DNA of 64,000 nt. It comes from Bacteroidota bacterium. Lineage in GTDB: Bacteria > Bacteroidota > Bacteroidia > Bacteroidales > GCA-2748055. The stretch's first letter is position 1. Every line of letters begins with the position of its first letter. Shown in pieces: positions 1 to 64,000 of the stretch. A program made the position numbers and the translations under genes. Location of the stretch: NCBI GenBank assembly GCA_039714655.1, contig JBDLIX010000002.1:46242-110241 (forward strand), read 5' to 3'. The notes beneath the pieces were generated by a model. The model searched no databases. It was given only the letters and a program-made list of their open reading frames with translations, and was not told the origin of the DNA.

Positions 1-824
1 GGGAAGTTGATTATACCCAGGATTTTTTCGGACGCCCCACCAATCTCACTGTATCAGGCCAGCTTGAAGGAGAGCTGGGTGCATTGGCACTATCCTCCAT
101 TTACACCTTCGGTCCGACTTTCAGGGCTGAAAATTCAAATACTCCCAGGCATGTGGCTGAGTTTTGGATGATTGAACCTGAAATGGCTTTTTATGACATC
201 CATGACAACATGGACCTGGCAGAAGATTTTCTGAAGTATTTGATCCGATATACACTTGAAAATTGTAAGGACGATCTTGAGTTCTTAAATAAAATGGTAG
301 ATAAGGGGTTGTTGGAAAGACTCAGGTTTGTGCTGGATCATCCATTTGAAAGAAAGAGCTACACCGAAGCCATTGAAATACTCATGCATGCAGACCATAA
401 GTTTGAGTTTCCGGTAGAGTGGGGACTTGACCTGCAGGCTGAACATGAACGTTATCTGGTGGAACAACATTTTAAGCGGCCAGTGATCCTCACAGATTAC
501 CCCAATGAGATCAAATCTTTCTACATGAAGCAAAACGATGATGGAAAAACTGTCAGGGCCATGGATGTACTATTTCCCCTGATAGGTGAGATAATAGGAG
601 GGTCCCAGAGGGAAGAGGTGCTGGAAAAACTACAAAACCGGATGAGGGAGATGGATATTCCTGAGGATGAATTGTGGTGGTATCTGGAAACTCGTAAATT
701 TGGAACTGTAGAACATAGTGGGTTTGGATTGGGATTTGAACGATTAATTATGTTTATTACAGGAATGAGTAATATCAGGGATGTGATCCCATTTCCGCGA
801 ACACCTAAAAGTGCAGAGTTTTAG
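1..824 (+). CDS. asnS: Asparagine--tRNA ligase, C-terminal part (5' end lies outside the window)
   Basis: Frame 3 is open from base 3 and reads ..[66 protein letters not shown]. These are class II aaRS motifs typical of AsnRS. The M at 84 in the ORF track is an internal TTG. Confidence 0.93.
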
Positions 825-834
825 ACCATAATCA

Positions 835-2283
835 ATGCTTAAACAGAGGCTCCAGCAAAAATTGCTTCAAAAGCTATCTCCGCAGCAGATCCAGATGATC
901 AAGCTGCTGGAGATTCCTGCTATTCAGATGGAGCAACGCATAAAAAAAGAACTTGAAGAGAATCCTGTACTGGAAGAGGGGAGCGAGGATCCCTTCAACG
1001 AACCGGAAGAGGTCAAAGAGGAACAGCCGGGCGAGCAGGCAGATGAGTTTTCCCTGGAAGATTATATGCAGGATGATGAGATCCCCAGTTACAGACTGAA
1101 TGCACAGAATTATTCCGCAGACGAGAAGAGGGAAGAGATTCCTTTTACAATGGGAAGCTCTTTCAAGGAACTATTGAAAAGTCAGCTGGGATTGAGGAAA
1201 CTGACTGAAGAGCAGGAGGTATTGGCTGAGTATATCCTTGGAAACATTGACGATGATGGATATTTGAGAAGAGACCTGGAAGCCATTGCTGATGATCTGG
1301 CCTTTTCAACAGGATTGGAACCTTCCTATGAGGTGTTGCATGAGGTTTTGATGGTAGTCCAGGAGTTAGATCCCGCGGGAGTTGGAGCCAGGAATCTCCA
1401 GGAATGTCTCTTGCTTCAGATTGAAAGGAAAGAGGTTGAGCAACCTGTAACCGCATTGGCCCACTCCATCCTGAAAAATCACTTTGAAGAATTTACCAAC
1501 AAACATTATGATAAGATCATTCAACGGCTCAACATTGCCGAGGAGGAGTTAAAAGCTGCCCTGGAGGAGATCCTCAGGCTCAATCCAAAACCCGGAGGAG
1601 CCATGGGAGAGTCACAGGGGAAATCATTTCATCACATTGTGCCTGATTTTATCCTTGAGGAGAGCGAAGGTGAACTTCATCTCTATCTCAATTCAAATAA
1701 TGTTCCCGAATTGAGGGTCAGCAAAACTTATTCGGAGATGTTCGAAAGTTATACTGCCAACAAGGCCTCCGCCACCAGGGATGAAAAAGATGCCATCACT
1801 TTTGTAAAGCAAAAGTTGGATTCGGCCAAATGGTTTATTGATGCCATCAGGCAACGGCAGAATACCATGTTGTTAACCATGAATGCCATCCTCGATTATC
1901 AGAGGGAGTATTTCTACGAAGGGGATGAAATAAGGATGCGTCCCATGATACTGAAGGATATAGCAGACATGACCCACCTGGATATATCCACCATTTCAAG
2001 GGTCGTAAACAGCAAGTATATTCAGACCCATTTTGGAATCTATCCCCTGAAGTATTTCTTTTCGGAAGGGATGCAAACCGAAAGCGGGGAGGAGGTCTCC
2101 ACCCGGGAGATCAAAAAGATCCTGCAGGATTGCATAGACAATGAGGAAAAGCGGAAACCACTAACGGATGACAGGCTTTCGGTCATTCTTAATGAAAAAG
2201 GTTACCAGATTGCCAGAAGAACAGTGGCCAAATACAGGGAGCAGCTGGGTTTACCCGTAGCCAGACTGCGCAAAGAGCTATAA
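835..2283 (+). CDS. rpoN: RNA polymerase sigma-54 factor
   Basis: 482 aa. It has a Gln/Leu-rich N-terminus (LQQKLLQKLSPQQIQMIKLL), an acidic linker and the C-terminal RpoN box ARRTVAKYREQLGLP. Confidence 0.95.
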   Translation: MLKQRLQQKLLQKLSPQQIQMIKLLEIPAIQMEQRIKKELEENPVLEEGSEDPFNEPEEVKEEQPGEQADEFSLEDYMQDDEIPSYRLNAQNYSADEKREEIPFTMGSSFKELLKSQLGLRKLTEEQEVLAEYILGNIDDDGYLRRDLEAIADDLAFSTGLEPSYEVLHEVLMVVQELDPAGVGARNLQECLLLQIERKEVEQPVTALAHSILKNHFEEFTNKHYDKIIQRLNIAEEELKAALEEILRLNPKPGGAMGESQGKSFHHIVPDFILEESEGELHLYLNSNNVPELRVSKTYSEMFESYTANKASATRDEKDAITFVKQKLDSAKWFIDAIRQRQNTMLLTMNAILDYQREYFYEGDEIRMRPMILKDIADMTHLDISTISRVVNSKYIQTHFGIYPLKYFFSEGMQTESGEEVSTREIKKILQDCIDNEEKRKPLTDDRLSVILNEKGYQIARRTVAKYREQLGLPVARLRKEL

Positions 2284-2293
2284 TCAGTAGAAT

Positions 2294-2899
2294 ATGAAGA
2301 GAGCGGCCCCTGTGATCTCAACCATCTTTCACCCCCTGATCATGCCCACCCTTGGGCTGTTACTCCTATTGAATTCCGGAACCTATGTATCCCTCATGGA
2401 TCCGGCAGCAAAACGAGCCATCCTGTTTGTGATGGCGCTTGGGACCCTTTTTTTTCCATTGATCATGGTTCCAATCCTCTATTACCGGAACCTGGTTACC
2501 AATTTGCAAGTTGCCACCCGAGAGGAGCGTTTAATTCCCCAGCTGATCATCATGATCCTCTATATCATTACATTTATATATTTTGCACGACTTCCGGTAA
2601 ACAGGATGATCCATGCGTATGTTTTGTCGGTGGCGGTCACTCTGTTTTTTGTGCTCATATTGAATTTAAGATTCAAGGTCTGCCTCCATACCGTTGCACT
2701 GGGTGGAATGACCGGACTGATTATTGCCCTGATCTTGCGATATGATACTCCATTGCAGGGAGTCCTGATGCTTACCTTACTGGCAGCAGGATTGACTGGA
2801 AGTGCAAGAGTGGCAATGGGAACGCAGCCTCCGGGCGGGATTTATGCCGGGTATATGGTGGGCTTTGGGGTTGTATTGATCACTCTGCTGGTTTACTAG
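2294..2899 (+). CDS. Polytopic membrane protein of unknown function (possibly a degenerate PAP2-like fold)
   Basis: 201 aa, about 6 hydrophobic segments, 10 nt after rpoN. The PAP2 resemblance (..SARVAMG..) is weak and the catalytic His is not evident. Confidence 0.55.
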   Translation: MKRAAPVISTIFHPLIMPTLGLLLLLNSGTYVSLMDPAAKRAILFVMALGTLFFPLIMVPILYYRNLVTNLQVATREERLIPQLIIMILYIITFIYFARLPVNRMIHAYVLSVAVTLFFVLILNLRFKVCLHTVALGGMTGLIIALILRYDTPLQGVLMLTLLAAGLTGSARVAMGTQPPGGIYAGYMVGFGVVLITLLVY

Positions 2900-3257
2900 C
2901 TCTATTCTCCTTGTCATTCTCATCAAGCATTACATTGAGCTTAATAAGCACCTCATTGTACACCTGGTCCAGCAGATCGGGATTTCTACTGTATTCTGTC
3001 ATGGTGGTGTCGAACATTACCTGAGTAATTCCGTATTTGTCCAGGATCGGATTCAACAGGTCAATGCTGTCTGCATCATATCGACGGTGAAATTTCCGGT
3101 CGTTGGTAATGCCATCCACCATGTGAATATCCACCAGCACATCCACCAATACTTCCTGGGGAATAAATTCCTTACCGGAGATGCTCTTTCTCTTATTACA
3201 TCCTGAAAAAGCAATCACCGAGACAATCAGAAGAAGAGTTGGAACACGATACCTCAT
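2880..3257 (-). CDS. Small lipoprotein (DUF4296-like)
   Basis: 125 aa with the signal/lipobox VIAFSGC. It is last in the adhesin-PorP/SprF gene string. Its 3' end overlaps the convergent membrane-protein gene by 20 nt. Confidence 0.6.
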   Translation of the reverse strand: MRYRVPTLLLIVSVIAFSGCNKRKSISGKEFIPQEVLVDVLVDIHMVDGITNDRKFHRRYDADSIDLLNPILDKYGITQVMFDTTMTEYSRNPDLLDQVYNEVLIKLNVMLDENDKENRASKPAE

Positions 3258-3262
3258 GGCCG

Positions 3263-4159
3263 CTACTTGATGTCATTAAAACGATAACCAATCATGATTT
3301 CATGTGTCCCGGTATTATATTTTCTAATGGCGGAAATGCCAATGTCATAAGCGTATCCGAATAGGAGCGTCTCTTCATGGCTGTATCCCAGCATGATTCC
3401 AATGGCTTCATGATAGCGATAAGAGAGAGCACCCCACACCATCTTATTCCACTCGGTTCTGGCTGTCACATCGAAACTCAACTCTTTTGGAGCTGTTCCT
3501 TTGACCATGATCGATGGCTCCAATATCCAATCCTGGTCCACCTCGAACCGGTATGCACCAATGAGGTTGAAATGGGTTTTTAACCGGTTCAATCCATTTT
3601 TGTTATCAAAGATCTTAATGTTATTGTTCAACAGCTGTGCGGCTGAAATCCCAAGGTAGAAATCATCTGCATAGAGGTAAGCTCCGATTCCTGCATCGGG
3701 GAGGTAAGTGGTGCTGACCATCTGGAGTAGCGCTACATCGGAAACATCTCTTGGATTCAGTTGAGTTCCGTCGATGCGGAACTGCATCATGCTGGCCGAG
3801 ATTCCCATTGAAAGCCGGATATCACCCGAGATCGCAATGTTATATGCATAAGATCCTGTAATTCCGGTCCTGCTGGTGGGACCCGTTACATCATTGTATA
3901 CATACCCCCCATATCCCATGTCCAGATTGGCATGGGGACCATAAAATGCAATTGAATTGGTCAGGGGAGGATCCATAAGCCCAACCCATTGAAACCTGTG
4001 GTTGGTTCTGATCTGGTAAAAATCATGTACCCCGGCAATGGCCGGATTGATCACGAAATCGTTGAACATGTACTGGGTATATTGGGGCAATTGCTGTCCC
4101 TGAAGAGCCGTCGAACCCGTCACGATGGCTAATAGAATAATGTATGTAACTCTTCTCAT
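3263..4159 (-). CDS. PorP/SprF-family T9SS outer-membrane protein (cognate partner of the upstream adhesin)
   Basis: 298 aa. A signal peptide is followed by QGQQLPQYTQYMFNDFVINPAIAG, the typical PorP/SprF N-terminus. The C-terminus is beta-barrel-like (..HEIMIGYRF). The start is 1 nt after the adhesin stop. Confidence 0.88.
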   Translation of the reverse strand: MRRVTYIILLAIVTGSTALQGQQLPQYTQYMFNDFVINPAIAGVHDFYQIRTNHRFQWVGLMDPPLTNSIAFYGPHANLDMGYGGYVYNDVTGPTSRTGITGSYAYNIAISGDIRLSMGISASMMQFRIDGTQLNPRDVSDVALLQMVSTTYLPDAGIGAYLYADDFYLGISAAQLLNNNIKIFDNKNGLNRLKTHFNLIGAYRFEVDQDWILEPSIMVKGTAPKELSFDVTARTEWNKMVWGALSYRYHEAIGIMLGYSHEETLLFGYAYDIGISAIRKYNTGTHEIMIGYRFNDIK

Positions 4160-4160
4160 A

Positions 4161-7100
4161 CTACCTGATTATCGTTACGGTCCCAGTAATGGGTTTCGCT
4201 CCACTGTACGGGATAATTACATAATAGTAGGATCCAACAGGTGCATCTTTTCCACGTGCTGTTCCGTCCCACCTGCTTCCACTGTTATAACCCACCGAGG
4301 AATAGAACTGATCACCCCAGCGGCTGTAAACTTCCACCAGTATATCCGGGAAGCTCTCAGAGTTCTTAATTTCAAAATAGTCATTGACCCCATCACCGTT
4401 TGGAGAGAACACGTTGTATACAGTTAAGTCCTCAATCACTTCGATAAATAGTGAATCCACCTCTTCACATCCAAACTCATTGGTTCCATAAACATAGTAC
4501 CTGATCGACTCAAAGAGTGTGGCTAAAGGATCGGGAGTGGTGCTGTTGTCAAGACCGGTGGTTGGCTCCCACCTGTAGTCACTGAAAGGTCCGCCGGTTG
4601 CTTCCAGTTGAATGGAGGATCCGGAAAACATAATGGTATCTTCAGTAGCTTCAATACCCGTAAGCGGAAAGAGTGTCACTGTGATGGAATCCCGGTTGTA
4701 GCAACCATAAGGGCTGGTCTCCTCTGTGATTGTAAGCACAAAGGTGGTGGATTCGGTAATCCCGTTGGTAATCGGATTTGCAATGGTTGTATCCACAATA
4801 AAAGGGGACGGGTCCCAGGCCGGGGTATGGCCTCCAAGACCGTTTAACTGAATGGATTCACCATAACAAATGGTGGTATCCTCACCTGCATTGGCTTCCA
4901 CAATCAAAAAGCTGTTAACGTTGAATGTGTCGTTACGGGTACAATTATTGCTATCCCTTGTTTCCAGGGTATAGATGCCAGCTACGATATTGGAGCGGTC
5001 CTCTTCAACGCTGCCATCCGACCACAGGAACGAGTAAGCTCCAGAACCTCCCGACACTGTAATATCAATGGCTCCTGTTTCACTGAAAGCATTACACCAC
5101 GCTGGTGTGATATTCTGGTTGAGAAGAATTTCAGTGGGTTCTGTGAGGGTAGTTACACCGGTAAATACTTTGCCCATTTCGTCCCTGGCAATCAGATAAT
5201 AAGTGCTGTTTCCCGGAAGGTTCTCAAATAGTGCAGTTGAAACATAATTCATTCCGCTGTCAATGGAATACTCCACCCATCCCTCGGCATCCTGGGGGAC
5301 AAACTCGATGGTTCCGTCTACCTCTCCAAAACAGCTTACATGGGTTATATTGACAATCACATCCAGGGGTGGTACATCAAGGATGTCAACCATTGTGTCG
5401 TAGGTACAGCTGTTCAGATCCCTGATGATCACATGGTAAGTAGCAGCTTCTAAATCGCTGTAGAACGTATCACCGGTGAATGTCCCGGTATCACCCCCTA
5501 TGGTATACTGATAGGGGGGTGTTCCACCGGTGGATTCTGTGATGAGAATGGAGCCAAGGTTACCATAGATGGCATCTGTTTTTGTAATGGTGGCCATGAC
5601 CGGATCTGGTTCATTGAGCGTGACAGGCTCTGTAACTGAGCAACCAGCTTCATCCCTGAGGGTAACCGTATAGGGGCCAGCAGACAGGTTATTGAAAGCG
5701 CCGGTGGGTTGGTAAACAAGACCATCCAATGAATACTCCAGGTTGCCCGTTCCTCCACTACCAACCGCATCGATTGCTCCGGTGGTATCACCCGAACAAC
5801 TGGTTATATCAGTGGTGGTTACCGATAGGGAGAGTAATGGTGGATCTGTCATAACAATTGAGCCTCCATAGACCGTGCATACGTTTGCATCCCTGATGTA
5901 TATTTCATAGGTAGCCGGGGTCAGTCCGGTAGAGAGGCTGTCGGCCGACCAACTGCCCTGGTTGTCAAAGGAGTATTCGTAGGGACGAACTCCACCGGAA
6001 ACATAAATGCTGATACTGCCATCGCCTGCTCCGTTGCAACTGATGTTGTCATAGAGCAGTGAATCAATGATCAGGGCAGGGGGATCAGTGATCGAAAATG
6101 GTGAAGAGTCAACCGGACCGCAACCGGCCGCATCGCTGACAGATACAGTATAAGTACCGGGCATTAATCCGTTAAATACGCCTGTTCCATTGGATACGGC
6201 TCCGGGATTGAGTGTGAAGTTCAGAGGAGCCGTTCCACCTGAGGCTGCGATCTGGATAATACCATCATTGGCTCCCGAACAGGTAATATCGGTAAATTGC
6301 TCGGTCAGGATCGCAATAACTGAAGGTTCTGCAATGGAGAAGAGTGTATCCAGGGTACAATCATTGACATCTTTCAGGGTTAAGGTATGACTCCCTGCCA
6401 GAAGCCCGTTAAAGGTCCCACTGGCCTGGTACGCTCCTCCATCCAACGAAAATGTAAAGGCTCCTGTCCCTCCTGATCCTGCCACCACCACTGAACCGGT
6501 CGCGTCACCATTGCATCCCGTTACATCGGTTACGGTCAAATTGTCCACCACAATCTCCGGTGTATGGAGGGTCACCAGGTCGGGATAAGTTGCAAAACAC
6601 CCGTTCACATCGATAACAGTCAGGGAATAAGTATCGGCCAACAGTCCTGTTGGATCCTCGTCGGTAGAGATGGTGATCCCTGAACCATTGGTCCAGTCGA
6701 AAGAGAATGGAGCTGTACCTCCGGTCACATCGATCTGGATGGATCCGTTGGCATCCCCATAACAAAGCACATCCTCATGAGATATATAGGAGGCGACAAG
6801 TGGAGTTGGGTCAATGATGGTCTCCTGGTCAGGAAAGCTGACCACGCATCCTTTGCCGTCTGTGATGGTTAAACTATAGCTGCCGGCAGCAAGTCCTGAA
6901 ATATCCTCCAATGTGGAAGTATAACCTGAAGGACCCGACCAGGCATATGTGTAGGGTAGGGTTCCGCCTGTAACAGTAATATCAATGGCTCCGTCTGTTA
7001 ATCCACCACAGGAGATATCTGTTTTCACTGAAGATACCTGGATCTCGGCAGGCCCAAGGAGTGTGACAATGTCTGTAAATGTTTCGGAGCAGAGGTTGGC

Positions 7101-9371
7101 GTCTGTCACTGTCACACTATACGCACCAGTTTCAAGTCCCGACAGATCTTCGGTGGAGGCAGTAAATCCTCCCGGACCTGTCCAGGCAAACGTATAGGGA
7201 GGAGTTCCGCCCGAAGGAGTGAGATCAATGGAACCATTGTCAGCCCCAAAGCAGTCAATATCCACCTGTGATGCAGTGGCACTGATGGCCGGGGGTTGAT
7301 TAAGAGTCTGAACAGGCATCACCTGTACACACCCCAGATCATCGGTCACCGTGAGTTGGTAGTCACCAGCAATCAGACCGGAAATATTTTTTTGGGAGGA
7401 GGTAAACCCGGAAGGACCGGTCCAGCTGTATGAATAGCTGGTTTTTCCTCCTGATATTTTCGGATTCAGTGCGCCATCGGAACCGCCATTGCATGTGACA
7501 TCAGTGATATTGAATGTGGCTGTGATGGGGCTGTTTTCAGCAATGGTTGCCACGTTGCTGAAAACGGTGGAACACCCGTTTGCATCGGAGAGGGTGAGGC
7601 TGTAGTCACCTGCTTCCAGGTTCAGAATGTCCTCTGTGGTTGCAGTGAAACCATTAGGTCCGGTCCATGAAAAGGCGTAGACAGGAGTGCCACCCGAAGG
7701 TGTTATATTGATGACACCGGTGGCAGCCCCGTTGCAATCCACATCAGTAATATCATCTACGGTCACCGCCAGTTCGGCAGGTTCACTGATGATAACCAGA
7801 TCATTGAAATTCAGAATACAACCATTGTTATCTGTGACCACAAGGTCATAGGTATCAGCTACTAGGTCGTTGGGGTCTTCCATTGCGGATGAATGGCCGG
7901 ATCCGTCACCGGTCCAGCTAAAGCTATAAGGGGAAACCCCTCCGCTTACAGTGACATTGGCAGCGCCATCATTCCCTCCAAAACAAGAGACATCACTGCT
8001 TCCATCCAATATAAAAATGAGGGGAGTTGGTTCGGTGATGGTAAATAGTGAGGAAAAAAGCTGGTTGCATCCACGAGAATCGGTGATAACGAGGGAGTAC
8101 TCATCGGCCGGCATGTTCACAGGATCTTCATCTGTGGAAGTATAGCCTGATGTGGCACCCGACCAGGAAAATGTATAGGGAGGAGTACCTCCACCCGGAG
8201 AAATATTGGCTGAGCCATCATTCCCTCCGGAACAGGAGACATTGGTGGTGCCATCCACCAGGATGCTAAAAGGCAAAGGTTCATCGATGGTGACAAATGA
8301 ATTATAAGTTTTTGAGCAACCATTGGCATCAGACAGCGTCAGGTCGTAAATATCAGCCACCAGATTTGTGGGATCTTCGTCCGTATAGATAAAACCAGTG
8401 ACCTGGCCTTCCCATGTGTAGGTAAAACCTCCTGCACCACCACCAGCAGTAATCTGAGCGCTACCATCGTTTCCTCCATTGCAGGTGACATCGATGGAAT
8501 TGTTCAATACTACTGTTATTTCAGGAGGTTGAGTGATGTTGAAGGGACCCGCATTGGCCGAACATAAGTTTTCGTCATAGACTGTAACTGAGTAATCACC
8601 TGCTTCAAGGTTTGTGATATCTTCCAAACTGGAGGTAAATCCAGCCGGTCCTGTCCAATCATATGTATATCCGCTTCCCATTCCTGCGGGTGTACCCCCG
8701 GAAGGAGTGATGGCAATGGAGCCTGTATTGTCTCCAAAACAGAGCAGATTGGTCACATTGTCCAGTGCGATGGAAACAATAGTGGGATTATTTATAGTCA
8801 ATAGGGGAGTTATATCGGTGGAGGGACAACCATCCTGATCGCTCACAAGGACCGTATAATCTCCCTGGGGAAGCCCTGAAAAGAATCCGCTTGTATTACT
8901 CTGGTTGACCGGTCCGGTGAGATCGAAAACAAAATTGCCTTGTTCACCGGCGGCAGCTACAGTAATGGTCCCGTCATTTGCTCCGTTACAGGTAATATCG
9001 GTAGCCATATAGGAAGTGATGGAGATGACGTCAGGGCCATCGATGCCAACAAAGGCGACATCATCACTTGTATCATCGTCCTGGTCCGAAACGATGATGA
9101 TGTAGCTGGCAAATCTATCATGTCCGGTAAAGGTAAAAGTCTGAGAAGGAATGGGACCGACATTTTCAACGGGGAATCCGGCCCTCACAAGTAAATAGGT
9201 ATAAAATCCATCCCCCCCGGTTATGGTAACGGTAATGGTGCCGTCCGATCCTCCTCCGCAGGTAACTGGTGTGGTTGTAATGTTTGTGATAACCACATCC
9301 TGCCCCTGTAAGGATATCACTGATGAAAGAATGACTAAGATCGAAAAGATTGAATTCCTGAATATTTTCAT
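4161..9371 (-). CDS. Giant SprB-repeat cell-surface adhesin with a T9SS type-B (gliding-motility-associated) C-terminal sorting domain
   Basis: 1736 aa with a signal peptide. It has about 18 repeats of the form C.G..DG.I.....GGT.PY.F.W.G. The C-terminus reads YNVFSPNGDGVNDYFEI...WGDQFY...WDGTARGKDAPVGSYYYVI, characteristic of type-B T9SS CTDs. Confidence 0.9.
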   Translation of the reverse strand: MKIFRNSIFSILVILSSVISLQGQDVVITNITTTPVTCGGGSDGTITVTITGGDGFYTYLLVRAGFPVENVGPIPSQTFTFTGHDRFASYIIIVSDQDDDTSDDVAFVGIDGPDVISITSYMATDITCNGANDGTITVAAAGEQGNFVFDLTGPVNQSNTSGFFSGLPQGDYTVLVSDQDGCPSTDITPLLTINNPTIVSIALDNVTNLLCFGDNTGSIAITPSGGTPAGMGSGYTYDWTGPAGFTSSLEDITNLEAGDYSVTVYDENLCSANAGPFNITQPPEITVVLNNSIDVTCNGGNDGSAQITAGGGAGGFTYTWEGQVTGFIYTDEDPTNLVADIYDLTLSDANGCSKTYNSFVTIDEPLPFSILVDGTTNVSCSGGNDGSANISPGGGTPPYTFSWSGATSGYTSTDEDPVNMPADEYSLVITDSRGCNQLFSSLFTITEPTPLIFILDGSSDVSCFGGNDGAANVTVSGGVSPYSFSWTGDGSGHSSAMEDPNDLVADTYDLVVTDNNGCILNFNDLVIISEPAELAVTVDDITDVDCNGAATGVINITPSGGTPVYAFSWTGPNGFTATTEDILNLEAGDYSLTLSDANGCSTVFSNVATIAENSPITATFNITDVTCNGGSDGALNPKISGGKTSYSYSWTGPSGFTSSQKNISGLIAGDYQLTVTDDLGCVQVMPVQTLNQPPAISATASQVDIDCFGADNGSIDLTPSGGTPPYTFAWTGPGGFTASTEDLSGLETGAYSVTVTDANLCSETFTDIVTLLGPAEIQVSSVKTDISCGGLTDGAIDITVTGGTLPYTYAWSGPSGYTSTLEDISGLAAGSYSLTITDGKGCVVSFPDQETIIDPTPLVASYISHEDVLCYGDANGSIQIDVTGGTAPFSFDWTNGSGITISTDEDPTGLLADTYSLTVIDVNGCFATYPDLVTLHTPEIVVDNLTVTDVTGCNGDATGSVVVAGSGGTGAFTFSLDGGAYQASGTFNGLLAGSHTLTLKDVNDCTLDTLFSIAEPSVIAILTEQFTDITCSGANDGIIQIAASGGTAPLNFTLNPGAVSNGTGVFNGLMPGTYTVSVSDAAGCGPVDSSPFSITDPPALIIDSLLYDNISCNGAGDGSISIYVSGGVRPYEYSFDNQGSWSADSLSTGLTPATYEIYIRDANVCTVYGGSIVMTDPPLLSLSVTTTDITSCSGDTTGAIDAVGSGGTGNLEYSLDGLVYQPTGAFNNLSAGPYTVTLRDEAGCSVTEPVTLNEPDPVMATITKTDAIYGNLGSILITESTGGTPPYQYTIGGDTGTFTGDTFYSDLEAATYHVIIRDLNSCTYDTMVDILDVPPLDVIVNITHVSCFGEVDGTIEFVPQDAEGWVEYSIDSGMNYVSTALFENLPGNSTYYLIARDEMGKVFTGVTTLTEPTEILLNQNITPAWCNAFSETGAIDITVSGGSGAYSFLWSDGSVEEDRSNIVAGIYTLETRDSNNCTRNDTFNVNSFLIVEANAGEDTTICYGESIQLNGLGGHTPAWDPSPFIVDTTIANPITNGITESTTFVLTITEETSPYGCYNRDSITVTLFPLTGIEATEDTIMFSGSSIQLEATGGPFSDYRWEPTTGLDNSTTPDPLATLFESIRYYVYGTNEFGCEEVDSLFIEVIEDLTVYNVFSPNGDGVNDYFEIKNSESFPDILVEVYSRWGDQFYSSVGYNSGSRWDGTARGKDAPVGSYYYVIIPYSGAKPITGTVTIIR

Positions 9372-9523
9372 TCGTAACTATCTCGTTATTTAATACCTGA
9401 TACTCACTTATCAGCTGATATCTACAATACTGTTCTACGCTGCAATTGGTTGCAGGTAGGACAATATTACTTCTCAGATGGATATAAAATTAGATGATCT
9501 TAAGATAGGAGATGTACAAAGTT

Positions 9524-10765
9524 TTAAACAATGCCCTCTATTTCCAGGTTTTTCAAATACTTCCTGGATATCTGTTTTACCGGGTATCTGGCTGCGATCC
9601 ATCCAATAAGCAGGACCGTCACCCAGATCAGACATATGTCAACTATCTCGATTTGAACCGGATAGGCGTCAATCACAAAAGTCCCGCTACCCGATAATTT
9701 GATCAATCCAAACCGTTGCTGGATCCAACTAATGGCAGTACCCAGGGTCAGACCAATCGCACTACCAATCACTGAGATCAACCATCCTTCCACCAGGAAG
9801 ATATTCTCAATGAGTCTGTTGGTAGATCCCATATTTCGCAGCGTTACAATGTCACTCTTCTTATCGATGATCAGCATGCTCAGTGATCCAATGATGTTAA
9901 AGGAAGCAATGATCAGGATAAAGGTGAGGATCAGGAAGATCGCCCATTTCTCCGATTTCATGACCCTGTAGAAGAGCTCATTCTGTTGTTGTCTGTTCTT
10001 TACATAGAAACCTTTGCCCATGATTGCGGCAATCTCTTCCTGTACCCTGTCTGCAGGAAATCGCTGATCCAGTTTGACCTCAAGAAGAGAAACTTCGTTT
10101 TCATAGGAGAGGAGCTCTCTCACAAATTCAATGGGAACGATGATGTACCTGGAGTCGAAATCCTGTTCAATGGAAAATATGCCCGAAGGGTAGATAAAAT
10201 CTCTGCGAATGGACTCTTCCGGCTGGGACATGTTGATCCGGGCTTTTCTGTCGATGGTATAGACAAACAGCGGATCCACAAAACTGAGCCCGATTCTGAG
10301 GCTATAGGCAACTCCCTGTCCTACTACTGCATAGGGCCTGTTGCGATCCTTCAGCTTCATTTCACCATCATAGATCATCGAATCGAGTCCGGATACCTCT
10401 TCAAACGAATCATCCACACCTTTGATGGTAGCAATGTGTTGTTTGTCACCATACAATAATAGTACATTCTCCTCCACCACCTCCGACAGGGCAGTTACAC
10501 CCGGAAGAGAAATGATTGCATCGGTAACGGATTTTCCAGGGATAAATGTTTTCCCTTCCATTGCGGTGATTTCTATGTCCGGATCAAATGAATTGAACAG
10601 CGATTTTACCACCTGATCAAAACCATTGAATACTGATAATACAATGACCAGGGCCATGGTTCCGGTGGCAACACCAAGAACCGAAATACCAGAAATAATA
10701 TTAATGGCATTCTGGGACTTTTTACCCAGAAGGTAACGTTTGGCTATATAAAAAGAGAGGTTCAC
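9524..10765 (-). CDS. LolC/LolE-type (FtsX/MacB-fold) ABC transporter permease
   Basis: 413 aa. The N-terminus is MNLSFYIAKRYLLGKKSQNAINIISGISVLGVATGTMAL. It has a large periplasmic loop and three C-terminal TM segments. A GTG start overlaps the upstream stop (GTGA). Confidence 0.85.
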   Translation of the reverse strand: MNLSFYIAKRYLLGKKSQNAINIISGISVLGVATGTMALVIVLSVFNGFDQVVKSLFNSFDPDIEITAMEGKTFIPGKSVTDAIISLPGVTALSEVVEENVLLLYGDKQHIATIKGVDDSFEEVSGLDSMIYDGEMKLKDRNRPYAVVGQGVAYSLRIGLSFVDPLFVYTIDRKARINMSQPEESIRRDFIYPSGIFSIEQDFDSRYIIVPIEFVRELLSYENEVSLLEVKLDQRFPADRVQEEIAAIMGKGFYVKNRQQQNELFYRVMKSEKWAIFLILTFILIIASFNIIGSLSMLIIDKKSDIVTLRNMGSTNRLIENIFLVEGWLISVIGSAIGLTLGTAISWIQQRFGLIKLSGSGTFVIDAYPVQIEIVDICLIWVTVLLIGWIAARYPVKQISRKYLKNLEIEGIV

Positions 10766-11571
10766 TTTCTACACCTTACGATCAGTCCGGTTCCTGTGGG
10801 GTGCTGCTTCCTCACATCAACCATGTTTAATATATAACAGATGGGGTAGACAACCAGATAGTAAATGGGTAAAATCAACATAAAAAGTTTACTGGCATTG
10901 GTTAGCAGGATGGGATATTTCATGGAGAGTTTCCAGGAGATCTTTCCCGGCTTTCCATAGGAATACCTGATATGAATGTTTGAAAAACCTGCCTCCCTGA
11001 GTTTCTCATCAATCTCACCCACTCCATACCCATCCCTCACATGTTCATCTATAAAAGAGTCTTCATGTTCGTGGTGAACATCCGATCCACCCTGATCAGA
11101 AGGTGTCGAGATCAGCAGTACCCCTCCCTGTTTCAATCCTGTATAAAACCTCTTAAAAACGGTACGGTCATTTTCGATATGTTCCATGACGTCCACCGAG
11201 AGTATCAGATCATATGCTTCAGTGACTTCAAGGGTAGTCAGGTCGGCATATTCAAAGGAGACCTTTTCATGCTGCCTGAGGGAAGAAAAAAAAGAATTGC
11301 AGTCATCCACCTGCTCCTGTTTGATATCCAGCCCGGTGATGCGGGTATGGGGGAATTTCTTTGAAAGATAAAATACATACTGACCGAATCCCGATCCGGC
11401 ATCGGCAATATGTGAGGGATGAAACCCCATCCTTTTAAGTGTTCTTAACTCCCTGCGTATATGCCATGAACGAAGCAACAGCAGATCCAGCAACCTGTAA
11501 AACAGTTTTCTGAGAAAAGGGGTGCTGTTGAAAATATTTCCAAGACGACGCTTGATGGGATCGTATTGCAT
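10762..11571 (-). CDS. Class I SAM-dependent methyltransferase
   Basis: 269 aa. Motif I is IADAGSGFGQY and post-I is TGLDI, with LILSVDVMEHI further on. It lies between rbfA and the LolE-like gene. Confidence 0.8.
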   Translation of the reverse strand: MQYDPIKRRLGNIFNSTPFLRKLFYRLLDLLLLRSWHIRRELRTLKRMGFHPSHIADAGSGFGQYVFYLSKKFPHTRITGLDIKQEQVDDCNSFFSSLRQHEKVSFEYADLTTLEVTEAYDLILSVDVMEHIENDRTVFKRFYTGLKQGGVLLISTPSDQGGSDVHHEHEDSFIDEHVRDGYGVGEIDEKLREAGFSNIHIRYSYGKPGKISWKLSMKYPILLTNASKLFMLILPIYYLVVYPICYILNMVDVRKQHPTGTGLIVRCRK

Positions 11572-11573
11572 GT

Positions 11574-11912
11574 TTAATCATTTAAGAGGTTGTCGATCCG
11601 GTCAATGTAATCGAGCGAATCGTCCAGATAAAACACAAATTCAGGAATGTGCCTTAACTGATTCCTCAGCCTTTTACCCATTTCACTCCGGATCAGGCCT
11701 GCCCTGTCCGAAATAGCTTTCACGGCCTCTTCCAGCCCCTCACCCGGAAAAATGCTCAGGTAAACTTTAGCTACACCAAGATCAGGGCTGATCCGAACGA
11801 CGGTAACCGTTACCATCTTACCACCGGTGAGATTTGAACCATTTTTCTGGAAATAATCGCCAAGCTCTTTTTGCAATAGCCTGGATACTTTATGCTGGCG
11901 GGTAGTTGTCAT
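11574..11912 (-). CDS. rbfA: Ribosome-binding factor A
   Basis: MTTTRQHKVSRLLQKELGDYFQ...VTVVRISPDLGVAKVYLSIF. I prefer the ATG at 11912 over the ATG at 11942 because homologues start close to the TRQ motif. Confidence 0.87.
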   Translation of the reverse strand: MTTTRQHKVSRLLQKELGDYFQKNGSNLTGGKMVTVTVVRISPDLGVAKVYLSIFPGEGLEEAVKAISDRAGLIRSEMGKRLRNQLRHIPEFVFYLDDSLDYIDRIDNLLND

Positions 11913-11917
11913 CGTGG

Positions 11918-11925
11918 CAAAAGTA
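11918..11925 (-). promoter_or_regulatory. Bacteroidota -7 promoter box TACTTTTG upstream of rbfA
   Basis: Exact TAnnTTTG on the minus strand, only 5 nt before the ATG at 11912. This would imply a leaderless or near-leaderless mRNA. Confidence 0.3.
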
Positions 11926-11946
11926 CGTTTTTTCAATAACATTTTA

Positions 11947-11954
11947 TAGTTTTG
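11947..11954 (+). promoter_or_regulatory. Bacteroidota -7 promoter box TAGTTTTG upstream of trpS
   Basis: Exact TAnnTTTG, 29 nt before the ATG at 11984. Confidence 0.35.
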
Positions 11955-11983
11955 CAGTTACCTTAAAAAGCGTAGCGAAACCT

Positions 11984-12973
11984 ATGGATACAGTATTAAG
12001 CGGGATCAGATCAACAGGGAAATTGCACCTGGGCAATTATTTTGGAGCAGTTAAGAATTTTGTGAAGATGCAACACAAGAACAGGTGTTTCTTTTTTGTG
12101 GCTGACTATCATTCGCTCACCACTCATCCAACTCCTGAAAACTTGCATAATAACATTCGGATTGTGCTGTCGGAATACCTTGCAGCCGGACTGGATCCGG
12201 AGGTTGCCACGCTGTACATCCAGAGCGACGTCCCTGAAATTTCAGAGCTCTACCTCCTGCTCAACATGAATGCCTATGTGGGTGAGTTGGAACGCACCAC
12301 CACCTTCAAGGAAAAGATCCGAAAGCAACCGGAAAACATCAATGCAGGACTGCTGACCTATCCGGTCCTGATGTGTGCCGATATTATCATACACAACGCA
12401 GATAAGGTTCCCGTTGGAAAGGATCAGGAGCAGAACCTGGAGATGGCCCGGAAATTTGCACGCCGTTTTAATCACATGTACGGTGTAGAGTATTTCAAAA
12501 TGCCCGAGCCTTACAACTTCGGTGAGGAGCTGGTGAAGGTACCCGGACTGGATGGTACTGGAAAGATGGGTAAAAGTGAAGGCAACGGGATCTATCTTTC
12601 AGATGAACCGGATGTGATCCGAAAGAAGGTGATGCGGGCTGTAACCGATGCGGGTCCCAAGGAACCCAATTCTCCAATGGCTGAACCGGTGGCCAACCTC
12701 TTTTACCTGCTGGAGTTGTTATCCACACCCGATACCGTTGAACATTTCAGAGCCAGTTATAACGACTGCACCATCCGTTACGGGGACCTGAAAAAGCAAC
12801 TGGCAGAGGAGATGATTACTTTTACCACGCCTATCAGGGAGCGCATCAATGCGATCTACAATGACTCTGACTACCTCGGGAAAGTGGTGAAAATGGGCGC
12901 TGAAAAAGCCCGCGAAAGTGCATCCAAGACGGTTCGTGAAGTCCGCGAAATCCTTGGTTACAAGCCGTTTTAA
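11984..12973 (+). CDS. trpS: Tryptophan--tRNA ligase
   Basis: MDTVLSGIRSTGKLHLGNYFG (HIGH-type motif) and KMGKS (KMSKS). The ORF-track start at 11906 would overlap rbfA and the divergent promoter, so the ATG at 11984 is preferred. Confidence 0.94.
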   Translation: MDTVLSGIRSTGKLHLGNYFGAVKNFVKMQHKNRCFFFVADYHSLTTHPTPENLHNNIRIVLSEYLAAGLDPEVATLYIQSDVPEISELYLLLNMNAYVGELERTTTFKEKIRKQPENINAGLLTYPVLMCADIIIHNADKVPVGKDQEQNLEMARKFARRFNHMYGVEYFKMPEPYNFGEELVKVPGLDGTGKMGKSEGNGIYLSDEPDVIRKKVMRAVTDAGPKEPNSPMAEPVANLFYLLELLSTPDTVEHFRASYNDCTIRYGDLKKQLAEEMITFTTPIRERINAIYNDSDYLGKVVKMGAEKARESASKTVREVREILGYKPF

Positions 12974-12980
12974 ACCTTTC

Positions 12981-13054
12981 GTATATGTTTTAACGCTACT
13001 TAAAATCTTCCTTCGGAATATTTGTAGGTAGCTTATATAACATATACTTCAGGA
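12981..13054 (+). repeat. Imperfect-palindrome intergenic repeat, copy A
   Basis: gtatatgtt..aacgctactt..cttcgg..aggtagctt..aacatatac followed by cttcagga. It has a 9-bp perfect terminal inverted repeat and lies 8 nt after the trpS stop. It is homologous to copies B, C1 and C2. Confidence 0.75.
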
Positions 13055-13219
13055 AATAGTAACGTTACTGAAACAATGCTCTTCTGTGGCCTTCTCCTTT
13101 TTGTAGCCTTACCTGAAAATTGGACACTACACTTTTAGATAAAATTGTACATTTAAAGAGTAATTCAAACATGATCGTCGATACGAGCAATTTCATAATA
13201 TCGCCTAACAATATAAATA

Positions 13220-14560
13220 ATGAGCCAGAAGGATTTAAAACGAAGAGATTTTATAGCCAAAGCTACAATTGGCACAGTGGGAGCCGCAGCTTTCATATCG
13301 GCTTGTTCCACAGATAAAAAAACAAAAACAATCGAAGAACCACCTGAGTTGCCTGACCAGGCCCCTGACGGCAGCGTTATTAAAGCCGGGTTGATTGGTT
13401 GTGGGGGACGTGGAACCGGTGCAGCCATTAATTTTTTAGATGCCGGGCCAAACCTGGAGATTGTGGCTCTGGGCGATGTTTTTCAGGAAAGGATTGACAG
13501 TTGCAGGGAAAATCTAAAAGAAGAAAAGGGTGTGGAGATTGCCGATGAAAAGTGTTTTCTGGGGTTTGACAGCTATCAAAAAGTAATTGATTCGGGTGTG
13601 GATGTGGTACTACTTTGCACGCCGCCTCATTTCCGGCCAACACATGTTGAGGCGGCGGTAAATGCCCGCAAGCACATTTTTATGGAAAAACCAGTTGCCG
13701 TCGATCCGGTTGGAGCCCGTTCAGTACTGGTTTCCTCAAAAATGGCCGAATCGCTGGGACTGTGTATGGTTAGTGGTACGGTACGAAGGGTCCAGAAAGA
13801 TTATATGACCACCCAGATGAAAGTAGCCAACGGTGAAATAGGCGAGATTGTTGGTGCCAATATAATCAGGAATGGTGGTGCTATGTGGTATAGAAGAAGA
13901 GAGCCCGAATGGACCGACATGGAGTACATGCTGCGGAACTGGGGCAATTTTTGCTGGCTTTCAGGCGATCACATAACGGAACAATTCATACATGAAATTG
14001 ACGTAATGAGCTGGCATATGGGCAGGACACCGGTTAAAGCAGTTGGTTATGGTGGCCGCCAAAGGAGGATTACCGGCAATCAGTATGATTTCTTCAGTGT
14101 GGAGTACATCTATGAAAATGGTGTAAGAACACACTGTGCAGCACGTCAGATAAATGGCTGTGCCAACGGCAAGGTGGAACGTATTGTAGGCACCAACGGA
14201 GTGGCGATTGCTTCCGGTCAGATTCTTGATGTGCATGGAAATGAAGTATGGAACTATCCGAAACCGGAAGAAAGTGATACGGAATCGAAATGGAAAGTTA
14301 CCAATCCGTTTGTGCAGGAACATATAAATCTTGTAACCGGTATCAGGACCGGAAACATTGTTAACGATGCTGAAGCTCAGGTAAATTCAACCTTGATGAC
14401 CATTATGGGCCGTATTTCGGCCTATACCGGAAAAGATGTTACCTGGGAAGAGATAATGAACTCTGACCTCTATTTGGGACCCAAAACTTATGCTTTTGGT
14501 CCGGTTCCCGGAATTGCTGAAGAGATACCGCTGGCCGGGGAAGAGAATATATTGACTTAA
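13220..14560 (+). CDS. Gfo/Idh/MocA-family NAD(P)-dependent oxidoreductase with a Tat-type signal (periplasmic)
   Basis: 446 aa. The twin-arginine signal is [23 protein letters not shown]. The Rossmann motif is [11 protein letters not shown] and EKP is also present. Confidence 0.87.
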
Positions 14561-14576
14561 ATCTAATGTTAAGCAG

Positions 14577-15275
14577 ATGAAAAAATTACTTTTTATCACA
14601 GGATTATTTTTTCTGATCGGAGTTATAACAGCACAGGAACCACTTTTCAGCTTTGGTGAAGAGATGGGTCTGCAAAAGATTATTTCAGGCGGGATTGTAA
14701 AAGGTGTACCCGTTACCTGGATACAGGTAAATACCGAAGCTGAAACCTGGAAAGTAAACGGGAATGAGCTAATATGTTCGGGGCATCCCATTGGGGTAAT
14801 CCGTTCTGAAAAGAGGTACGAAAATTTTCTATTGCACATCGAGTGGAAACACATGGAACCGGGAGGGAATTCAGGGACTTTTGTGTGGAGCGATGCCGAA
14901 CCTGGTGAGAACCGTTTGCCAAACGGAGTGGAAGTACAAATGCTGGAACTCGATTGGGTAGACCTGAATACAAAAGATGGTAAAAAACCTCCGGTTGCTT
15001 ATGTACATGGAGAAGTTTTTGGTGTTGGCGGGGTAGAGATTGTCCCTGATAATCCAAGGGGGCGCCGGAGTAAATCTGTTGAAAACAGATGTAAAGGAAA
15101 AGGAGAGTGGAACACATATGAAGTGGTGTGTGTTGATGGAACCATTAAGCTTTCGGTAAATGGTAAATTTGTTAACGGGATAAGTAAATCAAGTAAAAAA
15201 GAAGGATTTATATGTCTTGAATCGGAGGGAGCTGAAATTCATTTCAGAAACATTAGAATCATTGAATTGCCCTGA
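14577..15275 (+). CDS. DUF1080 (3-keto-disaccharide hydrolase family) secreted protein
   Basis: 232 aa with a signal peptide. The sequence reads [11 protein letters not shown]...NFLLHIEWK...[23 protein letters not shown], the typical DUF1080 C-terminal signature. Confidence 0.82.
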
Positions 15276-15286
15276 TTGACAAACAT

Positions 15287-17506
15287 ATGTCCTCCTTAAC
15301 CAATCTGTTGTCCCGTTTCCTGGTCCTGTTGATTCTCATGCTCTCAATCTCCTGCTCGCACAGCTCCATTAAACTTGCGAAGAAGGGGATAAGCGGCTAT
15401 GAGATTGTGATCCCGGATGATCCCGATAGCACCATCCGGAGAGCAGCCAGCGAACTGGAGCACTATTTACACCAGATTTCAGGGGCGGAAATACCGGTAA
15501 GCAAGATTAACCGCAGGGACCCTGAGAAGCATGCGATATTTGTGGGATCCGGGTTCAAAGATGAAACGTTATCTGCCCTTACGGTGGGTTACCGTGTGGA
15601 AGGGCGGGATCTCTATATTTATGGAGGGAATTCCAAGAGCACCCTCTATGCCGTATACCGGTTCCTTGAAAATGAACTGGGCTGCCTGTGGTTAAGCCCG
15701 GAAACGGAGAAGGTACCCGCGGTAGACCGCATAGTCATCGAAGGAGGAACCGACTACCGTTATGCTCCCCAGATCGAAACCCGCACCGTTCACTCACGGC
15801 TCTTTTACGATAACCACCGTTTTGCCGACAAGCTTGGGGTCACCTATGAGGCTTTCCCTGGCTATGTGCCGGGTGCCGGGGTGCATACCTTTCACAGGTT
15901 CATGCCGGAAGGCTCATTCTATAAGTCCCATCCGGAGTATTATGCACTTCGCAACGGAAAACGGCTTACCACCCAGCTGTGCCTGACTAATAAGGAGGTG
16001 CTGCAGATCGTAACCGATTCTGTAAGGGCCTATTTTGCAAGGTTCCCGGATGCTGCTGTTATTTCCGTGAGCCAGGATGACAATACCCAGTATTGCCAGT
16101 GTGATCAGTGTGCGGCAATTGATAAGGAAGAGGGCTCTCCCAGTGGTTCCATGATCCGGTTCGTAAATGCTGTGGCGGAACACTTCCCGGATAAGATGAT
16201 CTCAACCCTAGCCTACCAATATACCAGGAAACCACCGGTGACCAAACCACTCTCAAATGTCCTGATCACCCTCTGTTCCATAGAGTGCGACCGCAGCAAA
16301 CCCATTGAAGAGGGCTGTACAGATTTTGCGGCCGATCTCAAAGGCTGGAAAGAGCTTACCGAAAGTATCAGGATATGGGATTACACTACCCAGTTCACCA
16401 ACTTCCTGGCCCCCTTTCCGAATATACATACCCTGAAACCCAATATTGAATTTTTCCGGGACAACCATGCCAAATGGATATTTGAACAGCATAGCCACCA
16501 TCCCAGTGAACTTTTCGAACTGCGATCCTACCTGACCGCACAATTGCTATGGAACCCGGACCGGGATGCGGAAGAGATCATGCAGGAGTTTTGTACAGCC
16601 TATTACCAGGAAGCAGCACCCTATATTCTCGACTACATTCACACCATTCATGAAGAGATCCAAAAGGTGCCGGAGTTCTTTCTCTTCCTGTACGGTGATC
16701 CGTCTCAGGGTTTTGAATCGTTCCTGAAGCCTGAGCTGCTCACAAAATATGACAAACTCTATGAAGATGCTGAGAAAGCAGTTACAGAAAAACCCGAAGT
16801 GCTGGAGCGGGTGAAACGGGCGAGGCTCAGTACCCATTATGCCATACTGGAGGCTTCAAGAAAAGGTGTTTCCGGGGAGTACAGGATGTCATATGAGGTG
16901 CGGCCGAGGTTAAAGACATTTGAAGAGACCTGCCGGTCAGCCGGGATCACCCTGATGAATGAGATGAGATACTCGGTTGAGGAATATGTTGAGACCTATG
17001 AGAAGGCAATGGAACGGGCTGCCATGCCTAACCGGGCAGCTGGGAAACCGGTAAAACTACTGACACAACCTAAGAACTATGCGGGGGAAGATCCCCAGGC
17101 GTTAACAGACGGTAGCCTGGGAGGGAACAGTTTTTACTCCAACTGGCTGGGGTTCGAGGGTAATGATATGGAGGCGGTCATTGACCTGAAAAGGGAGAGA
17201 GAGGTCACCTTTCTTCACACGGCATTCCTAAAAGTCGTCAACCATATCGTTTTTTTCCCGGAAGAGCTGATCATATCCGGTTCAGTGGATGATCAAAAAT
17301 ACTATGAGATCGCAAGGAAGAAAACAGAACATCCGTTGCAGAAGGGAGATAAGATCAATGATATTGAGTTCTTCACATTTCAGTTCCCACCTGTTGAGGC
17401 CCGATATATCAAATTACATGCAAGAAGTATGAAAAAAGCACCCCCATGGCATCATGCTTCAGGATTGCCTGTCTGGACCTTTTGTGATGAGGTGATTATC
17501 TATTAA
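15287..17506 (+). CDS. DUF4838-like lipoprotein (glycoside-hydrolase-like) with a C-terminal F5/8 type C (discoidin) carbohydrate-binding domain
   Basis: 739 aa with the lipobox LSISC. The central segment is SQDDNTQYCQCDQCAAIDKEEGSPSGSMIRFVNAV. The C-terminal ~150 aa (ALTDGSLGG..WLGF..ARYIKLHA) look discoidin-like. The family call is from memory. Confidence 0.7.
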   Translation: MSSLTNLLSRFLVLLILMLSISCSHSSIKLAKKGISGYEIVIPDDPDSTIRRAASELEHYLHQISGAEIPVSKINRRDPEKHAIFVGSGFKDETLSALTVGYRVEGRDLYIYGGNSKSTLYAVYRFLENELGCLWLSPETEKVPAVDRIVIEGGTDYRYAPQIETRTVHSRLFYDNHRFADKLGVTYEAFPGYVPGAGVHTFHRFMPEGSFYKSHPEYYALRNGKRLTTQLCLTNKEVLQIVTDSVRAYFARFPDAAVISVSQDDNTQYCQCDQCAAIDKEEGSPSGSMIRFVNAVAEHFPDKMISTLAYQYTRKPPVTKPLSNVLITLCSIECDRSKPIEEGCTDFAADLKGWKELTESIRIWDYTTQFTNFLAPFPNIHTLKPNIEFFRDNHAKWIFEQHSHHPSELFELRSYLTAQLLWNPDRDAEEIMQEFCTAYYQEAAPYILDYIHTIHEEIQKVPEFFLFLYGDPSQGFESFLKPELLTKYDKLYEDAEKAVTEKPEVLERVKRARLSTHYAILEASRKGVSGEYRMSYEVRPRLKTFEETCRSAGITLMNEMRYSVEEYVETYEKAMERAAMPNRAAGKPVKLLTQPKNYAGEDPQALTDGSLGGNSFYSNWLGFEGNDMEAVIDLKREREVTFLHTAFLKVVNHIVFFPEELIISGSVDDQKYYEIARKKTEHPLQKGDKINDIEFFTFQFPPVEARYIKLHARSMKKAPPWHHASGLPVWTFCDEVIIY

Positions 17507-17549
17507 GATCCGACTGATTGCCTCTCCTCGCTTCCCCAAGTTTTACTAA

Positions 17550-17634
17550 CTCCTTACACAGATGTTATATAAGCTGCCTATAATACTTTACGAAGTAAAG
17601 GATTTAAGTAGCGTTAGAATATCTGTGTAAGGAG
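17550..17634 (-). repeat. Imperfect-palindrome intergenic repeat, copy B (inverted relative to copy A)
   Basis: 14-bp perfect terminal inverted repeat: ctccttacacagat (17550-17563) pairs with atctgtgtaaggag (17621-17634). The apical stem is ctttac-gaa-gtaaag. The core aligns to the reverse complement of copy A at roughly three quarters of positions by hand. Confidence 0.8.
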
Positions 17635-17640
17635 GGATAG

Positions 17641-17671
17641 AAAAATAAAAGTCCGCCTGTGAGAGACGGAC
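17641..17671 (-). terminator. Intrinsic terminator (minus strand)
   Basis: Minus-strand RNA reads GUCCGUCU-CUCAC-AGGCGGAC followed by UUUUAUUUUU. The stem is 8 bp including one G-U. That pair would be a C-A mismatch on the plus strand, so the structure and the U-tract are minus-strand specific. Confidence 0.65.
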
Positions 17672-17714
17672 CTGGCCCTGAAATTGTCAGGGAATATGAT
17701 TGGATGAACTGTCA
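17641..17714 (-). ncRNA. Candidate ~70-nt sigma-54-dependent small RNA
   Basis: Bounded by the predicted TSS (~17714) of the sigma-54 promoter and by the terminator. It has an internal 6-bp hairpin CCCUGA-CAAUU-UCAGGG (17676-17692) and no ORF. Confidence 0.3.
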
Positions 17715-17724
17715 ACTATATAGC

Positions 17725-17740
17725 TGCAAATTGCGTGCCA
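17725..17740 (-). promoter_or_regulatory. Sigma-54 (-24/-12) promoter, exact consensus
   Basis: The minus strand reads TGGCACGCAATTTGCA, which equals TGGCACG-N4-TTGCW. It lies 5 nt downstream of the ung stop codon in a gene-free spacer. Confidence 0.5.
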
Positions 17741-17745
17741 AAAAG

Positions 17746-18414
17746 TTACAGTGTCCAATCAATCCTTTGATCTTTCAGGTATTCATTGGTTTTTGAGAAG
17801 TGTTTACAACCAAAAAATCCATTGTATGCAGAGAGAGGGGAAGGATGAGCGGCTTTAAGGATCAGGTGCTTTTGGCCATCGATAAGGGATTCCTTGGCCT
17901 GGGCATAGCGTCCCCATAGTAAAAAGACAACCCCGCTTCTCCGGGCAGAGATCTGTTCAATGACACGGTTGGTAAATGTTTCCCATCCCCTGTTCTGGTG
18001 TGATCCGGCCTGACTGTCACGTACCGTCAGTGTTGCATTGAGAAGCAGGACTCCCTGATCGGCCCATTTTTCCAGGTTGCCGTGTTCCGGGACAGGAATG
18101 CCCAGGTCTGCATGCAACTCCTTGAAAATATTAACAAGTGAAGGGGGTTTCGGGATCCCGGGCGGAACGGAAAAGCATAATCCATGTGCCTGACCTTTGC
18201 CATGATAAGGGTCCTGTCCGAGGATCACCACTTTCACGCTGTCGAAGGGGGTATGTCGAAATGCATTAAAAATGAGATTCCCGGGCGGAAAGATGGTATG
18301 TTGCTGTTTCTCTTCAAGCAGGAACGCTTTTAATTCACTGAAATAGGGTGATTGGAACTCTTCCCAGAGAATTTCCTTCCACTTCTCTTCAATGACCGGA
18401 TTAATTGTTTGCAT
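17746..18414 (-). CDS. ung: Uracil-DNA glycosylase (family 1)
   Basis: [22 protein letters not shown] and HPSPLSA motifs. The ATG at 18414 (MQTINP..) is preferred over the TTG at 18432. Confidence 0.94.
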
Positions 18415-18455
18415 GGATAGGAAAGATACCAAATGTGCAGCACCTCCCCAAAAGA

Positions 18456-20846
18456 TTACAATGTAAACCTGGCAGTAAGAATAAAGTTTCTGCCAGGGGC
18501 ACTCACGCCAGAAGCATACGGTTTATAGAACTGATCAAAAAGGTTCTCAATGGCCAGCATAAAATTAAGGTGGCTGCCTGCCTGAAATCCCGCTTTAATG
18601 TTGGCAGTCCACCAGGAGGGGAATCCAAATACCATGGCTTCTTCAGCGTTATCCTCCCCATAAGGCGAAAAATCTTCAACACTCTTCCAGCCATGATACA
18701 CAATGTATGTATCCACAAAGAACCGGCTCTTTCTGTAGGTGAAAGAGGTCCGGCCAAAAATGGGAGGAATATGTCCCATGGGTACATCATCAGTAAGGTT
18801 GTGTCCCCTGGTATAATTGAGGGTTCCTTTGAGAATGATGTTTTTATTCAGGTTGGAGGTAAAACTCATAGATGCACCATAAATATAGGCCTGACCGGCG
18901 TTGTAATTGGTGGTAATGCGGTAGGGATCTCCATCATAATAGAGAGAATCCTCTCCATTGAGCTGAAAATCTGTTCTAACGATGGCATCTTTCAGGTAAG
19001 AATAGTATCCTACGAATTCTATCTTCATGTAGCCCTCTACGATCCTGCTGATCCCTATTTCTGCATTATACGAGTATTCTGGAGTAAGATTCTCGTTGGG
19101 AACGGTAACGTAGTTGTCTTTTGCCCTGACTTTCCCGTAATCATCCACATTGGGATTCCTGAATCCGGTTGAAAGGATGGTATTCAATTGCCAGCGATCC
19201 GATGGAGCATAAACCATACCCACGCTTCCGGTAACTGCTCCATGGGTGATGTGAATGCGGTCATAGGGCAAAATGGGATTATTAAACAGCGAGGAAAGTT
19301 CACCCCAGTTGTACCTCGAACCCCCATTGAGTACCAATTGTTTATTCAGAATCCATTTGTAACTGGCATATGCAGAGGCACTCCATGTCTGGCTACCCCC
19401 CTCAGGATAACGAGTCAGGGCTGGTCGTTGTTCCCCTGTTTGAATCTCCTCATACCAGGCCTTTGAAGCTACCCTGTTGTGGTTGAATTCAACACCATAG
19501 TTCAACTTATGGTTGGCATTCCATATTTTAAGCAGATCCATATTAACGCTGAATAGATCCACATCCTCTTGCTGGGTGAGGAGCTCCGGGTTTCTGAATT
19601 TTCTTGAGTTCCGGTCCTCGTCTATTCTCTGGAAAGCTGCAATGGTGGTCATGTTGGTGAAGAACCGGTTATCTTTTTTCAATACATTTTTCAAGGAAAT
19701 AAGCCACCTGTTCTGTGGACCATAGTAGTAGGAGGCATATTTCAGATTCTCTCCGGAATAGTCATTCAGTTTGTCCAGACGATCAATGTCAGAAGAGGTG
19801 GAATATTGCATATTCAGGATCCAATCCACATATTTCGAAGGGGTATAGCGGATTTTCTGAAGGATATCCAGTTGTCGATAGCCGCTGTTTTTCTGAATGA
19901 GCGCGTTTTCATTGGCCATGGTCGAGTCTGCTCCATTCACCTGATCCACATAATGCATTATTTTACCCCAGTCATTCAGGTATGGACTTCTCCTGGCACC
20001 GATTTTAATATCATCAAAGTCCTTATAAGTAATGCTGGTCAGGGTCCCGAATTTTCTCTTCCCCACTGAAAAATCGAGATGCCCGGTCTTGCCTTGCATG
20101 GCAGAGGCATACTGCGTATAGGCCTGGACATCAAGAAGAGTCTGGGAATCTTCGGTCAGCACAGGATCCCTGGTATAATAATGGATGACCCCGCCCAGGG
20201 CGTCACTTCCGTAAATGATGGAAGTGGGGCCAAAGATTACTTCTGTTCTTTCAAGTATGGAGTGGTCGATGGTGATGGAATTCTGAAGGTGACCGTTGCG
20301 GTAAATGGCATTGTTTAATCTTACCCCATCTACCACCAGCAGGATTTTATTGGCTTCGAATCCCCTTAGAATGGGGCTTCCTCCTCCTCCCTGAGTTTTT
20401 TGGACCACAATATTACCCGCACCCTCAAGTATTTCAGCAGCAGTCATACCCGTTGTTTCTCTGAGTACATTTTGCTCAAATACCTCGACCATGTATGGAA
20501 TGATAAGTTTACTCTCTCTTGATTTGGAGGCAGAAATGACATATTCATCAATCAGGATACGTTTTCTGTCAAGCACAATAAAGGTTTGTCCGGAGATAGC
20601 TTTTCTACTGTATTGTACTGTTATATAGGAGGGGTGTTGAAAGATAATGGTATCTGATTCAGGGAAAATAGAGAGATCAATATGTCCAAGCGAGTCTGTA
20701 ATTGCAGCGTTTTCCCTGGAGTTGTTAAATACAGCCACATGTCCTATGGGTGAACGGTCTGAGGAGCTAATTACCTGGATGTACTGGCCGTTCGCCTGAA
20801 CCATTAAAAATAATGTACTAATTATGAATATGGTACGATAAAACAT
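18456..20846 (-). CDS. TonB-dependent outer-membrane receptor
   Basis: Signal peptide [21 protein letters not shown]. It has a carboxypeptidase-regulatory-like N-domain, a plug (..[31 protein letters not shown]..) and a barrel ending ..FILTARFTL. The ATG at 20846 is preferred; the 45 extra codons in the ORF track are not signal-like. Confidence 0.9.
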
Positions 20847-20967
20847 GAGATTAAAAGCAGGCAAAATATAACAAAAATTGTACCAAGAACACTCCGCTCC
20901 TTGAAACCCTTCCGGAGGATGACCTGGAGTGTTGGTAATTTTCCTGTCAACCTGCTTTTGAAATTCA

Positions 20968-20975
20968 TATTTTTG
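20968..20975 (+). promoter_or_regulatory. Bacteroidota -7 promoter box TATTTTTG upstream of the 919-aa gene
   Basis: Exact TAnnTTTG, 17 nt before the ATG at 20993. Confidence 0.35.
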
Positions 20976-20992
20976 GTTCAAACAGACCTGTT

Positions 20993-23752
20993 ATGTTAAA
21001 AAGGTATATATACGGAGGTCTATTTGCTGTTGTGTGTGTGGGACTGCTTGCTGTGATCTTGTTAAAGCGATTTGATAAAATCACGCCAATTGAGGTCCTG
21101 CAGGCAGTTCCAGAAGATGCCATTCTGTTTATTGAAGAGATAGATTATGATTACCTGACGAAAACATTTCTGTCAGATAGTAGGATTTGGATCGATTTTG
21201 TGAACACCACGAACCAGACTGACCTTGATTCCCTGGTGAATATTGTGATATCTCAGGTTAACTCAAGCGAACCTCTTCAGGATCTATTGTTAAAAGATGG
21301 ATTGAATCTCTCCTTACACATGGTTGGAAAAGATCAACTTAATCCACTGTTTTATATCAGCTATTCCGGATCTCACAGCGATCATGATTTTGAACAAATT
21401 ATGCTTGCCCTTCTGGAGGAAGAGACCATGGTCAATGAGAGGAAGTATGAAGCAACGATGTTGTATGATGTCTCAGGAAAACCGGGATTTGTGCCGGGGA
21501 AATTATCATTTGCCTGTTTAAACGGGATCTGCCTGATTAGTCCCTCTTCTTTGTTGGTGGAAGAATCGGTCAGGACCATTCATTCGGTGGCAGATCTTTC
21601 CGTCGATGAGGGACTGCAATTGGTCAGGGAAACTGCCGGAAGGTATGTACATGCCAATATCTACATCAATTATAAAGAGCTGCAGCATCTGTTCTATCCA
21701 TTCATCGGGCAACCCAGTTGGGACAAACTTAAGGTGTTTGCCAGACTTGCCTCATGGGGTGAACTGGACCTTGATATAAAGGAAGATGCCATTGTTCTTA
21801 ACGGTATGTCCCATGCAGATCCAGAGGCACCCCTCCTGTTTGGTGCATTTGCAAACCAGTCACCGGTCAAAATGGAAGTGCATAAAATGATGCCTTCAGG
21901 GACTACCTATTTCCTTCACCTGGGCATCAGCGATCAGTCAAAGTTCACAGATCAGATCACAACTTATTTCAGTGGCCTGGGGATATTGTCAGAAATTGAA
22001 TCGGAACGGGAACGGATAGAGAAACTTTATGGGATTGATCCTCTGACGGACCTGGAGAGCATACTGGATAATGAGATGGCCTGGTTTGCCATTGATGGAG
22101 AGACAGAGAAACCGGAGGATGAGATTTTAGTCATTGAAACCAAAAGCAAAAGTGAAACTGCAGAGGTGGTGATGCAGTGGATTAAACAGTACCTCCAGGT
22201 TCACTCATTTGACATGCGCTCCCTGCGATCTGTGTATCAACTGGATAACCAAACCAGCTTCAACATCTATCATCTTCCTGATGTGTTTTTCAAGGGCTTG
22301 CTTCCGGGTCGATTGTTTAACAATTATTTTACACTATTTGAGAACTATCTGATTTTTGGACCCTCGGTGGAAGTGCTGTCAAGGGTGATCTATCAGAACG
22401 TACTTCATAAAACATTTGTAAGTGATCCTGTTTTCAAGGAGATGTCGGATTACCTATCCAATCGCAGCAACATTACATTTTTTCTCAGGCCTTACCAATA
22501 CCTTGATTATAAGCGTGCCTTATTGAATGAAGAGGTGGATCAGCAACTGGATGCTATGGAACTTTTCCTGCGCCGTATACCGGGTATTGTCATTCAGTAT
22601 AGTACGGAAGGCCGGTTATTTTACCAGAGCGTAAGTTGCAAATACACCTCCCAGATAAAGGAGAAGGCGATGACCGTTTGGGAAAGTTTGCTGGACTCAT
22701 CCGCTGTGATCAAACCAGTTCTGGTGGTGAATCACAATACCTCGGAGAAGGAAATTTTTGTACAGGATGCAGCCCACAGGGTTTACCTGATCAACAGTAC
22801 TGGCAGAATTCTCTGGAAACAACATCTTGAGGGATCGATCATGGGTGGCTTGCAACAGGTGGATTTCTATAAAAACGGAAAACTCCAATACTTGTTTAAT
22901 ACCCCGGAGAAGATACATTTGATTGACAGAAACGGGAATTATGTGGAGCGTTACCCCATTTCATTAAGATCAAATGCAACCAATCCCATTGCACTGTTTG
23001 ACTATGATAAGAACAAGGATTACCGGATATTTGTAGCTGGAGTGGACCTGAGGGTATATGTGTATGATATTGAGGGTAATATGGTGACTGGTTGGAAATT
23101 TGGAAAAACCGAATCTGAGGTTTCTGGAATGATCCAGCATTTCAGGATCAACGATAAAGATTATATTACTCTTTCTGATGATAATCGTACCTATTTCCTG
23201 GATCGAAGAGGAAAGGAACGTATCAAAATGAAGGACCGGGTGGTCATTTCACCACAAAATCCCCTTACACTGGATATGAATATCAGGGAAGAGAAGCCCA
23301 GATGGATCTCCACAGATACTTCCGGAAATGTAACCGCCATATACCTGAATGGCTCTGTCTCTACTTTGTTGAATCAAAAATTCTCCAGGGATCATTTTTT
23401 CCGAATGCAGGATATGGATAAGGATGGAATTCAGGAATTTATTTTTGCCGAAGGAAATGAATTATATGTAATGCACCAGGATGGGAAAAGGCTTTTCAGT
23501 TATAGGGTACGCGAAAAGATTAATGAAATGCCGGATATCTATAAGTTTTCTGCTTCGGATATCAAGATCGGGATCACTGACCAGCCACGGAACAGGATCT
23601 ACCTGATCAATTCCGATGGCTCCCTGTATGAGGGATTTCCACTGGAGGGATCAACCCGCTTTAGCATTGGCTATTTTGCCGGATCTGACAGCAGGTTTAA
23701 CTTGATTGTGGGTAGCGCAAACAACTTTTTATACAATTATTCAATTAAATAG
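20993..23752 (+). CDS. Uncharacterised N-terminally membrane-anchored protein with a C-terminal beta-propeller-like repeat region
   Basis: 919 aa with a single N-terminal TM segment (GGLFAVVCVGLLAVILL). The C-terminal ~350 aa contain repeated strand-rich blades (..RVYLINSTGRILW.., ..IHLIDRNGNYV.., ..RVYVYDIEGNMV.., ..DMDKDGIQEFIF.., ..RIYLINSDGSLY..). No catalytic motif was recognised. Confidence 0.75.
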   Translation: MLKRYIYGGLFAVVCVGLLAVILLKRFDKITPIEVLQAVPEDAILFIEEIDYDYLTKTFLSDSRIWIDFVNTTNQTDLDSLVNIVISQVNSSEPLQDLLLKDGLNLSLHMVGKDQLNPLFYISYSGSHSDHDFEQIMLALLEEETMVNERKYEATMLYDVSGKPGFVPGKLSFACLNGICLISPSSLLVEESVRTIHSVADLSVDEGLQLVRETAGRYVHANIYINYKELQHLFYPFIGQPSWDKLKVFARLASWGELDLDIKEDAIVLNGMSHADPEAPLLFGAFANQSPVKMEVHKMMPSGTTYFLHLGISDQSKFTDQITTYFSGLGILSEIESERERIEKLYGIDPLTDLESILDNEMAWFAIDGETEKPEDEILVIETKSKSETAEVVMQWIKQYLQVHSFDMRSLRSVYQLDNQTSFNIYHLPDVFFKGLLPGRLFNNYFTLFENYLIFGPSVEVLSRVIYQNVLHKTFVSDPVFKEMSDYLSNRSNITFFLRPYQYLDYKRALLNEEVDQQLDAMELFLRRIPGIVIQYSTEGRLFYQSVSCKYTSQIKEKAMTVWESLLDSSAVIKPVLVVNHNTSEKEIFVQDAAHRVYLINSTGRILWKQHLEGSIMGGLQQVDFYKNGKLQYLFNTPEKIHLIDRNGNYVERYPISLRSNATNPIALFDYDKNKDYRIFVAGVDLRVYVYDIEGNMVTGWKFGKTESEVSGMIQHFRINDKDYITLSDDNRTYFLDRRGKERIKMKDRVVISPQNPLTLDMNIREEKPRWISTDTSGNVTAIYLNGSVSTLLNQKFSRDHFFRMQDMDKDGIQEFIFAEGNELYVMHQDGKRLFSYRVREKINEMPDIYKFSASDIKIGITDQPRNRIYLINSDGSLYEGFPLEGSTRFSIGYFAGSDSRFNLIVGSANNFLYNYSIK

Positions 23753-23755
23753 GCC

Positions 23756-25396
23756 ATGAAACGACATCTCTTTTACGGTATCATCTTCCTGTTGGCTAGC
23801 GGGCTGATGTTGACCACCTGTCACAAAGAGTATTTTGAACTGAACCGGTTATCCACCGAGATCGAAATTCAACCTCAGCTGGTCGCTCCTCTCCTCTATG
23901 GTTCCATGACGGTGATGGACATTGTTGAACGAGTTGATTCGGCAGGATATGTGAATGAATTTGAAGATGGCCTGCTCTACCTGGTATATTCAGATACTGT
24001 GGTGAACGTAAAAGCCGATACCGTGTTTGAAGTTCCCGATAAGTTTTACAAAGAACTTTATATAGATCCTGAAATTGATGATCCCATATTTATAGGTAGC
24101 GACATTGGAGATACTACACATTTTCTCAAAACAGAAGTGGAAGTATTTGAGCTTGAGGGCGACGACCGGTTAGATAGTGTGGTAATCAAAGGTGGAGATA
24201 TTAAGATCAATGTGAGCAGTTCATTCAAGCATACAGGATTATTGACCATCAGTAGCAACCAGATCAAGGACAGGGATCGCGTGCCATTTTCCACCACCTT
24301 CGTGATCAGTGATCCTACCGGGGGTTTTATAGATTCGATCACGCTTGATTCGGATAACTATTATGTAGAGCCTTTCGTGGTCAATGACAGCAATATGATC
24401 AACATTGACTATGACCTGGCTCTGATCAATTCCGGAAACCCTGTCAGTCCAGGTGAATTGTGTGAAATTAATACCAGCTTCTTGAATCTTAATTTCTATG
24501 GTGCTTATGGTTATATCGATTCAAGGGACCTGATCGATGAGAGTGGATCGGTGGATATCCCATTGTGGGCTGAGAATCCTGATTTGGCGACTCTGATTTT
24601 TGCCGATCCCCGGATTCATATTTTTACCTCAAGTTCTGTGGGAATTCCCTTTGAAATTGATTTTGATAGTGTTATCGCCACAGCAGAGGATGGCACACAG
24701 GAGATCCTGGATATATATGATGGGAACACACTTAATATTTTTGCACCGGGACTTGACAGGATAGGAGATACGGTCAATACAAATATCCGGATTAACAATA
24801 CCACCAGTAACATCAGTGATTTTCTGGCCATAGCTCCTGCCAGCATCTCTTACAGTGTGAAGGGGAGGACAAAACCAGGAACCGGGGCAGAGGAGCATTT
24901 CGTCCTTGATGAGAGCAAATTTGCACTTGCACTGGAGTTTTTATTGCCGCTTGACTTCAAATCTTCAGGTTTTGCCCTTAAGGATACCATTGATTTTGAA
25001 GTCGGAGCAGATGGAGTCGACACAACCCTATTAAAGGAGGCCCAGGTTTCCGTGACCACCCTCAATGAATTGCCCATTGAGCTTGAGCTCCAGGTATACA
25101 TGCTTGATGCAAACCATTCAGTGATCGACTCGGTCTTTGATGGTGATGCCATCATCCTGGGTGCATCCCTGGTGGATGATCAGGGGATCCTGACACAGGC
25201 AGTAGAGGAGACCAGTGTTGTAACATTCCCGATTGAAAAACTGGCCACGCTGCAGGAGGTTTTTTATATGCAGGTTGAAGCCCGGTTGATTACCTCGGAA
25301 ATGGGAGATCAGTTTGTGAAAATTTATTCAGACTATTCGCTCGATTTCAAGCTTTCAATGGTTGCCAATTTCAGAATCAATACAAGAGACTTATGA
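23756..25396 (+). CDS. Uncharacterised lipoprotein
   Basis: 546 aa with the signal/lipobox LMLTTC. It is acidic and beta-rich. The start is 3 nt after the upstream stop. Confidence 0.7.
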   Translation: MKRHLFYGIIFLLASGLMLTTCHKEYFELNRLSTEIEIQPQLVAPLLYGSMTVMDIVERVDSAGYVNEFEDGLLYLVYSDTVVNVKADTVFEVPDKFYKELYIDPEIDDPIFIGSDIGDTTHFLKTEVEVFELEGDDRLDSVVIKGGDIKINVSSSFKHTGLLTISSNQIKDRDRVPFSTTFVISDPTGGFIDSITLDSDNYYVEPFVVNDSNMINIDYDLALINSGNPVSPGELCEINTSFLNLNFYGAYGYIDSRDLIDESGSVDIPLWAENPDLATLIFADPRIHIFTSSSVGIPFEIDFDSVIATAEDGTQEILDIYDGNTLNIFAPGLDRIGDTVNTNIRINNTTSNISDFLAIAPASISYSVKGRTKPGTGAEEHFVLDESKFALALEFLLPLDFKSSGFALKDTIDFEVGADGVDTTLLKEAQVSVTTLNELPIELELQVYMLDANHSVIDSVFDGDAIILGASLVDDQGILTQAVEETSVVTFPIEKLATLQEVFYMQVEARLITSEMGDQFVKIYSDYSLDFKLSMVANFRINTRDL

Positions 25397-26844
25397 ACGC
25401 ATTCAGTAAAATTATTAGCCTGGGAGTTATAGCTTGCTTGTGCATTCCTGGAGAGGCCCAGATCAACAATTCGGTCTATTTTATGCCTGGAGTTCCACAG
25501 GCAAACCGGGTCAACCCAGCCCATCAACCCAATTGTGGTTCTTACATTGGATTTCCCATGCTGGCTCCCATGCGGCTGGAACTTTCTTCCAGCTCATTGT
25601 CATACCAGGATGTCATCTATCCGCATCCTTTTCAAGATTCCCTGATAACCTTTCTGCATTCGGCTGCTGATAAAGAGGCGTTCCTAAATAAGCTTGAACC
25701 TGAGAACTTCATTGTTACGGATCTGAGATCATCTCTGATATCACTTGGACTTCAAACGGAAATAGGATTCTTAACATTTGATTTGACAAGCAGGGTAGAT
25801 GGAGCAGTTTATTATCCAGGTGACCTGGCTAAACTGTTATTAAAAGGAAGTATTGAGGGAGAAACCTACAGCCTTGACGGAATCGGAACAAACCTCTCGG
25901 CATTCGATGAGTTATCACTTGGATGGTCCTATCCATTTCTTGATAATCTGCAGGTGGGAGTCCGTGCAAAAATGTTATTTGGAATTGGGGATTTGTCCAC
26001 CAGGCGATCAGAACTATCGATAACCACTTCCGAGGAGGCTTGGAATATACAGTCAGATCTGATGGTCAGTGCTTCTCTTCCATTTGCAGAAGTGGTCTAT
26101 AATGAAGAGGGTATGATAGAGGATATTGTGATTGATGAAGAGATTGAATCTTTAAGGCCCACTTCGCTTCCAAGGTATATTTTCAATTACAGAAATCCTG
26201 GATTTGCGGTCGATTTGGGAGTTAATTACCGTCCCATTGATCAGCTTTTGCTGAGTGCCAGTGCAGTGGACATTGGGTTTATCTCCTGGAAAGATGAAGT
26301 ACATGATGCAACCCATGCGATGGAATATGAGTATTTAGGATTTGAACTCAATCCTCTTGAATTAAATGAAGATTACTCTTTGGGGGATTATATTGACAGC
26401 TCCTTTTCGCAGTTGGGTGACAGTCTGTTGAGTTTTTTGGAATTTACACCGGGAAGAGCTTACAGCAAGCGTTTGAATACAAAACTCTACGTTGGGGCAT
26501 CCTATTTTGTCACACCAAACATCAATTTTGGTCTTCTTTCCCGGACAGATTTTCTACAAGGTTTAATATCACAGCAATTTACAGCTTCAGCCAATTTTAC
26601 AACCGGTCGCTGGATTAATCTTACGCTGAGCTATACCTATAAAAACTCATACATGAAGAACCTGGGAGCAGGTATCTCGTTCAATGCGGGCCCTTTGAAT
26701 CTTTATCTGATATCAGATAACACCTTGAATGCACTATTCTGGCCCCAGGAAGCAAGGTCGGTGAACCTCTGGTTCGGCATGAATGTGGTATTTGGTTACA
26801 AACAATGTGTGAAGGTCGATGGGGACAGGCCCCTTGTATATTGA
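25393..26844 (+). CDS. Uncharacterised outer-membrane beta-barrel protein, PorP/SprF-like (possibly DUF5723 family)
   Basis: 483 aa. After the signal peptide it reads INNSVYFMPGVPQANRVNPAHQP, which resembles the PorP/SprF N-terminal motif. Alternating-hydrophobic strands run to ..NLWFGMNVVFGY. It overlaps the upstream gene by ATGA. Confidence 0.7.
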   Translation: MNAFSKIISLGVIACLCIPGEAQINNSVYFMPGVPQANRVNPAHQPNCGSYIGFPMLAPMRLELSSSSLSYQDVIYPHPFQDSLITFLHSAADKEAFLNKLEPENFIVTDLRSSLISLGLQTEIGFLTFDLTSRVDGAVYYPGDLAKLLLKGSIEGETYSLDGIGTNLSAFDELSLGWSYPFLDNLQVGVRAKMLFGIGDLSTRRSELSITTSEEAWNIQSDLMVSASLPFAEVVYNEEGMIEDIVIDEEIESLRPTSLPRYIFNYRNPGFAVDLGVNYRPIDQLLLSASAVDIGFISWKDEVHDATHAMEYEYLGFELNPLELNEDYSLGDYIDSSFSQLGDSLLSFLEFTPGRAYSKRLNTKLYVGASYFVTPNINFGLLSRTDFLQGLISQQFTASANFTTGRWINLTLSYTYKNSYMKNLGAGISFNAGPLNLYLISDNTLNALFWPQEARSVNLWFGMNVVFGYKQCVKVDGDRPLVY

Positions 26845-26856
26845 GAGGCCGTTCAA

Positions 26857-27609
26857 TCAATCCTGGCGTTTGATCTGCTTGGCCAGATTGGTGGCAAAAA
26901 CAAATTTATTCAGGGCTTCATTGTCTGTATGAAGTACCTCCGTTCGTGTACCCTCCCAGCACTTACATCCCTGATAAATAAATACCACATTGTCGCCAAT
27001 CTCCAGGACCGAATTCATGTCATGTGAGTTTACGATGGTGGTCATGTTGAACTCTTCAGTGAGCTCTCTGATCAGGTTATCGATCACAATTCCGGTTTCA
27101 GGATCAAGTCCGGAATTGGGTTCGTCGCAAAGCAGGTAACGGGGGTTGAGTGCAATTGCCCTGGCAATGGCCACACGTTTTTTCATCCCTCCGCTCAATT
27201 CTGAAGGATAGAGCCCATTGGAGCCTGTAACCCTGACCCGCTCCAGGCAGAAATTGATCCGGTCAAGTTTCTCTTCCTTTGATTGGGATGTTAACATATC
27301 AAGTGGAAACATCACATTCTCCTCCACAGTCAGGGAATCGAACAGTGCAGCTCCCTGAAAGAGCATACCCATATTCTTCCTGATCTCCTGACGTGCACTA
27401 ATTACCAGCTGATTGAATTTCTGAGTGTCATACCAGATTTCACCTTCATCAACCTCAATAAGTCCTGCAATGGATTTGAGCAATACCGTTTTCCCCGAAC
27501 CGCTGCGGCCGATGATCAGGTTGCATTTTCCCTGCTCAAACTTTACACTCACATCATTGAGTACAAACTCTCCATCATAGCTTTTATACAGGTTCTTTAC
27601 TTCGATCAT
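26857..27609 (-). CDS. ABC transporter ATP-binding protein (MlaF-like)
   Basis: Walker A GRSGSGKT, signature LSGGMKKR, Walker B LLCDEP. It overlaps the permease gene by 4 nt. Confidence 0.92.
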   Translation of the reverse strand: MIEVKNLYKSYDGEFVLNDVSVKFEQGKCNLIIGRSGSGKTVLLKSIAGLIEVDEGEIWYDTQKFNQLVISARQEIRKNMGMLFQGAALFDSLTVEENVMFPLDMLTSQSKEEKLDRINFCLERVRVTGSNGLYPSELSGGMKKRVAIARAIALNPRYLLCDEPNSGLDPETGIVIDNLIRELTEEFNMTTIVNSHDMNSVLEIGDNVVFIYQGCKCWEGTRTEVLHTDNEALNKFVFATNLAKQIKRQD

Positions 27610-28346
27610 TGCAGGATGGTTCTGGTGAGAATGAGGTTGGCAAGCAGGATTAGCACACTGCTCTGAACCACTGCTCTTGTACTTGCTCTTCCCACTTCAA
27701 CAGCCCCTCCTTTGACGTGGTATCCGAAATAGGAGGAGACAGAGGTGATGATAACAGCATAGAAGGCAGTTTTTGTCAGGGCATAGCTCACGTAGTAGGG
27801 ATAAAAAGCATATTGAATGCCGTATATATATTCTGTGGGTGGCACCACGTCGGCCAGGAGACAGGAAAGGTATCCGCCTGTCAATCCCACAATAATACTC
27901 AGCAGACACAGGATGGGAAAGAAGAAAACTGCAGCAATGATCCTTGGAAGGATCAGGTAGGATGCTGAATTGATTCCCATGACTTCAAGGGCGTCGATTT
28001 GTTCAGTGATCCGCATCATTCCCAGCTCCGATGCAATGCTGGATCCCACCTTTCCGGCCAGGATAAGGGCCACCATGGTGGATGAGAATTCCAACAACAA
28101 CGAATCCCGCACTGTAACGCCTATAAGGTAACTGGGAAGTAATGGATTTTCAATATTATAATTGGTCTGTATGGTAATCACTGCTCCCACAAAAAGGGAG
28201 ATGATCACAACAATGGGGAAAGAGTTAATCCCTACTTTTTCGATCTCACGCATGGTTTGCCGATAGAGGACAGAAAACTTTTCAGGTCTGCTGAATGTCC
28301 TAATCATAAGAAGAAAATAGGTTCCTATTTGTGCAAGCAAGCGCAT
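27606..28346 (-). CDS. MlaE-family ABC transporter permease
   Basis: About 246 aa from the ATG at 28346 (MRLLAQIGTYFLL..). It contains the typical MlaE segment GSSIASELGMMRITEQIDALEVMGI. No MCE/MlaD gene is adjacent. Confidence 0.87.
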   Translation of the reverse strand: MRLLAQIGTYFLLMIRTFSRPEKFSVLYRQTMREIEKVGINSFPIVVIISLFVGAVITIQTNYNIENPLLPSYLIGVTVRDSLLLEFSSTMVALILAGKVGSSIASELGMMRITEQIDALEVMGINSASYLILPRIIAAVFFFPILCLLSIIVGLTGGYLSCLLADVVPPTEYIYGIQYAFYPYYVSYALTKTAFYAVIITSVSSYFGYHVKGGAVEVGRASTRAVVQSSVLILLANLILTRTILQ

Positions 28347-28470
28347 GTTTATATTTCTAACAGATGAATATATCAAATATTAAATAAAACATCCATTATG
28401 GAATGGGTGTTAATTAAAAACCAACTATATTTATTGTAAATAGATGAAAAATTACGAATAAATTCCCTTT

Positions 28471-29574
28471 ATGGAATTAATGGATAAGAATAGTTATTGT
28501 GTCATCATGGCGGGCGGGATCGGAAGCCGTTTTTGGCCCCTTAGTAAAACCCAGCGCCCCAAACAATTCCTGGATATTCTGGGAACAGGCAGAACTCTTT
28601 TGCAGCAGACCTTCGATCGTTTCAAACAGATTATGCCGGCCGACCACATTTTTATTGTAAGCAATCTTGAATACAAAGAGATTATTATTGAACAACTGCC
28701 AGAAATTCCTGTGGAGAATATTCTTCTTGAGCCCCTTCGCAGGAATACGGCGCCCTGTATAGACTACGCCAACTTTTGTATCCTCAGGAAAAATCCTGAT
28801 GCGAAAATTGTGGTGGCACCATCAGATCATCTGATTGTAAAAGAGGAAGAATTCCTGCGTTCTGTGAACCAGGGTCTGGAATTTGTAGCATCAAATGATG
28901 CGTTGCTGACCATGGGAATTGTACCAAGCCGACCCGAAACAGGTTACGGGTATATTCAATCCGTTCAAAGTGGGGTGGCAGGTTATGAATCTACCGGATT
29001 GATGAAAGTAAAGACCTTTACAGAGAAGCCAGACCTGAAAATGGCGAAGGTATTTCTTGACAGCGGAGATTTCTACTGGAACGCCGGGATCTTTTTCTGG
29101 TCATTGAAGAGTATCATGAATTCTTTTGAAAAATTCCTGCCGGAGATTCACGCCTTATTTAAGGAGGGAGAGGATCTCTATGGAACTGACAAAGAGCAGG
29201 ATTTTATCCAGAAAACTTACGGTAATTGCCGAAACATCAGCATCGATTACGGCGTTATGGAAAAGGCTGATAATGTGTATGTCCTGGTATCAGATTTCGG
29301 TTGGTCAGACCTGGGTACCTGGGGATCGCTTTACGAGCAACTGGACAAAGATAGCAATCAGAACTCTGTAACAGGTAAACATGTTTTCATGTACGACTCT
29401 TTCGGTAATATCGTAAACGTTCAGGATGATAAACTGGTGGTTCTCCATGGACTGGAAGATTACATTGTGGTTCAGAATGACAACATCGTCCTGGTATGTA
29501 GAAGGAATGATGAGCAGAAAATCAAACAATTCGTCAACGAAGTCAAGGCAGAGATCGGGGAAGACATGATGTAG
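28471..29574 (+). CDS. manC: Mannose-1-phosphate guanylyltransferase
   Basis: VIMAGGIGSRFWPLSK nucleotidyltransferase motif. The ~365-aa length fits the Bacteroidota ManC type. Confidence 0.88.
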   Translation: MELMDKNSYCVIMAGGIGSRFWPLSKTQRPKQFLDILGTGRTLLQQTFDRFKQIMPADHIFIVSNLEYKEIIIEQLPEIPVENILLEPLRRNTAPCIDYANFCILRKNPDAKIVVAPSDHLIVKEEEFLRSVNQGLEFVASNDALLTMGIVPSRPETGYGYIQSVQSGVAGYESTGLMKVKTFTEKPDLKMAKVFLDSGDFYWNAGIFFWSLKSIMNSFEKFLPEIHALFKEGEDLYGTDKEQDFIQKTYGNCRNISIDYGVMEKADNVYVLVSDFGWSDLGTWGSLYEQLDKDSNQNSVTGKHVFMYDSFGNIVNVQDDKLVVLHGLEDYIVVQNDNIVLVCRRNDEQKIKQFVNEVKAEIGEDMM

Positions 29575-29607
29575 GGTCTCCGGGAATTACAAAAGTTATA
29601 TCCTTTC

Positions 29608-29682
29608 GCATATTTTAAAACGCAACGTGGTTGTTTACTTCGTAAAAAATCCCATGTTGCTTTTTTAATATATGCTTCAGGA
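29608..29682 (+). repeat. Imperfect-palindrome intergenic repeat, copy C1 (same orientation as A)
   Basis: gcatattttaaaacgc..tttac-ttc-gtaaa..gcttttttaatatatgc followed by cttcagga, as in copy A. It lies 34 nt after the manC stop. Confidence 0.7.
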
Positions 29683-29696
29683 TTGAATACCCTGGA

Positions 29697-29738
29697 GGAA
29701 GCCTATAAATATTTACGTAGTAAAGATTTTCAGCGACG
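29697..29738 (-). repeat. Partial repeat copy C2 (same orientation as B)
   Basis: ggaagcctataaatatttacgtagtaaagattttcagcgacg aligns with aagctgcctataatactttacgaagtaaaggatttaagtagcg of copy B. Confidence 0.55.
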
Positions 29739-29748
29739 AGTGGGCATA

Positions 29749-29788
29749 ACAAAAAAAGAGAGTGTACCTTTTGATTTGACACCCTCTT
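29749..29788 (-). terminator. Intrinsic terminator of the porP-gldKLMN operon
   Basis: The minus strand reads AAGAGGGUGU-13 nt loop-ACACUCUCUU, a 10-bp stem with one mismatch, followed by UUUUUGUU. It lies 21 nt after the gldN stop. Confidence 0.6.
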
Positions 29789-29809
29789 TAAATGTTGTGG
29801 TTGTTGGGT

Positions 29810-30706
29810 CTAGTATTCCCAGAGGTCATGTTCCATGATGAACAGATCCCTCTTGATCCGTTCAGCCTCCAGCAAAACATCCTGTCCCAGTTTATAGTCT
29901 GTCAGCATCCTGTTTCCAAAAACATTGGATTCGGCAATGACGGTACTGGAGAAACGACGCTGGAAAAAGAGATCGTCAAATGAAATGGACTGCGCATCAT
30001 TGTTGGGGTTGTACACAGAGTGAGTGGCAAACAACCTGCGACATTGTGGAAAATGCACCACAAATGGAATGGATAACCTGGGAGCAGGCAGTCGTTCATT
30101 GAATTCATCGTAATAATTATAAAAGACCGGGGCAATTGCAACAATGCGTACCTTCATGACCGAATGCTGCTTGTCAAAATACCACTGCTCCTGAATCTGG
30201 AATTGAATAATGTCATTTGATCTCTGATCAACCCTCAAAAAATTATCATCATCATCCCAGACAGTATCTCCAGCTGTTGCCTCGTATATATCCTCCAGCG
30301 TGGTGGTAACGGAAAAGGGATCCTTCCAGCCAGCAATGGGATTAAAGAAATAGGGGGTAATCTCTTCAGTCTTGATCCCCTCCATCAACAATCCAAACAA
30401 GCTGTATCTCTCTCCATCGCTCATGGACCCTTGGGTGGGATAACGGAGCGGCATGTTCATGCGGTGACGGAGGTCAATGGCGCGCCACATGTCCTTGCCC
30501 CACATTACATCGGCTTCCCGGATATAACTATAGGGAACCGGTTTCTTTTCCGGGATGATCGTTTCCGATACATATACATCCGTACTGGGGGTGTATGAAG
30601 TAATTACCGGTGCATTCCCAGGTGTAATTGTCTGTGTTTGTGCAGATAAGGAAACTATCCCTAACATGAGCACTGCTGTTCCAATAATATATCTTTTTGC
30701 TTTCAT
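29810..30706 (-). CDS. gldN: T9SS/gliding motility periplasmic ring protein GldN (PorN)
   Basis: 298 aa with a signal peptide, immediately after gldM (1-nt gap). Position in the operon and length fit GldN. Confidence 0.85.
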   Translation of the reverse strand: MKAKRYIIGTAVLMLGIVSLSAQTQTITPGNAPVITSYTPSTDVYVSETIIPEKKPVPYSYIREADVMWGKDMWRAIDLRHRMNMPLRYPTQGSMSDGERYSLFGLLMEGIKTEEITPYFFNPIAGWKDPFSVTTTLEDIYEATAGDTVWDDDDNFLRVDQRSNDIIQFQIQEQWYFDKQHSVMKVRIVAIAPVFYNYYDEFNERLPAPRLSIPFVVHFPQCRRLFATHSVYNPNNDAQSISFDDLFFQRRFSSTVIAESNVFGNRMLTDYKLGQDVLLEAERIKRDLFIMEHDLWEY

Positions 30707-30707
30707 C

Positions 30708-32297
30708 TTAAATAACTATTATGGTGATGCCATTCAAGTTCCTTAGCACGCCATCAGGACCAGTTGCCTTAATCTTTTCAATCATGATCCTCTGTCCACT
30801 TCTTAATTGGCGGAAAAGGTTCTTTTGTTCAGAGGTAAAACGTTCGCTGTCCGATTTCATTGAGCTCCAGATGTTGCCCTGTCCCTGGAATGCTACCTGA
30901 AAAGACTTGACTTTGTATTCCACTTCAAACACAAAATCTTCTGCTTTCGCTTCCACAATCTTTAATTGGGAAAGATTTCCAACGGTGAGATTTCCTTCAG
31001 ATCCCCTTACTCCTTTCACCTTTGCATCTGGTGTGGGCAGGTTAAAGACCCTGAAATCCATCCGGTTCATCAAGGTTCTGGACCCATTTGATTGAGAATA
31101 TACACTCACGGTAGCTTTTTTCCCCTGTGGTCCGGGTTTCACAACATACTCTCCCGGCCGGATCCTGCGAATCGTACCACTGGATATTGCAGCTTTTACT
31201 GTACTTTCAGCAACTCCACCTGCGGAGATTTCAACGGGATTTGGAATACCACGGTAAAACACATTCATCCCTGTAGCAGCAATTGTTGCGTTGGCTTCGG
31301 CTACCTCAAATTCTGCTTCAAATGAACGGCTTATTACATTTCCTTCGTTTTCAAGTTGAATGGTACCTCCCCACTTACGGATCCCAATGGAATTGGATGT
31401 AGCAGTATAGACACCCTTTCCGGATTCCACATCAAGCATGGTCCCATTATTAAGCTTTACTTCCGGCATTTTGGTGGAGTCGTAAGCTGCAAGAAAAACC
31501 TTGGCCCTGTACTCCTGTCCCCTGAAAACCAAGCTTCGATCGGGAATTACCACAGCCTCCAGGGTATTGACCGGTACGGCACCGGCATCCACCTGTCCCA
31601 GAAGATAATTGAGCATCTCAGCTTCCACATTACGTGCATCTGCCTGCATTTTGGAAAGCAGCGTAACCACAGCCGCCAGAGGAAGATCTTCGAAATAACC
31701 TGATTCCCAGGTCATAAGATCTCCAGCTCTTTGCTTCTTGTGTTGAATCTTATCGGGTGGATCGGTACTTAAATTATCGTTAATGGCCTCTATGGTAGAA
31801 GCATATTTCTCATGATCATCCACAATGGACAAGAGGTATTCACGGAGATCATCAATCTTCTGTTTCAATTCTTTATATCTCCGGCCTCCTTCTAAAGTGA
31901 TCATAACCGTAGCTCCGATTTCCAGATTATCCTTCACCTTCACCTCATGCCAGTCAATAGAGCCTTCATGAATAGCTTTTTCATCTTTTTCACGGATGAT
32001 ATCAAGTTTGCATTCCTGTATATAATTGTACAAATCATCGGTTCGGGCATGCATTTCATCTGCCCTGTCTTTCCAAATACTGTATTTTTCGGGATTTTGT
32101 TCACTTGATATTGAGAACTGACTGTAGACCCCTGCATTTTTTTCAGCAAAGCTCTCGGTGGTTACCTGAAGTCCGTTGTCGACCAATACGAATGCATCCA
32201 GCACCTCCTTTGATACATTCAGTGCCAACATGGCTGTCAGCACCAAATACATCATACCGATCATCTTTTGTCTCGGTGTTTCTTTACCGCTTGCCAT
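30708..32297 (-). CDS. gldM: T9SS/gliding motility protein GldM (PorM)
   Basis: The N-terminus MASGKETPRQKMIGMMYLVLTAMLALNVSKEVLDAF is the hallmark GldM TM helix. 529 aa. Confidence 0.93.
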   Translation of the reverse strand: MASGKETPRQKMIGMMYLVLTAMLALNVSKEVLDAFVLVDNGLQVTTESFAEKNAGVYSQFSISSEQNPEKYSIWKDRADEMHARTDDLYNYIQECKLDIIREKDEKAIHEGSIDWHEVKVKDNLEIGATVMITLEGGRRYKELKQKIDDLREYLLSIVDDHEKYASTIEAINDNLSTDPPDKIQHKKQRAGDLMTWESGYFEDLPLAAVVTLLSKMQADARNVEAEMLNYLLGQVDAGAVPVNTLEAVVIPDRSLVFRGQEYRAKVFLAAYDSTKMPEVKLNNGTMLDVESGKGVYTATSNSIGIRKWGGTIQLENEGNVISRSFEAEFEVAEANATIAATGMNVFYRGIPNPVEISAGGVAESTVKAAISSGTIRRIRPGEYVVKPGPQGKKATVSVYSQSNGSRTLMNRMDFRVFNLPTPDAKVKGVRGSEGNLTVGNLSQLKIVEAKAEDFVFEVEYKVKSFQVAFQGQGNIWSSMKSDSERFTSEQKNLFRQLRSGQRIMIEKIKATGPDGVLRNLNGITIIVI

Positions 32298-32318
32298 AGA
32301 TCAGGATTATAGGGTTAA

Positions 32319-33281
32319 TTATTTTTTTCTGATGCTCATCGCGGAGAGCATGTTGCCGTATACATTATTCAGCTCAGAAAGACTTTCGCTGAGTTTTACA
32401 ATTTCGCTCTTATACTTCTGAGTCTCCTCAACGGATGACTGAAGACTGGAGATCATCTCGTTCAGCCCCTGGAATACCTCGGAAGTACCCTGAAGGTGAT
32501 CTTTGCTTCCCTTGACCTGGTCAGAATATGAAGAATTCAAATCCACAAGATTCCTATTCAGGGATTCAAGCTGACTGTTAAATTGTTTCTGACTCTGTGA
32601 GATATTGGTGTGCTCCTGTTTTACCTCACCCGACATGGCCTCATAGGTGGCAGTCAGGTTGGCACTGGAAGCTGAAAACTTATCGGCAATGTCCTTGCCT
32701 TTCTGATCAATCAGGGAAGCTGTATTCTTATATGAATCGGCAAGTGTATTTACAGATTCATTGAGTGCTCCGGTGTTGGACCCATAGGCGTTGGCCACAT
32801 TGTCCATATTCTGCGCGGCTGAACCCATCTTGTCGAAGTACTCCTTGGTAGCCAGTGAAGCAGTGGTAATATCACCAATGGTCTCCGTGGTGGAGGAAAT
32901 CGTATTCAGATGTTTACCAAGGCTGCGAACATCTTCAGCGTTGATCTGGGATTGCTGGAACAATTCATCAAATTTTTGCAATCCTACATTTCTGTCGGCA
33001 ATGGCTTGCTCCTTGTACTCGTCAATTTCATCCGGATCGGACATACCTGCCAATTCCGGGTAAACCAGGGTCCAGTCAAGCTCTTCATGCAAAGGCTCAA
33101 ATGCCGAGAAGAAGAAAATAATGGCCTCAGTGATCAGTCCAGCCGCCAGGGCAACTGTGGACCCAGGCCAGTGTTGGATTTTGAAAAGAGCTCCGATAAT
33201 TACAAGAGATGCTCCGAAACCATATAACTTGGCCGTAAAACTCTTCCAACCCGAACTTTGAACAATTTCTGTAATTCCCAT
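32319..33281 (-). CDS. gldL: T9SS/gliding motility motor protein GldL (PorL)
   Basis: Two N-terminal TM helices (YGFGASLVIIGALFKIQHWPG...GLITEAIIFFFSAFEP) and a long C-terminal coiled-coil-like tail. 320 aa. Confidence 0.92.
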   Translation of the reverse strand: MGITEIVQSSGWKSFTAKLYGFGASLVIIGALFKIQHWPGSTVALAAGLITEAIIFFFSAFEPLHEELDWTLVYPELAGMSDPDEIDEYKEQAIADRNVGLQKFDELFQQSQINAEDVRSLGKHLNTISSTTETIGDITTASLATKEYFDKMGSAAQNMDNVANAYGSNTGALNESVNTLADSYKNTASLIDQKGKDIADKFSASSANLTATYEAMSGEVKQEHTNISQSQKQFNSQLESLNRNLVDLNSSYSDQVKGSKDHLQGTSEVFQGLNEMISSLQSSVEETQKYKSEIVKLSESLSELNNVYGNMLSAMSIRKK

Positions 33282-33297
33282 TATATAAAGTGTTTAA

Positions 33298-34683
33298 TTA
33301 TTGATCACCTAAATACGAACGAACACATCTGAATCCAATGTATGATTTGGCAGTATCCTGATATTCGTAGTCGCGGGTACTGACCTGTAGATAACGTGCT
33401 ATGTCTTTCCAGGATCCACCCCTGACTACTTTCCGCTTCATAACTGGTGGATCATCAGGTTTAGCATTGTAATTGTAATAAGGGTTCATATCGTGTGAAA
33501 ACACGTATGCAGAAGGATCATAAGCAGTAATGGTCCATTCGGCCACATTCCCTGCCATATCGTAGAGGCCAAACTCATTGGGAACTCCATAATAACCTAC
33601 CCTGGCAGGATACATGGAGCCATCGTCCGTATAATTACCCCGCAATGGTTTGAAATTGGCGATAAAACAACCCAGTTTATTTCTCAGGTAAACACCACCC
33701 CAGGGGTACATGCTGTGATCCAGGTTCCCTCTTGCTGCATATTCCCACTCAGCTTCGATAGGAAGCCTGAAATCCTGAACCGTGGGTTGACCACTATTGG
33801 ATAACGCATGATTCAGGTAATTGGTCCTCCAGTTACAAAATGCATTGGCCTGCTTCCAGTTAATCCCCACTACCGGGTAGTTGTCGTATGATGGAGAGCG
33901 GAAATACATGTTTGTCATGGGTTCATTAAATGAGTAGGTAAAATCCCTGACCCAGACCAGTGTATCGGGGTAGACCAGCACCCAGTCTTTGTTTACAAAT
34001 GAAGCCCTGCTTGTTACCTCTTCCTGTTCGCCGGTGGGCCTGGTGACAGTCCCACCGTAAGTAACCACTGGATCTGCACTGCCTCCGGAATAATCCAGAC
34101 GGAAACCATTGGCAGCTCTTGAAGCCTGAACCAGGTCAACCCAGTAATAATTGTAAATAAGCTTGGTAACATTGATCTCTTTGGAGATAAGGGAAAGTCG
34201 ATCGGCTCCACTGTAGTAAATGCCCAGATCATCAATAATCTGAGAAATGTTGCCTTCTTTGTCTTTAGAAGGATCCAGTGAAGCGTTCCAGTCGATTACA
34301 GGATCTCCATCCAAGTCCTCAAGGGGCTGGCCTTCATCATCTTTCATCATAAAATCCTCAATTCCCTGGATGGCAAGCTCTTTCCGGATAATAGAATCAC
34401 GAATCCAGTTTACATACTGCCGGTATTCATTGTTTGTAATTTCTGTTTCATCCATCCAGAAGGCGTCGACCGCTACTGTCCTTGCCATACTGTTCTGAGT
34501 CCATGTTACATCCTGATCACTGGGGCCCATCAAAAATGAACCTGTAGGAATCGGTACCATTCCAAATGGATCGGGTTCAGCATACGCCTTTCTACCCTCT
34601 ACTCCAACAAGCTCACCATTGTTGTAAGAACTACAACTTCCAATGAGTGCTGCTATACCAACTATTATCACTATTTGTTTCAT
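33298..34683 (-). CDS. gldK: T9SS/gliding motility lipoprotein GldK (PorK), FGE-sulfatase (SUMF1) fold
   Basis: Lipobox LIGSC from the ATG at 34683. Also FWMDETEITNNEYRQY.. and ..RGGSWKD...GFRCV, typical of GldK/SUMF1. Confidence 0.92.
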   Translation of the reverse strand: MKQIVIIVGIAALIGSCSSYNNGELVGVEGRKAYAEPDPFGMVPIPTGSFLMGPSDQDVTWTQNSMARTVAVDAFWMDETEITNNEYRQYVNWIRDSIIRKELAIQGIEDFMMKDDEGQPLEDLDGDPVIDWNASLDPSKDKEGNISQIIDDLGIYYSGADRLSLISKEINVTKLIYNYYWVDLVQASRAANGFRLDYSGGSADPVVTYGGTVTRPTGEQEEVTSRASFVNKDWVLVYPDTLVWVRDFTYSFNEPMTNMYFRSPSYDNYPVVGINWKQANAFCNWRTNYLNHALSNSGQPTVQDFRLPIEAEWEYAARGNLDHSMYPWGGVYLRNKLGCFIANFKPLRGNYTDDGSMYPARVGYYGVPNEFGLYDMAGNVAEWTITAYDPSAYVFSHDMNPYYNYNAKPDDPPVMKRKVVRGGSWKDIARYLQVSTRDYEYQDTAKSYIGFRCVRSYLGDQ

Positions 34684-34757
34684 AGCTAAACGCTTATAAG
34701 ATGCAAAAATCAACGTTTCTCGAATTTATAAAAAACAATGTTAAATATAGATAAATT

Positions 34758-35696
34758 TTATAAAAATCTTATACTCTTATACTTTTGGGGACTCTTGTCA
34801 ACACTGAGATCGAAGCAATATCGAACAGTGATTTCATGAGACCCGCTATTGTATTTGAGAAGGGGAGAAAGTTCGAAATCGTAAGAATATCCGATCTTGA
34901 TCCCATTCATCAATTCTATCCCGAAAAGTGCCGAAATTGCACCTCCAACTGAATAAGAAACTCCTCCCCAGAATCTTTTATTGTATCTCAGATTTGTATT
35001 CAGGTAAAGGTGGTTGGATCTTGCGTCTGTCTGAACCATCAGAGAAGGCATGATCTCAAACATTGGATTGGTTAACTGGATGGTATACCCAGCCATCAGG
35101 TAATAGTGTCTGATGAGTTTTGCCTCTGCAAGATCCTCAGGATAGTCAAATGAAGTCTGATTCAGGTGTGACGTGGAAACACCAACGTAAAGATTGTCAG
35201 TATTATAAAAGACTCCAAGTCCCATATCGAATCCAAATACGCTGCCTCCATTTTTGGGGATGGCATCGTCGGAATCGGGAGTGATAATGTCTGCCCCATT
35301 CCAGGACGGAGTGAGAGACTGGTTGGCAAGTCCCACATTGGCACCAATTCCCAGGCTGCCCATTCCCACATCGATCCGGAATGCATAGGATGCACTGAAA
35401 ATGAAGTCATTGTTGAAGGCCAGGTTGTCATTCATCAGATTCAGCCCGATCCCGTGGGTCCTTCCCAGGAGATTGAACGGCATATGTGCTGTGAAAGTGG
35501 TGGTAACAGGCGCATTGGGAAGACCGGTCCACTGATTGCGAAAAGCTGCACCAAGGCAGATCTTATCGCTGTTTCCAACGGCTCCGGGATTAAAGAATGG
35601 AGTCAAAAACATATTTTGACTGAATTTTGGATCCTGCTGAGCCAAAAGACTCAGGGAAACAACTCCAAAAAACAATATGACTACCAATCTCTTCAT
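34758..35696 (-). CDS. porP: PorP/SprF-family T9SS outer-membrane protein (PorP position, first gene of the operon)
   Basis: 312 aa. Signal peptide, then QQDPKFSQNMFLTPFFNPGAVG. The beta-barrel C-terminus is ..HEITVRYCF. Confidence 0.88.
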   Translation of the reverse strand: MKRLVVILFFGVVSLSLLAQQDPKFSQNMFLTPFFNPGAVGNSDKICLGAAFRNQWTGLPNAPVTTTFTAHMPFNLLGRTHGIGLNLMNDNLAFNNDFIFSASYAFRIDVGMGSLGIGANVGLANQSLTPSWNGADIITPDSDDAIPKNGGSVFGFDMGLGVFYNTDNLYVGVSTSHLNQTSFDYPEDLAEAKLIRHYYLMAGYTIQLTNPMFEIMPSLMVQTDARSNHLYLNTNLRYNKRFWGGVSYSVGGAISALFGIELMNGIKIGYSYDFELSPLLKYNSGSHEITVRYCFDLSVDKSPQKYKSIRFL

Positions 35697-35830
35697 CGTT
35701 CTGAAAACTCTCTGTAATACACTATTTTTCCAGCTTTTTTAACTGAAGTAAATTAAGTAAAAATAGTTCTACAACACAAATTTTATTAACATCAGAATGT
35801 TCATAACCCACTTGTCGTTTCACGCTATTG

Positions 35831-35849
35831 AGCTGTTCAAAAAACAGCT
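35831..35849 (-). terminator. Hairpin after the topA / arginase-fold gene pair (terminator candidate)
   Basis: agctgtt-5 nt-aacagct, a 7-bp perfect stem 24 nt after the stop at 35873. There is no clear U-tract. Confidence 0.35.
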
Positions 35850-35872
35850 AAATCTTTGTAATTAAACGTTAA

Positions 35873-37048
35873 TTATTCCGTTTCATTACCCAACCTGTGA
35901 AGAAAACGCCACCATCGATCCGGAATTTCCTTATTACAGGCCTGCTGGTAATCCTCATACGTACATGAAACAAAAAAGTTATAGTCAGTGACAGGATTTT
36001 TTACAGGAATTTCCATCCACCAGCGATCAGACAGTGTGCTTTTGTGAAATATAATGTCATGTCCGGCCGCATTCAGATTGACGATAAACTTCTTGATGTG
36101 TTCGGGTGTATCTACCGGATTTTCAGGGATGCGGTGAGAAATGCCTTCCAGAAAATACCAGGCAGCCTGGGCGGCGAGATGGGCAGTTTGACCGTTTATG
36201 TCAGATGATGGATTTATTTCGAAAAAACCCATGGAGTTCACATGCTCACTTAAGCCTGCGTAACGTGTGATCTGACATAGCTCATTGCTATAGAACCCAT
36301 TGGGTGAAGGAGTGGATGATCCCGGTGCATCGGCATGCCTGACCGCACTCATATCAATACTGATGAATTCTGAATCACGGATCAGGGGTTCAGTTTGCTT
36401 TATATCTTTACGGGCCTCTCCCAACCGGATACTCTCGAGGTAAGATTTTTCCAACTGTTGTAGCTGATTATCAGTTACAAAATAGGCCTGATGCCCAAGA
36501 TTAGTGAAGCTGAATTGTTCTCTGACAGCCGGATCCAGTATCTGGTTCAGGTAGTTTCGGCTATTCACAGTATCTTCTTTCCCGGAAAAATCCAACATGG
36601 AGTCGATGGTGAGGATCTGATGAAGGCCTTCCTGTTTCTCAAGGGCCAGAAAGAGACCCCTGCAAAGATCCTGCGATCCTCCCAGTATAATAGAGACCAT
36701 GTCTCGTTCCATCAATTCCAGAAGAACATCTCTTATGGCATAATAAGTATCATTAACCGATCCTCCATTCTTGATGTTACCCAGGTCATATATCCTGAGG
36801 TTTTTGTTAATCTTCTTGAGTTGGTAGAGTTTACTTCTGATCCGGTCAGGAGCCTCTTTACTCCCTTTGATAAAAGCATTGCTATCTTCGGGGATACCCA
36901 GGATCACTACCTGGTGTTTATCCAGTTCTCGAATGGGGAGGTCAGGTGTGTGGACCGAAATGTGATGACTGAAGGATTCGTTGTCTTCCAGGTATTCGAA
37001 ATCGGGCCTTTCCAGGCTTACGGGATCGAAATAATCATTGAGGTCCAT
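35873..37048 (-). CDS. Arginase/formimidoylglutamase (ureohydrolase) fold protein, probably with degenerate metal site
   Basis: 391 aa. Ureohydrolase-like blocks are VSIILGGSQD, ILTIDSMLD and ISIDMSAVRHADAPGSSTP. The canonical versions are GGDHS, DAHxD and SxDxDxxDP. It lies 20 nt after topA. Confidence 0.7.
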   Translation of the reverse strand: MDLNDYFDPVSLERPDFEYLEDNESFSHHISVHTPDLPIRELDKHQVVILGIPEDSNAFIKGSKEAPDRIRSKLYQLKKINKNLRIYDLGNIKNGGSVNDTYYAIRDVLLELMERDMVSIILGGSQDLCRGLFLALEKQEGLHQILTIDSMLDFSGKEDTVNSRNYLNQILDPAVREQFSFTNLGHQAYFVTDNQLQQLEKSYLESIRLGEARKDIKQTEPLIRDSEFISIDMSAVRHADAPGSSTPSPNGFYSNELCQITRYAGLSEHVNSMGFFEINPSSDINGQTAHLAAQAAWYFLEGISHRIPENPVDTPEHIKKFIVNLNAAGHDIIFHKSTLSDRWWMEIPVKNPVTDYNFFVSCTYEDYQQACNKEIPDRWWRFLHRLGNETE

Positions 37049-37068
37049 TGGATGCTGGGTTTTGAGTT

Positions 37069-39375
37069 CTATTTTTTTGTCCGTGAGGCAGCCTTGTCAA
37101 TGATCTCGCGACACTCGTCAAGGGTCAACTCTTCAGGTTTTCTGCTTTTGGGGATCCGGTAATTCTTTTTCTTGTAAGAGATGTAGGGTCCATATCGACC
37201 ATTGAGGATCAACAGATCAGGTTCTTCATCAAATTGTTTAATGTTCCTGTTTTCTTCTTCGGTACGTTTTTTATGGATGATTTCAATGGCACGATCCAGC
37301 AAAATTGTATAAGGATCATCGGCATTGTCCAGACTGAAGAATTTGGAGCGGTGACGCACATAGGGTCCGTATTTCCCCACCCCGATAATTACCTCTTCAT
37401 TTTCAAACTGACCCACATTGCGGGGAAGACGGAATAGATCCATGGCTTCCTCAAGGGTGATGGTTTCCAGACTCTGTCCCTTGAGAAGGCTGGCAAACCG
37501 GGGTTTCTCCTCATCACTTGCTTCACCGATCTGGGCAATGGGTCCGAAACGACCAATTTTTACACTCACCGGCTTTCCCGAGTCGGGATCTTCACCTAAT
37601 AATTTTTCACCTTTAGAACGCTCGGAGGTCTGGGTGGCAGAATCTACTTTTGAATGAAAAGGATTATAGAACCGCTCGATCATATTGGGCCAATTCAGAT
37701 TTCCAATAGCGATCTCATCGAACTCTTTTTCTACGGAAGCCGTAAAATTAAAATTCATGATGTTTTGAAAATTCTGTTCCAGAAAATCGTTTACGATGAT
37801 TCCTATGTCAGTTGGGAAAAGCTTGCTTTTCTCAAATCCAAATTTCTCCTGGATCACCTTTTGTGAGATTGCATCACCTTTCAGAAGCAACTGAGACATT
37901 TCGCGCAGATTGCCTTTGCGATCCTCCTTTACCACATACTCCCTTTGCTGAATGGTGGAGATGGTGGGCGCATAGGTAGATGGACGTCCGATCCCCAGCT
38001 CCTCCATTTTTTTAACCAGGCTGGCTTCAGTATACCTGGCTGGTTGCATGGTCGATTTTTCCGTAGCTTCGATCTCTTCTCTGTTCAGTGGGTCCTTAGC
38101 CTTTACAGGAGGCAACAGTCCACGCGCTTCCTCCTCCTGTTCATCATCGGTGGATTCCATGTAAAGCTTCAGAAAACCATCAAATTTCAGGACTTCCCCC
38201 GTAGCAATAAATCGTTCAGGAGCACCGGACACAATGATAGAGATGGTGGTCTTTTCCAGATGCGCTTCACTCATTTGAGAGGCAAGGGTCCTTTTCCAGA
38301 TCAGTTCGTAGAGCCGTTGTTCAGGCCTGTTGCCCTCTACAGTGGACTGATCTATGTAAGTGGGCCGAATGGCTTCGTGTGCTTCCTGGGCACCCTTGGC
38401 TTTGGTGGTAAAGTTCCTCGATTTAAGGTATTCCTCGCCAAAGGATTCCCTGATCTTTTTAGCTGCAGTGCCTATGGCAAGTTTGGAAAGATTTACAGAA
38501 TCGGTTCTCATGTAGGTAATCTTTCCCGATTCATAAAGTCGCTGAGCCACAGACATGGTCTGCTTAACAGAAAATCCCAATTTTCGGCTTGCTTCCTGTT
38601 GCAGGGTTGAGGTAGTAAAGGGGGGAGCGGGTGATTTTTTCAGGGGCCTCTTTTCAACTTTGTCGACCGTGAAATCGCTGTTCTGACATGTGGAAAGAAA
38701 TTCCCTCGCCTCCTCCAGACTATCGAATCTCTTTGAAAGATCGGCTTTGAAGTGGCTCCATCCCCCTTTTCCATCGGACACTGAAAATTTTCCGGTAACC
38801 CGGAAATACTTTTTTGGAGTAAATTTTTGTATCTCGCGCTCCTTCTCCACGATTAGCTTGACGGCCACCGATTGTACCCTTCCTGCAGATAATGACGGCT
38901 TTATTTTTTTCCAAAGCAGGGGAGAAAGCTCAAATCCCACCAAACGGTCCAATACCCTGCGGGCCTGCTGGGCATTCACCAGGTTGGTATCAATAAAGCG
39001 TGGATTATCCAGGGCGTTCAGAATGGCGTCTTTGGTGATTTCATGGAAAACGATCCTGCGGGTCTTATCTTGCTCCAGGGAAAGCTCCTCAAAGAGGTGC
39101 CATGCAATGGCCTCTCCTTCACGATCCTCATCAGTGGCAATCCATACCAGATCAGATTTTTTCGCCAGCTCCTTTAACTCTTTGACTACCTTTTTCTTGT
39201 CAGCAGGAACAATATACTGTGGAATAAAACCATCGTCCACATCAATCCCAAGATTTTTTTTGGCAAGATCCCGGATATGTCCGAAACTGGATTTGACCGT
39301 GTAGGCTTTCCCCAGGAACCGTTCAATGGTTTTCGCTTTCGCAGGAGACTCGACTATTACCAGATTCTCTATCAT
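37069..39375 (-). CDS. topA: DNA topoisomerase I
   Basis: Toprim N-terminus LVIVESPAKAKTIERFLG, active-site region ITYMRTDS, and C-terminal repeats (..GRFGPY..GKYGPYV..GRYGPYI). Confidence 0.96.
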   Translation of the reverse strand: MIENLVIVESPAKAKTIERFLGKAYTVKSSFGHIRDLAKKNLGIDVDDGFIPQYIVPADKKKVVKELKELAKKSDLVWIATDEDREGEAIAWHLFEELSLEQDKTRRIVFHEITKDAILNALDNPRFIDTNLVNAQQARRVLDRLVGFELSPLLWKKIKPSLSAGRVQSVAVKLIVEKEREIQKFTPKKYFRVTGKFSVSDGKGGWSHFKADLSKRFDSLEEAREFLSTCQNSDFTVDKVEKRPLKKSPAPPFTTSTLQQEASRKLGFSVKQTMSVAQRLYESGKITYMRTDSVNLSKLAIGTAAKKIRESFGEEYLKSRNFTTKAKGAQEAHEAIRPTYIDQSTVEGNRPEQRLYELIWKRTLASQMSEAHLEKTTISIIVSGAPERFIATGEVLKFDGFLKLYMESTDDEQEEEARGLLPPVKAKDPLNREEIEATEKSTMQPARYTEASLVKKMEELGIGRPSTYAPTISTIQQREYVVKEDRKGNLREMSQLLLKGDAISQKVIQEKFGFEKSKLFPTDIGIIVNDFLEQNFQNIMNFNFTASVEKEFDEIAIGNLNWPNMIERFYNPFHSKVDSATQTSERSKGEKLLGEDPDSGKPVSVKIGRFGPIAQIGEASDEEKPRFASLLKGQSLETITLEEAMDLFRLPRNVGQFENEEVIIGVGKYGPYVRHRSKFFSLDNADDPYTILLDRAIEIIHKKRTEEENRNIKQFDEEPDLLILNGRYGPYISYKKKNYRIPKSRKPEELTLDECREIIDKAASRTKK

Positions 39376-39428
39376 ATTTTTTAAACTCCGTCGTTTATTA
39401 ATAGATCACAAAATATATTATTAATTAC

Positions 39429-39436
39429 TATTTTTG
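39429..39436 (+). promoter_or_regulatory. Bacteroidota -7 promoter box TATTTTTG upstream of the PBP gene
   Basis: Exact TAnnTTTG, 18 nt before the ATG at 39455. The TTG start in the ORF track (39434) lies inside this box. Confidence 0.4.
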
Positions 39437-39454
39437 ACGCAAAACAGGCTGTCT

Positions 39455-41848
39455 ATGGTCAAGAAACCCGGCAAAACTACAAAATATTTAATCATCCTAT
39501 GGTCACTATACACAATACCTGTGCTATTGTTCATTGTGATCATGGTTTTAATTGGAAATGGTAAAATGGGATTTATGCCCGATTTTGCCCAATTGGAGAA
39601 TCCTCAAACCAATCTTGCCTCAGAACTTATTACCGAAGATAATGAGTTGCTTGGGAAGTACTTTATAGAGAATCGTACGTTTGTAAATTTCGACGATCTT
39701 GCACCCCACCTGGTAGATGCCCTGATAGCTACTGAAGATGTGAGGCACTACAGGCATTCCGGAGTAGATATGCGCAGTCTCTCAAGGGTACTGATCTATT
39801 CTCTGTTGCTGGGAAAAAATGAAGGAGGCGGAAGTACCATTTCTCAGCAGTTAGCCAAGAACCTGTTTCCCAGGGACACAACCATCCGGCGATCCAGTAT
39901 AGGTAGGGCGGCTCATCTGGCAGTAAATAAGTTCAAGGAGTGGAATACCGGAGTGAGGCTGGAACGCAGTTATACAAAAGATGAGATCATTACAATGTAT
40001 CTGAACACCGTCTCTTTTGGCGGAGAATCGATTGTAGGTATCAAATCTGCTTCCAGAACATTCTTCAATGCCACTCCCGATTCCATCACCCTGGAGCAGG
40101 CAGCTGTTCTTGTGGGTATGCTGAAAGCACCCACCGCTTATAATCCCAGGATCAACCCGGAACGCTCTTTTCATCGGCGGAACACTGTGATCAGCCAGAT
40201 GGAAAAATATGGATATCTCCAGGAAGAGGTAGCCGATTCCATCAGTCAGCTCCCCATCAGTGTGGATTATAACCTGGCCAGTCACCTTACCGGACATGCC
40301 AAACATTTTCGCACTTTCCTCTCCAAGTTCATGAACAAGGAGAAGCCAGAACCACCGTCCAGGAGTGCAGGGGCCCTGGCATGGGAGCGATACAGACGAG
40401 ATTCATTGCGTTGGTCCAATGACAGGCTTTATGGGTGGATCAATAGAAATTTCAAACCCGATGGTACGCAATATAATCTTTACAGCGATGGTTTGAAGAT
40501 CTATACCACCATCAACTACCGCATGCAGCAGTATGCCGAGGAGGCGGTGGAGGTTCATATGAAGGAATATCTTCAGCCACAGTTTTTCATAGAGAAAAAG
40601 GGCAGACGGAATGCTCCGTTTGAGGATATCTCAAGGGATCAGATCAGAACGATCCTGCATCGGTCGGTAAGGTGGACCGACCGGTATAGGTTTATGGCTG
40701 CCAGGGGAACATCCTGGGATTCCATCCTCCATGTTTTTGATCAGCCTGTTGCCATGAAGCTGTTTTCCTGGAATGGACCCATCGATACGGTAATGACCCC
40801 CATGGACTCCATCAGGTACATGAAACACATCCTGCGGGCAGGTTTCATGGCCATGGAATCTGCCACCGGTGAGGTGAGAGCTTTTGTGGGTGGTCATAAC
40901 TACAGATATTTCCAGTATGAGCATGTCTACCAGGGTCGAAGACAGGTGGGCTCCACCATAAAACCATTCCTCTACCTGCTGGCCATGCAGGAGAAATATT
41001 CACCCTGTGAAATGATCCCGCTGGTACCTATTACCTTTCCGAATATCATTGATAACAAAGATACCACCTATACTCCTACTGCTCCCGGAAGAAATGTTTT
41101 CGCTGGTAAAAAAGTTTCACTGAAGTGGGGCCTGGCCACTTCCCATAACTGGGTTTCTGCCTGGTTGTTTAAGAATTTTAATCCTGAGAATGTGATCTAT
41201 CTTATGCGCAAAATGGGAGTAACCTCTTACATCGATCCTGTTCCCAGTATGATTTATGGTCCGTCGGATATCTCCCTGGAAGAGATGGTGGGAGCATTTA
41301 ACACCTTCTCTAACCGGGGTATCTATGTAAGTCCCACTTATGTGACACGCATCGAGGACCGGTATGGCAATGTGATCTCCACATTTCATCCTGTTGAATC
41401 CGAAGCCATAAGCATGGAGACGGCCTATCTGATGCTATCCCTGCTCAGGAATGTGGTGGATATGACCGGCAGGTACAAGGGAGAGTTTTATTCAGGTACG
41501 TCCAACAGGCTTCGCGGGAGATATGAGTTTGAGGGCGAATTGGCCGGAAAAACGGGTACCACACAGAACCAGAGCGATGGATGGTTTATCGGACTGGCTC
41601 CAAAGTTAACTGCTGCAGCCTGGGTGGGAGGAGAGGACCGATCCATACACTTTGATGGCTTGGGAATGGGAGGAGGTCATAACATGTCGCTTCCTATTTA
41701 TGCAGAGTTTCTTAAGCGGGTGTATGCCGATTCCACCCTGAATATTACCCAGGAGGATGATTTTGAAAGGCCCCTGGACTTTTACGTCGATCTGGATTGT
41801 CCCGATATTATGGAGGCCAGCAGCACCAGTGATTACGATGATTTCTAA
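39455..41848 (+). CDS. mrcA: Class A penicillin-binding protein (glycosyltransferase GT51 + transpeptidase), PBP1A type
   Basis: GT51 motifs EDVRHYRHSG and GGSTISQQLAKN. Transpeptidase motifs STIKP and KTGTT. One N-terminal TM anchor. Confidence 0.93.
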   Translation: MVKKPGKTTKYLIILWSLYTIPVLLFIVIMVLIGNGKMGFMPDFAQLENPQTNLASELITEDNELLGKYFIENRTFVNFDDLAPHLVDALIATEDVRHYRHSGVDMRSLSRVLIYSLLLGKNEGGGSTISQQLAKNLFPRDTTIRRSSIGRAAHLAVNKFKEWNTGVRLERSYTKDEIITMYLNTVSFGGESIVGIKSASRTFFNATPDSITLEQAAVLVGMLKAPTAYNPRINPERSFHRRNTVISQMEKYGYLQEEVADSISQLPISVDYNLASHLTGHAKHFRTFLSKFMNKEKPEPPSRSAGALAWERYRRDSLRWSNDRLYGWINRNFKPDGTQYNLYSDGLKIYTTINYRMQQYAEEAVEVHMKEYLQPQFFIEKKGRRNAPFEDISRDQIRTILHRSVRWTDRYRFMAARGTSWDSILHVFDQPVAMKLFSWNGPIDTVMTPMDSIRYMKHILRAGFMAMESATGEVRAFVGGHNYRYFQYEHVYQGRRQVGSTIKPFLYLLAMQEKYSPCEMIPLVPITFPNIIDNKDTTYTPTAPGRNVFAGKKVSLKWGLATSHNWVSAWLFKNFNPENVIYLMRKMGVTSYIDPVPSMIYGPSDISLEEMVGAFNTFSNRGIYVSPTYVTRIEDRYGNVISTFHPVESEAISMETAYLMLSLLRNVVDMTGRYKGEFYSGTSNRLRGRYEFEGELAGKTGTTQNQSDGWFIGLAPKLTAAAWVGGEDRSIHFDGLGMGGGHNMSLPIYAEFLKRVYADSTLNITQEDDFERPLDFYVDLDCPDIMEASSTSDYDDF

Positions 41849-42330
41849 CCGGTCTGTTGTCGTTTTTTACGGTGCACAATGACCCTGTTCCCGCTGATTT
41901 CAGTCTTCCAGAAGGGATTCATGATCTCTTTCGCCTTGCGGTAATAGAGCAATGTGCGGATGCTGGTCTCCCGGGATTCTTCGCCTTGTTTGAACTCTCC
42001 ACTGAATTCATAACTGGAGGAATAGGCATGGTTGGCATGATAGATGCGAATGATCTCCACAACGGTGGCGATTACCCTGTATATTTCACCCCGGTTTGTT
42101 TCGCTGTATTCGTCTTCAAACTCTTCACAGAGCACACTGAAATTCACAATATTCTCAAGGTAACTTCTCTTTTTCCTGGCAAACATCACCTGGTATCTGA
42201 GTCCGCTCCCGGTCTCAAAATAGTATTCTGTTCCTGACTTGATTTGCGGAATCTGGATGGAGTAAGGTTTGATCTCCGATCTGTAATCGTCCCTGAAAAG
42301 GGGAAGATCCATGGGATGGGTATTGTCCAT
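41845..42330 (-). CDS. Uncharacterised cytoplasmic protein, translationally coupled to radA
   Basis: 161 aa with no TM segment or signal peptide. Its start overlaps the radA stop (ATGA). Its stop overlaps the convergent PBP stop by 4 nt. No family was recognised. Confidence 0.6.
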   Translation of the reverse strand: MDNTHPMDLPLFRDDYRSEIKPYSIQIPQIKSGTEYYFETGSGLRYQVMFARKKRSYLENIVNFSVLCEEFEDEYSETNRGEIYRVIATVVEIIRIYHANHAYSSSYEFSGEFKQGEESRETSIRTLLYYRKAKEIMNPFWKTEISGNRVIVHRKKRQQTG

Positions 42331-43688
42331 CAGCCAAAAAGGTTTTTGGGAATCTCCTGAACCCTTTTCACTTCAACAATTTCCAGACTGAATCTGGCAG
42401 GATCAATTCTTTTTCGGTTAAAGGCCGGCATAAGAATCCGTTTCATGCCCAGTTTATCAGCCTCACCCAGCCGTTGTTCAATTCTGTTAACCGGTCGAAT
42501 CTCTCCCGAAAGCCCCACCTCACCTGCAAAACAGGTAAATGGGTCCACGGGGATATCCACAGTGGATGAGAGGATGGCCGAGATCACAGCCAGATCAATG
42601 GCAGGATCGTCTACCCGGAGTCCCCCTGCAATGTTGATAAAGACATCTTTGCTGGCCAGTTTGAAATTGGCCCGTTTCTCCAGTACAGCCAGTAACATGC
42701 TTAACCGCCGGGTATCGAATCCGGTTGAAGTTCGCTGGGGAGTTCCGTATACGGCGGTGCTCACAAGCGCCTGGACTTCGATGAGGATGGGCCGGATCCC
42801 TTCTACGTTTGCAGCAATGGCAGATCCACTCAGGTCGGCCGGTTGCTGATTGATAAGCAATTCGGATGGATTGAGGATCTCACGCAGCCCTTCACCGGTC
42901 ATTTCAAACACACCAATCTCAGATGTGGAGCCAAACCGGTTCTTGCTGGAGCGGAGGATCCGGTAGAGGTGGTGTGTATCTCCTTCAAACTGGAGCACCG
43001 TATCCACAATATGTTCCAGCACCTTTGGGCCGGCAATGCTGCCCTCCTTGGTAATGTGCCCGATAAGGATCACCGGCATATGGGTCTCCTTTGCCACCTT
43101 AAGAAGTTGTGCTGCACAGTCCCGTACCTGTGAAATGGTACCCGGTGCAGATTCGATGGCTTCAGAAAAAAGGGTCTGTATGGAATCGATGATGAGTAGT
43201 TGAGGTTTTAATTGTTGTACCTGGGTGACAATGGCCTGAAGACTGGTCTCTGCCAGTACCTGGCATTTTCCATTGACTCCACCCAGTCGATCGGCCCTCA
43301 TTTTAAGTTGCTGGGGACTCTCCTCACCTGAAACATACAGGATGTTTTTATCAATATTTAGTGCCACCTGGAGGGCCAGGGTGGATTTGCCGATCCCGGG
43401 TTCACCTCCGATCAGGATCAGCGATCCGGGAACGATCCCACCTCCTAGGACACGGTTGAACTCCCCATTCTTCAGATCGATCCGGGTAACCTGGTCCGAT
43501 TGCACTTCAGCCAGGCTCTTTGGTGTGGCATAGGCTCCCTTTTCCAGGGTCGAGGAACGGACAGGTCCCTGTGGGATCCGTTGTTCCACGTAGGTGTTCC
43601 ACTGACCGCATGAATTGCATCTGCCCATCCATTTGGCAGAGTCGGCTCCACAGTTCTGACAGACATATACCGATTTTGATTTTGCCAT
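42330..43688 (-). CDS. radA: DNA repair protein RadA/Sms
   Basis: Zinc finger CQNCGADSAKWMGRCNSCGQW, Walker A GGEPGIGKST, KNRFG motif, and a Lon-like C-terminal domain. Confidence 0.96.
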   Translation of the reverse strand: MAKSKSVYVCQNCGADSAKWMGRCNSCGQWNTYVEQRIPQGPVRSSTLEKGAYATPKSLAEVQSDQVTRIDLKNGEFNRVLGGGIVPGSLILIGGEPGIGKSTLALQVALNIDKNILYVSGEESPQQLKMRADRLGGVNGKCQVLAETSLQAIVTQVQQLKPQLLIIDSIQTLFSEAIESAPGTISQVRDCAAQLLKVAKETHMPVILIGHITKEGSIAGPKVLEHIVDTVLQFEGDTHHLYRILRSSKNRFGSTSEIGVFEMTGEGLREILNPSELLINQQPADLSGSAIAANVEGIRPILIEVQALVSTAVYGTPQRTSTGFDTRRLSMLLAVLEKRANFKLASKDVFINIAGGLRVDDPAIDLAVISAILSSTVDIPVDPFTCFAGEVGLSGEIRPVNRIEQRLGEADKLGMKRILMPAFNRKRIDPARFSLEIVEVKRVQEIPKNLFG

Positions 43689-43706
43689 ATCCCGGTCGTT
43701 TCGCTA

Positions 43707-43714
43707 TAAAGTTA
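43707..43714 (-). promoter_or_regulatory. Near-consensus -7 box TAACTTTA upstream of radA (part of a shared 13-nt motif)
   Basis: One mismatch to TAnnTTTG, 18 nt before the radA ATG. It is embedded in TTTGATTAACTTT, which is identical to the panD upstream sequence. Confidence 0.3.
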
Positions 43715-43735
43715 ATCAAACCAATGAAATGCGGT

Positions 43736-44221
43736 TCAGGTCGATTTTTTGATGATAGAACTGGTGGAATAGCCTTCAAGCAGGGGAATGATTTCGACCC
43801 TGCCACCCCATGAGGTAACTTCCATGTAACCCACAACTTCTTCCACTTCATAGTCCCCTCCTTTTACCAGGATATGGGGTTTGACAGCGTGAAGCAGATT
43901 CAGGGGTTTATCTTCGTGAAAGATGATTACAAAATCAACGAATACCATTGCAGCAAGCACCTCTGCCCTGGCTTGCTGCGGGTTTACCGGTCTCCCCGGT
44001 CCTTTGAGCTCCGATACCGATGCATCGCTGTTAAGTCCCACCACCAGTATATCTCCCAATTCTCTTGCCCGTGACAAATTATAGACATGTCCACGGTGCA
44101 GCAGGTCGAAACAACCGTTGGTGAAGACAATCCTGTTCTGCTTCCTGAACTGTGGAGTGAACCGTTTTTCAGCTTCTTCAGCAGTGATTATTTTCCCTGT
44201 TATATCTTCGTAAGTCAGCAT
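43736..44221 (-). CDS. Cytidylyltransferase-fold adenylyltransferase (RfaE domain II-like, D-glycero-beta-D-manno-heptose-1-phosphate adenylyltransferase family)
   Basis: 161 aa with the motif [13 protein letters not shown]. Confidence 0.85.
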
Positions 44222-44222
44222 A

Positions 44223-45260
44223 TTAATCAGCCGGTTGTGTATGATTATTTTTTTTTCGTGCCAGCATCAGCAACAGGTAGGAGGTTGCTCCCAGTATGAT
44301 GGTAAGTATGGAATTGGACTCATGAGCCAGGATCGCATAAGCGTTCCCTTGTTCCAGCGAAAGACCATACACGAAAAAGAGTCCCCTGGAAGTGATCCAG
44401 TGAAAAGCTCCGATTCCGGCCGTTACAGGTGCAGACATTCCCAATGCACCGATCACCAGTAAAAACATGCCATCAATAAACGTAAGCCCGGCAGTCTCTT
44501 CAAGTGCAAATACCACCATCCATGTCATCATTATATAGAAGAACCAGATCAAAACGGAATGCAGTACAAATTCCCATTTCCGCTTCATTCTAAAGATGCT
44601 TTTCAGTCCATCTAATACACCCTTAAGGATATTGCTGATCTTACGGATAAGCACAACCTGTACCAGTTGTTTCCGGAAAAGGTAAAGCAACAGGATGATC
44701 ACTGAAAAGAATCCGATGATCAACAACCAGAAAACAGCCGTACCTCCAAAGGTATCCATCATTTTTTGTCTCAGAGGATCAAATACCTGCTGAGTGAAAA
44801 ATGCGCCGAATTTCTCCATCCAGCTGACCAGAAGAATCAACATGATCAGGAACAGCATCATAAGATCAATAACGCGTTCTACAATCACAGTCCCGAAAAG
44901 TGAATCTACCGGAATCTTTTCTCTCTTTCCAAGGGTTACACAGCGAGTCACCTCACCTAGCCTTGGAAGTGCAAAATTGAAAAGATAGCCTACCATCACA
45001 GAATGGTATGTGTTTTTGAATGACGGCTTGAATCCCAGGGGTTCAATGAGCAATACCCAGCGACGGGCACGGAAGAAAAAACTGATGAATGCAAAAAAGA
45101 GCGAAAGTCCGATCCACCAGAAATTGGTCTCCCTGAGGGTGGCCCAAAGCTCATCAAATGCAATGCCCCTGAATGCAAAATAGAGCAATAGAATTCCCAA
45201 TGCCAGGAATCCAGCGATTTTCAAAATCTGGAGTATGGCTTTTTTCAAAGGAGGGGTCAA
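44223..45260 (-). CDS. Flippase-like / lysylphosphatidylglycerol-synthase-TM-region family membrane protein (UPF0104)
   Basis: 345 aa, about 8 TM segments, [15 protein letters not shown] block. It overlaps panD by 4 nt. Confidence 0.75.
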
Positions 45261-45607
45261 TTTATTTTATTGGAGTCGGTATCGGGGAAAATAAGGGCAG
45301 GTTTAAATGATTTTGCTTCAACGAAGTCCATGGAAGCATAGGAGATGATAATGATGATGTCTCCAACAGCCACTTTACGTGCTGCTGGTCCGTTCAGACA
45401 GATCTGGCCCGTTCCTCTTTCTCCAGTGATCACATAGGTCTCAAGACGTTCGCCATTGTTGATATTTACAATTTGAACCTTCTCATTTTCAATGAGATTA
45501 GCAGCATCCATCAAATCTTCATCGATGGTGATACTCCCAATGTAGTTCAGATCGGCTTCGGTTACTGTAACCCTGTGTATTTTCGATTTGACAACTTCAA
45601 TATTCAT
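45257..45607 (-). CDS. panD: Aspartate 1-decarboxylase
   Basis: 116 aa. [21 protein letters not shown] contains the Gly-Ser self-processing site. Confidence 0.95.
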
Positions 45608-45626
45608 GACTGTAGTTTTCCGGTTA

Positions 45627-45634
45627 CAAAGTTA
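45627..45634 (-). promoter_or_regulatory. -7 box TAACTTTG upstream of panD (part of a shared 13-nt motif)
   Basis: Exact TAnnTTTG, 19 nt before the panD ATG. It overlaps the panC stop codon. Confidence 0.35.
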
Positions 45635-46474
45635 ATCAAAATAAAGATTATCAATGAGTCTTACCCCACCTAAATGTACAGCTATGCAGCCCACTTTGTT
45701 CACCTGATCTTCCCAGGAGACAATCGGTTTAAGCTCTTTATCTTCAACAATTTCAAAATATTCCAGTTGCATCAACGGCTGATCCCTGAATTGTGAGATG
45801 ACCCAGGATTTTACTTCAGCAGGTGAAAGCAACCCTCTCTTCTCCCGGGCAAGTTGTAATGTAATATAAATGAATGATGCCAGTTTCCTCTCATTCCGAT
45901 TGAGGCGGACGTTTCTCGAGCTCATGGCCAGACCGTCCTCTTCCCGGATGATGGGACACTCCACAATATCCAGATTCATATTTAAAATTTCCACCAGGCG
46001 TCGAATAATTACCAGTTGTTGAAAATCCTTCAGGCCGAAATATGCCCGGGTTGGATGGACCGTTTCGAAAAATTTGCTTACAATCTGGGCAACTCCATTG
46101 AAATGCCCCTTTCTATGTTTACCCTCCATGACCTTGTCAAGATTTCCCAGATCGAATGTTCGTGTGTCTTCCTCAGGATACATCTCCATCACCGATGGAA
46201 CAAATACCAGATCAACATTCAAAGATTGAAGCAGCTCCAGATCCTGATCCAGCGTTCTGGGATATTTTTCCAGGTCAGCCGGATCGTTAAATTGAGAGGG
46301 ATTTACAAAAATGGTAACCACAACAATATCATTCTGACCTGCCGCTTTTTCAACCAGCGATGTATGTCCCTGGTGTAAAGCCCCCATGGTAGGTACCAAT
46401 CCGATGCTTTTACCTTTATTGAGGAGGGCATCGAGGTGCCGGGCAAGATCTTGTTTGGTCCTGTAAACTATCAT
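45632..46474 (-). CDS. panC: Pantoate--beta-alanine ligase
   Basis: LVPTMGALHQGHTSLV (HIGH-type motif). 280 aa. Confidence 0.95.
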   Translation of the reverse strand: MIVYRTKQDLARHLDALLNKGKSIGLVPTMGALHQGHTSLVEKAAGQNDIVVVTIFVNPSQFNDPADLEKYPRTLDQDLELLQSLNVDLVFVPSVMEMYPEEDTRTFDLGNLDKVMEGKHRKGHFNGVAQIVSKFFETVHPTRAYFGLKDFQQLVIIRRLVEILNMNLDIVECPIIREEDGLAMSSRNVRLNRNERKLASFIYITLQLAREKRGLLSPAEVKSWVISQFRDQPLMQLEYFEIVEDKELKPIVSWEDQVNKVGCIAVHLGGVRLIDNLYFD

Positions 46475-46524
46475 TCCAAATAAGTGAGGGCAAATATAGA
46501 TAAAAAGGAATCAAATATTTTTAG

Positions 46525-46532
46525 TAAATTTG
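46525..46532 (+). promoter_or_regulatory. Bacteroidota -7 promoter box TAAATTTG upstream of the short GT5 gene
   Basis: Exact TAnnTTTG, 23 nt before the ATG at 46556. Confidence 0.35.
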
Positions 46533-46555
46533 CATGATTTCTAATAGAGCCGTGC

Positions 46556-47368
46556 ATGATGGAAAGTAAAAAGGTATTATTTGTTTCTCAGGAGATTACA
46601 CCTTATTTACCCGAAACTGAGCTTTCCCTTATTGGCAGAACACTCCCGCAGGCAATCCAGGAAACTGGTAAAGAGATTCGCACTTTCATGCCTAAATACG
46701 GGAATATTAATGAGAGAAGGAACCAGTTACATGAGGTGATTCGCCTGTCGGGTATGAATCTGATTATTGATGATACGGACCATCCGCTGATCATAAAGGT
46801 AGCATCCATACAGGCTGCCAGAATGCAGGTCTATTTCATCGATAATGAGGACTATTTTCAACGGAAGAATACCGTGGTTGATTCCCAGGAAAAGTTCTTT
46901 GAAGACAATGATGAGCGCATGATCTTTTTTGCGCGTGGCGTCCTCGAAACAGTACGAAAATTGCGTTGGTCGCCCGACCTGGTACACTGCCATGGTTGGT
47001 TTACATCACTTGTACCATTATATATTAAGAAAGCCTACCGTGAAGACCCACTGTTTGTCGACTCAAAAGTGGCCTTCTCCTTTTATGATAATGGTTTTGA
47101 TCTTCCGCTGAATTCATCTTTTTCTGAAAAAATATTGATAGACGGCGTTTCCCCGGATCATGTTTCTATGGTGGAAAAGCCCTCTTATGAAAACCTGGTC
47201 AATCTTGCCGCCACCTATTCGGATGGATTGATCCAGGGAAGTCCAAATCTTCCAGAACCAGTTTCAGAGGTGCTGAAGAAAACAGGTAAACCAACCCTGG
47301 ATTATGTGGGTGGTGAAAAATATGTGGAGGAGTTTTCCGTTTTCTATGACAGTATCATCAATGATTAA
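46556..47368 (+). CDS. Short glycogen/starch-synthase-like protein (GT5 N-terminal domain only)
   Basis: 270 aa. VLFVSQEITPYLPETEL..MPKYG.. resembles the starch-synthase catalytic N-domain. The C-terminal GT-B half is absent, yet the ORF is intact. Confidence 0.75.
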   Translation: MMESKKVLFVSQEITPYLPETELSLIGRTLPQAIQETGKEIRTFMPKYGNINERRNQLHEVIRLSGMNLIIDDTDHPLIIKVASIQAARMQVYFIDNEDYFQRKNTVVDSQEKFFEDNDERMIFFARGVLETVRKLRWSPDLVHCHGWFTSLVPLYIKKAYREDPLFVDSKVAFSFYDNGFDLPLNSSFSEKILIDGVSPDHVSMVEKPSYENLVNLAATYSDGLIQGSPNLPEPVSEVLKKTGKPTLDYVGGEKYVEEFSVFYDSIIND

Positions 47369-47383
47369 TCCATTACAACGTAG

Positions 47384-48745
47384 ATGAAGAAGAAGGATTT
47401 GTGGGTTTTTATGATCATTTCGATTATGATCGGACTTATTTCGTCCTGTCAAATAAGTGACAGGGAGTTGGGTGAAGACCTCTTGCCCCCGGGAGATAAC
47501 GTTTTCCTGTATCGTGATACAATATTTGAGATCAATGCATATCCTGTCAGTGGTAAACGTCTTGTTTCCTCAGAATTGGATTATGATGAAACCAGGGTCC
47601 TGCTCATGGGGAACTTGCAGGATACCCTGGTAGGGACTTCTGAAGCTTCAATCATTACCCAGTTCAATACCAATCTCTCTTTTACCAGTGGACCCAGCAT
47701 GGAGATTGATTCCCTGATGTTATTCCTTTATGTCCAGGATTATGTTGGAGATATGGATCAGGAGATCACCATACGTATCCATGAACTTACTGAGCGTATC
47801 TACATGGATTCTATCTACTATTCTGATTTTGATCCGGAAGGTAAAATCAATCCGATACCACTGGTGGAGAAGAGCTTTATGCCGGAAGATGGCACCATGC
47901 TGGATTTTCTGATTGAGGATCAGGATTTCCGGGATAAATTTCTGGTCCTGGGAGATGATACTGCTTTGTTTAAAAGTGATTCTATATTTAAGGACTACTT
48001 AAACGGATTGTACATCGAGGCTGAATCGGCCTCTCCTGATGGATCAATGGCAAGGGTCCATCTTGCCCATCCTCAATCAGTGCTTGCACTGAAATATGCC
48101 AACGACAGCACGCAGATCGATTCTATAGAAGGAGTAGAATTTAAGTGGAGTCAGTTTACCATAGATCCATACTTTAGTCAGAAAATAAGCATATTCAAAC
48201 ACGATCATGCAGGGACCTACCTTTCGACCATCATCGATAATGACAGTATAAATTCTCCCTACTGTTATGTACAGGGCATGGCAGGAGTAAATACTAAAAT
48301 GTCTTTTACATCCATGGAGGAGTGGATGGAAGAAAGCCCCATTGCTGTGAGTTATGCCACCCTGGTTTTTACTGTGGTTCCTGAAGATGAAAGCGGCATC
48401 CTTTACGACGATCTGCCTGACCGGCTTATGCTGGGAACCCTCATTGGGGACGAAGGCTATGAACCTGTTTATGATTACTTTGTTCTACGGAGAAATGAAC
48501 AGGGCGCCGCGTTTGGCGGATATAAGAAAGCCGAATCCAAAGGGTTGTTTTCAGATACTACCTATACCTACCGTTTCAAAATGCCACTCCATTTTCAGTA
48601 CATGGTTGACGGAGTGAAATTGGACAGAGATTTCATTCTTCAATTGAGTGATGGGAGAATTAATCCGAAAGTTTCCAAGCTTTGGAGTAACCTTCCTGCC
48701 AACAAAAAACGTATAAGACTAGAAGTAGTGTACCTTAAGTTGTAA
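47384..48745 (+). CDS. DUF4270-like lipoprotein
   Basis: 453 aa with the lipobox LISSC, 15 nt after the GT5-like gene. The family call is from remembered synteny and is not verified. Confidence 0.6.
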   Translation: MKKKDLWVFMIISIMIGLISSCQISDRELGEDLLPPGDNVFLYRDTIFEINAYPVSGKRLVSSELDYDETRVLLMGNLQDTLVGTSEASIITQFNTNLSFTSGPSMEIDSLMLFLYVQDYVGDMDQEITIRIHELTERIYMDSIYYSDFDPEGKINPIPLVEKSFMPEDGTMLDFLIEDQDFRDKFLVLGDDTALFKSDSIFKDYLNGLYIEAESASPDGSMARVHLAHPQSVLALKYANDSTQIDSIEGVEFKWSQFTIDPYFSQKISIFKHDHAGTYLSTIIDNDSINSPYCYVQGMAGVNTKMSFTSMEEWMEESPIAVSYATLVFTVVPEDESGILYDDLPDRLMLGTLIGDEGYEPVYDYFVLRRNEQGAAFGGYKKAESKGLFSDTTYTYRFKMPLHFQYMVDGVKLDRDFILQLSDGRINPKVSKLWSNLPANKKRIRLEVVYLKL

Positions 48746-48759
48746 TTGTGTGCATTAGT

Positions 48760-48773
48760 GGAAGTTGCCTTCC
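48760..48773 (+). terminator. Small hairpin plus T-rich tract after the DUF4270-like gene
   Basis: ggaag-ttgc-cttcc followed by atagtttatatttttt. The stem is only 5 bp. Confidence 0.3.
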
Positions 48774-48807
48774 ATAGTTTATATTTTTTGTCTTAAATTG
48801 TTGAATC

Positions 48808-50643
48808 ATGTGTGGTATTGTAGGCTATATCGGGAACAAAGATGCTTACCCTATACTTATTAAAGGTTTGAAGAGACTTGAATACCGCGGCTATGATTCT
48901 GCGGGTGTGGCTCTGTTAAACAGTGAAACGTCCATCTATAAGAAGAAGGGAAAGGTTTCTGAGCTGGAAGATCATGTGAGGGGTAAAGAGACCAAAAGTA
49001 CCATCGGGATTGGGCATACCAGATGGGCTACCCACGGGGAACCCAGCGATCTGAATGCACATCCTCACCATTCCAACAAGGGATTGTTTACCATTATTCA
49101 TAACGGTATTATTGAGAATTATGCAGTTTTGAAACAGAGCCTGATTGATCATGGGATGAGCTTTTATAGCGAGACCGACACAGAGGTTCTGGCCAATCTG
49201 ATCGAATATATCTATACGACACAGGATGTTAGCGTTGAGTTAGCGGTTGGTCTGGCCCTGCAAAAGGTGGAGGGTGCGTATGGACTGGTGGTAATTTCCA
49301 GAGAGGACCCCAACCTGATGATAGCAGCCCGCCGAAGCAGTCCCCTTGTTATCGGGCTGGGCGATAATGAGTATTTCATCGCCTCCGATGCCACTCCAAT
49401 TGTAGAGTATACCGACAGGGTGATCTACCTGAACAATGATGATATGGCCCTGATCAGGAAGGATGAATTGGTGCTGAAGAACCTGACAAGCGATGCTACC
49501 AAGGTCAATATTCAGACCCTGGACCTGGGGATATCCGAAATCGAAAAGGGAGGATATGATCATTTCATGTTGAAAGAGATCTTTGAGCAACCCCGTTCCA
49601 TTATGGATACTTTCAGGGGTAGGATCAAGCCCGACACCAATGAGATCAGGCTCGGGGGACTCCATACAGTAAAGGATCAGTTGGTGAATGCCAAACGCAT
49701 CGTGGTGATTGCCTGCGGAACTTCGTGGCATGCAGGACTGGTGGGAGAGTATCTGATCGAGGATCTGGCCAGGATCCCCGTGGAAGTGGAATATGCTTCA
49801 GAATTCCGATACAGGAATCCGATGATCGGTCCCGACGATGTGGTACTGGCCATTAGTCAGAGTGGCGAAACCGCTGATACCCTGGCAGCCATTCAGCTGG
49901 CCCGTGATGCAGGGGCTCTGGTCATAGGTATATGCAATGCAGCAGGTTCAAGTATCTCACGGGAAACCAATGCAGGGGTCTATACACATGCCGGCACCGA
50001 GATCGGTGTGGCTTCCACAAAAGCATTTACGGCACAGGTAACGGTACTGACCATGATGTCCCTGATGATCGGGAGGGAGAAAGGACTGCTTTCCGATGAG
50101 CGATTTTCCAACCTGATCGGGGAGTTGAATGATGTTCCCGGCAAAATTGAGAAAATTCTGGAGCAGAACGATGATTTTATGCGAATCTCAGAAATCTATA
50201 AGGATGCTACCAATGCACTCTACCTTGGTCGTGGTGTTTCCTTTCCTGTGGCATTGGAGGGGGCGCTAAAACTGAAGGAGATCTCTTATATTCATGCCGA
50301 AGGATATCCGGCCGCAGAGATGAAGCATGGCCCTATTGCGCTGATAGATAAGGAGATGCCTGTTTTTTTCATTGCAACCCGTGATAGTTCGTACGAGAAG
50401 ATTGTGAGTAATATCCAGGAGGTGAAAGCAAGAAATGGAGTTGTAATTGCCATTGTATCCGAAGGGGATGAGACCATCCGGGAATTGGCCGATCACATCA
50501 TTGAAATTCCCCATTCGGATGACGCCCTGGTCTCCTTGCTATCGGTGGTACCTTTACAGCTGATCGCATATCACATTGCAGTAATGCGGGGTTGCGATGT
50601 GGACCAACCCAGGAACCTGGCCAAATCGGTCACTGTCGAATAA
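48808..50643 (+). CDS. glmS: Glutamine--fructose-6-phosphate aminotransferase (isomerising)
   Basis: MCGIVGY N-terminal nucleophile, two SIS domains, C-terminus ..NLAKSVTVE. 611 aa. Confidence 0.97.
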   Translation: MCGIVGYIGNKDAYPILIKGLKRLEYRGYDSAGVALLNSETSIYKKKGKVSELEDHVRGKETKSTIGIGHTRWATHGEPSDLNAHPHHSNKGLFTIIHNGIIENYAVLKQSLIDHGMSFYSETDTEVLANLIEYIYTTQDVSVELAVGLALQKVEGAYGLVVISREDPNLMIAARRSSPLVIGLGDNEYFIASDATPIVEYTDRVIYLNNDDMALIRKDELVLKNLTSDATKVNIQTLDLGISEIEKGGYDHFMLKEIFEQPRSIMDTFRGRIKPDTNEIRLGGLHTVKDQLVNAKRIVVIACGTSWHAGLVGEYLIEDLARIPVEVEYASEFRYRNPMIGPDDVVLAISQSGETADTLAAIQLARDAGALVIGICNAAGSSISRETNAGVYTHAGTEIGVASTKAFTAQVTVLTMMSLMIGREKGLLSDERFSNLIGELNDVPGKIEKILEQNDDFMRISEIYKDATNALYLGRGVSFPVALEGALKLKEISYIHAEGYPAAEMKHGPIALIDKEMPVFFIATRDSSYEKIVSNIQEVKARNGVVIAIVSEGDETIRELADHIIEIPHSDDALVSLLSVVPLQLIAYHIAVMRGCDVDQPRNLAKSVTVE

Positions 50644-51693
50644 TTACCGGTCACCGTACTGCTCGTCGTAATAAGAGTGATAGGCTCCTGAGGTGATCCG
50701 GCGCATCCACTCCTGATTTTCCAGATACCACTCCACTGTCCTGGTCAATCCCTGTTCAAAAGTCAGGGAAGGCTTCCAGCCCAGTTCATCCTCTATCCTG
50801 CTACTGTCGATGGCATACCTGAGGTCGTGCCCGGCCCTGTCTTTCACAAAGGTGATCAATCCTTCAGAAGTACCTGGTGCTCTGTCAAGCTTCTCATCCA
50901 TGATGCGGCAAAGCAACCGGATCAATTCAATGTTTGGCCATTCATTCAAGCCTCCGATGTTGTATGTGCGTCCAGCTATCCCATGTTGGAATATCTGATC
51001 AATGGCTGCCGCGTGGTCCTCCACATATAGCCAGTCCCTCACATTCTCCCCTTTCCCATAGATGGGAATCGATTTCATTTGGAGGATATTGTTTATGGCC
51101 AGGGGAATCAGTTTCTCCGGGAATTGGTTGGGCCCGTAATTGTTAGAACAGTTTGAAAGCACCACAGGAATTCCATAGGTATGATGGTAAGCCCTCACAA
51201 GGTGGTCTGAACTGGCTTTGGAAGCCGAATAGGGACTTCGTGGATCGTAAGCAGTCTCTTCGGTAAACAATCCTTCGCTCCCAAGGCTTCCATATACCTC
51301 ATCGGTAGAAATATGGTAGAACAATTTGCCCTCCATCTCCTTCCATGAATTGCGACACGCGTTAAGCAAGTTAACCGTTCCCACGATGTTGGTATTGATA
51401 AAGGCCATGGGATTGGCAATGGAGCGGTCCACATGTGACTCAGCTGCCAGGTGAATCACACCATCAATGCGGTAAGTTTCAAAAAGTTTCTCCAGGACAG
51501 CTTCGTCCACAATATCTCCTTTGACAAATTGATAATTGGAACGATTCTCAATGTCCGTCAGATTTTCCAGGTTTCCAGCGTAGGTGAGCGAATCCAGGTT
51601 GAGCACCTGGATCTCGGGGCGACCCAGTACCATCTTTCTTACAACATGGGAACCGATAAATCCTGCTCCGCCGGTGATTAGCAGTGTTGTCAT
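50644..51693 (-). CDS. rfbB: dTDP-glucose 4,6-dehydratase
   Basis: ITGGAGFIGSH and YSASKASSDH motifs. The ATG at 51693 overlaps the galE stop (ATGA). The stop codon directly abuts the glmS stop. Confidence 0.93.
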   Translation of the reverse strand: MTTLLITGGAGFIGSHVVRKMVLGRPEIQVLNLDSLTYAGNLENLTDIENRSNYQFVKGDIVDEAVLEKLFETYRIDGVIHLAAESHVDRSIANPMAFINTNIVGTVNLLNACRNSWKEMEGKLFYHISTDEVYGSLGSEGLFTEETAYDPRSPYSASKASSDHLVRAYHHTYGIPVVLSNCSNNYGPNQFPEKLIPLAINNILQMKSIPIYGKGENVRDWLYVEDHAAAIDQIFQHGIAGRTYNIGGLNEWPNIELIRLLCRIMDEKLDRAPGTSEGLITFVKDRAGHDLRYAIDSSRIEDELGWKPSLTFEQGLTRTVEWYLENQEWMRRITSGAYHSYYDEQYGDR

Positions 51694-52721
51694 GTTGTTG
51701 TTTTTGAACGAATATTCTTTTCCCAATTCCAGGCTGACAGAAGGGTCTCTTCGATCCCTTTTTTCGCTTTCCAGCCCAGCTCTTTGTTTGCATAGGTGGT
51801 ATCGGCATACACCTGTTCCACATCCCCTTCCCGACGTTCCACAATCCGGTAATTGACTTTCTGGCCGGTACTCTTCTCAAAGGCCCGGATGGTCTCCAAC
51901 ACTGAGATCCCATTACCCGTACCAAGGTTGAATGCTTCGAAAGAGCTCTTTTGCTTCTGCTCCAACAATCGACTGATGGCTACTACATGGGCCCGGGCCA
52001 GGTCTACTACGTTGATGTAGTCGCGGATGGCTGAACCGTCAGGGGTATTGTAGTCATCTCCGAACACACGTAACTGCTCTCTGATACCAATGGCTGTCTG
52101 GGTGATAAAGGGTACCAGGTTATTGGGTATTCCAATGGGAAGCTCACCTATTTTAGCCGATGGATGGGCCCCGATGGGATTGAAATAGCGCAATGAGATC
52201 ACCCCATATTCCGGGGAGGATTCTATGGTATCCAGAAGAATTTCCTCACAGATCTGCTTGGTATTGCCGTAAGGAGAATTAGCTTTCTTTATGGGTGCTT
52301 CCTCGGTTACAGGCAAACTGTCTGGTTCGCCATACACTGTGCAGGAAGAGGAAAATACCACATTAGGAATGCCAAACTTTTTCATGGCTTCCAGCAAGTG
52401 GATCAATGAAAGCAGATTATTTTCATAGTAGGAGAGAGGTTCATTCACACTTTCTCCCACTGCCTTGAATGCGGCGAAATGGATAATGGCCTCTATATCA
52501 GGGTATTTTTCAAATACCTCATAGGTAGAAGAGCGGTCCCTCAGGTCCACCTTCTCAAAATGGGGTTTCTTTCCACTGATTTCCTCGATCCCATTGAGCA
52601 CCTCCAGGTTGGAATTGGAGAGGTTGTCGATAATGACTACCTCCATTCCCTCCTCTAGCAGTTCAACCACTGTATGGGATCCGATGTATCCTGTTCCTCC
52701 TGTGACTAGTATTGTGGGCAT
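51690..52721 (-). CDS. galE: UDP-glucose 4-epimerase
   Basis: VTGGTGYIGSH and YGNTKQICE (YxxxK) motifs. 343 aa. Confidence 0.92.
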   Translation of the reverse strand: MPTILVTGGTGYIGSHTVVELLEEGMEVVIIDNLSNSNLEVLNGIEEISGKKPHFEKVDLRDRSSTYEVFEKYPDIEAIIHFAAFKAVGESVNEPLSYYENNLLSLIHLLEAMKKFGIPNVVFSSSCTVYGEPDSLPVTEEAPIKKANSPYGNTKQICEEILLDTIESSPEYGVISLRYFNPIGAHPSAKIGELPIGIPNNLVPFITQTAIGIREQLRVFGDDYNTPDGSAIRDYINVVDLARAHVVAISRLLEQKQKSSFEAFNLGTGNGISVLETIRAFEKSTGQKVNYRIVERREGDVEQVYADTTYANKELGWKAKKGIEETLLSAWNWEKNIRSKTTT

Positions 52722-52732
52722 ATAGGTCTATA

Positions 52733-54031
52733 TTAAAGGCTCCAGTAATTGAGAGAAGATATCTTTCCTTTGAAAATCCCTTTCAGATCTGCAAACACTG
52801 CTCCAGGGTGTGAGATAGACTGAAAATAGGCCTCATCCAATTGGGTATACTCCTTGTGATTGACTGCAACAATGATTCCATGGTAGGGTCCCTCAACGGA
52901 TTCAGACAGATCAAAATCATACTCCTCACGAATCTCTTCAGGTGATGCATATGGATCAATCACATCGACCCCCACACCAAACTCTTTCAGTTCTGTAATT
53001 ACATCGGCCACCTTTGAGTTTCGGATGTCGCTTACATTTTCCTTAAAAGTGGCACCCATCACCAGCACCTTGCAATCTTTCAGATTGGGAAACTTAGAGG
53101 AGAGCTTCAGGGTTACCTGGCGGGCAACATAAGCTCCCATTCCATCGTTGATGCCACGTCCGGATGTGATGATCTGGGCATGATGACCGAATTTGGACGA
53201 TTTGTATGTAAGATAATAGGGGTCCACACCAATGCAGTGTCCACCTACCAGTCCGGGAAAAAAGTTAAGGAAGTTCCATTTGGTGCCTGCCGCTTCAAGT
53301 ACCTCGTATGTATTGATCCCCATTTTATTGAAGATCATCGACAGCTCATTCATGAAAGCGATGTTGATGTCCCGCTGTGTATTTTCGATGATCTTTGCAG
53401 CTTCCGCTACCTTAATGGAACTGGCCCTGTGAACACCGGCCTCGATAACCAACTCATAGGTTTTTGCGATCTCTTCTGCAGATTCCGGATCACAGCCCGA
53501 GGAGACCTTGGTAATGCGTGTGAGGGTATGTTCCCTGTCACCCGGATTGATCCGTTCTGGTGAAAAACCCACTTTGAAATGATCCATAAAATTTAATCCG
53601 GATACTTTGCTCAACAATGGAATACAATCCTCTTCAGTACAACCCGGATAAACGGTCGATTCATACACCACATAATCACCTTCCGATAGTACCTTCCCAA
53701 CAGTTTTAGAGGCTGCCAGCAACGGAGTAAGGTCAGGTTTTTTATGCTCGTCGATGGGGGTAGGTACTGCAACAATATAGAAAGAGGCCTCTTTGAGCTC
53801 ATCCAAATCTGAAGTGAAATGGATATCGCATCCTTCAAAATCTTCTGCCGATAATTCATTGCTTGGATCAATTCCATTCTTCATCAATTCAATACGATCG
53901 TCTTTGATATCAAAGCCAATGACTGAGATTTTCCTTGCAAATTCAAGGGCGATGGGCAGCCCCACATAACCCAGGCCAATGATGGCCATCTTTTTCTTCT
54001 TGTTCAATAAATCGTTATAAATCATGCTCAA
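52733..54031 (-). CDS. Nucleotide-sugar (UDP-N-acetylhexosamine) 6-dehydrogenase, WbpA/TviB/Cap5O-like
   Basis: MAIIGLGYVGLP Rossmann motif, a catalytic Cys region GGHCIGVDP, and ~430 aa. The start may instead be the ATG at 53989, which removes the 17-nt overlap with the upstream gene. Confidence 0.88.
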   Translation of the reverse strand: MSMIYNDLLNKKKKMAIIGLGYVGLPIALEFARKISVIGFDIKDDRIELMKNGIDPSNELSAEDFEGCDIHFTSDLDELKEASFYIVAVPTPIDEHKKPDLTPLLAASKTVGKVLSEGDYVVYESTVYPGCTEEDCIPLLSKVSGLNFMDHFKVGFSPERINPGDREHTLTRITKVSSGCDPESAEEIAKTYELVIEAGVHRASSIKVAEAAKIIENTQRDINIAFMNELSMIFNKMGINTYEVLEAAGTKWNFLNFFPGLVGGHCIGVDPYYLTYKSSKFGHHAQIITSGRGINDGMGAYVARQVTLKLSSKFPNLKDCKVLVMGATFKENVSDIRNSKVADVITELKEFGVGVDVIDPYASPEEIREEYDFDLSESVEGPYHGIIVAVNHKEYTQLDEAYFQSISHPGAVFADLKGIFKGKISSLNYWSL

Positions 54032-54980
54032 TGTTTTTGATAATTGGATGATAATCGCCCTTTAATCCAACGGGCTCGGTATTACGTATGTTATATACAG
54101 TTTGAATTGATTTTCGTGCGGCATCCAATCCATATCCCTTTCCTGCAAGGATTTTCTTATAAGAGACCGTATGCAGGTCGGTGAATCCACCACTGAACTC
54201 AATCTCCTCCCCATCAATGGTAATGGAACGGAAGGTGCGTTGTCCAGCTGACTTGATCTCTTCCGGAATATCGTTGTAATTGATGCTTAGAAACCAACGA
54301 ACGCGGGCCCTCTCGAGTTCGAGGTATCCTGCAGCTTTGTCCTCTTTCAGGAAATGGACCCTGTTCTCCTTCACATCTCCGAATAGCCAGGTGAGCATGT
54401 CGAAGAAGTGGACACCGATGTTGGTAGCTACCCCTCCGGACTTCTCTATATCTCCCTTCCAGGAGTAGTGGTACCAGTTGCCCCGGCTGGTGATGTAGGA
54501 GAGGTCAATGTCGTAAATCTTATCAGCCGGACCGTTTATAATCTTTTCTTTCAGATCAATGATGGCCTGGTGGTGACGAAGTTGCAGGATGTTCCAAACC
54601 TTCCCTCCAGTCTCTTTTTCATAGTCCTGCAGTGCATCGATGTTCCAGGGATTCAATACCAGTGGTTTTTCGCAGATGGCATCTGCCCCGTTTCGTAGGG
54701 CAAAACGGATGTGTGAATCGTGAAGGTAATTGGGCGAACAGATACTCACATATTCCACCTGGGTTCCCTGTCGGTTCAGCTTGGCAATGTGTCGGTCAAA
54801 ACGCTCGAATTCGGTGAAGAAGTCAGCTTCCGGGAAATAGCTGTCCATGAAACCCACGCTATCGAACCTGTCCAGTGAGGCCACCAGACTGTTTCCTGTA
54901 TCCTTAATGGCCTTTACATGTCTGACAGCAATGTATCCGGCAACACCTATCAGTGCAAAATTCTTATTTTCTTTGTTCAT
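54015..54980 (-). CDS. Gfo/Idh/MocA oxidoreductase, WbpB-like (UDP-2-acetamido-2-deoxy-glucuronate 3-oxidase family)
   Basis: 321 aa. FALIGVAGYIAVRHVKAI.. and EKP motifs. The pairing with a WbpA-like dehydrogenase supports the call. Confidence 0.75.
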   Translation of the reverse strand: MNKENKNFALIGVAGYIAVRHVKAIKDTGNSLVASLDRFDSVGFMDSYFPEADFFTEFERFDRHIAKLNRQGTQVEYVSICSPNYLHDSHIRFALRNGADAICEKPLVLNPWNIDALQDYEKETGGKVWNILQLRHHQAIIDLKEKIINGPADKIYDIDLSYITSRGNWYHYSWKGDIEKSGGVATNIGVHFFDMLTWLFGDVKENRVHFLKEDKAAGYLELERARVRWFLSINYNDIPEEIKSAGQRTFRSITIDGEEIEFSGGFTDLHTVSYKKILAGKGYGLDAARKSIQTVYNIRNTEPVGLKGDYHPIIKNIEHDL

Positions 54981-55088
54981 GGTGGTTACATGGGGGACTA
55001 ATGTACGAAGATAATAAAAAAACGGGTTGATAACTTCGTTTTGAATTCCTCGGTTGACTGATTACTTTTACCTGTCTATTATGCACAA

Positions 55089-56177
55089 ATGATCGTCGAA
55101 AAATATATCAAAAAACTCCTGGATGAGCGGAAACGGGTTGTTCTGCCTGGATTTGGAAACCTGGAAATTAAAGAGACAGGAGGAGGCATGCCCACCTCAG
55201 GAGGCAGGATTGATCCTCCTGGATTATCGGTCAAATTCGATACAGGATACAGCAAAGATGACGGGTTGCTTGCCAGCGTTGCAGCATCCGGAGAAAAGAT
55301 GGATGCTGAGGAAGCCGGACAGCAGGTCCTGGAACTGGTGGATGCAGTAAAATTCGCGCTTGACAAAGGTGAATCATATGGCATTCCTGAGACAGGGACT
55401 TTCACCAGGAATGAGGATGGTAAGATATATTTTAATGTGGATCCGGGCTGGGTACTTGAACCAGATCAGTATGGTCTTGAATCCATGGACCTGCTGGAAC
55501 TTGAAGAACTACCGGTCAAAGAGAAGAAGGCTCCGGCAGTTAAGAAACCAGCAAAGGAGCCTTCAGAAAAGCCTTCTGCCAGTGGTACTAAAACAAAACC
55601 GGAGGCAGTAAAGGCTGAAAAGATTGTGGCCAAAACCTCCAAACCGTTGACAGAACTTCATCCTCCGGAAGAGAGACCCCGGAAGTTGAACAGATGGAGG
55701 GTTGTCTGGTACGTTGCCGGAGCATTGATTGTGCTCCTGATTGCACTTATCTTTATTCCGGTGGATTCAATCCGGAAACCAAAACAAAAGGAGCCGGTCG
55801 TCACAGGTACGGAAGAAATTGAAACTGAACAGCCAGCTATTACAAATGATCAGGCTGCGGAAGATCAACAAAACCTGGAGGAGCAGATTATTGAAAATGC
55901 CAATGCTGAAGCAGCCACGATCACCGAGGAGCCTCAACCCGTCGTTGAAAAACACAACTACTTTATTGTGGCCGGGAGCTTTAAGCACCTTCAGTATGCC
56001 AGTGATTTACAGGATCAGTTGAAAGCAAGGGGTTACCAAGCAGAGGTGTTGATCACCGAGGACCGCATGTACCGGGTGAGTGTGGCCTCTTATGCTACCA
56101 AAGATGAGGCAGAACGGGCCCTGGCTCGTGTGAAAGCAGATCAGGGACTGCAATCTTGCTGGCTGTTGTCCAATTAG
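55089..56177 (+). CDS. HU-like N-domain / SPOR-domain cell-division-associated membrane protein
   Basis: The N-terminus LDERKRVVLPGFGNLEIKE is HU-like. It has a Lys/Pro/Glu-rich linker and one TM segment (WYVAGALIVLLIALIFI). The C-terminal SPOR domain is YFIVAGSFKHLQYASDLQDQLKARGY..YRVSVASYATKDEAERAL. Confidence 0.8.
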   Translation: MIVEKYIKKLLDERKRVVLPGFGNLEIKETGGGMPTSGGRIDPPGLSVKFDTGYSKDDGLLASVAASGEKMDAEEAGQQVLELVDAVKFALDKGESYGIPETGTFTRNEDGKIYFNVDPGWVLEPDQYGLESMDLLELEELPVKEKKAPAVKKPAKEPSEKPSASGTKTKPEAVKAEKIVAKTSKPLTELHPPEERPRKLNRWRVVWYVAGALIVLLIALIFIPVDSIRKPKQKEPVVTGTEEIETEQPAITNDQAAEDQQNLEEQIIENANAEAATITEEPQPVVEKHNYFIVAGSFKHLQYASDLQDQLKARGYQAEVLITEDRMYRVSVASYATKDEAERALARVKADQGLQSCWLLSN

Positions 56178-56197
56178 GATCAGTTAATCTCTGATCC
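56177..56197. terminator. Hairpin spanning the convergent SPOR-gene / metG stop codons (possible bidirectional terminator)
   Basis: ggatcag-7 nt-ctgatcc, a 7-bp perfect stem. It overlaps the last codons of metG. Confidence 0.3.
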
Positions 56198-58216
56198 GTT
56201 CTGGGCTTCTGCAGAGGGCTCTACAAAATGCAATGAACCATCGGGATTTTCTGAAAGCAGAATCATGCCCTGTGACTCAATCCCTTTGATCTTCCTGGGG
56301 GCTAAATTGGCTAAAACGCACACTTTTTTCCCGGGTAAACCATCAGGCTGGTAGTATTCTGCAATTCCCGAAACAATGGTTCGTGTTTCAAAGCCCAGAT
56401 CAACCTCCATTTTGATCAGCTTTTTTGTTTTGGGCACCTTTTCTGCTTCCAGGATCGTCCCTGTCCGAAGGTCCATGTGCGTAAAATCGTCAAAGGTGAT
56501 CTCCTCTTTCTGGGGAGAGAGTGCTGCAGGTTCTTCATTCTCCTCTTTGGTCTTCATCAGTTTGTCAAGTTGTGCCTGGATCTGCTCATCTTCAATCTTC
56601 TCAAAAAGCAGAGAAGCTTTAGCCAGGAGATGTCCGGGTGCCAGCAGATCAGGGGATCCAATGTGGTCCCATGAGGCCTCCTTAAACTGAATAAAACCAC
56701 GCAATTTTTCCATTGAGAAAGGGAGGAAAGGATCCATCAGGAGGGTGAGGTTGGCAGTGATCTGAAGGGAGATATTCAGAATGGTCTTTACCCTTTCCGG
56801 ATCGGTTTTTATGAGCTTCCATGGTTCTGTATCGGCCAGGTATTTATTTCCCAACCGGGCCAGGTCCATGGCAGTTTTGATAGCTTCCCTGAAACGAAAC
56901 AGCTCTAGACTTTTTTCCACATTTCGGCCGATGGTTTTAATCTCCTCCAGCACTGCTTTATCACTGTTCAGCAGTTGGGATATTTCCGGAACCTCCCCTT
57001 CAAAATATTTGTGGGTCAGTACCAGGGCACGGTTCACAAAATTGCCGAGAATGGCAACCAGCTCATTGTTGTTGCGGTTTTGAAAATCCTTCCAGGTAAA
57101 ATCATTGTCTTTGCTCTCCGGGGCATTGGCGCAAAGCACGTAACGCAACACATCCTGTTTTCCCGGGAACTCTTCCAGGTATTCATGCAACCATACTGCC
57201 CAGTTCCTGGAAGTGGAGATCTTATCATTCTCCAGGTTCAGGAATTCGTTGGCGGGCACATTGTCAGGCAGGATATAACTGCCTTCAGCCTTCAGCATTG
57301 TGGGGAATACAATGCAATGAAAAACGATGTTATCCTTGCCGATAAAGTGGATCATCCGGGTCTCTTTGTCCTTCCAGTACTTTTCCCAGTCAGGCGTCAA
57401 CTCCTTGGTAGCTGAGATATAGCCGATGGGCGCATCGAACCACACATAGAGCACCTTTCCGTCGGCTCCTTCCACCGGAACCGGGATGCCCCAGTCCAGG
57501 TCACGGCTCACAGCCCTGGGATGAAGTCCCTGGTCGAGCCACGATTTGCACTGTCCGTAAACATTGGGTTTCCACTCCTTATGTTCCTTCAGGATCCATT
57601 GCTCAAGCCAGGGTTCAAACTGATCCAGCGGCAGGTACCAGTGTCGTGTCTCTTTCAACACGGGTTTACTTCCACTGATGGTCGAAACCGGGTTGATCAG
57701 GTCGGATGGACTGAGCGAAGTGCCACATTGTTCACACTGGTCACCATAAGCACAGGGATTGCCACAGTGGGGACAGGTTCCGGTAATATACCGGTCGGCC
57801 AGGAAGGCAGATGCCTCTTCGTCGTAATACTGTTCCGATGTTTTTTCTATGAAAACACCTTTATCATAAAGGGTTTTAAAAAATTCAGAAGCTGTTTCGT
57901 GGTGCACCTTATTGGAGGTACGGGAATAGATGTCGAAGGTGATCCCAAAATCCTCAAATGCTTTTTTGTTCAGTTCGTGATACCTGTCCACCACATCCTG
58001 GGGCGAGGTTCCTTCCTTGCGGGCTTTCAGGGTGATTGGCACGCCATGTTCGTCAGATCCACAGACGGAGATTACATCCCTGTCCCGCTGACGGAGGTAC
58101 CGTACATAGATGTCAGAAGGCACATATACCCCTGCAAGGTGGCCCAGGTGAATGGGACCGTTTGCATAGGGTAAGGCAGAAGTGATCAGGTATCGTTTAA
58201 AAGCTTTGGTAGTCAT
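56180..58216 (-). CDS. metG: Methionine--tRNA ligase with C-terminal tRNA-binding (Trbp111/EMAP-like) domain
   Basis: [11 protein letters not shown] (HIGH), KISTSRNW (KMSKS-type), zinc knuckle CPHCG..CEQCG, and the C-terminal [22 protein letters not shown]. The ATG at 58216 is preferred over 58306. Confidence 0.95.
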
Positions 58217-58238
58217 TGTGAGTTCATTTGAGATCGCA

Positions 58239-58246
58239 CAAAGATA
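58239..58246 (-). promoter_or_regulatory. Bacteroidota -7 promoter box TATCTTTG upstream of metG
   Basis: Exact TAnnTTTG, 22 nt before the ATG at 58216. It lies inside the longer ORF-track version of metG, which argues for the shorter start. Confidence 0.4.
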
Positions 58247-58337
58247 GTGATAAAATGGTGTGGCCGGCAACAGGTCCGGAGGATTGACACGCTGATCTTT
58301 CACCACTGGTCACATGAATATATAAGCGAAATCTCGG

Positions 58338-58700
58338 ATGAACCAATGGGATACGGGCAGAGGTGCCGAAAGGCTGGCGGCAGCCTATTTAAGAGCTAAG
58401 GGATACTACATCTGGAAGAGCAACTGGCGATCAGGCAAAAAAGAGCTGGACCTGGTGGCGATCCATAAGGGAGAGCTGGTCATTGTGGAAGTCAAATCCC
58501 GGGTGGGGAACCAGGTAAACCTTCCTTCCGAAGTAGTACACCCAAAAAAGCAACGGAACATTATTCTGGCAGCTGAAGCCTTCATTCGATATCACAACAG
58601 CAAGCGACCTACCCGGTTCGATGTGATAGCAGTTGTCTACTCCTCCCGGGGTGTTGAGATCGAACATATTGAGAATGCGTTCTTTCCAGAAGTTGAATAA
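58338..58700 (+). CDS. YraN-family (UPF0102) endonuclease-fold protein
   Basis: 120 aa. GAERLAAAYLRAKGY..ELDLVA..LVIVEVKSR. Confidence 0.85.
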   Translation: MNQWDTGRGAERLAAAYLRAKGYYIWKSNWRSGKKELDLVAIHKGELVIVEVKSRVGNQVNLPSEVVHPKKQRNIILAAEAFIRYHNSKRPTRFDVIAVVYSSRGVEIEHIENAFFPEVE

Positions 58701-58703
58701 GAC

Positions 58704-59609
58704 TTATTTTTGTTGCATTTTGTAGTCAACAATGGTGATAATCAATGTAGAAACTAAAACCAGGACACCTCCAACAATAGAGTGCATGTTAAGTGTTTCA
58801 CTAAGCCATATGGCCGCAATCGGAAGGCCAAAGAATGTAATGAGGTAATTGGACAAAGCCACCTGCATTGCATCCAGAATCTTCAGGGCCTTAAAAAAAA
58901 GAACCATTGAGAGGAAATTGTGAAAGAGCGTGAGCAAGGTAAATCCCGTCCAGGTTTGCCCCGTAAATTCTGGAATCCTTGCAAATACATCATGTTCGGA
59001 ATATAATACAAGCGGTGTAAGCAAGATGAGTATAGCAATATAGGTGTAAAACACCATCTCCATTTCGGAATACCTGCTGGCAATTTTTTTAATCCCCACG
59101 TTGAAATATGAATTACTGAGGATGGCCACAAAAACCAGGATATTCCCAAGCGCATATTTTGAACTGAAATTGAGCTGCCCTATATCACCGGTAGAGATAA
59201 GAATGACACCAAGAATGGCAATCATAAAACTAATCCAGCGTACCCTATTCATCTTTTCTTTTAGTATCAGAAAAGCAAAGACCGCAGTAATAACGGGCAG
59301 GCTCAGAAACAGAATGGCTGAATTACTGGCAAGTGTGTACTGTGTACCCCAGGTTACTAATACCTGTGCAGGAAAAGCCCCTAGCAAAGCCAGTTGTCCG
59401 AAAATAAGAATATCTTTTAACTTCCTGCCATCGCTTTTAAAATCCCTCAAAGCAAAAGGAGCTAATAACAAAGTAGCTATAAGCATGGGACCCCAAACCG
59501 TGAAAAACGGACCCATCTGATCTTGTGTCAGCTTGATGCTTGTAAACTGAAGTGACCACATCAGGTTACAAGCAAAAAGTATGATCCATGAAATTATAGT
59601 TTTTCTCAA
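58704..59609 (-). CDS. DMT superfamily (EamA-type) transporter
   Basis: 301 aa, 10 predicted TM segments in two EamA-like halves. Confidence 0.8.
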   Translation of the reverse strand: MRKTIISWIILFACNLMWSLQFTSIKLTQDQMGPFFTVWGPMLIATLLLAPFALRDFKSDGRKLKDILIFGQLALLGAFPAQVLVTWGTQYTLASNSAILFLSLPVITAVFAFLILKEKMNRVRWISFMIAILGVILISTGDIGQLNFSSKYALGNILVFVAILSNSYFNVGIKKIASRYSEMEMVFYTYIAILILLTPLVLYSEHDVFARIPEFTGQTWTGFTLLTLFHNFLSMVLFFKALKILDAMQVALSNYLITFFGLPIAAIWLSETLNMHSIVGGVLVLVSTLIITIVDYKMQQK

Positions 59610-59889
59610 ATCATCTCAATTTAAGTTCAATTTAGAAATCCACCGTATCTGACGATGGTCATGCATGTTTGGCTGGGCAAATATCGCAATATGATCAAAT
59701 ATTGCAAGCTTATACAGTGATTTATCAAAGTTGTTTTTCCAGGTAATAGTAGTAGTAAGGATTCCTGCGACTGTACAGGTTGTAGACTGAGAAAGTCCAG
59801 TTGGCATCATCTTTGAGATTGGCGGCAATAAATTATGGTTCTGCAACAAGCAGCGCAAAAGTCAACTTTGATATGATCATAACAATGGT

Positions 59890-59897
59890 TATTTTTG
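59890..59897 (+). promoter_or_regulatory. Bacteroidota -7 promoter box TATTTTTG upstream of the S9 peptidase gene
   Basis: Exact TAnnTTTG, 10 nt before the ATG at 59908 and 16 nt before the second ATG at 59914. Confidence 0.35.
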
Positions 59898-59907
59898 GCC
59901 GCCTAAA

Positions 59908-62073
59908 ATGAAAATGAAACGAAATAACCAGATTAAAAACAACAGACTATCTGTGGTTTTTGCAGTAATGATTCTTAGTGGCCTGTTTCTGTCCTGTGCA
60001 AATAAGGCATCAGATGAATCACACATTGAAATCTCTTCATCAGAACAGTCGGTTCGTACTATTACGCTACAGGACATCGTTCTGCGAAGAGAAATAGAGG
60101 AGCAGCAGATCTCTCCGGATGGTAAGAAAGTTGCCATCATAGTTAAACAAGCCAGTATTGACGAAAACCGGTACTATTATGCGCTCTATATACAGGATGT
60201 GAATTCCGGTCATATTCCAAAAAAATATGCAGAATTCAAGGATATTTCGAATCTAAGATGGACACCCGACGGTTCTTCATTAACCTACCTGTCAAGCAGC
60301 AAAGGCGTCAATCAAATATGGATCCGTAATATCGATACAAATAGAACCGATCTCCTGTTTACGCATCTGCAATCCATCTCAAAATATGAATACTCAACCC
60401 ATGGAAAGAAGATTGCATTTCTTTCCCAGGCCTCCGTTACAGAAGAAGAAATTCAACAGGAAGCTGATAAGGGCATACTATACAGAGACCATTATGATTT
60501 TCTCAATATTGTCAAAAGAAATTGGATCAGCAAACCTTACGAACTATGGATATTTGACAAAAAGAGCAATTCTCAGGAAAAAATATGGACCCAGGAAACA
60601 TCCATATCAGCTTTTTCCTGGTCGCATTCTGACGAGTACATCGCTTTAGAATACTATCCTTCAAATAAAGCAGAGGACCGTTATCAAAGAGATATCGGTA
60701 TCTACGATTTTGCAAAGAAAGAAATCGTTCCTATTGTCACGACAACCTCTTATGACCGAAATCCAATATGGTCACCAGACGACCGGTATCTCGTCTTCAC
60801 ATCCAGAGCTTTGGGTAAAAAAAGGAATAAATATGGATCCTATTCACTGTTTACACTGGATATGAATACCAGAGAAAAAACAGAAATATTGAAAGATACC
60901 AGTATTCCATCCTCCTCAAAAATATGGTGGCCATCAGAAGAGCGCAAAGTATTCTTAGTGATGGATAATCGCCAGCGATCAGCGCTCTACCAGGTATCAT
61001 TATCAGATGGTATGCTGCAGAAAGTATTTGAGACCAATGATCACATTTCTGATTTTGCCTTCGATCAAAAAGGCCAATATTGTTCCTGTATCTGTCAAAA
61101 TCCCAATACACCACCGGAAATAGCTGTGAGTAGTTTAGAGGATAAGTCATTATCCATACAGACTGAACTTAATCCGGAATTTAAACATATCCTCAGGGGC
61201 CAGGTGGAAGACATATCGTGGGAAAATGAATATGGACAAACAACCAATGGTTTCCTGATAAAGCCTATCAATATGGAGAAAGGGGAAAAGTATCCTTTCC
61301 TGTTGATGTTATACGGATTCAGTGGCGAATTTATCGCAGATGCCCAATGGATCACCAGCTATCCTGTTCAATACTATGCGGCAAACGATTATGTGGTGCT
61401 AATGATGAATTATCCCTATTATACAGGTAAGGACCTTAAAGGTCAGAGAGCCGCTTTAGTAAACAAGATCTATAATCCTTTAAGGAGTATTGAAAAAGCC
61501 GTGGAAATTGTGGATGATATGGGAATTATCGATATTCATAAAAAGGGCATCATGGGACTGTCATACGGAAGTTTTTTAACCGATTATACCATAACGCATA
61601 CCAATTTATTTGAATGTGCCTCTTCAACCGATGGCGGTCTGTACAATCCGGGAAGATACTGGATGAGTACAGCTGGTTATCAGTATAACGTTGATGGAGT
61701 TTACGGAGGACCATTGTTTTATGATGCATTTGAACAGTACCAGTTAATTGCCCCGGCTTTCAACGCGGATAAGGTTCAGGCTCCGGTGCTGATGGAGTAC
61801 GCAAAACGAATCTATGGATTGGAATTCTATACAGCGTTGAAAAAACAGCAGGTTCCGGTTGAATTGATCTTCTATCCGGATGAACCCCATTCTTTTCTTC
61901 AGCCGAAACATCGAATGGCCTCGATGGAAAAGAATTTCGACTGGTTTGAATACTGGTTACTCGGTAAAAAAGACCCGGATGAATCTAAACTGGAACAGTA
62001 TCAGAGGTGGGACTCAATGAAAGAAAGATTCGAATCAAAACGGAAGATGGTAGGGATTTCGCAAAATAGATAA
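59908..62073 (+). CDS. S9-family serine peptidase (prolyl oligopeptidase / dipeptidyl-peptidase type) lipoprotein
   Basis: Lipobox LFLSC. The N-terminus is beta-propeller-like (..SPDGKKVA.., ..WTPDGSSL.., ..WSPDDRYLVF..). The C-terminal alpha/beta hydrolase carries GLSYGS (GxSxG). Confidence 0.85.
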   Translation: MKMKRNNQIKNNRLSVVFAVMILSGLFLSCANKASDESHIEISSSEQSVRTITLQDIVLRREIEEQQISPDGKKVAIIVKQASIDENRYYYALYIQDVNSGHIPKKYAEFKDISNLRWTPDGSSLTYLSSSKGVNQIWIRNIDTNRTDLLFTHLQSISKYEYSTHGKKIAFLSQASVTEEEIQQEADKGILYRDHYDFLNIVKRNWISKPYELWIFDKKSNSQEKIWTQETSISAFSWSHSDEYIALEYYPSNKAEDRYQRDIGIYDFAKKEIVPIVTTTSYDRNPIWSPDDRYLVFTSRALGKKRNKYGSYSLFTLDMNTREKTEILKDTSIPSSSKIWWPSEERKVFLVMDNRQRSALYQVSLSDGMLQKVFETNDHISDFAFDQKGQYCSCICQNPNTPPEIAVSSLEDKSLSIQTELNPEFKHILRGQVEDISWENEYGQTTNGFLIKPINMEKGEKYPFLLMLYGFSGEFIADAQWITSYPVQYYAANDYVVLMMNYPYYTGKDLKGQRAALVNKIYNPLRSIEKAVEIVDDMGIIDIHKKGIMGLSYGSFLTDYTITHTNLFECASSTDGGLYNPGRYWMSTAGYQYNVDGVYGGPLFYDAFEQYQLIAPAFNADKVQAPVLMEYAKRIYGLEFYTALKKQQVPVELIFYPDEPHSFLQPKHRMASMEKNFDWFEYWLLGKKDPDESKLEQYQRWDSMKERFESKRKMVGISQNR

Positions 62074-62176
62074 CATTTCTAATAAGGAGATGCAATACCA
62101 TTATTGAACTCAATTGTAAAACCAGAAATGCTCCAGCAACTTCTCTATTGTTTTCATGATGGTAAGTTTCAGATGA

Positions 62177-64000
62177 TTAAAAATATACCCTGTACATCAG
62201 GATCGGGAAGAAGGAAAACTGGGTGATATAACCAATGGAACCGGGCTGACTCTCATCGTAATACTCAGAAATCCTTCCCTGGTTGTTGGTCACATTCATC
62301 AGGTCAATGAATATCTCATGTGTGGCCCTGGGCCTGTTGAACTTGTAACTGACCGACAGATTCAGCTGGAGAATGTCATCAAGCTTTGTATCATAGGCTT
62401 TCTGGTAGTCCCAGTACCTGTTGTTTTCGGGATCAACATCCAGGTTGCCACCGGAATCCCTTAGCAGTGGGATGATCTTTTTACCCCCCCCGAAGAAAAG
62501 CCTGGTGTTGATCGCCAGGGTCTGGTTGTCCTTCCTGCCCAGGTTTTCAAATTCCTTGCCGGCAAGGACATTGACAAGGTAGTGGTTATTAAATGCGGTA
62601 TTCCTTTCTATATTCTCCAGGGATTTATAGGTCGAATTGAACAATGATGCATTGATCATAAAGTAGTATTTGTCAGCGAAAAAGCGCTCAAGGGTCAGTT
62701 CCACACCGTAGTTTTTACCTGTTCCCTTATTGACCAGGTCCACGTATTTGAAATCGATGCCTTCGTTGATGGTGGCATAGTAACTGGTGTCGTTGTTCTC
62801 AACCGGCAGATCATACAGGTGCTGGTAATAGAGTTCTGCCTTTGCCATCAGGTTCTTGGAAAACCGTTTTTCATACCCCAGCACAAAATGGTGTGCTTTC
62901 AGCAGATCAAGCTCCTTATTGGGTTCCGCTACACTACCGTCTTCCATTTCTATTCTGGTAAAATAGTTGTGAACACTCTCCATGGTGCTATGCTTGCCAT
63001 AGCCGGCGTGAAGAGAATTGGATGGATTGATCTTCCAGTTCAATGCAAGCCGGGGTTCAAGAGCACCTGTGTTGTTGAAGAGGAGATGGAAATAATGAAG
63101 TCCGGATACCAATGTGATCTTGTCATTGATCCTGTGCTTCCAGCTTACAAAGCCGTTGGCAGAACCAACATGCTCCTTAAAATCGACCACTGTAAACATG
63201 TGGGCTGTATCCCCCTGGAGCATACTCTGTTTGAAGTCATAGTCCGTCAGTGTATATTTTGCCCCTATCCTGATCTTGTTTTTTGCATTCAACTTGAGAT
63301 GGTATGTTCCTGCTGCACTATATGCGGACCTCAGCAAGCTGTTGTTATAGCTTAATATTCTTTCGGTTGCAGGGTTACTTTGATACACCTTGTCATCAAT
63401 ACCACTGGCAGAATAGCAGAAAGAGGTTTTCAGGTAGCTGTTGTTCCGAAAAGAGCGCGTGTGGTTCAATCCCACATTTCCCAGGAAGGTCCCTTTGTCA
63501 TAATCTTTGCGATGGTCTCTGTCCCTGGTCTTGTTGTCAGGAAAAGCTGCAGTTTCAGGTGTTACATCTTCAAAGGAATACATGCTGAGGCCACCCACAC
63601 CAAAAAGGGAAAATGTTCCGGCTGTTCTTGTTGGCAGTACTACTTTGAATGTGGCATCCTGGAATTTCACAATCCCCGAATCATCCACAAGACCAAGATC
63701 GCTGATCAAAGATGAAATGGAATACCTGTAGTTTACCAGGTATGAGCCTCCGTATCCTCTTTTAAAAGGCCCTTCCAGCGTCAGGTCTGTTCCAAGTAAT
63801 CCCACCCCGATCGTGGATTCGAAATGTTCATTATTTCCCGTCCTGAGTTTTACGTCCATAACACTGGATAAAACATCTCCGTATTCCGGTGAAAAAGCCC
63901 CGGTATAGAAGTCTGAAGCGGCCAGTAGATTATTATTCAGTACACTGAGTCCCTCACCTCCCAAAGAGTTTTGATCGTCAAAATGGTAGGGATTCGGTAT
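62177..64000 (-). CDS. TonB-dependent outer-membrane receptor (N-terminus lies outside the window)
   Basis: The frame stays open to the window end. The plug-to-barrel transition reads ..GAFSPEYGDVLSSVMDVKLRTGN.. and the barrel ends ..FFPILMYRVYF. Confidence 0.85.
   Translation of the reverse strand: MPNPYHFDDQNSLGGEGLSVLNNNLLAASDFYTGAFSPEYGDVLSSVMDVKLRTGNNEHFESTIGVGLLGTDLTLEGPFKRGYGGSYLVNYRYSISSLISDLGLVDDSGIVKFQDATFKVVLPTRTAGTFSLFGVGGLSMYSFEDVTPETAAFPDNKTRDRDHRKDYDKGTFLGNVGLNHTRSFRNNSYLKTSFCYSASGIDDKVYQSNPATERILSYNNSLLRSAYSAAGTYHLKLNAKNKIRIGAKYTLTDYDFKQSMLQGDTAHMFTVVDFKEHVGSANGFVSWKHRINDKITLVSGLHYFHLLFNNTGALEPRLALNWKINPSNSLHAGYGKHSTMESVHNYFTRIEMEDGSVAEPNKELDLLKAHHFVLGYEKRFSKNLMAKAELYYQHLYDLPVENNDTSYYATINEGIDFKYVDLVNKGTGKNYGVELTLERFFADKYYFMINASLFNSTYKSLENIERNTAFNNHYLVNVLAGKEFENLGRKDNQTLAINTRLFFGGGKKIIPLLRDSGGNLDVDPENNRYWDYQKAYDTKLDDILQLNLSVSYKFNRPRATHEIFIDLMNVTNNQGRISEYYDESQPGSIGYITQFSFFPILMYRVYF

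Follow-up and report, generated by a model that had tools for sequence, protein, structure and literature searches.

A conserved small RNA gene with a predicted sigma-54 promoter and an invariant 5' end in uncultured Bacteroidales

The window (the whole 64,000-nucleotide stretch of Bacteroidota DNA that was analysed) carried on its minus strand, at 17745-17641, what we read as a self-contained small-RNA gene with its own sigma-54 promoter, a statement to which, taken whole and including the use of sigma-54, we assign a probability of about 0.7. Its parts differ in strength. That a real and conserved sRNA gene is present we hardly doubt; the pattern of conserved bases makes a promoter of the sigma-54 type highly probable; and base-pairing through a seed is the mode of action that we favour for the RNA.

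The candidate promoter, TGGCACGCAATTTGCA, occupied minus-strand letters 17740 to 17725 and started 5 nt past the stop codon of ung (uracil-DNA glycosylase, 17746..18432, minus strand, Pfam PF03167), the co-oriented gene upstream. It lay inside a gene-free spacer of 239 bp between ung and a convergent DUF4838 gene (15287-17506, plus strand). Taken as a predicted sigma-54-type promoter (17725..17745, minus strand), the site comprised a T-tract (17745-17741), a -24 element TGGCAC with its GG doublet (17740-17735), a -12 element TTTGC with its GC doublet (17730-17726), and A17725, and the G of the -12 element stood exactly 12 nt after the first G of GG. An A/T-rich spacer, GCTATATAGTT (17714..17724, minus strand), presumably the melting region, led from the -12 element to the start site. 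An earlier reading made from the sequence alone had described an exact match to the -24/-12 consensus at this place, 5 nt beyond ung and within the 239-bp spacer, and the letters bore this description out. The core TGGCAC-N5-TTGC occurred a single time in the 64-kb window, and with one mismatch allowed the sole further match, at 7721, fell within a coding region. The sequence-only reading had also estimated about 0.1 chance matches per 64 kb, close to the mean of 0.12 core matches that shuffled windows gave. Because 11 of 100 shuffled windows also held at least one match, a single match is weak evidence, suggestive and not significant by itself; what decides the matter is conservation.

Downstream of this site, the predicted primary transcript was a non-coding small RNA of about 73 nt (17641..17713, minus strand) that scored 92 bits with covariance model R1; the model detected this single copy in the window and no paralogue. 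There was no AUG in the RNA. Its 5' region, GACAGUUCAUCCAAUCAUAUU (17693..17713, minus strand), was 21 nt long and unpaired in the MFE fold, and the first 13 nt of it (GACAGUUCAUCCA, 17713-17701, minus strand), invariant in homologs, are the presumed seed. In the same fold, hairpin 1 followed at 17676..17692 (minus strand), with a 6-bp stem CCCUGA/UCAGGG and the loop CAAUU. A terminator scan and folding then placed an intrinsic terminator at 17641..17673 (minus strand), made up of a 10-bp stem-loop (17673-17649) and UUUUAUUUUU, in which the U tail spanned 17648-17641. Folded from 17714 to 17641 on the minus strand, the RNA reached a free energy of -21.8 kcal/mol (z = -4.4), and none of 200 shuffles folded as well. 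The plus-strand copy folded more weakly, had a stem mismatch and lacked a U tail, and the terminator scan called the site on the minus strand only. The free 5' stretch, 6-bp hairpin and minus-specific terminator that had been proposed from the letters were thereby recovered by folding and by the scan.

Homologs were gathered in two ways. Eighty loci around relatives of ung were fetched from species-representative genomes, all of them uncultured Bacteroidales/Bacteroidia MAGs, with ung 61-81% identical. A first search of 81 sources (the 80 loci and the window) used the 13-mer after the predicted start, with up to 2 mismatches and without the promoter, and found one copy each in 26 loci and the window, giving 27 homologs. 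With a cut-off of E = 1, covariance model R1, built from these 27, recovered exactly the same 27 and no others from the 81 sources. Metagenomes were scanned with a pattern drawn from the RNA alone (GACAGTTCATCCA, 0-3 nt, ATAT), and 120 stretches matched; 23 had the downstream hairpins, and all 23 of these had the promoter too, while the remaining 97 were coding or chance matches with neither hairpins nor promoter. The total came to 50 distinct homolog sequences, 27 from ung loci and 23 from metagenomes, and R1 scored one copy in each of the 49 loci other than the window at 45-92 bits. An origin of this set as copies of one sequence, through assembly or contamination, does not fit, since the 50 sequences all differ and their surroundings vary. 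For the 23 metagenome copies, the scan pattern itself demanded an invariant seed; the 27 other homologs came from a search that did not require GACAGUUCAUCC, and in them it was invariant too. TTTG was imposed by no selection pattern and TGGCA in the final tabulation alone, and the earlier, unbiased searches found no member without TGGCA.

All 50 homologs carried TTTGGCA(C/T)-N4-TTTG, with the T-tract bases present in 47-48. Anchored on TGGCA, which was itself found in 50 of 50, the logo showed TT before it in 47-48 of 50, C (39) or T (11) after it, then G (38) or A (12), two variable bases, A or T (48 of 50), TTTG (50 of 50) and, at the position of the canonical -12 C, T (23), C (21) or A (6). 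Between the -12 element and the start, the bases held 0.2-0.8 bits per position in the 50 homologs. From the end of TGGCA to GACAG the distance was 22 nt in 46 homologs and one nt shorter or longer (21 or 23 nt) in 4, and the conserved block started 13 nt after the G of TTTG, with a pyrimidine at -1 and G at +1 in every homolog. Two invariant blocks at sigma-54 spacing, followed by a drifting spacer of constant length and by an invariant block at the place where transcription should begin, are together characteristic of a promoter with its transcript. Conservation puts the likely start at G17713, a small correction to the earlier estimate of about 17714. Sigma-54 use and this exact start site are what we infer from the pattern.

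The sequence-only reading had proposed to look in relatives for co-conservation of the -24/-12 elements with the RNA, and had named loss of the GG or GC doublet as evidence against its proposal. Every homolog (50 of 50) kept TGGCA and TTTG at a near-fixed distance from the RNA 5' end, and GG and the G of GC were never lost, but the -12 C was kept in 21 of 50 (42%). In Flavobacterium psychrophilum, motif SM4, derived from mapped start sites, has been assigned to sigma-54 (PMC9723704), and sigma-54 promoters of that species with G-T at the GC position include TTGGCACGATTTTAGTTGTG (remF), TTGGTCTAACTTTTGTTGTA, TCGGCATATTGTTTGTACAA and TTGGCACGGTAGTTGTAT (PMC9723704 supplement). Of five such promoters compared here, mapped or listed for that species, 4 have G-T, and the panD example alone has G-C (PMC9723704). 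Because the mapped promoters of F. psychrophilum often read TTGT, we read the variable -12 C as a lineage trait and do not count its loss as evidence against sigma-54; it is nonetheless the main sequence-level caveat. Sigma-54 promoters of this lineage would then accept T or A in place of the canonical -12 C, a point of relevance to promoter prediction in Bacteroidota.

A variable -12 C might also suggest that the RNA is real while TTTGGCAY-N4-TTTG is read by another sigma factor or by a DNA-binding regulator, with the RNA starting from a different promoter. Besides the C/T/A variation at that position (21, 23 and 6 homologs), this would fit with the failure to find either an enhancer site in three upstream contexts or an activator gene in the window, and with the occurrence of TTTG within the Bacteroidota housekeeping motif TAnnTTTG (PMC9723704). 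No homolog, however, had TA at the TAnnTTTG positions, and the invariant TGGCA 5 nt upstream of TTTG is the exact geometry of sigma-54. The RNA begins 13 nt after the G, as for sigma-54, against about 5 nt for the housekeeping -7 box, and the site is not palindromic, unlike an operator. TTGT at -12 is, moreover, found in mapped sigma-54 promoters of the phylum (PMC9723704). Reading by another factor is therefore unlikely in our view. A housekeeping promoter, for which TAnnTTTG is the reported motif in Bacteroidota (PMC9723704), was also considered as a candidate and rejected on the missing TA and on a wrong distance to the conserved start.

The sequence-only reading had itself offered the alternative that the hairpin and U tail are a plain ung terminator and that the sigma-54 match is a coincidence. 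Chance does produce an exact match in some shuffled windows (11 of 100, as above), and ung was directly upstream and co-oriented in 37 of the 50 homolog loci, its stop codon 3-8 nt before the promoter in about 25. In the window, where the two are 5 nt apart, the terminator scan found no terminator between the ung stop and the promoter; with only 5 nt available, the ung mRNA must end at the terminator of the RNA, so ung does use it and the RNA is at the same time the ung 3' UTR. A coincidental match is nevertheless hard to reconcile with promoter elements kept in 50 of 50 homologs at near-fixed spacing while the bases around them drift. It is equally hard to reconcile with the 21-nt stretch between promoter and hairpins, the most conserved part of all, of which a terminator has no need. 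The unit was also found without ung upstream in about 10 loci, where the upstream neighbour was a divergent gatC-like gene, ung was 3-5 kb off or absent, and T-tract, TGGCA and TTTG were all retained. We consider the plain terminator scarcely credible. Nearly as hard to credit is an RNA that lacks a promoter and arises solely when the 3' UTR of the ung mRNA is processed: read-through from ung has to occur both in the window and in the loci, roughly 25, with so short a gap, yet the -24/-12 elements are invariant and are kept even where ung is not upstream.

The two-hairpin structure was itself conserved. Each of the first 27 homologs folded individually into the same shape, and 49 of 50 had at least 18 free 5' nt followed by exactly two hairpins, with lengths of 65-77 nt. 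In alignment A3, which was fitted to the structure and so somewhat favours pairing (independent single-sequence folds agree), 90.1% of cells were in standard pairs against 80.1% in shuffles, 75 cells were compensatory and the covariation score was 0.29 against 0.14 in shuffles; none of 500 shuffles reached the observed percentage paired, number of compensatory cells or covariation score. Eight of the 16 pairs had changed on both sides, a count reached by 173 of 500 shuffles and so not above them. When partners were slid by 1-3 columns, pairing fell to 25-60%. Hairpin 1 had 4 of 6 pairs changed on both sides, with the pair types UA, UG, GU, CG, GC and AU, and in helix 2, the terminator, pairing reached 94.6% and 4 pairs had likewise changed on both sides. 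The terminator fell into two sequence classes (GGUCCGUCUC... and ACCGGGU...), and the stem was kept in both. Compensatory changes, by which the sequence-only reading had wished both stems to be judged, were thus seen in both hairpins. Of the general traits of a trans-acting seed sRNA, the RNA showed a conserved unpaired seed, a covarying body, an intrinsic terminator and no coding potential.

On the other side of the RNA, a convergent gene for a protein of 329 aa with class I tRNA-synthetase signatures lay within a few nt of the U tail in most loci. Its counterpart in the window was found at 11906-12973 (plus strand; Pfam tRNA-synt_1b), and from these signatures we read both as trpS. The trpS stop codon fell at +70 to +78 of the RNA, for example, in L001, L009, L021, L038, L124 and L191. 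Among the 80 ung loci, trpS was nearby in 25 of the 26 that bore the RNA and in 1 of the 54 that did not, and this tracking of the trpS neighbourhood indicates that the family is confined to one clade. The exception, L059, had convergent ung and trpS separated by a 267-nt, A/T-rich spacer (6663-6931) with no RNA and no -24/-12 motif, and represents a possible loss or outgroup state.

This arrangement raises the possibility that the RNA is mainly a cis-antisense RNA to trpS, the transcripts of which would run on into the RNA gene as its full complement. The position of trpS directly after the RNA in most loci, with its stop within a few nt of the RNA 3' end, its presence in 25 of 26 RNA-bearing loci against 1 of 54 others, and the strand-specific terminator, whose shared hairpin has no U tail on the trpS strand, would all be expected from such a role. 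It would be a strange antisense RNA, however, that kept its seed and promoter intact across a gap of 4.6 kb to trpS, filled by a block of other DNA, as in the window, or of 0.8-3.1 kb, as in six other loci. The invariance of the first 13 nt alone, while the hairpins drift, would be left unexplained, and partial complementarity to the seed in trpS was not kept at wobble positions. We judge a mainly cis-antisense role improbable. The promoter-plus-RNA unit moves independently of both neighbours, ung and trpS. A mere terminator of ung is thereby excluded, and a purely cis-antisense role toward trpS is disfavoured.

If the promoter is of the sigma-54 type, it is presumably read by RpoN. As the sequence-only reading had stated, rpoN was in the window (835..2283, plus strand), with an RpoN box and the three sigma-54 domains Sigma54_AID, Sigma54_CBD and Sigma54_DBD (Pfam). 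A search of the 64-kb window in every frame for an activator gene found no GAFTGA or related motif. Nor was any 10-mer (up to 1 mismatch, both strands, -250 to -4) common to three upstream contexts that might serve as an enhancer, the best combined score being 1.3 of 3 in a search that short or degenerate sites would escape. The ung 3' region, where the sequence-only reading had suggested looking for an enhancer-binding-protein site, and the sequence further upstream held no conserved site. Only one other intergenic sigma-54-like site was found in 914 kb, at 59802-59817 of the window (plus strand), where the letters read TTGGCATCATCTTTGA; it had been described as the second-best site, lacking the -12 GC, and this description holds. 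The site has the TGGCAY-N4-TTTG geometry, with A at the -12 C as in 6 of the 50 sRNA promoters, and the gene of an exported S9-family peptidase (59908-62073) lies about 106 nt downstream of it.

We postulate that sigma-54 RNA polymerase would bind the -24 TGGCAC and -12 TTTGC elements as a closed complex at 17740-17726, and that a putative enhancer-binding ATPase would open this complex upon a signal. Transcription would then run from G17713 to the U tail at 17648-17641, and hairpin 1 and the terminator hairpin may confer stability on the product. The invariant 13-nt 5' end, inside the 21-nt unpaired stretch, could act as a seed that pairs with target mRNAs in trans, as in RybB. Transcripts from ung would also cross the RNA and stop at its terminator, carrying it as the ung 3' UTR.

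In a duplex scan of the window with the seed, 141 sites reached -16 kcal/mol or lower, within the range of 51-278 given by ten shuffled seeds. Scanning 4 kb on either side of the RNA in the 50 loci gave one recurrent site, the trpS codons for NAYVGEL, with energies from -9 to -26 kcal/mol, typically about -16, and up to 15 bp in L011 (-25.8 kcal/mol). The match was present in the trpS of the window (11906-12973, plus strand) and in its homologs in about 35 loci. As a target it was rejected as probable chance, since the wobble base of the glycine codon varied freely (U, G, A or C). Gliding genes are under sigma-54 control in F. psychrophilum, and in enterobacteria glmS is regulated by GlmY/Z. 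The window held a gldK-L-M-N type IX secretion/gliding cluster (29810-34713, minus strand) and glmS (48808-50643, plus strand), as assigned partly from ORF sizes. Window scans showed no sigma-54 motif or seed match near either, and the duplex scan of the window gave no seed match near the glmS start.

The reported sigma-54 regulon of F. psychrophilum includes groESL, dnaK, grpE-dnaJ, htpG, lon, clpB and skp, together with a second cluster that contains gliding and exported proteins (PMC9723704). Such a regulon makes a role of the RNA in proteostasis or in an envelope response a reasonable guess. Both this possible link to the Flavobacterium stress regulon and the base-pairing mode of action are inferred.

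No family in Rfam 15 matched at gathering score anywhere in the window, and when the RNA regions of the window and L041 were searched up to E = 10, only noise came back. In the literature searched for sigma-54 or RpoN sRNAs in Bacteroides and Bacteroidetes, and for the seed string, this RNA was not described, and the F. psychrophilum transcriptome study (PMC9723704) was the one relevant paper. A close design is that of Qrr1-5 of Vibrio (RF00378), which are sigma-54/LuxO-dependent and, like the RNA here, combine a short RNA with a -24/-12 promoter, an intrinsic terminator and a conserved unpaired stretch. In Qrr that stretch pairs with several mRNAs, whereas for the RNA described here such pairing is a prediction, and the two do not match in sequence or structure. 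Qrr genes are present in several copies next to luxO; here there was one copy and no activator gene in the window. Qrr RNAs require Hfq, and to our knowledge Bacteroidota generally lack it.

RybB and MicL of Enterobacteria are sigma-E-dependent sRNAs that target outer membrane protein and lpp mRNAs, and the seed of RybB forms its 5' terminus. MicL is transcribed from a separate promoter, at the cutC 3' end, and shares the terminator of cutC. The RNA here resembles MicL and DapZ in that its promoter sits at the 3' end of the gene upstream, in this case ung, and one terminator serves both, a layout seen in about 25 homolog loci; it differs from RybB and MicL in its presumed sigma factor and in phylum, and has no homology to them. 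Other stand-alone non-coding RNAs with a sigma-54 promoter are GlmY/GlmZ (Enterobacteria), NrsZ and CrcZ (Pseudomonas) and Pxr (Myxococcus). These are longer, at about 150-400 nt against about 73 nt here, and several act by protein sequestration.

Within Bacteroidota, a non-coding RNA with a sigma-54 promoter is not entirely without precedent: Rfp1, Rfp36 and Rfp45 of F. psychrophilum are non-coding transcripts at putative sigma-54 (SM4) promoters (PMC9723704 supplement). They differ from the RNA here in their length of 200-350 nt, in the order of their host (Flavobacteriales) and, for one of them, in being antisense to glnS (PMC9723704). The printed sequence of Rfp36 lacks the seed GACAGUUCAUCC, and the cited parts of that paper report no cross-genome conservation of promoter plus RNA for the Rfp transcripts (PMC9723704). 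Since sigma-54 sRNAs of Proteobacteria and the Rfp transcripts are already known, the RNA is best read as a new sRNA family and not as a new kind, built on the known design of a sigma-54-driven RNA that base-pairs through a 5' seed. A more ambitious reading, which we regard as possible but doubtful, is that it represents the first family of seed sRNAs in Bacteroidales that is widely conserved, dependent on sigma-54 and independent of Hfq. The RNA would in that case be the non-coding arm of a sigma-54 proteostasis/envelope-stress regulon and would down-regulate a set of mRNAs through its 13-nt 5' end, as RybB, MicA and MicL do in the sigma-E response. For very few small RNAs of Bacteroidota is the transcriptional input known, and the phylum is without the Hfq machinery behind most of what is known of sRNAs; here conservation by itself suffices to read promoter type, start site, seed and structure. 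The family thus offers a clean entry point to sigma-54 control in these anaerobes, to the workings of a seed sRNA without Hfq, and to the activator and signal involved. R1 and the 50-sequence alignment A3 can be used to annotate this RNA in metagenome-assembled genomes.

The DNA that separates the RNA from trpS in the window had features of its own. Two imperfect inverted copies of a sequence of about 90 nt (12975-13062 and 17543-17632), 77-78% complementary, bounded a block of 4.5 kb that encoded a GFO/IDH/MocA oxidoreductase, a 3-keto-disaccharide hydrolase and the DUF4838 protein. The repeat copy nearer the RNA, at 17550-17634, was itself a long hairpin, and no further copies of the repeat were found in the window. 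Because trpS directly abuts the RNA in relatives, the block looks like DNA inserted between inverted repeats. The six other loci with a gap of 0.8-3.1 kb between RNA and trpS were L002, L004, L005, L010, L013 and L026, and the short convergent spacer between the two genes seems to be a recurrent insertion site.
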